NCBI GenBank assembly: GCA_023140195.1
Contig: JAGLME010000003.1
Coordinates: 29,180 to 53,179, forward strand
Origin: Thermoplasmata archaeon
Lineage (GTDB): Archaea; Thermoplasmatota; Thermoplasmata; RBG-16-68-12; SOIM01
Length of the DNA stretch: 24,000 nucleotides
Direction of reading: 5' to 3'
The notes under the pieces are model-generated. The model saw only the letters and a list, made by a program, of their open reading frames with translations, made no database searches and was not told where the DNA came from. Below are positions 1 to 24,000 of this stretch, piece by piece; positions within the stretch are counted from its first letter, which is position 1; each line of letters starts with the position of its first letter. Made by a program: the position numbers and the translations under genes.

Positions 1-520
1 AATCCAAGATGAAACTCACAGCCTTCGCCACAGCATCCACAATCGCAGTCGCAACATCCACGAGCCAATCCCACAGGTCCTCCAGCATCCTGAGCACTCC
101 GCCGAAGAGCCCGTCCATCTCCTTTTCGTAAGGAGGATCGAGACTGTTCCCCGCGAAGTCCTCCATCGTTATGCTCACTTCGTATGTTACGAGAACCTCC
201 GCCAATTTCAGATCAAGCGCGACCATGAACCATTCATGTCCCTTTCCCACGAAGGTCACCGTTCTGGTGTCATCCTCGCTTATGCTGACCGTGACGCTGA
301 ACTCAGATACGTCCAGGGCCTCAACTTCGATTTCCGCCCAGAGCCTCTTGAGGCAGGGAAGATAGATACCCCAACCGCCGCAGTCTCCCCACCTTTCGTG
401 CTTCGTTATGGCGATGTTGAGAACGATCGGTGGGGTGCTCTCTCTTATGAACGGGTTGAACTGGCTGTCCATCATTGTCTGGTTGTCGCCGTATATCCGC
501 ACGAAATCCTCGATCGACAT
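1..520 (-). CDS. hypothetical protein, N-terminal part only (ORF runs off the left window edge)
   Basis: My own minus-strand read has no stop from 634 down to 1 (about 210 codons). The first ATG is at 520-518 (MSIEDFVRIYGDNQTMMDSQFNPFIRESTPP...). An in-frame TTG at 580-578 lies about 24 nt downstream of a TATA-like box and could be a leaderless start. It is not in the supplied track because it is open-ended. GC-rich codon usage resembles the neighbouring genes. No family recognised. Confidence 0.45.
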   Translation of the reverse strand, partial: MSIEDFVRIYGDNQTMMDSQFNPFIRESTPPIVLNIAITKHERWGDCGGWGIYLPCLKRLWAEIEVEALDVSEFSVTVSISEDDTRTVTFVGKGHEWFMVALDLKLAEVLVTYEVSITMEDFAGNSLDPPYEKEMDGLFGGVLRMLEDLWDWLVDVATAIVDAVAKAVSFILD

Positions 521-603
521 CGTGGTGGAATTGACGGGATCGTGGTGCTGAAGAGCCAGTTCCAATAATCGTTGTATCAAATCTGATAACGGTCTCGGCA
601 CGC

Positions 604-611
604 TTTTTATA
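604..611 (-). promoter_or_regulatory. TATA-box-like element (TATAAAAA on the minus strand) upstream of the left-edge ORF
   Basis: Plus strand reads tttttata at 604-611, so the minus strand reads CATATAAAAAGCG. It sits in the only AT-rich stretch upstream of the open minus-strand ORF. Confidence 0.35.
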
Positions 612-800
612 TGAGAAACATACGCCGACTCACATCATAAATCACGATGTCCCCTCCTCTGAGGAAGGGTAGTAACCCGCGATTTTGCGGGTGTGGGCTC
701 TCGGGCCTTGCTACCGACTTCCTCACCCCCCTTTTTTTCCCGTTCCCATCTCATCGGGCGGGCACGCTGATGATTAAGAAGATCTCGAAAAGAATGTTCC

Positions 801-938
801 CTACTCCTCCTCTTTGTTCTTCCGTTGGCTTGGAAGGACTATGATGTTGAGTGGAATGATCTGTCCGCTGTCGTCATCATCCTTGGGGTAGATGACGCTC
901 TTGCCCTCTGGTGCTATTTTGTGGAATCGCAGTTTCAT
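801..938 (-). CDS. small hypothetical protein (45 aa)
   Basis: Hand-translated: ATG at 938, TAG at 803-801, MKLRFHKIAPEGKSVIYPKDDDDSGQIIPLNIIVLPSQRKNKEEE. It is below the ORF-track length cutoff. A TTTTAAGTA box lies about 30-37 nt upstream on the minus strand and a T-rich run follows the stop. No family recognised. Confidence 0.3.
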   Translation of the reverse strand: MKLRFHKIAPEGKSVIYPKDDDDSGQIIPLNIIVLPSQRKNKEEE

Positions 939-1099
939 CGTATCTGTAGTTCATACCACCCTAGGATACTTAAAACGGAAGCAACGGATTATCGTGGCTG
1001 ATTATCTTTTGCACAACTGGTAATACCGACCAGATGCGGTTTGCACCGCTCAACATTCAACTAAACCAGAACAAATCCGCGAAGGTCCAGGATGGCCGT

Positions 1100-1447
1100 T
1101 CAATCTATCAGGAGCTCAAGTCCGGTCCAATCCCCACCGAAGTCCTTGACGGCGCCGGTGGCGAGATGGAACCTCGCTCTGAGTTTCCCGTTCTCAAAGA
1201 AGATGAAGGCGGTCTTCAACCTCGAGAGGTAAAGGTTCTTCCTCTTGCCTTTCGGCGTGAGAACCCTGTCCACACATTCTATCAGTCCAACGTCCTCTAA
1301 GGTCTTGATCTTCCTGTAGCATGCCGCGATTGGTATGCCGTACGTGTTGCTTATCTCCTGGGCGCTCATCTTCTTCTTGAAGGTCGCCAGAAGAATCTTC
1401 GCAGAATACTCGTCTGTCAGCATTTGAGAGGCTTCAAGGGCGTCCAT
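1100..1447 (-). CDS. winged-helix (ArsR-like) transcriptional regulator, paralog of 4929-5273
   Basis: This is track ORF 1100-1474, but codon 1 there is TTG. The first ATG is at 1447 (MDALEASQMLTDEYSAKILL...). The HTH core SAQEISNTYGIPIAACYRKIKTLEDVGLIEC plus the wing KGKRKNLY are shared almost motif-for-motif with the 4929-5273 protein. Confidence 0.7.
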   Translation of the reverse strand: MDALEASQMLTDEYSAKILLATFKKKMSAQEISNTYGIPIAACYRKIKTLEDVGLIECVDRVLTPKGKRKNLYLSRLKTAFIFFENGKLRARFHLATGAVKDFGGDWTGLELLID

Positions 1448-1615
1448 ATTTATTCCCCTACCCACTGTCCACAACCTTTGCTATTGGTGAGTAAACCCAG
1501 CGTAAAGTGTTCAGATACTTAAAGTATGCCCTATCAGTTTTCTGTTAAGATAAGAGACATTTTTTTTCACGGTCATCAATCACTTGGTGACTGGTTAGGG
1601 ATTCGTCTCTGACCA

Positions 1616-1667
1616 CGGGGGTCGACCGAGAGTTCTCGTAACTTTCATGGTGTGTCAACGACCCCCG
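1616..1667. repeat. perfect 9-bp inverted repeat (CGGGGGTCG ... CGACCCCCG) enclosing a 34-nt loop with a nested CGAG/CTCG hairpin
   Basis: Read directly: 1616-1624 is CGGGGGTCG and 1659-1667 is CGACCCCCG. It lies in the intergenic gap between the regulator and the HNH gene. Confidence 0.5.
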
Positions 1668-1730
1668 AAATCTCTAAAAGGAGGGAGATGATATTTCCAC
1701 ACCATAATCAAGAGTGAGAGACTAGTAACC

Positions 1731-2135
1731 ATGGCTCACAAATGGTACAAGTTGAGTCAAAAGGCATTCGAGAGGGACAACTACACGTGCCGAAACTGTG
1801 GACAGAAATCGAAAACTCGGACTGAGCGTCACTTCTCAAGAGTATACTCTTACATATCACCACCCCTAGTAGCACATCATATCGTAAGAGATGATGATTA
1901 CTGCAATACGCCACTATCCAATCTAAAGACCTTGTGCCAGCCATGTCACAACAAGTACAAAAGAGACGATTCATTGTTCTACAGAAACCAGAGGAAATGG
2001 AAAGCACCTCAGTGGATTGACATAACGAAACCAGCAGAACGACCACCAGAAGAATGGGAATGTCTCAAATGTGGCAGTATGTTTGATTTATCTCTGAGGA
2101 CAACCTGTCCCAAATGCAGAGCCTTTTTCAGGTGA
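1731..2135 (+). CDS. HNH endonuclease with C-terminal zinc ribbon
   Basis: 134 aa, ATG start. The HNH pattern is CRNCG ... AHHIV ... NLKTLCQPCHNKY (CxxC, HH, N, CxxCH). It is followed by CLKCG ... CPKCR. Confidence 0.8.
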   Translation: MAHKWYKLSQKAFERDNYTCRNCGQKSKTRTERHFSRVYSYISPPLVAHHIVRDDDYCNTPLSNLKTLCQPCHNKYKRDDSLFYRNQRKWKAPQWIDITKPAERPPEEWECLKCGSMFDLSLRTTCPKCRAFFR

Positions 2136-2299
2136 GAAAACTCCAAAAGATTCATTACAGATGAATTACAGAGATACGACTGACACAGCATGAAAGAATG
2201 TGGAATAGTGAATAGACTGCCGAGGGTTTTCGACCCGCCAATCCTACCCTGTCTCGTTGATAGGGTGGAGAATATGCTTAGATGCATCAAGTCTGTGGA

Positions 2300-3420
2300 A
2301 TTCTTCCCGAGGTTCAAAATCGAGCGCTTCCCCGATTGCCCTTGAACTACGTGGGAGTCTTTATCTCACTTCGGGTCTTGTGATAAGTAGACCAATCTAT
2401 CAAATTAGACCATCCGTCGTTAAATGGCAACTTGATTCCAGCAATCCTCGCAGGTGTGGTCTTGAGCGTCTGATGTGGTCGAATGAAATTGTAATTCAAC
2501 GAGAAACCGTCCAGTAGTTGCCTAGGGTTCATGAACGCCCGCATCACCTTCGTTCGCTCCTTGAGGGTGTTGTGGAAGCGCTCAATCCTGTTGTTATTGC
2601 TGGGCATCGCCTTCGATATGCCCGCCTTCTGAATGAAGTTGATTTTGTCGTGAACGGTTCTCCCACCGAGAGCCATCTTCAATCCACCGTAGTAAGTCGG
2701 TAGTCCATCACAGATTACGGTTTCTGGAATCTCTTTGGAAGTCTCATAAGCATCCTTGAACACCGCCTTGGCATCTTTCTTTGTTCTTGTCTTTGACAGG
2801 TGAGTACCAAGAATCATTCGGGTATCTCTGTCCATCACTTCCCAGTACCACCACCCCTCGCCTTTGACCCTCACATAAGTTTCGTCAACATGCCAAATCC
2901 CGCCGAGAGTAGGAGTCAGCGACTGAACGAACTCCTTTACGAGGGGAGAGTACTTTTGGATCCAATTCCACACCGTGACTTGGCTGACCTTCACCTTGAA
3001 CAACTTCAGCAGATGCTTGGCAACCTTCCTCAGGCTCAGACCGTCATAGTAAACCTCCAAGGCGAACGCAATCGCTTCCTTCGGAACCCTCATCCTCGTA
3101 TGGTTGTCAGGATTCACGAACTTGTGTCCGCATGACTTGCACAAGAATCTCTGCTTTCCGTTCTGCTTTCCATGCTTCACAAGCTTGTCGGAATTGCAGA
3201 ACTTGCATCCTCCATTATCACTCAGGATTTCCCCGACGAAAGGGTTATTAGCACCGAAGTCGTTGACCTTTCTTGAGGTTGATAGCACAATATCAATCTC
3301 CATGAAACAGGGGTGTTCAACCACCCGCTGTTTCTCAATACTGGCAATGGGTTTCGAGCATATAAGCAGTGTCTGGAGGGGTCGGTGAAAATCGGGTTTT
3401 GAAACGAAAAAAGGCTTCCA
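2300..3420 (-). mobile_element. IS element (IS6-like); ends not resolved
   Basis: A single DDE transposase ORF nearly fills the interval. I found only weak terminal-repeat candidates by eye: TTCAAAA and CCCGATT words near 2312-2337 and, inverted, near 3387-3405. The boundaries are therefore approximate. Confidence 0.45.
2347..3324 (-). CDS. DDE transposase, IS6-family-like, with N-terminal zinc finger
   Basis: 325 aa. The zinc finger is CKFCNSDKLVKHGKQNGKQRFLCKSCGHKF. The DDE triad context is WHVDETYVRVKG, VICDGLPTY and NNNRIERFHNTLKERTK, followed by YNFIRPHQTL. Codon 1 at 3324 is GTG; an ATG at 3303 is an alternative start. Confidence 0.85.
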   Translation of the reverse strand: MVEHPCFMEIDIVLSTSRKVNDFGANNPFVGEILSDNGGCKFCNSDKLVKHGKQNGKQRFLCKSCGHKFVNPDNHTRMRVPKEAIAFALEVYYDGLSLRKVAKHLLKLFKVKVSQVTVWNWIQKYSPLVKEFVQSLTPTLGGIWHVDETYVRVKGEGWWYWEVMDRDTRMILGTHLSKTRTKKDAKAVFKDAYETSKEIPETVICDGLPTYYGGLKMALGGRTVHDKINFIQKAGISKAMPSNNNRIERFHNTLKERTKVMRAFMNPRQLLDGFSLNYNFIRPHQTLKTTPARIAGIKLPFNDGWSNLIDWSTYHKTRSEIKTPT

Positions 3421-3526
3421 TTTTCCACTCAGACGCTCTGTAGTCGAATCTGACGCACTTTCACTTTCATTCGAAGGAAAGGCATTTAAAGATAGTTGCT
3501 CATATCCTAATTGTAATCACCTTGGG

Positions 3527-3614
3527 TGCCCCCATGCGGACTTGAACCGCAATCTCCTCCTAGGTCTACCATGTGTGTCATGGGGAGGCGGTCTTCCGTT
3601 TAACCTATGGGGGC
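3527..3614 (-). tRNA. tRNA gene with a 16-nt insertion in the anticodon loop (probable intron); isotype unresolved
   Basis: Minus-strand read: GCCCCCA TA GGTT AAACGGAA GACC G CCTCC [CCATGACACACATGGTAGACCTA] GGAGG AGAT TGCGG TTCAAGT CCGCA TGGGGGC A. It has a perfect 7-bp acceptor stem, a G18G19 D-loop and a canonical T-arm. The anticodon stem is 5 bp but encloses 23 nt instead of 7. CCA is not encoded. A TTAAAAAG box lies about 30 nt upstream. Confidence 0.7.
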
Positions 3615-3637
3615 GTGTCCCTCTTTTTCTGTTCTTT

Positions 3638-3862
3638 TTAAGGCAGTTTTGTGCCACATTCCTTACACTTATCCTTATCAATACCATTCCCTGCACCACA
3701 ATATGAACACATTACCCAATGGCTGTCGACGAATTTATTCCAATCCTTAACATCCTCAACTAGACCAGATACCAAGTCACCAAAGGACAAAGCATATCTT
3801 CGTGTGAGCCTCTGCAAGATTCGATATTCCTTTTCGAATATCCTGATGGGGTATGTGGGCAT
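3638..3862 (-). CDS. small putative DNA-binding protein with C-terminal zinc ribbon
   Basis: 74 aa, ATG start. The N-terminus (IRIFEKEYRILQRLTRRYALSFGDLV) looks ribbon-helix-helix-like. The C-terminus is CSYCG ... CKECG. It is divergent from the 4087 gene. Confidence 0.55.
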   Translation of the reverse strand: MPTYPIRIFEKEYRILQRLTRRYALSFGDLVSGLVEDVKDWNKFVDSHWVMCSYCGAGNGIDKDKCKECGTKLP

Positions 3863-3975
3863 TCATTTCACCTTCTCTGCTACAGTGTTACTGGAGGAAT
3901 CCAGTAACTTTGTAACACAGATACTGCCACTGGATAAAAAGAACCCGTTTCATGTGCAATGGATATATCTGTAGC

Positions 3976-4035
3976 GGAACAGATATGTTCTGGGCGAAAC
4001 AAATACGTTCTGCCCGAAACGTATACATTACACAG
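3976..4035. repeat. three tandem imperfect 20-bp repeats in a divergent intergenic region
   Basis: Copy 1 (3976-3995) is ggaacagatatgttctgggc. Copy 2 (3996-4015) is gaaacaaatacgttctgccc. Copy 3 (4016-4035) is gaaacgtatacattacacag and is degenerate. Copy 1 contains the palindrome GAACA-GATA-TGTTC. Confidence 0.55.
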
Positions 4036-4086
4036 AACAAGGAACATCACAGAGAACTACTTATCCACTCGATTATTCCTCAATTG

Positions 4087-4341
4087 ATGAGTCATACGAT
4101 ACATGATGACATAATCATCATAATCAGGACTCTCCAAGAATCACCTGATTTGACCATTAGAGGACTTCAGATTAAGATGAAACGGCTGAGAAAGACCTTG
4201 ATATACAGAGATAGGCTGTTGGATCTCTGCGAAGTTCTCGAAATGCTGAACATACTGGAAGTTGATGAGAAGCCAAACATGACCTATCTCAAACTGACCG
4301 AATATGGAGAGGAAGTATCTAGAGAACTGGGCTCGAAATGA
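4087..4341 (+). CDS. small winged-helix protein (84 aa)
   Basis: This is the C-terminal part of track ORF 3952-4341. I start at the internal ATG 4087 (MSHTIHDDIIIIIRTLQESPDLTIRGLQIKMKRLRKTLIYRDRLLDLCEVLEMLNILEVDEKPNMTYLKLTEYGEEV). The upstream 45 codons overlap the repeat array and look non-coding. The helix-turn-helix plus wing pattern is similar to MarR/PadR-size proteins. Confidence 0.5.
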   Translation: MSHTIHDDIIIIIRTLQESPDLTIRGLQIKMKRLRKTLIYRDRLLDLCEVLEMLNILEVDEKPNMTYLKLTEYGEEVSRELGSK

Positions 4342-4487
4342 CTTCTCACGAAAACCTTTTTATCAGTCCTTGCGGATTCTGGTTCGGAACTGCATTACCT
4401 AGAGCGGGAAAGTCGGGGAGATAGTCTCTACTCGTTCTTTCTAGGCGATGTAGTTCCAGCTGTCTCTTCGATTCTAAAGTCGAAGAG

Positions 4488-4814
4488 ATGAGACGGAGTG
4501 ATGAAATGAAAGGAACTGAGTACGAAGACTACCGAATGGAGAAGAGCAAGTACATCGGGTCGACAATTTTCTATATTGGAGCCATTCTTCTGTGTATGGG
4601 GTTAGCTTTTTCCTACATCCTATCCTATGACATCGATACATCATACGGTCAAGAACTTGGGTATGTTTGGGTGCCCACAGCAACGGACTTGTCCAAGATA
4701 CTTGTCATTGTTGGAACGGCAATGGTCTTCATCGGCGGAGTCTGGGCTATTGATGTTGGGTGGTACATCAACAAGAAACGTGCGGAAGAGTTTTGGGCAA
4801 CGCATAAGAAATAG
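4488..4814 (+). CDS. small membrane protein, two predicted TM helices
   Basis: 108 aa, ATG start. The hydrophobic spans are IGSTIFYIGAILLCMGLAFSYIL and ILVIVGTAMVFIGGVWAIDVGWYI, followed by a basic tail KKRAEEFWATHKK. No family recognised. Confidence 0.5.
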   Translation: MRRSDEMKGTEYEDYRMEKSKYIGSTIFYIGAILLCMGLAFSYILSYDIDTSYGQELGYVWVPTATDLSKILVIVGTAMVFIGGVWAIDVGWYINKKRAEEFWATHKK

Positions 4815-4928
4815 CTGAGTATTCAAAATCAAAACATATCCTAACTCTCATGTCTCTTTACTTAACAAAGTACCCTATCAGAATCAGGTCGATTCCCGGT
4901 CATGACAACCGGTCGGAAAAACCGTCTC

Positions 4929-5273
4929 TCAGTGGCTGATTGGAGTGTTCAGCTTGATCCAGGTGTTGTTGATCGGCTCCTGGGTTTTGAATTCCAACTT
5001 CACCTTGAAGACCCCATCCTCGTACATGATGCAGGCCTTCAGCAGATGTGAGCGGTACAGCTTCATGCTCTTGCCCTTGCGGGTTGTCACGATCTTCTGA
5101 CACTTGAGGAGGCCCGCGTCCTCCAGTTCGTGTATCTTGCGGTAGCACGCTGCTATGGGCACGTCGTATGTATCGCTGATCTCTTGAGCAGATCTTGCTG
5201 AGAAATATGTTGCTGCAAGAATACGTTCTGCGTAATCGTCAGTAAGTAGCCTCGAGATCTCTTTTTCTCGCAT
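4929..5273 (-). CDS. winged-helix (ArsR-like) transcriptional regulator, paralog of 1100-1447
   Basis: 114 aa, ATG start. SAQEISDTYDVPIAACYRKIHELEDAGLLKC and KGKSMKLY align with the 1100-1447 protein at roughly half of the positions. Confidence 0.75.
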   Translation of the reverse strand: MREKEISRLLTDDYAERILAATYFSARSAQEISDTYDVPIAACYRKIHELEDAGLLKCQKIVTTRKGKSMKLYRSHLLKACIMYEDGVFKVKLEFKTQEPINNTWIKLNTPISH

Positions 5274-5294
5274 CGTAGGTCTTACCTCTTGGGG

Positions 5295-5302
5295 ATATTA
5301 AA
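5295..5302 (-). promoter_or_regulatory. TATA box (TTTAATAT on minus strand) positioned for a leaderless transcript of the 5273 regulator
   Basis: Plus strand reads atattaaa at 5295-5302. Its 3' edge on the minus strand is 21 nt upstream of the ATG, which fits archaeal leaderless geometry. Confidence 0.45.
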
Positions 5303-5350
5303 CCACTTTCATCCGATTATCATGGATGATATCTGCACAGGCGTGTGGGC

Positions 5351-7090
5351 CTACACAATCGGGGTCAGATTCGTCTTCGGATATCCCTTCGAAACATCGA
5401 AGGACAGAGCGAAGAGCTCGGTGAACGGCTTCTCCCCGTAGAGCACTACCGAGCCGTCAATGTTCTCTATCTTCAGGTGAGTGTGAGCGACGTTGGCCAA
5501 CTTGCCAATGGACTCGTCCGTCGGCACCAGAATTCCCACAAAGATGTCCTTGTCCCTTCTGATCGACGTCAGGTGTGCTGTGAGGCCTTCTATCAGTTCC
5601 CCACCGCCGTACATGGATTCCAAGGTGTCAAATGAGAGGATTGACAAGTATGGATGTTTCGAATCCTGCAGGCTGAACTCTATCTTCTTCCATTTCAGAT
5701 CCTCAGCGACATCTCCTCCGTCCAGCGCGATCGCGTTCTCAGCGCCTACGAAGGTCTCCAGTTGCAGCGCCTCGAAGACCCTGACGTACTTGTTGTACAC
5801 TTCCTCTCCCAGGTATGGTGATATCTGACCTGCCACGATCTCCGCAGGAGCCCTCTTGGATGGCAAGAATGCCACTCCCCGGCTCTGAGCGGCGAAGTTG
5901 GATATGATCCCGGCTTTGATATTGTCGATGTAGTAGCTGGGGACGTTTCCGCCCACCTCTATCGCAATTATGGATCCCTTCTTCACCCCTCCTATGAGCT
6001 GATCCAGCTCCTCGTTCCCGGTTGAGACGACATCCTCTGAGACATCCTGGACCACCTTCCAAGGCTTGATCTCCTGTGGCATCTCTTCCTGGCCGAACGC
6101 GAAGGTCCTCACCCGTCCGTCCTTCAGAGTGTAAATGTACTTGTGCTGGGTGATCTCGGACCCTCTCAGTTTCTCAATGTTCAGGACCCTCAACCTTCGT
6201 CCCTTGTGCTCCGCCTTGGCGAAGGAGATCACACCATCTCCCAGATAGTCAAGCTTGTTGTCCATGCCGGTCTCCAGGATGTAGAGAACATCCGCCTGTG
6301 ATTGCTCCACCAGATCCTTCTGGAGGGTGTTGATGAGCTTGGATGAGTGAACACCATATCTCTCGCTTAGAGCGTCAATGCTGTCGATTAGGACCAGTGT
6401 CTTGTCCGGAAGGGTCTGCTCGACCATGTCGTATGCCAGATCTATCTCCGGGAGATCCGATCCAAGGTCGAAGATTATTGTGTCCTCGAGGAATGAACCT
6501 TCCCCAAGACCGCCGAAGTCCTCGTCCATGCCTTCCTCTCCCATCTCGATCCTCCCTTCCAGTTTTTGCAGCTCTTGGCGGTTCACTTTCTGACCGCCCA
6601 AGGATGTACCTTCCAGGGACCGAAGCAACTGCTGGGCCGTTCTGATCCTCACTTCCAGGGCCACATCAGTGTCCTTCTCCTGATGAACGTAGTTCGAGGT
6701 GAGCGTCTTTGCGTAGCTCTTGGCCATCTTCAGTTTCTCTTTCTCCGCCAGCTTCTTCCTCAGCCATGGGAATTGGTTGTACAGCGATTCGTCTGAGACC
6801 CTCACTGAGATGTAATGGCTCTTGGTTATGTTGTCCAGCTCCTCGGCTAGCTGCAACGCAAAAGTGGTCTTTCCTGTACCTGCCAGCCCTTTGACGATCA
6901 ACGAATGACCGCCGGGGCCTTTGAAGAAGTTCACGAGTTCTGTTGGTATTCCCGCTGATCCTGTCAATTTCCCACCTCGGGAGGTCGAGATTGACGTCGG
7001 TATAAGATACTTTGGCCCTCTATTATCAGTTCTGATATCGATGTTCGGAAGGGCGTAGATGACCGTCCCGTCTTGGATCGCGCAAGTCAC
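5351..7090 (-). CDS. tandem RecA-superfamily (KaiC/RadA-like) ATPase: active N-terminal domain, degenerate C-terminal domain
   Basis: 579 aa, GTG start 10 nt after the UDG stop. Walker A is GLAGTGKTT (nt 6863-6889) and the Walker-B-like strand is TLVLIDSID. The second domain (LIGGVKKGSIIAIEVGGNVPS) lacks the GKT lysine. Confidence 0.85.
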   Translation of the reverse strand: MTCAIQDGTVIYALPNIDIRTDNRGPKYLIPTSISTSRGGKLTGSAGIPTELVNFFKGPGGHSLIVKGLAGTGKTTFALQLAEELDNITKSHYISVRVSDESLYNQFPWLRKKLAEKEKLKMAKSYAKTLTSNYVHQEKDTDVALEVRIRTAQQLLRSLEGTSLGGQKVNRQELQKLEGRIEMGEEGMDEDFGGLGEGSFLEDTIIFDLGSDLPEIDLAYDMVEQTLPDKTLVLIDSIDALSERYGVHSSKLINTLQKDLVEQSQADVLYILETGMDNKLDYLGDGVISFAKAEHKGRRLRVLNIEKLRGSEITQHKYIYTLKDGRVRTFAFGQEEMPQEIKPWKVVQDVSEDVVSTGNEELDQLIGGVKKGSIIAIEVGGNVPSYYIDNIKAGIISNFAAQSRGVAFLPSKRAPAEIVAGQISPYLGEEVYNKYVRVFEALQLETFVGAENAIALDGGDVAEDLKWKKIEFSLQDSKHPYLSILSFDTLESMYGGGELIEGLTAHLTSIRRDKDIFVGILVPTDESIGKLANVAHTHLKIENIDGSVVLYGEKPFTELFALSFDVSKGYPKTNLTPIV

Positions 7091-7100
7091 GCTAGATATT

Positions 7101-7667
7101 CTATTTGGAGGCTAGACGCTCGGCCCTCTTAAGGTCCGTGACTATCTCCTTCTGCAAGCCACGATTGTAGATGATGGCAGCCGGATGGTACGTCACCACT
7201 ATCGGCACCCCATTGTGATCCAGTTTCTTCCCCCTCAGTTCTGCTATCTTCTGCATGGCGCCGATAAGGCCTTTGGCGCCAAATCTTCCGAGAGCGACCA
7301 GGACCTTCGGGGATATTGTGCTGATCTGGCTCTCCAGGTGGGGTGTGCATGCTTCGATCTCGTCGGTCTTCGGATTCCTGTTCTTTGGCGGTCTGCACTT
7401 CAATACGCTGGTGATGAAGACCTGTTCCCTATTCAGACCTGCTGCTTCCAGTGCCTCGTCCAGGATCCTCCCAGCATACCCAACGAACGGCCTGCCTAGC
7501 TCGTCCTCTGATTTTCCCGGAGCCTCCCCGATGAGTATTATCTTAGCGTTGGATGCCCCCTCACCAGGTACCGCGTGGGTCCTGCTTTTCGCCAGATGAC
7601 ATCTCCTGCACCGTCTGACCCTTGTTGCGATCTTCCTGAGTTCGTCCTTCTTGGCCAAGGCATTCAC
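7101..7667 (-). CDS. udg: uracil-DNA glycosylase, family 4 (Fe-S type)
   Basis: 188 aa. The motifs are CRRCHL, GEAPGKSED and PFVGYAGRILD, plus the later Cys residues (LKCRPP, EACTPHL). GTG start, 3 nt after the PolX stop. Confidence 0.9.
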   Translation of the reverse strand: MNALAKKDELRKIATRVRRCRRCHLAKSRTHAVPGEGASNAKIILIGEAPGKSEDELGRPFVGYAGRILDEALEAAGLNREQVFITSVLKCRPPKNRNPKTDEIEACTPHLESQISTISPKVLVALGRFGAKGLIGAMQKIAELRGKKLDHNGVPIVVTYHPAAIIYNRGLQKEIVTDLKRAERLASK

Positions 7668-7670
7668 CCT

Positions 7671-9413
7671 CTACCTGAGATATGTTTTGAGCTCTTCAGC
7701 GGTCATCGTGTTGAGAACGTCCTCCTTCTCCAGCCATCCGCGTCTCGCCGTTCCCACCCCGAATTTGATGAATTGCAGATCATGGATGCTGTGGGTATCC
7801 GTGCCCAATGATATCTTCGCCCCAGCCTCCTTTGCCATTCTAGCGTGCGGCCCGTTGAGGTCCAGTCTGTCCGGGAAGCAGTTGATCTCAAGTGCCGTCC
7901 TGGTTTCGGCCGCCTCATCCATTATCTCTTCGATGTCCAGTTCGTAAGGGTCCCTCCTGCCTATGAGACGTCCGGTCGGATGCGCGAGTATGTCCATGTT
8001 CTCGTTCCTCATCGCCTCCACCATCCTCTCGGTCATCTGCCTTTCCGGCATCGAGAATTTGGAATGGACTGCTCCCACAACCACATCCAATTCCTTTAGG
8101 ATCGAGTCATCCAGGTCGAGCTCTCCATTGTCCTTGATGTCCGCTTCGATGCCTGTGAGGATCTTGAAGTCCCTCATCTTCCTGTCGACCTTCTTCACCT
8201 CCTTGATCTGCAGTTCAAGCTCTTCCTCGGAAAGTCCGTTCGCAATCTTGAGAGACTTGGAATGATCTGTGATCGCGATGTATTCTCTTCCCTGGGCCTT
8301 GGCGGCCTCCGCGATACCTTGGATGCTCTTCCCTCCGTCGCTCCAGTCCGTGTGAACATGCAGATCCCCTTTGACGTCCTCAAGTTCGATCAGGTCCGGG
8401 AGCTTTCCGTCCAGCGAAGCCTCTATCTCTCCAGCATCCTCTCTTAGTTCGGGTGCAATGTAAGACATTCCCAGCAGTTCGTAGATCTCTTCTTCCCCCT
8501 TCCCACCTATCTTCTCATCACCTTCAAAGACCCCGTATTCGTTGATCTTCAGCCCCATTCTCTGAGCGATCGACCTGAGATGTATGTTGTGGTCCTTGGA
8601 GCCGGTGAAGTACTGCAGTGCGGCGCCGAAGCTTCCTGACTCGACCACCCTCAGGTCCGCTTGGAGGTCACCTTCCAGGTAAACAGTGGTCTTGGTCTTT
8701 CCCTTGAGGGCCACATCCTCAACATGTGGCAGGTTCGAGAATGCGTCCATTACGACCTCGGGATTCCCCGAGACCGCCAGTATGTCAATGTCTCCCACGG
8801 TTTCCTTCATCCTTCTCAGCGATCCGGCCACACTTATCTTCTCCACCTTGGATCTGAGGCTCTCCACCACTTCCTCAGCGATTGGCAGGGCCTCTCCGAG
8901 CAGCATCCTTCCCTTTGTCCGCTTGAGCATCTCTATGCCTTTCAGAATGTTCTTCTCGGTCTTCTCCCCGAAGCCCCTTAACCGTCTTATCCTCCTCTCT
9001 CTCGCCGCCTTCTCGAGCTCATCCAGGCTTGATATCCCCCTCTCCCTGTAAAGAAGTCCTGCCTTCTTGGGCCCCATTCCGGGAACCGCCAGGATATCGA
9101 GCACTCCCTGAGGAATCTCCGTTCTCAACCTCTCGTGAAGTGGAATCTTGCCTAAGTCCAGGTACTCCCCGATCTTCTTAGCGATGTTCTTGCCGATGCC
9201 CTGCAACCCAGTCAGTTCCCCCCTCTTCCTGATCTTCTCCAGGTCCTCTGGAAGTTCCTCTATCACCCTTGCCGCCCATCGATACGCTCTCGGCGTGAAC
9301 TGCTCGTTCTTGATGTCCAGCATGTCAGCGATCTCGTAGAGGATCCTCGCGATCTCCTGGTTCTTCACGGATTGAGAATTCTGGATTGGCGATAAATAGT
9401 TTCTCTCACTCAC
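7671..9413 (-). CDS. polX: family X DNA polymerase with C-terminal PHP domain
   Basis: 580 aa. The HhH motifs are GIGKNIAKKI and VPGMGPKKA. The nucleotidyltransferase motif is GSLRRMKETVGDIDIL. The PHP motifs are GDLHVHTDWSDG and ITDHS. Codon 1 at 9413 is GTG; the in-frame GTG at 9368 (VKNQEIARILYEIADML) is an equally plausible start. Confidence 0.9.
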   Translation of the reverse strand: MSERNYLSPIQNSQSVKNQEIARILYEIADMLDIKNEQFTPRAYRWAARVIEELPEDLEKIRKRGELTGLQGIGKNIAKKIGEYLDLGKIPLHERLRTEIPQGVLDILAVPGMGPKKAGLLYRERGISSLDELEKAARERRIRRLRGFGEKTEKNILKGIEMLKRTKGRMLLGEALPIAEEVVESLRSKVEKISVAGSLRRMKETVGDIDILAVSGNPEVVMDAFSNLPHVEDVALKGKTKTTVYLEGDLQADLRVVESGSFGAALQYFTGSKDHNIHLRSIAQRMGLKINEYGVFEGDEKIGGKGEEEIYELLGMSYIAPELREDAGEIEASLDGKLPDLIELEDVKGDLHVHTDWSDGGKSIQGIAEAAKAQGREYIAITDHSKSLKIANGLSEEELELQIKEVKKVDRKMRDFKILTGIEADIKDNGELDLDDSILKELDVVVGAVHSKFSMPERQMTERMVEAMRNENMDILAHPTGRLIGRRDPYELDIEEIMDEAAETRTALEINCFPDRLDLNGPHARMAKEAGAKISLGTDTHSIHDLQFIKFGVGTARRGWLEKEDVLNTMTAEELKTYLR

Positions 9414-9451
9414 CCAGAACCCTTTTTATGTCCCTCTTTGATTATGCCCTG

Positions 9452-10276
9452 ATGAAGCTGATCGTCGTCTCAAGGAACGACACCGCCAGTCTGAACATCT
9501 CCAAGAATCTCTTGAACTTGAGGGAATGGGAGGACGCAGGAGAGTTCTCTGGCAATCCCCTTCGCAAGAGTGGGGACTTCTTGATGGCAACGATCAATGA
9601 CGAACACCTCTCCCATGACGGTCTTGACCGAGAGCTCCAGGAATCGACAGACATTGAACCAGAGGTCATGATATTCGCGTCAAGACACAAGAGCGCTTCC
9701 GGGCTTAGGAGCTTCACCGTTCACACGCCGGGCAACTTCTCCAAGGCAGAGATGGGAGGCAGGAGCGGGGAACTGGTGCCTTCCAGCCCCCACTACAAGA
9801 CGAACGCCCTGAGGAATCTGAAGGAACTCGCCAAGAACATGGACCACACCGTCTCATACGAGGCCACACACCACGGACCCTACCTTGAGACACCGGCATT
9901 CTACATCGAGATCGGAAGCGACGAGACCTGCTGGGTGGAAGAGGAAGCCGGACGTGTAATCGCGGAGGCGATTCTCTCCATTGATCAGGAGAAGGACCCT
10001 GTTGCAATTGGGATCGGAGGCGGACATTATGCGCCTCGGCATACCGACGTCGCTCTCAAGAACCGTCTGTGCTTCGGGCACATCATTGCCAATTACGCAC
10101 TTGAATCGATAACTGAAGAGATGTTGGCCAAGGCGATCGACAGGACCCCGGATGCAGAATATGTGTATTTCCACAGGAAGGCGATGAAGAAACCGCAATA
10201 TCGGGAACTCAAGGCTTGGTTCGAGGATCACGGTCTTCAGGCGGTGAGCCAGAAGGACATCCCGAGCAGACTCTGA
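9452..10276 (+). CDS. dtdA: D-aminoacyl-tRNA deacylase, archaeal type
   Basis: I start at ATG 9452 (MKLIVVSRNDTASLNISKNLL), which matches the usual N-terminus of this family; the track ORF begins at 9386. It also has the SRHKS and EATHHGP motifs. 274 aa. Confidence 0.85.
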   Translation: MKLIVVSRNDTASLNISKNLLNLREWEDAGEFSGNPLRKSGDFLMATINDEHLSHDGLDRELQESTDIEPEVMIFASRHKSASGLRSFTVHTPGNFSKAEMGGRSGELVPSSPHYKTNALRNLKELAKNMDHTVSYEATHHGPYLETPAFYIEIGSDETCWVEEEAGRVIAEAILSIDQEKDPVAIGIGGGHYAPRHTDVALKNRLCFGHIIANYALESITEEMLAKAIDRTPDAEYVYFHRKAMKKPQYRELKAWFEDHGLQAVSQKDIPSRL

Positions 10277-10348
10277 CGGTGCTACACCTTAGACTTTCTG
10301 GCCAAAAGACTAATATTCAATCCATCCATTATGCCTTGAGGGTGTGGA

Positions 10349-10987
10349 ATGCTCAAGGAGTGCAGGTCCCACGGTTTCTTCCGTGAAGAGTTCTGTCCAT
10401 CATGCGAAGGCAAAGGGAAGTTCCTTCTGAGTGATAGCGAACTGGACAGTCTGGGCAGGACGATGGCGGGCGTTCTCCGTCATTTTCCGGAGAGATATGG
10501 GCTGGACATGGACGAACATGGTTTTGTGGATCTAAGGGATTTCATCACTGCGTTGCAGATCAGGAACAAGAAGTTCAGGTTCCTGAAACCTCATCATATT
10601 CTGGGTGTCATCGAGACCGACGCAAAGGGGAGGTACGAGTTCAGGGACGGAAGGATCAGGGCGACATACGCCCACTCCTTCGAGGTGGACCTGGACCTTC
10701 CTCAGGACAACATCCCGACCATTCTCTACTTCCCGACGACGGAGGAGGAGACCCCCATACTGCTGGAAATCGGTCTGAAACCCTCGGACAGGAAGATGGT
10801 CCACCTGAGCCACTCTTACGAGGACGCCATGGAGGCTGGGAGAGTCAGGACCGACGATCCGATAATCCTAGAGGTAAACACCGAGAAGGCGATTGACCAA
10901 GGTGTCGTGATAATGAAGGCTGGCAAGACCGTCTACGTCACCAAAGAGACACCACCAGACTGCCTTTCCACTGCAAAGAAGAGGTAG
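10349..10987 (+). CDS. kptA: RNA 2'-phosphotransferase (Tpt1/KptA family) with N-terminal zinc ribbon
   Basis: 212 aa. CRSHG...CPSCEG is followed by LGRTMAGVLRH, HGFVDLRDF, GRYEF...IRATYAHS and VHLSHSYEDAMEAGRVR, corresponding to the conserved Arg/His catalytic positions of the family. Confidence 0.85.
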   Translation: MLKECRSHGFFREEFCPSCEGKGKFLLSDSELDSLGRTMAGVLRHFPERYGLDMDEHGFVDLRDFITALQIRNKKFRFLKPHHILGVIETDAKGRYEFRDGRIRATYAHSFEVDLDLPQDNIPTILYFPTTEEETPILLEIGLKPSDRKMVHLSHSYEDAMEAGRVRTDDPIILEVNTEKAIDQGVVIMKAGKTVYVTKETPPDCLSTAKKR

Positions 10988-11026
10988 GATTTCTGTTATC
11001 AATTGCCGATAAGCATCACCAATACC

Positions 11027-11034
11027 TTTAAAAT
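11027..11034 (+). promoter_or_regulatory. TATA box (TTTAAAAT) upstream of the RDD gene
   Basis: Reads cctTTTAAAATgg, 33-40 nt upstream of ATG 11067, in an AT-rich intergenic gap. Confidence 0.4.
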
Positions 11035-11066
11035 GGAGAATCAGAATACGATTTTAGAACCTAAGG

Positions 11067-11897
11067 ATGGAGATGCGCATGACCACAGGTTTCGATATTA
11101 TTGGCAACAATAAGGCACTGCAGGACCATTGGCTCAGGCGAATAGTCGCTCTCATCATTGATGGGATAATAATCGGTGTAATTGCCTTCTTGGTCAGCAT
11201 CGTTTTCTGGATTCTCTCCCCCATAGGATTCATCGGATGGTTCTTCTCGGGACTTCTGATGTTTCTGTACTTCATCGCCTTCGAAATGATGATGGGCGGG
11301 ACTCCAGGAAAGAAGCTCTTGAGCTTGGAAGTAGTGTCGACCCAAGAGGGAGAGCTGAGCTTCGTGTCCTCCCTCATGAGGAACATATCCAAGATATTCT
11401 GGGTATTCCTGCTGATAGACTGGATCGTCGGAATGTTCACGGACGGCGATCCCCGACAGAAGATGTTGGACAGATATGCTAATACCACGGTTCAGAGAAC
11501 CGACCAGCGGGCCTACATGGAACAGCAGTTCAGACAGATGGCCTATGTGCCACCCCATCCCACATACCAACCACCACCGGGGCAACCCCAGCAGCAGTCA
11601 TACCAGCCCTCACAGCAGACCCAGCAGCAGCCGCAGGGACAAGCGGGCGCATGGCCACACCAAGAGGAGAAGCCGAAGACCGACTGGCCCCAGCATGACC
11701 CCGGTCAGGCACCGCCACAGCAGCAGCCACAAGCACAACAACAACCCCAGCAGCAGTCTTACCAGCCTCCGCCACAACAGCAAGCAAGCCAACCACCTCA
11801 ACAGGACGCACCGAGGTTCTGCCAGAATTGTGGAACCACACTCACACCTGGAGCTGACGGAAGACCAACTTGCGGGAATTGCGGGAAGACGTACTAG
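11067..11897 (+). CDS. RDD-family membrane protein with Pro/Gln-rich linker and C-terminal zinc ribbon
   Basis: 276 aa. The RDD signature is WLRRIVALIIDGIIIG, with three hydrophobic spans. A P/Q tract of about 90 aa follows, then CQNCG...CGNCG. Confidence 0.8.
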   Translation: MEMRMTTGFDIIGNNKALQDHWLRRIVALIIDGIIIGVIAFLVSIVFWILSPIGFIGWFFSGLLMFLYFIAFEMMMGGTPGKKLLSLEVVSTQEGELSFVSSLMRNISKIFWVFLLIDWIVGMFTDGDPRQKMLDRYANTTVQRTDQRAYMEQQFRQMAYVPPHPTYQPPPGQPQQQSYQPSQQTQQQPQGQAGAWPHQEEKPKTDWPQHDPGQAPPQQQPQAQQQPQQQSYQPPPQQQASQPPQQDAPRFCQNCGTTLTPGADGRPTCGNCGKTY

Positions 11898-13051
11898 GTT
11901 ACGATCTTCTCCATCGCATCCATTTCTATTCCGCGTCTTATCTCCAGTGCCAACCTTCTTCCGGTGCTCATAATGGTTCTCCAGATGGAGTTGCCATATG
12001 GGTGACCGACGGCCAGGTGTACGTTCGTTCCTCCACCGACCCTCGGCGAAACGTCATAAATCCAGAAGTTCAAATCCTTGTCAACGCACGTCTGCAGAGT
12101 GAAGGCCCCTATCATTCCCGGCGAGTAGTACTCCTTGGTGCCCTCCACGTATTTCTCAGCAAGCGGGAACACCTTCCTCAACAGCGACTCCCTCAATGTG
12201 GCGCTGTTGTGGCCGCAGACCGTGTATTCGGGCGTCGCCTGTGATTCGAGCAGGGTCATCTGCTGTGGTGCGGGAAGTCTCACATGTCCATCAAGTGAGG
12301 TCTCGAACCTCCAGTCTATGCCCAGAAGCTCGAGTTTCTCTGCGCCTTCTGTCAGCGGTGAATAAAAGAAATCGAAGTTGAACACCGGACCGACGATGTA
12401 CTCCTCTATCCTCGCCTTTTCGAGATCCTCTTTCGTTATGACGTCGTTCCTCAGGAGAGCTTCCACTTTCTCGATATACTCCTTGTAGCTGGCCGCCGTG
12501 AAGAATCCCCGTTCCAACCTCTTGACCTTGTGGGGGAGCTTGACCATGACCAGGAAATCGATGTCCTCCGGGTTCTCAAGTTTCTTGGGGAAGGGCATAT
12601 CCATCTTCTCCAGTATCCAGTAATAGTCCCTGTCCTCTCCCCTCTCTTCCGATCTCAACAGGTTCCTGCTGCCGACTATGGGCACGTAGAACTCGTTCTC
12701 CACGCCGTCGATTCCGGCATAGGCCACAAGCGACCTGTGCGGGGCGAAGACAGCATTCTCCCCGATTATCATGTCCTGGTTCTTGGGTTCCAGGATCTCG
12801 TTGAACTTGTCGAAGACGACCGCCTTGTCCACTATTCCCCTGACGAGCGTCCCGTCCGCTGAACGCTCGGCCTTGAAGTAGCGAGTGTAGGGTTCCTCTC
12901 TCCCCTTCTCGCATATCACCATTGTCTGGAATCCTTCGTCCACGGCACCATCGCAAACATCCAGCGCAGAATGGGATCCCAGGACTCCGATCTTCGCTTT
13001 GCTCAAGTCATATTTCTCAAGTGATTCAAGAACTCTCTTTCTCTCTATCAT
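11894..13051 (-). CDS. purP: 5-formaminoimidazole-4-carboxamide ribonucleotide (FAICAR) synthetase PurP
   Basis: IGVLGSHSALDVCDGAVDEGFQTMVICEKGR and the ATP-grasp body match archaeal PurP. I start at ATG 13051 (MIERKRVLESLEKYDLSKAKIGVLGSHS), which is preceded by GGAGGT. The track ORF extends to 13111. Confidence 0.9.
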   Translation of the reverse strand: MIERKRVLESLEKYDLSKAKIGVLGSHSALDVCDGAVDEGFQTMVICEKGREEPYTRYFKAERSADGTLVRGIVDKAVVFDKFNEILEPKNQDMIIGENAVFAPHRSLVAYAGIDGVENEFYVPIVGSRNLLRSEERGEDRDYYWILEKMDMPFPKKLENPEDIDFLVMVKLPHKVKRLERGFFTAASYKEYIEKVEALLRNDVITKEDLEKARIEEYIVGPVFNFDFFYSPLTEGAEKLELLGIDWRFETSLDGHVRLPAPQQMTLLESQATPEYTVCGHNSATLRESLLRKVFPLAEKYVEGTKEYYSPGMIGAFTLQTCVDKDLNFWIYDVSPRVGGGTNVHLAVGHPYGNSIWRTIMSTGRRLALEIRRGIEMDAMEKIVT

Positions 13052-13116
13052 AACCTCCCCACCGGTCGAATCGGTAATCACCATCGGGATATTAAGAGTT
13101 GCCCAAAACAAGGGAG

Positions 13117-13187
13117 TAGCCCCGGCCGGATTTGAACCGGCGACAAGAGATCCAAAGTCTCCTATGTTACCTCTACACCACGGGGCT
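13117..13187 (-). tRNA. tRNA-Gln (anticodon UUG)
   Basis: Minus-strand read: AGCCCCG TG GTGT AGAGGTA ACAT A GGAGA CTTTGGA TCTCT TGTC GCCGG TTCAAAT CCGGC CGGGGCT A. All stems pair. It has A1-U72 and A73, and no encoded CCA. 71 nt. Confidence 0.9.
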
Positions 13188-13215
13188 ATATCACTTCAGC
13201 GAATAGCGTTACCCT

Positions 13216-13223
13216 TTCATAAA
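13216..13223 (-). promoter_or_regulatory. TATA-like box TTTATGAA upstream of tRNA-Gln(UUG)
   Basis: It lies 29-36 nt upstream of the tRNA 5' end. A near-identical box (CTTATGAA) sits at the same distance from the other tRNA-Gln. Confidence 0.4.
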
Positions 13224-13263
13224 CTGTACTTTGACGCTGGAAGAGGACAAGACGCCTCTCCAG

Positions 13264-14952
13264 CTATCGTTGGGCCTTTTGTTGCTTTTGTATCTTTGCC
13301 CATTCGTCCCTGAGTCCCACTGTTCTGTTCAGGACCAGATTCTCTGAGGTCGTGTCCGGGTCCACGCAGAAATAACCCAGTCTCTCGAACTGGAATCTGT
13401 CGAATGGCTTGAGGTCCTTCACACCAGGCTCCACCTTGCATGACCTGAGAACCTCTGATGAATCTGGGTTAATCAGGTCCTTGAAGTCCGCGTCCTTCTC
13501 TCCGAGAGGATTTGGAACTGTGAACAGCCTGTCGTACAATCGCGCCTCGGCGTCGACCGCGTGCTCTGCCGACACCCAGTGGAGAGTGGATTTGACCTTT
13601 CTGCCGTCGGGTGCATCCCCGCCTTTGGTGTCCAGATCGACAATGCATCTGAGTTCCGTTACTTCTCCGTCTTCCTTGATGGCCTCCTTGCATGTGATGA
13701 AGTAGGCGTACCTGAACCGGACCTCTCTTCCTGGTGCCAACCTGTAGAACTTCTTCGGCGGGTCCTCCATGAAATCATCCTTTTCTATGTATAGAACCCG
13801 GGAGAACGGAACCTTCCGCGTCCCAGCGCTCGGGTCTTCCGGATTGTTGATCGCGTCGAACTCCTCCACCTCGTCCTCTGGGTAGTTCTCGATGACCAAC
13901 TTCAGAGGGTGAAGCACACCCATGAATCGCGGTGAGGTCTTGTTGAGGTCGTCCCTGAGGCAGTGCTCCAGAAATTCAATATCGACCGTGCTGTGTACCT
14001 TGGCCACTCCTATTCGGCCGCAGAAGGACCTGATGGCCGACGGCGAATATCCTCGCCTCTTGAGGCCGGTCAGGGTAGGTAGCCGGGGATCGTCCCAACC
14101 GTTGACATGTCCATCTTCCACAAGCTCCAGCAGCTTCCGCTTGCTCATGACTGTGTAGGTGAGATTCAGACGTGCGAACTCGATCTGCTGTGGGTGATAT
14201 ACACCAAGCTCGTCCAGGAACCAGTCGTAGAGAGGTCTGTGGTCCTCGAACTCAAGACTGCATATGGAATGCGTTATGTTCTCTATCGAATCTTCAAGGC
14301 CGTGGGCCCAGTCATACAAGGGGTAGATGCACCATTTGTCCCCGGTGTTGTGGTGTGTAGCGTGGAGGATCCTGTAGACCACCGGGTCTCTCATGTTCAT
14401 GTTGGGGTGCGCCATGTCTATCTTGGCTCTCAGCACATACTCTCCGTCGCCGAACTCTCCTGCCTTCATCCTTTCCAACAGGTCCAGATTCTCCTCAACA
14501 GGACGGTTCCGGTACTTGCTCTCTATGCCTGGGGTCGTAAGTGTGCCCCTGTACTGGCTGATCTCCTCTGCCGACATCTCATCTATGTATGCGCTGCCCT
14601 TCTTGGTCAGCTGGACCGCGTAATCGTACAACTGATCGAAGTAATCCGAAGCGAAGTAGAGCCGATCCTCCCAGTCGAAACCCAACCACTTGATGTCCTC
14701 GATTATGGACTTAACGTAGATCTCCTCCTCCTTGGCTGGATTGGTGTCGTCGAACCGCAGGTTACACTTACCTCCATATTCCTCAGCTATTCCGAAGTTG
14801 ATACAAATGGACTTAGCGTGGCCTATGTGCAGGAAGCCGTTCGGCTCGGGCGGGAATCTGGTGTGCACTCTACCTCCGTGCTTGCCGGTTCGGTTGTCCT
14901 CGTCGATTATCTGGCGTATGAAGTCTCGAGGTGCCTTCTCTTCTGTCGTCAT
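13264..14952 (-). CDS. glnS: glutaminyl-tRNA synthetase (bacterial/eukaryotic GlnRS type)
   Basis: 562 aa, ATG start. [67 protein letters not shown] is near-colinear with E. coli GlnRS ([55 protein letters not shown]). It has the VMSKRKL (KMSKS) motif. The C-terminal anticodon-binding barrels ([37 protein letters not shown]) also match. Confidence 0.95.
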
Positions 14953-14956
14953 TGTA

Positions 14957-15027
14957 TAGCCCCGGCCGGATTTGAACCGGCGACAAGAGATCCAGAGTCT
15001 CTGATGTTACCTCTACACCACGGGGCT
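14957..15027 (-). tRNA. tRNA-Gln (anticodon CUG)
   Basis: Minus-strand read: AGCCCCG TG GTGT AGAGGTA ACAT C AGAGA CTCTGGA TCTCT TGTC GCCGG TTCAAAT CCGGC CGGGGCT A. It is identical to the UUG copy at 68 of 71 positions; the differences are at positions 26, 27 and 34. Confidence 0.9.
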
Positions 15028-15054
15028 GCCTGACATGTAATGTAGAAGTGGTGA

Positions 15055-15062
15055 TTCATAAG
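15055..15062 (-). promoter_or_regulatory. TATA-like box CTTATGAA upstream of tRNA-Gln(CUG)
   Basis: It lies 28-35 nt upstream of the tRNA 5' end, in the 60-nt gap after the lysK stop. Confidence 0.4.
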
Positions 15063-15087
15063 TTTCTATTTATCCTTTGCTGGAGCG

Positions 15088-16695
15088 CTATCGTCTCTTA
15101 AGAGCATCGTCCAGTCTTTCGAGCACAAAATCCTTGTTCAAGACTGATAGGAACGGCGCCGCCCTGGGACCCTGCTCCTTTCCAAGCATCGCGAGGTACA
15201 GGTTCCTGAAGAATCTTCTCGTGTTGACAGGGAATCCCTCTCCTTTTGTCATCTGCATCATCGCCTCCTTCAACGCGTTCTCGTTCCAATCGGCCTGAGC
15301 AATCACTTCTCTGAATGTCTCGAGGGACTTGAGATCATCTTCCGTGAGTGCGTTCCTCACATCCTCCGGCACTTCTTCGAGCAGTTCCACATGATACGAC
15401 TCAGGTGCATACTTTTTGATCCAGGTCTCCGCCAGCTCCAGCCTTCCCGAGAGGTGCTCCGACTCGTCATCCGCGAGGTCCTTCCGCAGTATTCCAGTGT
15501 CCGTCAATCTGGAGACCACCCAGTGCAGCTTGTCCTTGGGCGGGGATATCTGGGTAAGCAATGACGCCTCTTTGTAGGGCAGAATGAACATGTCCTCCCG
15601 TGCGACGAAGTCGACTGCGGAGATCTCAAAGGTCCTCGCAGCCAGCTCACCCTGTTCATCCCTCTCCTTCTCCCAATAGCTTTGGAATCCCGCATCCAGA
15701 TGATCGTGATATATGTCTGTCTTGGAGAGGTCCAGGACTATCCTCTTGGACGGATTGGCCTGCAGGTAGATGTATCTCAGAGCCTGGGGCTCTCCCAGTT
15801 CCAGCCATTCCCTCGGCGTGAACCCCTTGAAGGCAGAACTGCTCATATCGCCCAGGTCTGTCCCTTCGCTCGACATTCCCACCCATTCATAGGGGATCCC
15901 GAATGGCGGCTCCAGGCCCATGATGTTCTTGGCGATGTCCTTGCAGCTGTCTCTCGACCCTCCGGGTGTTGCGTGGTCCTTTCCGAACGGCTCTATGTCC
16001 ACTTCGAGAACCTTCCACAGAGACGGCCACTCCAACCGCCAGTTCAGTTTCCCTTCGTCGATGCCTGAGACACCTTCTCCCCCGCACGAACACTTGTATG
16101 AAACCTGTCCGTCATCCGACACCGAGAGAGCTTCCGCCGTGCCGATTTTCATGCAGCTCTTGCAGAGCGGTTCAAATGGTATCCAACCTTCAGGATACTT
16201 CCTCCTCCCCCTGTACTTGTTGATGGTCTCACGGATCACGTCCCCTTTCTTCAGCAGTTCCAGTACATTCTCTTTCATCTCCAGGGTCTGATAGACCTGA
16301 GTTGTAGATGTGATATCCACTTTCTTTGCGAACTCATCCAAGACATCCCCGAAATCCTTCCAGTAATGGTCCACCCATGATCCGTGACATCCTTTCGGGT
16401 CCGGGACGTCGATCAGCCTTCTCCCGATGTATTCCTTGCCTTCCTCGCCTTCGAACTGCTCCAACTGGCCATCCTTGCCCTTCCAGGAATCCTGGGTGTA
16501 AAGAACGAGTATCTGCTTGACCGCTTTCCCGCCATTCCTGAGACTTTCCGCGACCGCATTCGCAAGGACGACCTCTCCTCTGAGCCTCCCAACATGCTGC
16601 AGTCCCGAGACTGACAGGCCGGCAGAAATGACGATAGATTCCTTCTCTCCAAGAAAACTCTCTATTCGATGGATTAGCTCATCAAACCAGTGCAT
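15088..16695 (-). CDS. lysK: lysyl-tRNA synthetase, class I
   Basis: 535 aa, ATG start. It has the characteristic MHWFDE N-terminus, the SGLQHVGRLRGEV (HIGH-region) motif and a DMSSS (KMSKS-like) motif. The length is typical of class I LysRS. Confidence 0.85.
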   Translation of the reverse strand: MHWFDELIHRIESFLGEKESIVISAGLSVSGLQHVGRLRGEVVLANAVAESLRNGGKAVKQILVLYTQDSWKGKDGQLEQFEGEEGKEYIGRRLIDVPDPKGCHGSWVDHYWKDFGDVLDEFAKKVDITSTTQVYQTLEMKENVLELLKKGDVIRETINKYRGRRKYPEGWIPFEPLCKSCMKIGTAEALSVSDDGQVSYKCSCGGEGVSGIDEGKLNWRLEWPSLWKVLEVDIEPFGKDHATPGGSRDSCKDIAKNIMGLEPPFGIPYEWVGMSSEGTDLGDMSSSAFKGFTPREWLELGEPQALRYIYLQANPSKRIVLDLSKTDIYHDHLDAGFQSYWEKERDEQGELAARTFEISAVDFVAREDMFILPYKEASLLTQISPPKDKLHWVVSRLTDTGILRKDLADDESEHLSGRLELAETWIKKYAPESYHVELLEEVPEDVRNALTEDDLKSLETFREVIAQADWNENALKEAMMQMTKGEGFPVNTRRFFRNLYLAMLGKEQGPRAAPFLSVLNKDFVLERLDDALKRR

Positions 16696-16699
16696 GAAC

Positions 16700-17296
16700 T
16701 CACGCGATAGTCCGAGCCCTGACCAGCGCCCTCAGCGGAACACCGTCGATGTGGTCGTGCTCAGTCTTGTTCACCAGCACCACTGTAAGCACCGCGGAAC
16801 CCTTACATTCCTGAATGTCAGCAATGGCTCCCTTTATCGTATCTCCCGAACTGAGAACGTCATCCACTATGACGACCTTCTTTCCGTCCACACCAGCGTA
16901 ATTCGAACTGAAGGCACCGCCTCCTCTTTGTCTGGCGTCGCTCGGACGGTAAATCATGAGCTCCTTCCCCAGTTCCTCCGAGATGAAGGTCGCCAATGGA
17001 ATGCCATTGATCGATATCCCGCAAACCGAATCGAAATCTGCGTCAGTCTTCTCCATTTCCTCCAAGATTATGTCGGACATGACAGCAGAGATGAGCCCCA
17101 TCCTGTTACCGTACACACCGACAGTTCGCCATCCGATCTTCACATCCAGTGGGGGCTCTTCGCCCTTTCGGCCCTTGACCAGCAGCCAAGTGATCGTGTT
17201 CACTGACAAGTGAAGTTCGTCCCCGATTTCCTTCTCCGACAGTCCCTTTTCCTTTAGCTCCAGGGCCTTGTCTATCAGGGCTTCTAAGTTCTTCAA
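16700..17296 (-). CDS. orotate-phosphoribosyltransferase-like protein with N-terminal HTH (PyrE-like/GfcR-type regulator)
   Basis: 198 aa, TTG start. The N-terminus MKNLEALIDKALELKEKGLSEKEIGDELHLSVNTITWLL is the HTH, followed by the PRPP-binding motif VVIVDDVLSSGDT. The stop is 4 nt before the lysK ATG. Confidence 0.8.
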   Translation of the reverse strand: MKNLEALIDKALELKEKGLSEKEIGDELHLSVNTITWLLVKGRKGEEPPLDVKIGWRTVGVYGNRMGLISAVMSDIILEEMEKTDADFDSVCGISINGIPLATFISEELGKELMIYRPSDARQRGGGAFSSNYAGVDGKKVVIVDDVLSSGDTIKGAIADIQECKGSAVLTVVLVNKTEHDHIDGVPLRALVRARTIA

Positions 17297-17350
17297 TTCA
17301 TATCACCTCAAACGACTTTGCTATCCAATCTTCCGATATTAACCTTATGG

Positions 17351-18976
17351 TCAGAGGCCCATTTCCTGGAGTTTGTACAGGAAGGTCTGGCGGGTAAGAT
17401 AGACCGGCAGACTGCCCGATCCCAGGAAGGTGTTGTGGAAGAAGGTGTCCGTGAACTTGTCGCCCATCCTCTCCTTGATCTCTTTCTTGAGCCCGACGAT
17501 CAGATGCTTTCCTATGAGGTAGCACAGCTGGTATGTCGGATACATGGTGTATCTCTTGACCTCCGCCACCGCTGAAGGCCTCTCCATCCCGACATTGTCC
17601 ACCAGGAAATCGATCGCCTGTTCCATGGTCATCTTCTTTGTGTGAAGGTCCACATCCACTATTATCCGAGCGGCTCTCCACAGGATGTCTATCGTCTGAA
17701 CGAACCTGGCCTCCGGCGTATCGTCGAATCCTTTGTCCTTCATCCAGTCCTCGCAGTAGTGCGCCCAACCTTCCACCGTCTCCGTTGAGTGGACCAGGAC
17801 CATGGCCAATGATGGGTTCATGTTGGACACCGTAAGCTGAAGGTGATGTCCGGGGTAACCCTCGTGGACTGAGGTGTTCACAATCCCGGCGTAAGAATGC
17901 TCCTTCAGAAGCTCTGGCTTGTCTTCGACCGGGGTAACTATGTATATTCCCTCCTGCTCTTGGTCGTACTTCCCCGGCATCATGTATGCTGCGAATGGAA
18001 TGGTGTTCCTTAGGTACTCTGGGGTCTCGATAACCGTGAGCTTCTCCCCTGCTGGTATGTCAATCATCCCGTTCTCCTGGACGAACCTCCTGGATTCTGC
18101 TACAGACTCCCGGTACTTCTCCAGGACCTGATCGAAGTTCTCCGGATGGTCGGACTTGACAATCTCTCTGACTTCCTCCACTCCCGCACCGGGTTTGATC
18201 TCCTCCGCCAGCTCCTCAAGCCTCTTTTTGCACCAATCGAGGTACTTGTCCCCCAGCTCCCGTATCTCGGCCACTGAGAGTCCCAGATGCTTAAGCTCGA
18301 TGACCTTGTGGAACATCTCCTCGCCCATTCGGTGCTCTTCTATTGCTGTTGGCAGAAGGCTCTCACTCATCCACTTCTCATAGTCTGTAATGGCTGCTTT
18401 GGCGTCCTCGACCGCCTTCTTCAACGTTTCCAGCTTCTCAGCGTCAAGGACCCTGGTCCCGGTATTCATGATGTCCTCCAGGAACATGGGGAATCTCTTT
18501 GAAGATTCCAGCTCTATCTCGACCCACAGCTTGACAGGCTTGGTGATCATCGTCTTGCTCTCCTCCAGAAACCTCGGCATTGCCTGGATCCTGGACGTGA
18601 TGCTCTCGAGCCTTTCCTCAAGCGGTGCGAACTCCCTCGCGTACAGGCGGAACAGGCTTGCGCCCAATATGTCTATGCCCATGGGTTTGGATTCCCACTG
18701 CCGGTAGACCTCTGACATGTAGAGGCCCATGTTCATCATGTGAAGTACTGCTTCTCTCTCGGTTCTCTTCTGAGGGCTGAGCTTCGATTCGTCGATTGCC
18801 TCCGTCCTCGTTCTGAATTCCTTGATCTTCTCAATGTCTCTGAGGTGTGCGTCCCTGCTTCCGTCAGGCAATAGGTGATCGTATTGATGCAGACCCAGCA
18901 CTGTCCCCATTATTGGGTTGGTCTCAACCCACCAGTCAAGATACTCCTGCACAAGATTGTCAAACTCTTCGTCCAT
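17351..18976 (-). CDS. DUF885-family protein (putative metallopeptidase-like)
   Basis: It has the HEGYPGHHLQ motif typical of DUF885, and the length is typical. I start at ATG 18976 (MDEEFDNLVQEYLDWW). The track ORF begins at GTG 19018, 3 nt after the pyrK stop, which remains possible. Confidence 0.8.
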   Translation of the reverse strand: MDEEFDNLVQEYLDWWVETNPIMGTVLGLHQYDHLLPDGSRDAHLRDIEKIKEFRTRTEAIDESKLSPQKRTEREAVLHMMNMGLYMSEVYRQWESKPMGIDILGASLFRLYAREFAPLEERLESITSRIQAMPRFLEESKTMITKPVKLWVEIELESSKRFPMFLEDIMNTGTRVLDAEKLETLKKAVEDAKAAITDYEKWMSESLLPTAIEEHRMGEEMFHKVIELKHLGLSVAEIRELGDKYLDWCKKRLEELAEEIKPGAGVEEVREIVKSDHPENFDQVLEKYRESVAESRRFVQENGMIDIPAGEKLTVIETPEYLRNTIPFAAYMMPGKYDQEQEGIYIVTPVEDKPELLKEHSYAGIVNTSVHEGYPGHHLQLTVSNMNPSLAMVLVHSTETVEGWAHYCEDWMKDKGFDDTPEARFVQTIDILWRAARIIVDVDLHTKKMTMEQAIDFLVDNVGMERPSAVAEVKRYTMYPTYQLCYLIGKHLIVGLKKEIKERMGDKFTDTFFHNTFLGSGSLPVYLTRQTFLYKLQEMGL

Positions 18977-19021
18977 GTTCTCCTCCTCCCAATTTCGATT
19001 CAATATCCAACTTCTCACTAA

Positions 19022-19801
19022 TCAAAGATTCGGAATCAACGGGGTCCTCTTCCCCGCAGGGTCCCTGCGGTGCTTGTTGAAGTCCCCTTTTCCGTACACT
19101 TCTTCCCCGTCAAAGACCGGACCATCCGCACATATCCTCAGTCCGTCGAAGGCGCATGATCCGCATACCCCGATGCCGCATCTCATGAAACGCTCCATGG
19201 AAACCTGGGTTCTGACGTTGTGCTCTCTCCCGAGCTCAATGACCTTCTTCATCATGGCCTCCGGCCCGCATGTCAGCATCTGATCGTAATCCCCTTCTGA
19301 TAGCAAGTCGCCAGCCAGATCCGAAACGAATCCGTGGAAACCCTCCGAACCATCATCCGTGGCAAGCTTCAGATTTGCACCTGAATCTTCCACTCTTCTT
19401 GCGAAAAGGAGTTCTTCTTTCGTTAGTGCTCCGATCGCCACATCGACATCCCTATCCTTGACCGCGACTTCGACCACTGGCATGAGAGAAGCTATCCCGG
19501 TTCCACCAGCGATTACCAGCAACTTTGAACCTTGAATGTCGAAGCTGTTTCCGTATGGTCCCCTGATCCCTATCTTGTCACCTTCATTGAATGAATGCAG
19601 TTTCTCGGTGGCAACTCCAACACTGTGAACTGTTATACCCATCGTCTCTCCGATCGTGGACAGCCCCATCGGTATCTCGTCGACTCCAGGTATCCAGATC
19701 ATCACGAACTGTCCTGGATTTGCGTCAAAACCGCCTTTGAAGTAGAAGGATTTGGTGTGGTGCGACTCGGTCACTATCTTCTCTATCTTCCTAATCAGCA
19801 C
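19022..19801 (-). CDS. pyrK: dihydroorotate dehydrogenase electron-transfer subunit
   Basis: 259 aa, GTG start overlapping the pyrD stop by 7 nt. It has a flavin reductase fold (RGPYGN, VIAGGTGIA) and a C-terminal 2Fe-2S motif CGIGVCGSC. Confidence 0.9.
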   Translation of the reverse strand: MLIRKIEKIVTESHHTKSFYFKGGFDANPGQFVMIWIPGVDEIPMGLSTIGETMGITVHSVGVATEKLHSFNEGDKIGIRGPYGNSFDIQGSKLLVIAGGTGIASLMPVVEVAVKDRDVDVAIGALTKEELLFARRVEDSGANLKLATDDGSEGFHGFVSDLAGDLLSEGDYDQMLTCGPEAMMKKVIELGREHNVRTQVSMERFMRCGIGVCGSCAFDGLRICADGPVFDGEEVYGKGDFNKHRRDPAGKRTPLIPNL

Positions 19802-20706
19802 GAATGAGCCGCCCCTAGTACATCATTAAGAGAACTATGGCCGTTCCTTTCGAGGAACTCCTCTATCTCCTTGCAGACGCTCGCGAAGACCTCGGGTCCC
19901 CCTATCCACACCCCGCTCCCTATTTGCACCGCTGAAGCACCAGCCATCAGGTATTCGAGGGCGTCCATTCCCGTGGAGATACCGCCTACGCCTATCACTG
20001 GTATTGGCACCTCCTCCCATATCTCGTAGACGCACCTCACTCCTATGGGTCTTATCGCTGTTCCGCTGAGTCCTCCGATCTTGTTGGCGAGTATGGGCAT
20101 CCCGGCCTCTGGTGATATTGCCATCGCTCTGACCGTGTTTATGGCGACAACCCCATCCGCTCCACCCTTGGCTGCCGCATCTGCAAGTTCTACTATGTCT
20201 TTCACGTTCGGCGTGAGCTTGGGAAAGACCGGGATGCTTACAGAACCCTTAACCCCTTTCGTTATCTCTTCAACATTCTTGGGATCTGCCCCTATCTCGT
20301 GGCCAAGACCTTCCGCGTGTGGACAGCTCAAGTTCAGCTCCACCGCGGTCGCGCCGAATTCTTCCATCTTCACAGCCAGTTTGGTGAACTCGTCAACGTT
20401 CTTGCCGAAAATGCTCCCAATGACGGGAACGGCTCCCTTGGTCGCGACCTCCATCTCTTCCTTGAAGGCCTCTATTCCCGGGTTTGCGAGACCCACAGCG
20501 TTCAGCAGGGCGTGCTCCATCTCAATTACCGTGGGATTTGGATGGCCTTCTCTGGGCTCTAAGCCTATTGACTTTGTGACTACTGCCCCCGCTCCACTGT
20601 CGGCGACCCTGAGAAGCAATTCTGCGGTCTCCCCGAGTACGCCCGAAGCGAGCATGGTGGGATTCCTCAGTTGGAGCTTCCCGACGCTTGTTGAAAGGTC
20701 CACCAT
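19795..20706 (-). CDS. pyrD: dihydroorotate dehydrogenase, class 1B catalytic subunit
   Basis: I start at the internal ATG 20706 (MVDLSTSVGKLQLRNPTMLASGVLG), which gives a typical 303 aa. The motifs are LNLSCPH, AINT and GVGGI. The 95 upstream codons of track ORF 19795-20991 have no family resemblance. Confidence 0.9.
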   Translation of the reverse strand: MVDLSTSVGKLQLRNPTMLASGVLGETAELLLRVADSGAGAVVTKSIGLEPREGHPNPTVIEMEHALLNAVGLANPGIEAFKEEMEVATKGAVPVIGSIFGKNVDEFTKLAVKMEEFGATAVELNLSCPHAEGLGHEIGADPKNVEEITKGVKGSVSIPVFPKLTPNVKDIVELADAAAKGGADGVVAINTVRAMAISPEAGMPILANKIGGLSGTAIRPIGVRCVYEIWEEVPIPVIGVGGISTGMDALEYLMAGASAVQIGSGVWIGGPEVFASVCKEIEEFLERNGHSSLNDVLGAAHSC

Positions 20707-20815
20707 TCGCCGTTGAATTGAAATCTTGCCTAATAAGGCTTCGCCGTGTTCCGTGTTCAATAAATGATTTATACGAGCGGATTGGTTATTGTTATGGAGA
20801 TATGTGGGCGTTCGA

Positions 20816-23800
20816 ATGAGGAGATTTGTTGTTCTAGCTGTAATCATGATTCTCTTCAGCCAGTTCCTTCTAGCCCTGATGCCCCAACCCAGCGTGGTGG
20901 CCGAGGAGTTCAGGTTCAATGTCAGAGTGGACAGCAATGTGGGTTCAGGCACGTTCCGGTCCTTTCCGTCCATTGCTTCAGATAACGGCAATATCTACAT
21001 CGTCTGGCAGGACAACAGGAACGGCGGATTGGATATCTACTATTCCAGAAGCAACAACCAGGGAGCCTCGTTCCTGCCCGATGTCAGGGTCAACGACAAC
21101 CCGATCGGGGACGGGACGAACCAGCAGAATCCGGATGTTGCAGCCGAAGATGGGACTATATATGTCATTTGGGAGGATGGCAGGGCCGGAATCGGACTGC
21201 ACGAGATATACTTCGCTATGTCGACAGATGGTCTTGTTTTCGGATCGAGCATCAAGGTTGGCGACGGCGGAACCGAGAGAAGTTATCCTTCAGTGGCTGT
21301 CGACAGGGTCACCGGGAACATCTACGTCGTGTGGGCAAATCAGGAAGAGACCATCAGGCTGGCTAGATCCATCGACGGCGGACAGAGCTTCGAATCCAGC
21401 ATCTTCGTGAGCGACAGCACATTGCAGGGAAGAAGTCATCCCAGCATCGACGTTGATTCATCGGGAAAGGCGTACGTCGCCTGGAGTGATGGAAGGCTCG
21501 GTATACCGCCCTGTCCCGGTTACTACGATGTGTTCATAGCCAGTTCCGCAAACGGAGGATTGAGCTTTGGCGCAAACACCCCGGTCAATGAGGTGGACAC
21601 GGATGCAGTTCAGGAGAGCCCATCCATTTCGATCGACGGGAACGATGTTATCCACGTATCCTGGGAAGACAAAAGGCGTGGAAGCAAGGATATCTTCTAC
21701 TCCAAATCCACTGACGGCTCCACCTTCGGGCCAGACGTCATCGTCAACGACCCTTTTGTCCATCCAAGGAACCCAGCAATCGCACACCAGACCCCTTCGA
21801 TGTCAGTTCATGAATCTGGAAGCCCCATATTCGTGGTCTGGACGGACGACAGGGCGGTAGGTCGCAACGTCTATCTCGCCAAATCAACGGATGGGGGAAG
21901 CTCATTCCAGACGGCAACGTCCGGTGGGGGAGGGAACTACTTCTTCGACAGTAATATCACATTCAATGGGGGATGGAACTCCAATGAAGCGGTCATACTG
22001 GACGACGGGAACGGCATACTCGATCCCGGCACCCTCAACGGTCTGGATTCTCCGGACAAGATAGTCGTCCCCGGTCAGGCCAATCTGGAAGAGGACCTGG
22101 CGGGCCACAGGATCAGGTACTGCGATATCAACGACAATCAGCTTTGGGACCCGGAAGAGGACATCATTGTGGACGGTCCGATCATCCTCTATCCCAGGGT
22201 GCAACCGACCCGGAAGAACGTGGAGGACACGACTACCGGCAACTTCCCATCCTACTTGAGATGGGACCTCAGGAACGTGGACTCCATGTACTACACCACC
22301 GAGAAGGACGAGCGAATGGTGGTTGGCTGGCTCGATCCGGCCAATGCCAAGGACGAGTCACTGAACCCTTTGTATGAGGGGCTGATGCCCGGAGATCCGA
22401 TATCCGGAATCGAGATCGAGATTGCCTACAAGACCGACGCCGGTTACGACGGCACAAACGTCATCACATGGTCTGAGGCCTTGGCAATCGAGAATCCCAT
22501 CTTCCAGTTGCAGGACACTGGAGGCATAGAGGTTTACGAGAGAGTGGACCTTTACGCGCTGGGTGTGGACAGCGTCGAGAAGCTGGAGACGCTCAACATA
22601 AGCTTCATCAACGATGCATCCTCGCAGTACAACGTTTCCTTCAACAGCATATTCCTGGCAATCGAGAGGGGCCTTCCGGACGGATACGACGATTACGATT
22701 TTGCGGTGTACGAAGGCTCTCCCATTCCTCCCCTGAACCGCCCGCTGACCACTTTCTCGGATTCCGATGACCTCATGTTCATTGACGGCAGCGGGAACGG
22801 CCTCTATGATAGGGGAGAGCCCCTGATCGTGTCGTCTGGAGATGCTGATCCAGGCAGTGCGGTCAACGAGTCTTTCACGGTTCTGGAGCGCGGGGACAGC
22901 TCCCATTGGAATGCAGTGTTCGAACCCTTTCCGCTGAACGACGACCTTGACAACAGCCACCAGGAATCGCCGGATGTTGCCGTTGACGACGCAGGTGACG
23001 CTTTCATAGTCTGGAGGGACAGAAGGCACTGGCCACTCGCCGATTCCATCTATTTTACCACAAGTTCGGTGGATTTGGTGCAACCGGAGGTCTTGGACTG
23101 CTATCCCTCGCAAGGTGCGCAGGAAATCGCACTGAACGCGACCTTCTCATTCACACTGAGCGAGACCATGCAGCCAGATACGACATCCCACGTCAACATC
23201 ACCCCCCAGGTCAATGGTCTCTGGTTCTGGAACCGGGACAAGACAGTCCTCACTTTTGTTCCCGACCCAGCTCTGATGGACAACACCACATACTCCTTCA
23301 CACTGTCCGGTGGACGGGATAGATCCGGGAACCAGCTCAAGTCACCACTCTCCTGCAAGTTCCATACGGTCGAGGGGCCTGCCATCCTTCACAATGTTCC
23401 GCAGGACCCACTGACTGTTTACGAACCCGTTGAGATTACCGCAGTCATATCGGACAACGACACCGTGGCCGCCGCGATAATATTCTACAGGAACATCGGA
23501 GAGGTCTTCTTCTCACAGACCACGATGCGCCATGGAATCGGCGCTTGGGTCGTGGGCACTTGGAGCGGCGAGATTCCAGCCCAGCCATTCATGGGCTTTG
23601 TGGATTACCACATCGTCGCGATTGATGCCATAGGTAACACGGGCAGGAGTCCCAAGTCCGGGGAGCACATCATACTCATCGGGGATACCGTACCGCCGAA
23701 ACTGGATCACAGCGCCATCAACTCCGCTTCCGCTGGCTCGTCGGTAACCTTCTCTGCCACGGCCCGGGACAACGTGGAGGTTTTCACTGTGAAGCTGTAT

Positions 23801-24000
23801 CTCAAACCTCTCGGTTCATCGCGTTTCAACCCCCCTGTAGAGATGGAGCGAGTCGGTGATACCGATGAATTCCAAGCAGCCCTCAGGATGCCCAACGAGA
23901 ACGGGAATCTGTACTACTACATCGAGGTCACAGACTTATGGGGGAATGTGGTCAGCTCAGGAGATTCGTCCTCACCTCACAAGATATCCATCACCGATGC
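20816..24000 (+). CDS. large secreted/cell-surface protein: signal peptide, BNR/Asp-box beta-propeller, SbsA-type Ig-like domain, tandem Ig-like modules (3' end outside the window)
   Basis: Hand-translated, in frame from ATG 20816 to the window end (1061 codons, no stop). It is absent from the ORF track because it is open-ended. The N-terminus MRRFVVLAVIMILFSQFLLALMPQPSVVAEE is signal-like. Six repeats follow the pattern PS(I/V)A.D..G.IY(V/I)VW.D.R....DIY...S.DGG.SF, and a seventh follows after a long insert. Many N-x-S/T sequons are present. Confidence 0.85.
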   Translation, partial: MRRFVVLAVIMILFSQFLLALMPQPSVVAEEFRFNVRVDSNVGSGTFRSFPSIASDNGNIYIVWQDNRNGGLDIYYSRSNNQGASFLPDVRVNDNPIGDGTNQQNPDVAAEDGTIYVIWEDGRAGIGLHEIYFAMSTDGLVFGSSIKVGDGGTERSYPSVAVDRVTGNIYVVWANQEETIRLARSIDGGQSFESSIFVSDSTLQGRSHPSIDVDSSGKAYVAWSDGRLGIPPCPGYYDVFIASSANGGLSFGANTPVNEVDTDAVQESPSISIDGNDVIHVSWEDKRRGSKDIFYSKSTDGSTFGPDVIVNDPFVHPRNPAIAHQTPSMSVHESGSPIFVVWTDDRAVGRNVYLAKSTDGGSSFQTATSGGGGNYFFDSNITFNGGWNSNEAVILDDGNGILDPGTLNGLDSPDKIVVPGQANLEEDLAGHRIRYCDINDNQLWDPEEDIIVDGPIILYPRVQPTRKNVEDTTTGNFPSYLRWDLRNVDSMYYTTEKDERMVVGWLDPANAKDESLNPLYEGLMPGDPISGIEIEIAYKTDAGYDGTNVITWSEALAIENPIFQLQDTGGIEVYERVDLYALGVDSVEKLETLNISFINDASSQYNVSFNSIFLAIERGLPDGYDDYDFAVYEGSPIPPLNRPLTTFSDSDDLMFIDGSGNGLYDRGEPLIVSSGDADPGSAVNESFTVLERGDSSHWNAVFEPFPLNDDLDNSHQESPDVAVDDAGDAFIVWRDRRHWPLADSIYFTTSSVDLVQPEVLDCYPSQGAQEIALNATFSFTLSETMQPDTTSHVNITPQVNGLWFWNRDKTVLTFVPDPALMDNTTYSFTLSGGRDRSGNQLKSPLSCKFHTVEGPAILHNVPQDPLTVYEPVEITAVISDNDTVAAAIIFYRNIGEVFFSQTTMRHGIGAWVVGTWSGEIPAQPFMGFVDYHIVAIDAIGNTGRSPKSGEHIILIGDTVPPKLDHSAINSASAGSSVTFSATARDNVEVFTVKLYLKPLGSSRFNPPVEMERVGDTDEFQAALRMPNENGNLYYYIEVTDLWGNVVSSGDSSSPHKISITD

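Follow-up and report, generated by a model that had tools for sequence, protein, structure and literature searches.

Casposons are bounded by terminal inverted repeats and a target duplication, and their cargo includes genes for HNH and HTH proteins. Transposition without an own transposase is known from mobile insertion cassettes (MICs), which consist of two terminal inverted repeats and one or more passenger CDS, lack a cognate transposase, measure 0.7-3 kb, make a short target duplication and are mobilised in trans by an autonomous IS whose ends are related to theirs (PMC6199540); an example is MIC231 of Bacillus cereus (Chen et al. 1999; De Palmenaer et al. 2004, via PMC6199540). In the IS6 family, the inverted repeats at the ends are short and near-perfect; they have a GG tip, the motif cTGTt in positions 5-9 and a caaa motif (PMC7986276).

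Here, we analyzed a 24,000-nucleotide stretch of DNA from a Thermoplasmata archaeon (the window), in which a lower-GC patch lies between two regulator genes. In a limited check of the literature, we found no description of archaeal cargo-carrying cassettes of the MIC type. All features of the locus are collected in Table 1.

Table 1. Features of the insert and its flanks (window coordinates)
Feature	Position	Strand	Basis
Left flanking wHTH regulator regL, host gene	1100..1447	-	Pfam HTH_20, E 3.6e-7; adjoins regR in relatives across the order
Left target-site duplication copy, CCCTATCAG	1529..1537	.	Single copy in G002/G003 empty sites
Left terminal inverted repeat, TTTTCTGTTAAGATAAGAGACAT	1538..1560	+	Pair I2; junction set by empty sites
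Structured non-coding leader 5' of HNH gene	1561..1730	+	MFE -62.1 kcal/mol, z-score -4.3
HNH endonuclease, C-terminal zinc ribbon, 134 aa	1731..2135	+	PHROG; PDB 5h0m; phage homologues
Nested IS6-family insertion sequence, ~1,307 bp	about 2159..3465	-	Right end: three-way divergence point; left end inferred
IS6-family DDE transposase, N-terminal zinc finger, 318-325 aa	2347..3324	-	NCBIfam transpos_IS6; Pfam DDE_Tnp_IS240
tRNA-like gene, 23-nt stretch replacing 7-nt anticodon loop	3527..3614	-	Rfam tRNA; ARAGORN -i
74-aa protein, C-terminal 4-Cys zinc ribbon, N-terminal RHH suspected	3638..3862	-	Pfam Zn_ribbon_3 below cut-off; family alignment
Palindrome, 22-nt arms, divergent control region	3874..3921	.	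Inverted pair I1; nearly identical in contig L031
20-bp tandem repeats, 2.3 copies, candidate operators	3974..4020	.	TRF score 59
Winged-helix DNA-binding protein (predicted), 84 aa	4087..4341	+	AF2 pLDDT 83.4; Foldseek
Two hairpins 5' of 2-TM gene	4381..4489	+	Region 4342-4490, z-score -4.5
Small 2-TM membrane protein, 102-108 aa	4488..4814	+	ORF; two hydrophobic spans
Right terminal inverted repeat, reverse complement = TACTTTGTTAAGTAAAGAGACAT	4850..4872	-	Pair I2; empty sites; end-motif search
Right target-site duplication copy, CCCTATCAG	4873..4881	.	Empty-site comparison
Right flanking wHTH regulator regR, host gene	4929..5273	-	Pfam HTH_20

Results

Empty Sites Define a Lineage-Specific Insertion

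The insert occupies positions 1538-4872 of the window (3,335 bp, ~3.3 kb) between two adjacent regulator genes, and its target was the spacer of about 120 bp that separates them. Two genomes of the same genus carry the empty site (G003:C78 and G002:C39). They match the window at 533-1537 and at about 4860-9500 with 95-96% identity, and both blocks abut. At this junction, position 1537 is joined to about 4873 by a single copy of CCCTATCAG (one in G002, and one with a mismatch in G003), while the 9-mer is present on each side of the insert as a 9-bp target-site duplication. The duplication can alternatively be read as 8 bp, CCTATCAG, and the direct repeat as AAAGTA..CCCTATCAG, which lengthens it to as much as 15-17 nt if a 2-nt indel is allowed. 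All five assemblies of one cold-seep study contained the same locus, and it is the only insertion site known. Positions 1538-4872 are foreign DNA, a clean, lineage-specific insertion of a small mobile element.

The original prediction had described accessory DNA with mobile-element genes at 1475-4928. Neither of the two conditions named as refuting this applied: the block is absent from congeners instead of being conserved in synteny, and it departs from the genome in composition. The empty sites move its ends to 1538 and 4872. The GC content of the insert is 44.9%, compared to 51.5% for the genome, and the lower-GC patch as first drawn (45.0%) falls in the 1.4th percentile among 3.45-kb genome windows. 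In a 500-nt profile, GC stayed at 41-45% across 1500-4750 and returned to 51-56% outside. When the parts were separated, the cassette without the nested insertion sequence described below (2.0 kb) had 43.0% GC, the nested sequence 47.9% and the flanks 51-53.5%. Tetranucleotide distances placed the patch within the most atypical 7.5% of windows and the IS-free cassette within the top 3.8%; those of the right flank were typical.

The two regulators are indeed same-strand paralogues (about 50% identical). They are adjacent in six of the seven families of the order; in genus g2 of the own family, a single additional gene separates them. They are an old, conserved tandem pair outside the element, split by it by chance, which explains away the apparent bracketing of the patch by paralogous regulators.

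The Insert Ends in Inverted Repeats and a Solo End Exists Elsewhere

Immediately inside the target duplications lie imperfect terminal inverted repeats of ~23 bp. Their core is an inverted pair of 18 nt (I2, 89% complementary) at most 5 nt from both junctions, and 18 of 23 positions match when the pair is extended to the tips. A search with the end motif gave three occurrences in the own genome, namely both ends of the insert and a solo end on contig C110, which starts exactly where similarity to a neighbouring repeat unit (common to G004) ends. The 78 genomes of the order gave no match, nor did a reversed-pattern control. A second inverted-repeat pair was not present in the own genome, and neither the 95%-complete assembly nor the 78 relatives yielded an autonomous IS with matching or related ends, the solo end being the sole other end copy. 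IS copies are often left unassembled. We infer the mobility of the cassette from a single event and this solo end.

The Only Transposase Belongs to a Nested IS6-Family Element

The transposase scored 143.8 bits against NCBIfam transpos_IS6 (NF033587; cut-off 125) and E 4e-19 against Pfam DDE_Tnp_IS240. The residues D, D and E are visible, the E being followed by K/R, and the protein is about 31% identical to ISCpe7-type transposases. At window position 3466, the window copy and two copies in G004 lose their mutual similarity, which sets the right end of the nested module. Next to this inner end, the DNA is 72-80% identical to the two G004 copies, compared to only about 47-49% similarity of the translated transposases. 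The left end is weakly defined, by a sub-terminal inverted match and a 6-of-8 direct repeat: with this end, the module is flanked by TTCATTAC (2151-2158) and TTCATTCG (3466-3473), an 8-bp direct repeat with six identical positions. The ends read AGATGAATTAC... and AGTGAAAGTGC... and show only a sub-terminal, poorly inverted match of 17-18 nt; GG tip, cTGTt and caaa motifs and near-perfect inverted repeats are absent.

Small Regulators, an HNH Endonuclease and Control Sequences Form the Cargo

The gene content originally read from the letters was largely recovered: an HNH endonuclease, an IS6-like transposase, an aberrant tRNA, an iteron-like repeat array with a period of 20, a small wHTH protein, recognized here by structure prediction and Foldseek, and a 2-TM protein. 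For the proposed RHH/zinc-ribbon protein, the ribbon was supported by four invariant cysteines (C52, C55, C66 and C69) in a small protein family, whereas the RHH part was not confirmed by a poor AF2 model (pLDDT 49.6). A distant homologue of this protein is encoded in another low-GC islet, in G202.

The HNH protein matched Pfam HNH weakly (22.8 bits, cut-off 21.4), HNH_5 below cut-off, PHROG HNH families at about E 1e-11 and PDB 5h0m at E 1.5e-3. It shares 27-29% identity with staphylococcal phage HNH genes, and its nearest relatives are phage packaging-associated nickases. None of 200 shuffles was as stable as the leader in front of its gene, which matched no Rfam family. The suggestion of a small defence or addiction islet was not supported in its defence part, because PADLOC models returned only generic HNH-domain similarity to ZorE (weak, E 1e-4) and a non-significant 2TM match.

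The zinc-ribbon and winged-helix genes diverge from the region that holds the palindrome and the 20-bp repeats; in the related contig L031, the array has one extra 20-nt unit. A sequence search with the 84-aa protein retrieved no relatives, and its predicted structure matched AF1382, MarR and PadR proteins, STIV F93 (TM 0.82) and pNOB8 AspA. The cargo looks like a virus- or plasmid-type control module. Both small regulators probably bind the repeats and regulate the membrane-protein gene and the tRNA-like RNA. The second of the two hairpins in front of the membrane-protein gene spans the first ATG of the 108-aa ORF, and the stretch 4407-4487 is 82% identical to one in G028:C372, where it lies upstream of a different membrane-protein gene. 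The 2-TM protein belonged to no family in Pfam, PHROG and NCBIfam scans.

None of the cargo proteins has a paralogue in its own genome, and a 498-bp metagenome contig was the only close relative found. Their near-orphan status makes the cargo proteins candidate new small regulators of mobile elements in archaea.

The tRNA-Like Gene Is Cargo

The cloverleaf arms of the tRNA-like gene scored 49.1 bits against Rfam tRNA (gathering score 29). Default ARAGORN did not detect the gene; when introns were allowed, it was called as His(atg), interrupted by a 16-nt intron. Removal of any contiguous 8-23 nt fails to give U33 and thereby a normal anticodon loop, the best results being CCAUGAA or CCAUGAC. 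In the extended anticodon arm, a 5-bp helix with perfect pairing occupies the position of the splicing motif. No host tRNA resembles the gene, and the genome contains neither a duplicate nor a partial tRNA copy that could be an att site. The original description of an islet next to a tRNA therefore has to be revised, as the gene lies inside the insert and is unlike host tRNAs. It is mobile cargo, neither an integration target nor a decayed host tRNA, and this status changes how the odd gene should be read.

Discussion

The insertion is an ordinary mobile-element event, yet one without a matching transposase or integrase. The reading we favour, with about even confidence, is a transposase-less cassette bounded by inverted repeats that was mobilised in trans in the way of a mobile insertion cassette and received an IS at a later stage. 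The original element would have been the 2.0-kb cassette with its terminal repeats and no transposase fitting them. A DDE-type transposase supplied in trans would have inserted it, and would thereby have produced the duplication of CCCTATCAG that is observed. The space between the HNH and tRNA-like genes would later have received the IS6-family element, together with an 8-bp duplication of its own. There is a slight chance that the cassette is a new type of self-contained element, in which the HNH protein with its leader RNA and the tRNA-like RNA are no passive cargo but serve mobility or act on host translation or tRNA processing.

Several points count against the favoured reading: a partner with matching ends was not found in the assembly or the 78 relatives, a single insertion site is known, the left end of the nested IS is weakly defined, the direct repeat can be extended to a length compatible with an att core, and the inverted repeats can equally be read as core-type recombinase sites. 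The last two would fit a cis-mobilisable relic of a virus or plasmid that had integrated site-specifically, which we consider unlikely; in that case, the integrase and the genes for replication or structure would have been lost or would function in trans. The phage-type HNH gene, the divergent operator-like region, the fold of the winged helix, closest to STIV F93 and pNOB8 AspA, and the zinc-ribbon homologue in the G202 islet would all suit such an origin. However, Pfam, PHROG and NCBIfam scans found no integrase, as originally noted, and no replication or capsid/structural families in the element. Only 2.0 kb remain after removal of the IS, so that an internal deletion would need to have spared both ends exactly. 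In addition, the target is not a tRNA gene, no partial tRNA copy serves as att site, and the inverted repeats (18-23 nt) are terminal and transposon-like. Inverted repeats and a short target duplication at the ends favour a transposed small cassette over the decayed plasmid or provirus initially proposed.

It is distinctly improbable that the whole 3.3 kb is a single IS6-family transposon, whose internal transposase acts on the outer repeats and carries passengers on both sides. The only transposase in the block is of this family, the duplication can be read with the IS6 value of 8 bp, and, counted from the tip, positions 5-9 read CTGTT at the left outer end and TTGTT at the right, where IS6-family ends have the conserved cTGTt (PMC7986276). 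The outer tips are nevertheless TT and TA instead of GG, and caaa is absent; the transposase module has its own end at 3466, common to the two G004 copies, and a putative 8-bp repeat around it. Moreover, described family members do not exceed about 1.76 kb (PMC7986276). Homing, in which the nuclease would cleave the empty allele and the cassette would be copied over during repair, agrees with the intact HNH gene and its structured leader at one end, but it neither makes target duplications nor needs terminal inverted repeats, and the kinship of the HNH protein with packaging-associated nickases also speaks against it; we regard it as very unlikely. An ancestral block, precisely deleted in relatives, has next to no probability and nothing in its favour except that it is formally conceivable: the adjacency of the regulators across the order and the single repeat copy in the empty sites effectively refute it, and the composition of the block is deviant.

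Compared with known systems, the insert resembles casposons in its terminal inverted repeats, in its target duplication and in the HNH and HTH genes of its cargo, but it contains no Cas1 or PolB. No Cas1 (PF01867) match was obtained in the whole genome, while the same search was positive in 7 of 14 control genomes. With cis-mobilisable integrated remnants, which are flanked by att sites and lack an integrase (PMC5704250), it has in common a direct repeat at both ends, the lack of a recombinase gene and accessory cargo; it differs from them in its long inverted repeats, its unusual, non-tRNA target and its very small size. The nested module resembles ISCpe7-type IS6/IS26 elements with an N-terminal zinc finger (PMC7986276, PMC6807381) in its family-model transposase, a putative 8-bp flanking repeat (6/8) and its length of about 1.3 kb, inside the described 1,230-1,460-bp class. 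In contrast, its ends are poorly inverted, with neither the GG tip nor the cTGTt/caaa motifs, and its transposase is far from bacterial ISCpe7-type members in identity (~31%).

The MIC offers the comparison that we favour. The inverted repeats of the insert lie at both junctions defined by the empty sites, with a short target duplication on both sides. The sole transposase belongs to the nested module, which has its own ends and a putative 8-bp repeat, and none fits the outer ends. The cassette carried four passenger CDS and one RNA gene, and its 2.0 kb before the IS hit are within the range of 0.7-3 kb. The differences from MICs are the archaeal host, ends that are unrelated to IS231, the missing partner IS and a cargo in which small regulators are combined with an HNH nuclease and a tRNA-like gene. 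The locus would provide a clean example, resolved to the base, of an inverted-repeat element that carries cargo but no transposase of its own, from an uncultured archaeon of the Thermoplasmata type in a cold seep.

An insertion between two regulator genes

The low-GC patch between the host winged-helix regulator genes regL and regR is a discrete insertion; inverted repeats form its ends, and the target sequence is duplicated. To locate the empty site, window positions 1-9500 were compared with 30 relatives. In two genomes of the same genus (G003:C78 and G002:C39), window 533-1537 abuts approximately 4860-9500 at 95-96% identity. The empty junction of G002 reads ...AAAGTGTACCCTATCAGAATCAGG..., and G003 carries a one-base variant of it. 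The junctions of the element read ...CCCTATCAG, then TTTTCTGTTAAG..., and, after about 3.3 kb, ...CTTAACAAAGTA, then CCCTATCAGAATCAGG.... Comparison with the empty-site junctions therefore defines an insertion at 1538-4872 (3,335 bp), flanked by a 9-bp target duplication; the limits of 1475-4928 in the original prediction are corrected accordingly.

The composition of this region was atypical for the host assembly (archaeal, 2.98 Mb, 120 contigs, 51.5% GC; the window lies on contig C44). In a 500-nt profile, GC content was 51-54% on the left, 41-45% at about 1500-4750 and 51-56% on the right. The interval 1475-4928, with 45.0% GC, is at the 1.4th percentile among all 3.45-kb windows of the genome. 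By tetranucleotide distance, the insert belongs to the most atypical 7.5% of windows, or 3.8% when the nested insertion sequence (IS) is left out, and the right flank is typical. Subtracting the IS leaves an element of 2,020 bp with 43.0% GC. The predicted low-GC patch is real, all the genes listed for it are present, and its general reading as foreign, mobile DNA holds.

The original prediction had also described the patch as bracketed by paralogous regulators. RegL and RegR are indeed paralogous (about 50% identical). A distance of 150-260 nt separates their genes in genomes from six of the seven families of the order, and within the own family they are adjacent in same-genus relatives that have the locus on one contig. 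Since the regulators are neighbors in most families of the order, the bracketing is explained by an ancient tandem arrangement that the insert interrupted; the two genes are bystanders and not part of the element. In a sister genus (g2), the spacer is occupied by a 274-324-aa membrane protein with a zinc ribbon. This protein (G004:C25 3746-4570; G005:C1 4262-5236) is conserved, multi-pass, encoded on the opposite strand, and carries a C-terminal double CxxC zinc ribbon; spacer content differs from genus to genus. About 9 kb upstream of the window, at G000:C44:20182-20907, two further paralogues of the regulators (65% and 38% identical to RegL) likewise form a tandem pair. An A/T-rich TATA-like box (TTTAAGTA, minus strand; window 1520-1537) lies immediately beside the insertion point, about 90 nt upstream of the regL start codon. 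As the element sits next to this box and separates regL from the upstream regR, the insertion may have altered regL expression.

Ends of the element

Just internal to the duplication are inverted repeats, TTTTCTGTTAAGATAAGAGACAT on the left and, as reverse complement, TACTTTGTTAAGTAAAGAGACAT on the right, with an 18-nt core that is 89% complementary and the terminal motif TGTTMAGWWAAGAGACAT. These ends look transposon-like. A degenerate 19-mer of the end (up to two mismatches) matched three times in the own genome, namely at both ends and at C110:4038, and never in 78 other genomes of the order; the reversed-pattern control gave no match. On C110, a solo end is present that measures about 50 nt and begins TTTTCTGTT; its start coincides exactly with the point at which similarity to a multi-copy repeat unit, also present in G004, stops. 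No second inverted pair of this kind was found in the assembly.

At the corresponding position, G004:C54 (approximately 1760-2690) has about 950 nt of different sequence, including a 114-aa ORF with a C-terminal part that, on visual inspection, resembles a helix-turn-helix; possibly a further small insertion took place at this site. Contig C110 also contains short repeats of 40-150 nt (3790-4038, 5437-5522, 6211-6303 and 11372-11435), which have many copies in the own genome and in same-genus and same-family genomes (85-97% identity) and look like MITE-type or other dispersed repeats.

A nested IS6-family insertion

The element contains a second, nested insertion by an IS6-family element. Its transposase has an N-terminal zinc-binding domain and about 31% identity to ISCpe7-type IS6 transposases. 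Upstream of the transposase start, window 3370-3467 shows 72-80% DNA identity to two copies in G004, and all three copies diverge from each other at 3466, which marks one end of the IS. The left end, near 2159, was placed by a sub-terminal 17-18-nt inverted match and is less clear; in this part the G004 copies cannot be aligned, and they lack clear inverted repeats. The sequences immediately outside are TTCATTAC and TTCATTCG, and from the sequence we take the module to be an IS spanning about 1,307 bp and flanked by an 8-bp duplication. An 8-bp duplication is described for the IS6 family, and seven described members measure 1,230-1,460 bp (PMC7986276). The GG/cTGTt/caaa motifs of the family are absent from the nested ends. 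An apparent transposase frameshift in one assembly was rejected, being a scaffold gap of Ns.

Cargo genes and structured regions

Features of the element and of the flanking regulator genes (window positions)
Feature	Position	Strand	Size	Remarks
regL	1100-1447	-		host regulator
Leader			170 nt	ahead of HNH gene; folds far better than shuffles, z -4.3
HNH endonuclease with zinc ribbon			134 aa	PHROG E ~1e-11
IS6-family transposase gene	2347-3324	-		NCBIfam IS6 model, 143.8 bits (cut-off 125)
tRNA-like gene	3527-3614	-		acceptor, D and T arms normal; 49.1 bits
Control region			224 nt	palindrome (22-nt arms); 20-bp repeat, 2.3 copies
Winged-helix protein			84 aa	predicted model, pLDDT 83
Two hairpins				before 2-TM ORF; z -4.5; second overlies first ATG of membrane-protein ORF
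2-TM protein			102-108 aa	
regR	4929-5273	-		host regulator

The best solved relative of the HNH endonuclease is 5h0m, and the protein is 27-29% identical to staphylococcal phage HNH genes. The predicted model of the 84-aa protein best matches the folds of AF1382, MarR and PadR proteins, STIV F93 and the pNOB8 centromere-binding protein AspA. The 74-aa protein has four invariant cysteines, and strand-helix-helix is predicted with low confidence for its N-terminal part; an RHH fold is unconfirmed, as the model is too poor for a search and PDB profile searches detect only the zinc ribbon. Neither the leader nor the hairpins matched an Rfam family.

A non-coding stretch of 80 nt (window 4407-4487) shares 82% identity with G028:C372 226-307, from a genome of a different family within the order. 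A 12-bp hairpin within it overlies the start codon, and in both genomes the stretch lies just upstream of a small membrane-protein gene; it may be a shared cis-regulatory RNA or a mobile promoter cassette.

The tRNA-like gene starts 23 nt beyond the stop codon of the gene for the 74-aa protein. Its 5-bp anticodon stem encloses 23 nt, and when every contiguous excision of 8-23 nt was enumerated, none yielded U33; cutting at the canonical site produces CCAUGAA, where position 33 is C and the anticodon starts with A. Examined by hand, the splicing motifs of the host tRNA-Asn and tRNA-Val have a 3-nt bulge after the canonical 4-bp helix; in the tRNA-like RNA the helix, CCAU/AUGG, precedes an 8-nt bulge, which is a lead only. 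No host tRNA resembles the gene past the acceptor stem. ARAGORN with introns called 59 tRNA-like genes in the whole genome, several with implausibly long introns and none with a CAT anticodon (Met, initiator, Ile2); this tRNA set needs an archaeal-specific caller.

Relatives of the element

This is a very rare element. Identical copies, all at this locus, are found in five assemblies from a single study, whose samples came from a South China Sea cold seep (Site-F; PMC9357000). The only close relative is a 498-bp contig of GCA_044343285.1 (87% mean column identity). It encodes the 74-aa protein (73% amino-acid identity) and includes the palindrome, a repeat array longer by one 20-nt unit and, of the tRNA-like gene, the initial 13 nt, in which the acceptor 5' strand differs at two positions (3 and 7). 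Conservation is higher in the non-coding control region than in the protein. A search with the 74-aa protein returned itself and this 73%-identical protein; the 84-aa and HNH proteins matched only themselves, and no relative of either could be detected in 5.8 billion clusters. A conserved 24-mer and protein patterns gave no matches when scanned against IMG/VR, JGI metagenomes and GTDB genomes. When 1.84 billion representatives were scanned in full with HMMER, full-length relatives of the 74-aa protein numbered only about six, each of them unnamed and located on a short contig; the protein is a member of a tiny unnamed family.

A class-wide search revealed one full-length homologue, a member of this family, in G202, within another low-GC islet among metabolic genes that lacks a tRNA and otherwise differs in gene content. 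This islet (G202:C18, approximately 2020-4390) has 30-44% GC compared to about 50-55% in its flanks and encodes the homologue (37% identical), a 54-aa RHH-like ORF and a 53-aa AbrB-like ORF; ARAGORN -i found no tRNA in it.

Proposed mode of transposition and alternative explanations

By analogy with mobile insertion cassettes, we infer that a trans-acting transposase mobilized the outer element. The palindrome and repeats lie between the divergent genes of the two putative DNA-binding proteins (74 and 84 aa) and would be their targets, and this regulation would control the membrane protein and the tRNA-like RNA. The choice between readings draws on one insertion site, and no partner enzyme was found.

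That the block is an att-flanked remnant of site-specific integration appears unlikely. Integrase families were searched for and none was found, in agreement with the original prediction; nor were any replication, capsid, Cas1 or defence-system families found. The islet had been placed beside a tRNA; the tRNA-like gene is instead cargo within the element, and no partial copy of it was present elsewhere in the genome. A hybrid att-site tRNA was likewise rejected, half of the gene being shared with no host tRNA. We considered a single large IS6-type transposon because the outer ends carry CTGTT (left) and TTGTT (right) at the family's position 5-9, and regard it as quite improbable. Homing driven by the HNH endonuclease is very improbable. 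A casposon was rejected for lack of Cas1, and the proposed defence islet was dismissed since PADLOC gave no hits that would support a defence function.

A transposase supplied in trans is the mode by which mobile insertion cassettes move (defined in PMC6199540), and the outer element, proposed to move in this way, resembles them. The element is of a kind already described and carries an unusual RNA passenger.

Follow-up and report, generated by a model that had tools for sequence, protein, structure and literature searches.

A bacterial-type glutaminyl-tRNA synthetase gene flanked by both tRNA-Gln genes in Thermoplasmata

The main features considered here lie on the reverse strand of the window, that is, the whole analyzed stretch of 24,000 nucleotides from contig JAGLME010000003.1 of a Thermoplasmata archaeon. 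They are, in the direction of transcription, the gene for tRNA-Gln(CUG) (positions 14957-15027), the glnS gene encoding a glutaminyl-tRNA synthetase (GlnRS) of 562 amino acids (13264-14952), and the gene for tRNA-Gln(UUG) (13117-13187). The upstream neighbor on the same strand is the gene of class I LysRS (15088-16695; TIGR00467, 314.8 bits). The downstream one, also on this strand, is purP (11894-13051), recognized by NCBIfam, Pfam, and sequence, and called as a protein of 385 amino acids in the assembly L081, and dtdA (9386-10276, forward strand) was identified by profile searches. All three are the archaeal signature genes named in the original prediction. The order PRT-lysS-tRNA-Gln-glnS is maintained in L081-L083, L085, L088, and L180.

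Judged by its sequence, the product of the ORF at 13264-14952 is a true GlnRS of the bacterial type. It scores 721.4 bits with the GlnRS model TIGR00440 (EC 6.1.1.18; cutoff 425.8), but 344 bits with the archaeal GluRS model TIGR00463, below the cutoff of 401.75. Pfam detects the catalytic domain and two beta-barrel anticodon-binding domains (PF03950 and PF20974). The protein is colinear with E. coli GlnRS (PDB 1QTQ, 1GTS, and 1O0B) over residues 3-554, at 58% identity, and in the comparison with PDB it matches the E. coli enzyme with 713 bits, human GlnRS with 487, and the archaeal GluRS 3AII with 182. The class I motifs HIGH and KMSKS are found at residues 42-45 and, as VMSKR, 268-272. The resemblance to the E. 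coli enzyme that the original prediction had noticed, including the KMSKS motif and the C-terminal barrels, is thus real.

Residues R30, Y211, S227, C229, F233, Q255, R341, R402, Q517, and R520, the HIGH motif, and MSK of the KMSKS motif are kept in the window protein and in every archaeal homolog examined. They include all four residues that in E. coli select glutamine over glutamate (R30, Y211, C229, and Q255), which are also present in 72 of 72 bacterial homologs and in all archaeal homologs having the position, the homolog from L007 being N-terminally truncated and lacking some of these positions. They also include R341 and R402, the readers of U35 and G36 in the anticodon, with Q517 and R520 conserved as well. 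The Leu136 wedge that opens the 1-72 pair is another feature shared with the E. coli enzyme. The dN/dS ratio of glnS is 0.04-0.06 when the window is compared with L180 and L181. A divergent archaeal GluRS, the reading already disfavored by the original prediction, was rejected on the profile scores and on residues C229 and Q255. The best-scoring NCBIfam model, NF011291 (857 bits, cutoff 681), describes the GlnRS/YqeY fusion known from Deinococcus; however, only model positions 10-565 of 769 are matched and the YqeY domain is absent, so a fusion was rejected and the NCBI name "GlnRS/YqeY fusion" is misleading. An alternative start of glnS was rejected too: no other start codon exists between the in-frame stops inside the upstream tRNA gene and the conserved DFIRQ motif, this ATG being the first in-frame start codon past these stops.

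Both flanking tRNA genes were found by ARAGORN (the UUG gene as 13116-13187) and by the Rfam tRNA model RF00005 (61.8 bits for the CUG gene and 65.4 for the UUG gene). As described in the original prediction, they are direct repeats: the two 71-nt copies are identical at 68 of 71 positions (96%) and are spaced by 1840 nt from start to start. They differ by C34/U34 and at the neighboring positions 26 and 27. Lineage-specific substitutions common to both copies suggest gene conversion between the repeats. Each of the genes has A1-U72, G2-C71, C3-G70, G10, and A73, a D-loop shorter by 2 nt, and no encoded CCA; we refer to the derived archaeal variant with A1-U72, C3-G70, G10, A73, the shortened D-loop, and no CCA as type A. 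The pair A1-U72, which is the GatDE determinant, and A73 are the hallmarks of archaeal tRNA-Gln (PMC9499178), and both genes carry them, as had been stated.

Among the identity elements used by E. coli GlnRS, the weak 1-72 pair (A1-U72 here, U1-A72 in E. coli), G2-C71, G10, U35, and G36 are present in the window tRNAs, whereas G3-C70, G73, A37, and U38 are replaced by C3-G70, A73, G37, and A38. Since several E. coli elements are missing, we only infer that these tRNAs are glutaminylated. The original prediction saw a mismatch between enzyme and tRNAs at this point. The deviations at C3-G70 and A73 stand, but the mismatch was overstated, as the E. coli set is not universal: tRNA-Gln with C3-G70 and A73 also occurs at two bacterial-type loci, the bacterial-like G73 is found in tRNA-Gln of the relatives L085-L088, L102, L103, and L137, and residue 235 of GlnRS varies freely in bacteria (37 D, 18 N, 9 V, and 5 I). 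In archaeal GlnRS this residue is Asp in the subclade with A73 and Asn in the subclade with G73; given the free variation in bacteria, no conclusion about covariation of the enzyme with the discriminator base was drawn. The existence of tRNA types A and B and the A73/G73 difference point to co-adaptation of tRNA and enzyme.

The discriminator base of tRNA-Gln(CUG) is separated from the glnS ATG by the four nucleotides UACA (14953-14956). L180 and L181, relatives at 92-94% identity, share this junction (as tacg), as do the assemblies L081/L082, and the 4-nt length is kept in three sequence-distinct relatives. Such a gap is too short to hold a promoter or a Shine-Dalgarno site of its own for glnS. 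In relatives at 74-83% identity the spacers are 29-106 nt long and contain a GGTGA site that is absent from the window, where purP has its own TTAATAT box and the Shine-Dalgarno site GGGGAGGT. Upstream of tRNA-Gln(CUG), sequence comparison revealed two promoter-like boxes (15055-15074, reverse strand), GATAAATAG at 15066-15074 and TTATGAA at 15055-15061, for which we suggest a promoter function. The TTATGAA heptamer recurs at 13216-13222, within the 76-nt spacer between the glnS stop codon and tRNA-Gln(UUG) (13188-13263), so that it precedes the 5' end of each tRNA by 27-28 nt; these are the matching upstream boxes of the original prediction. The GATAAATAG box of the CUG gene is the better conserved, being kept in L180, L083, and L001. 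The spacer has no oligo-T run, and a T-rich TTGTTTT (13105-13111) immediately after tRNA-Gln(UUG) is a candidate archaeal terminator.

Given that only 4 nt separate the tRNA from the ATG on the same strand, the most likely source of the glnS mRNA is read-through from the tRNA gene followed by tRNA 3' processing. In the lineage of the window, the two tRNA genes and glnS would then form one expression unit, with transcription starting upstream of tRNA-Gln(CUG), passing through glnS, and probably continuing into tRNA-Gln(UUG). Cleavage by RNase Z after A73 would leave a nearly leaderless mRNA beginning with 5'-UACAAUG, and RNase P would free the downstream tRNA, so that the enzyme and its substrates would be produced jointly. 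Alternatively, glnS mRNA could arise without tRNA processing from a promoter within the tRNA gene, whose T-loop sequence TTCAAAT is situated about 21-24 nt before the ATG. Operons combining tRNA and mRNA, or tRNA punctuation, are known from the E. coli thrU-tyrU-glyT-thrT-tufB locus and from animal mitochondria. Similarly, the glnS mRNA adjoins tRNA genes on one strand, and tRNA processing would set its ends; unlike in those systems, it encodes the synthetase for its own flanking tRNAs in an archaeal host, and co-transcription is deduced from the 4-nt gap.

The linkage of glnS with tRNA-Gln extends far beyond the window. Of 19 Thermoplasmata loci, 18 have a tRNA-Gln gene within 1 kb of glnS, whereas among about 145 bacterial loci 2 do (Fisher p ~8e-21); at Heimdall loci the linkage is present in 2 of 3. 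The order CUG-glnS-UUG is found again in L087 and L137, where the surrounding genes differ from those of the window, so that it occurs in two gene contexts. This survey of related genomes strengthens the view of the three genes as a module. The original prediction allowed that glnS might be common in this lineage and its tRNA flanking not conserved; the gene is indeed common, but the flanking is preserved.

In particular, more than 120 protein clusters have 77-100% identity to the window GlnRS, and all the named ones come from Thermoplasmata-type MAGs; a metagenome scan added at least five archaeal loci. The window protein is 70-72% identical to GlnRS of Phycisphaerae and Kuenenia. In a neighbor-joining tree, a distance-based reconstruction that lacks a eukaryotic or GluRS outgroup, leaves the backbone unresolved, and draws on a bacterial sample biased by the peptide-pattern search, Thermoplasmata GlnRS form one clade (97% bootstrap for its core; Kuenenia as sister at 76%) nested among bacterial GlnRS of the Planctomycetota/Nitrospirota type. 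The phylogeny proposed in the original prediction thus places the window protein inside bacterial GlnRS, and glnS looks widespread and long-established in the whole Thermoplasmata clade, not the product of a singular event. Heimdall GlnRS constitute a separate clade (100% bootstrap), and a grouping of all archaeal sequences appeared in 0 of 60 replicates. They resemble the window protein in being of the bacterial type, with an A1-U72 tRNA-Gln(UUG) gene directly downstream at two of the three loci, but differ in identity (60-64%) and in their neighbors. Apparently, GlnRS was acquired a second time, independently, in Heimdallarchaeia.

The account that we regard as likely on the whole is the following. 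An ancestor of the Thermoplasmata clade would have acquired a bacterial glnS, whose nearest bacterial relatives are of the Planctomycetota/Nitrospirota type, and the gene would have become fixed beside archaeal tRNA-Gln genes. The flanking tRNAs would descend from archaeal tRNA-Gln with A1-U72 as a derived variant, with G73 in sister lineages, and would have co-adapted with the enzyme. GlnRS would charge glutamine directly onto the two flanking isoacceptors, the three genes being expressed as one unit. This direct route to Gln-tRNA-Gln would replace or add to the archaeal route through GluRS and GatDE, with which it shares the product and a tRNA carrying A1-U72, but from which it differs by a predicted one-step charging by a class I enzyme that falls below the GluRS cutoff. 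Six-frame translations of about 90 glnS loci contained no match to G[LIVM]E[IVLC]H.[QEH][LIV], the N-terminal motif of GatB/GatE, and GLEIHQQL in viral contigs proved to be chance matches only.

Somewhat unlikely, in our estimate, is a division of labor, in which GatDE would persist beside a non-discriminating GluRS, with GlnRS serving a dedicated, co-evolved set of type A tRNAs and canonical type B tRNA-Gln still being charged indirectly. Both types occur within 3 kb of glnS in four relatives (L085, L088, L100, and L137), so that these genomes have two CUG or two UUG genes of differing type, and it is always type A that adjoins glnS; moreover, the abstract of PMC4206432 describes GlnRS together with an amidotransferase in some bacteria. 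Yet the window contains type A genes only, and A1-U72, the GatDE determinant, is present in both types, so nothing indicates orthogonality. An opposite and doubtful extension of the preferred account is that GlnRS has displaced GatDE fully and that the three genes form a unit with a co-evolved tRNA-Gln variant, in which RNase Z and RNase P excise the mRNA from a tRNA-mRNA-tRNA precursor. As an authentic tRNA-Gln ends only 4 nt ahead of the start codon, GlnRS bound to the unprocessed precursor could then also throttle its own translation.

We find it equally improbable that the linkage is a relic of the landing of glnS in a cluster of tRNA-Gln and tRNA-Glu genes, a usual target of integrating DNA, with no functional coupling. 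For instance, tRNA-Glu genes are also near in L038, L087, and L137, a truncated duplicate of tRNA-Gln in L033 resembles an integration scar, and arrangement and spacing differ among lineages. But the linkage has outlasted rearrangement: between the window and L085, LysRS is 30% and PurP 37% identical and other neighbors differ, the CUG-glnS-UUG order exists in the different context of L087 and L137, and the linkage is seen in the separately placed Heimdall clade as well. Further, in the window lineage the spacer has been cut to 4 nt, which would make expression dependent on the tRNA gene.

The original prediction also considered that the repeats may mediate excision or duplication, and a mobile cassette could in addition pass between archaea. 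The near-identical direct repeats 1.84 kb apart, the substitutions suggesting sequence exchange between them, the two genomic contexts, and the far stronger conservation of GlnRS than of neighbor genes between distant hosts would fit. We nevertheless consider this very improbable, and the claim found no support: the layout is stable among relatives with dS above 1, the neighbors are housekeeping genes, no integrase or transposase lies within 10 kb (the nearest transposase, at 2347-3324, is 10 kb away), neither an empty site nor a lone hybrid tRNA lacking glnS turned up among the loci compared, and the conservation can be explained by the slow evolution of GlnRS, which keeps at least 57% identity across bacterial phyla. 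Finally, a misjoined contig or bin has a negligible chance, despite the bacterial type of glnS and the metagenomic origin of the assembly. Contamination was rejected because the junctions recur in two independent samples, on contigs of 171 kb and 790 kb, and in closed chromosomes that other projects obtained (CP070767.1, CP070739.1, CP070751.1, CP070672.1, and CP070798.1), archaeal-type tRNAs stand on both sides at 4 and 76 nt, and the GC content of glnS equals that of its flanks.

The textbook view cited in the original prediction was indeed encountered: among the literature searched, reviews up to 2022 still state that archaea lack GlnRS, the reason given being that archaeal tRNA-Gln, shaped by GatDE, is unreadable to bacterial and eukaryotic GlnRS, so that the gene would not be transferable. 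The enzyme family and its reaction are known, and the genes are annotated in public MAG records. Our literature search returned no paper on GlnRS in Thermoplasmata, none citing the closed genomes, and one passing mention for Heimdallarchaeia, where the gene is next to cox genes (bioRxiv 10.1101/2024.07.04.601786). The present observations break the rule that no archaeon has GlnRS and indicate that transfer of a bacterial glnS into archaea has happened, the gene being maintained by strong selection across a large and widespread clade. The linkage, the derived tRNA type, and the G73 variants constitute a natural series for adaptation between a synthetase and its tRNA after the crossing of domains, including candidate orthogonal pairs for code engineering.

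The 562-codon open reading frame (ORF) lying between two tRNA-Gln genes on the minus strand (13264-14952) is, to judge from its sequence, a glutaminyl-tRNA synthetase. It scores 721 bits against the glnS model TIGR00440 (cutoff 426) and 344 bits, under the cutoff of 402, against the archaeal GluRS model TIGR00463, and its Pfam domains are a class I E/Q catalytic domain and two anticodon-binding barrels. Among solved structures, the protein matches E. coli GlnRS with 713 bits (aligned over residues 3-554), human GlnRS with 487 bits, and the archaeal GluRS 3AII with 182 bits. Aligning 88 homologues showed conservation (E. coli numbering) of R30, H40/H43, Y211, S227, C229, F233, Q255, R341, R402, Q517, and R520, as well as MSK of the KMSKS motif; C229 and Q255 are the positions telling glutamine-specific from glutamate-specific enzymes. 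The dN/dS values of 0.04 and 0.06 against two relatives indicate strong purifying selection on glnS. The NCBI name of the protein, "glutamine--tRNA ligase/YqeY domain fusion protein", is taken from the best-scoring model and is misleading, since the match ends at position 565 of 769 and the YqeY domain is absent. The 308-aa ORF antisense to glnS (14107-15033) is almost certainly spurious.

ARAGORN detected two tRNA genes in the window and no others: on the minus strand, tRNA-Gln(UUG) at 13116-13187 and tRNA-Gln(CUG) at 14957-15027, scoring 65.4 and 61.8 bits, respectively, with the Rfam tRNA model. They form 71-nt direct repeats, 96% identical and 1840 nt apart, with three mismatches, one at the wobble base and the others side by side at positions 26/27. 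Each copy has A1-U72, G2-C71, C3-G70, G10, and the discriminator A73, and neither encodes CCA.

The neighbors of glnS are class I LysRS, a GfcR-like phosphoribosyltransferase, PurP, DtdA, Tpt1, PolX, and PyrD with the electron-transfer subunit of dihydroorotate dehydrogenase B. The database entry with an identical protein is a "Thermoplasmata archaeon" metagenome-assembled genome (MAG), and two different samples contain the locus, on a 171-kb and an 18-kb contig; relatives with matching synteny reside on a 790-kb scaffold and on closed chromosomes of 1.9-5.2 Mb. The junctions recur in other samples and closed chromosomes, the GC content of glnS equals that of its flanks, and the host genes are archaeal, which excludes contamination or mis-assembly. 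The original prediction of a GlnRS in an archaeal context between two tRNA-Gln genes is thus confirmed by family scores, conserved residues, ARAGORN and Rfam, and repeated assemblies.

Genes related to tRNA are abundant around glnS: the D-aminoacyl-tRNA deacylase gene dtdA adjoins that of the RNA 2'-phosphotransferase Tpt1/KptA (9386-10987), near lysS, glnS, and the tRNAs. A minus-strand row at 5351-9413 encodes a GvpD/KaiC-like double ATPase (5351-7090), uracil-DNA glycosylase (7101-7667), and PolX with a PHP domain (7671-9413). The stretch 1-5000, with a GC content of 0.43-0.47 versus 0.52-0.55 elsewhere, contains a DDE transposase gene on the minus strand (2347-3324) and, on the plus strand, an ORF resembling an HNH endonuclease (1731-2135); the sister assembly stops short of this stretch, which is probably a strain-variable insertion.

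Within the Thermoplasmata clade, glnS is common in the sampled sequences rather than a one-off. Identity to the window protein is 77-100% for the 120 best protein clusters listed, and all named ones among them belong to Thermoplasmata, Methanomassiliicoccales, Thermoplasmatales, or Thermoplasmatota MAGs. The nearest sequences beyond this clade are bacterial (Phycisphaerae, 72%; Kuenenia, 70%; E. coli, 58% identity). In a neighbor-joining tree of 88 sequences (100 bootstraps), which is distance-based, has no outgroup and an unresolved backbone, and samples bacteria by shared peptides, bootstrap support is 97% for the core Thermoplasmata clade and 63% for Thermoplasmata as a whole, with Kuenenia as sister group (76%), and the joint group is placed among Planctomycetota and Nitrospirota. 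Three Heimdallarchaeota sequences form a clade of their own (100%), grouping with Thermoplasmata in 0 of 60 replicates. This suggests at least two transfers of glnS from bacteria to archaea.

Compared with its counterparts in L085 and L088, two of the loci fetched from other assemblies, the window GlnRS is 78% identical, versus 30% for the syntenic LysRS, 37% for PurP, and 58% for the phosphoribosyltransferase. The high identity of GlnRS could reflect a slow, saturating clock of this protein, or else the cassette may have spread between Thermoplasmata. The low identity of class I LysRS (window 15088-16695, L085 3134-4696, L088 3210-4772) could result from lysS replacement or very uneven rates.

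With ARAGORN run on every fetched locus and linkage defined as a tRNA-Gln at most 1 kb from glnS, 18 of 19 distinct Thermoplasmata-clade loci are linked, versus only two of about 145 bacterial-type loci, L143 and L145 (Fisher p ~8e-21). The sequence of the single exception, L101, starts 126 nt upstream of glnS, so that its upstream side is unseen. Two of three Heimdall loci have tRNA-Gln(UUG) directly downstream of glnS. The exact order CUG-glnS-UUG occurs in the window, L180, L083, L001, L087, and L137, in the last two amid different neighboring genes. In L085 and L088, glnS is directly followed by a tRNA-Gln gene, with one or two more upstream near lysS, and L084 and L007 have a downstream one only. 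In some lineages glnS seems to lie inside a tRNA-Gln/tRNA-Glu cluster, as tRNA-Glu was observed nearby in three archaeal loci (L038 5888-5965, L087 9106-9182, L137 4991-5067). L033 has two copies of tRNA-Gln(CUG) about 150 nt apart (2759-3056), one intact and the other matching it exactly for the first ~57 nt before diverging; this partial copy, ~950 nt from glnS, could be an integration scar at a tRNA gene.

The tRNA-Gln alignment separates two types. Type A has a D-loop shorter by 2 nt, C32, and A73 or G73, and type B has a long D-loop (TGGTCAATCAT, the usual archaeal form), U32, and A73. Both window genes are of type A. Type A with A73 is found in the window's subclade (window, L180, L083, L001, L002, L100), and type A with the bacterial discriminator G73 in L085-L088, L102, L103, and L137. 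Both types adjoin glnS in four genomes (L085 4882-7946, L088 5276-7854, L100 1636-3535, L137 2886-4979), which therefore have redundant CUG or UUG genes. Further, lineage-specific substitutions are common to both type A copies within each genome, for instance, TAACAT/TTGTCG in the window and TAGCAT/TTGGCG in L083, a pattern consistent with gene conversion or joint selection.

The end of tRNA-Gln(CUG) at 14957 and the glnS ATG at 14952 leave a 4-nt junction, also present in L180 (93% protein identity, dS 1.2) and L181. The start is secure, because the tRNA contains in-frame stops with no alternative start codon between them and the ATG, and the N-terminus is alignable with E. coli from residue 3. 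In more distant relatives the spacer is 29-106 nt, mostly with GGTGA 6-8 nt ahead of the start (GAGG in L087), and the box cacccAAATGcTTAT is conserved in L083, L001, and L102, with a close variant in L002. Neither GGTGA nor the box has been retained in the window lineage, although purP, 200 nt away, uses GGGGAGGT. No oligo-T run occurs between the glnS stop and tRNA-Gln(UUG), and TTGTTTT directly follows the latter. Most likely, a single transcript would start at a candidate promoter upstream of tRNA-Gln(CUG) (boxes GATAAATAG and TTATGAA), and processing by RNase Z and RNase P would yield two tRNAs and a nearly leaderless glnS mRNA; the alternative to such a processed transcript is a glnS promoter inside the tRNA gene.

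Of the E. coli identity set, the window tRNAs lack G3-C70 and G73, as originally pointed out, and also A37 and U38; this set is not general. Among bacterial homologues, the position of Asp235, the reader of G3-C70 in E. coli, varies between D, N, V, and I, and tRNA-Gln(CUG) genes directly downstream of bacterial-type glnS in L143 (4736-4809) and L145 (2288-2361) have U1-A72, C3-G70, A73, C32, G37, and A38. Differing from the E. coli set in C3-G70 and A73, they are close to archaeal type A save for the flipped first pair, and A1-U72 equals U1-A72 in weakness. The window protein retains Leu136, the residue that opens the first base pair; in other homologues this position is mostly hydrophobic (L, V, I, or W), with proline in seven of 72 bacterial sequences. 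Given these features, the transfer barrier proposed in the literature may have been low for a bacterial GlnRS of this kind.

GlnRS was reported absent from archaea in a 2016 survey that covered more than 2500 genomes, and 2022 reviews also describe archaea as lacking it and offer reasons why transfer should fail. A 2024 preprint (bioRxiv 10.1101/2024.07.04.601786) mentions, without comment, GlnRS beside cox genes in Heimdallarchaeia; our search, covering literature outside subscription journals, found none on Thermoplasmata GlnRS. The core of the original reading, a bacterial-type GlnRS flanked by tRNA-Gln genes in an archaeal context, holds. By all sequence comparisons made here, the window glnS is a long-established, clade-wide gene of bacterial origin that has become closely tied to archaeal tRNA-Gln genes of a derived type. 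The enzyme itself is a known one, but its presence in archaea is unexpected and its operon form unusual, and the case is relevant to specialists in synthetase evolution and code engineering.
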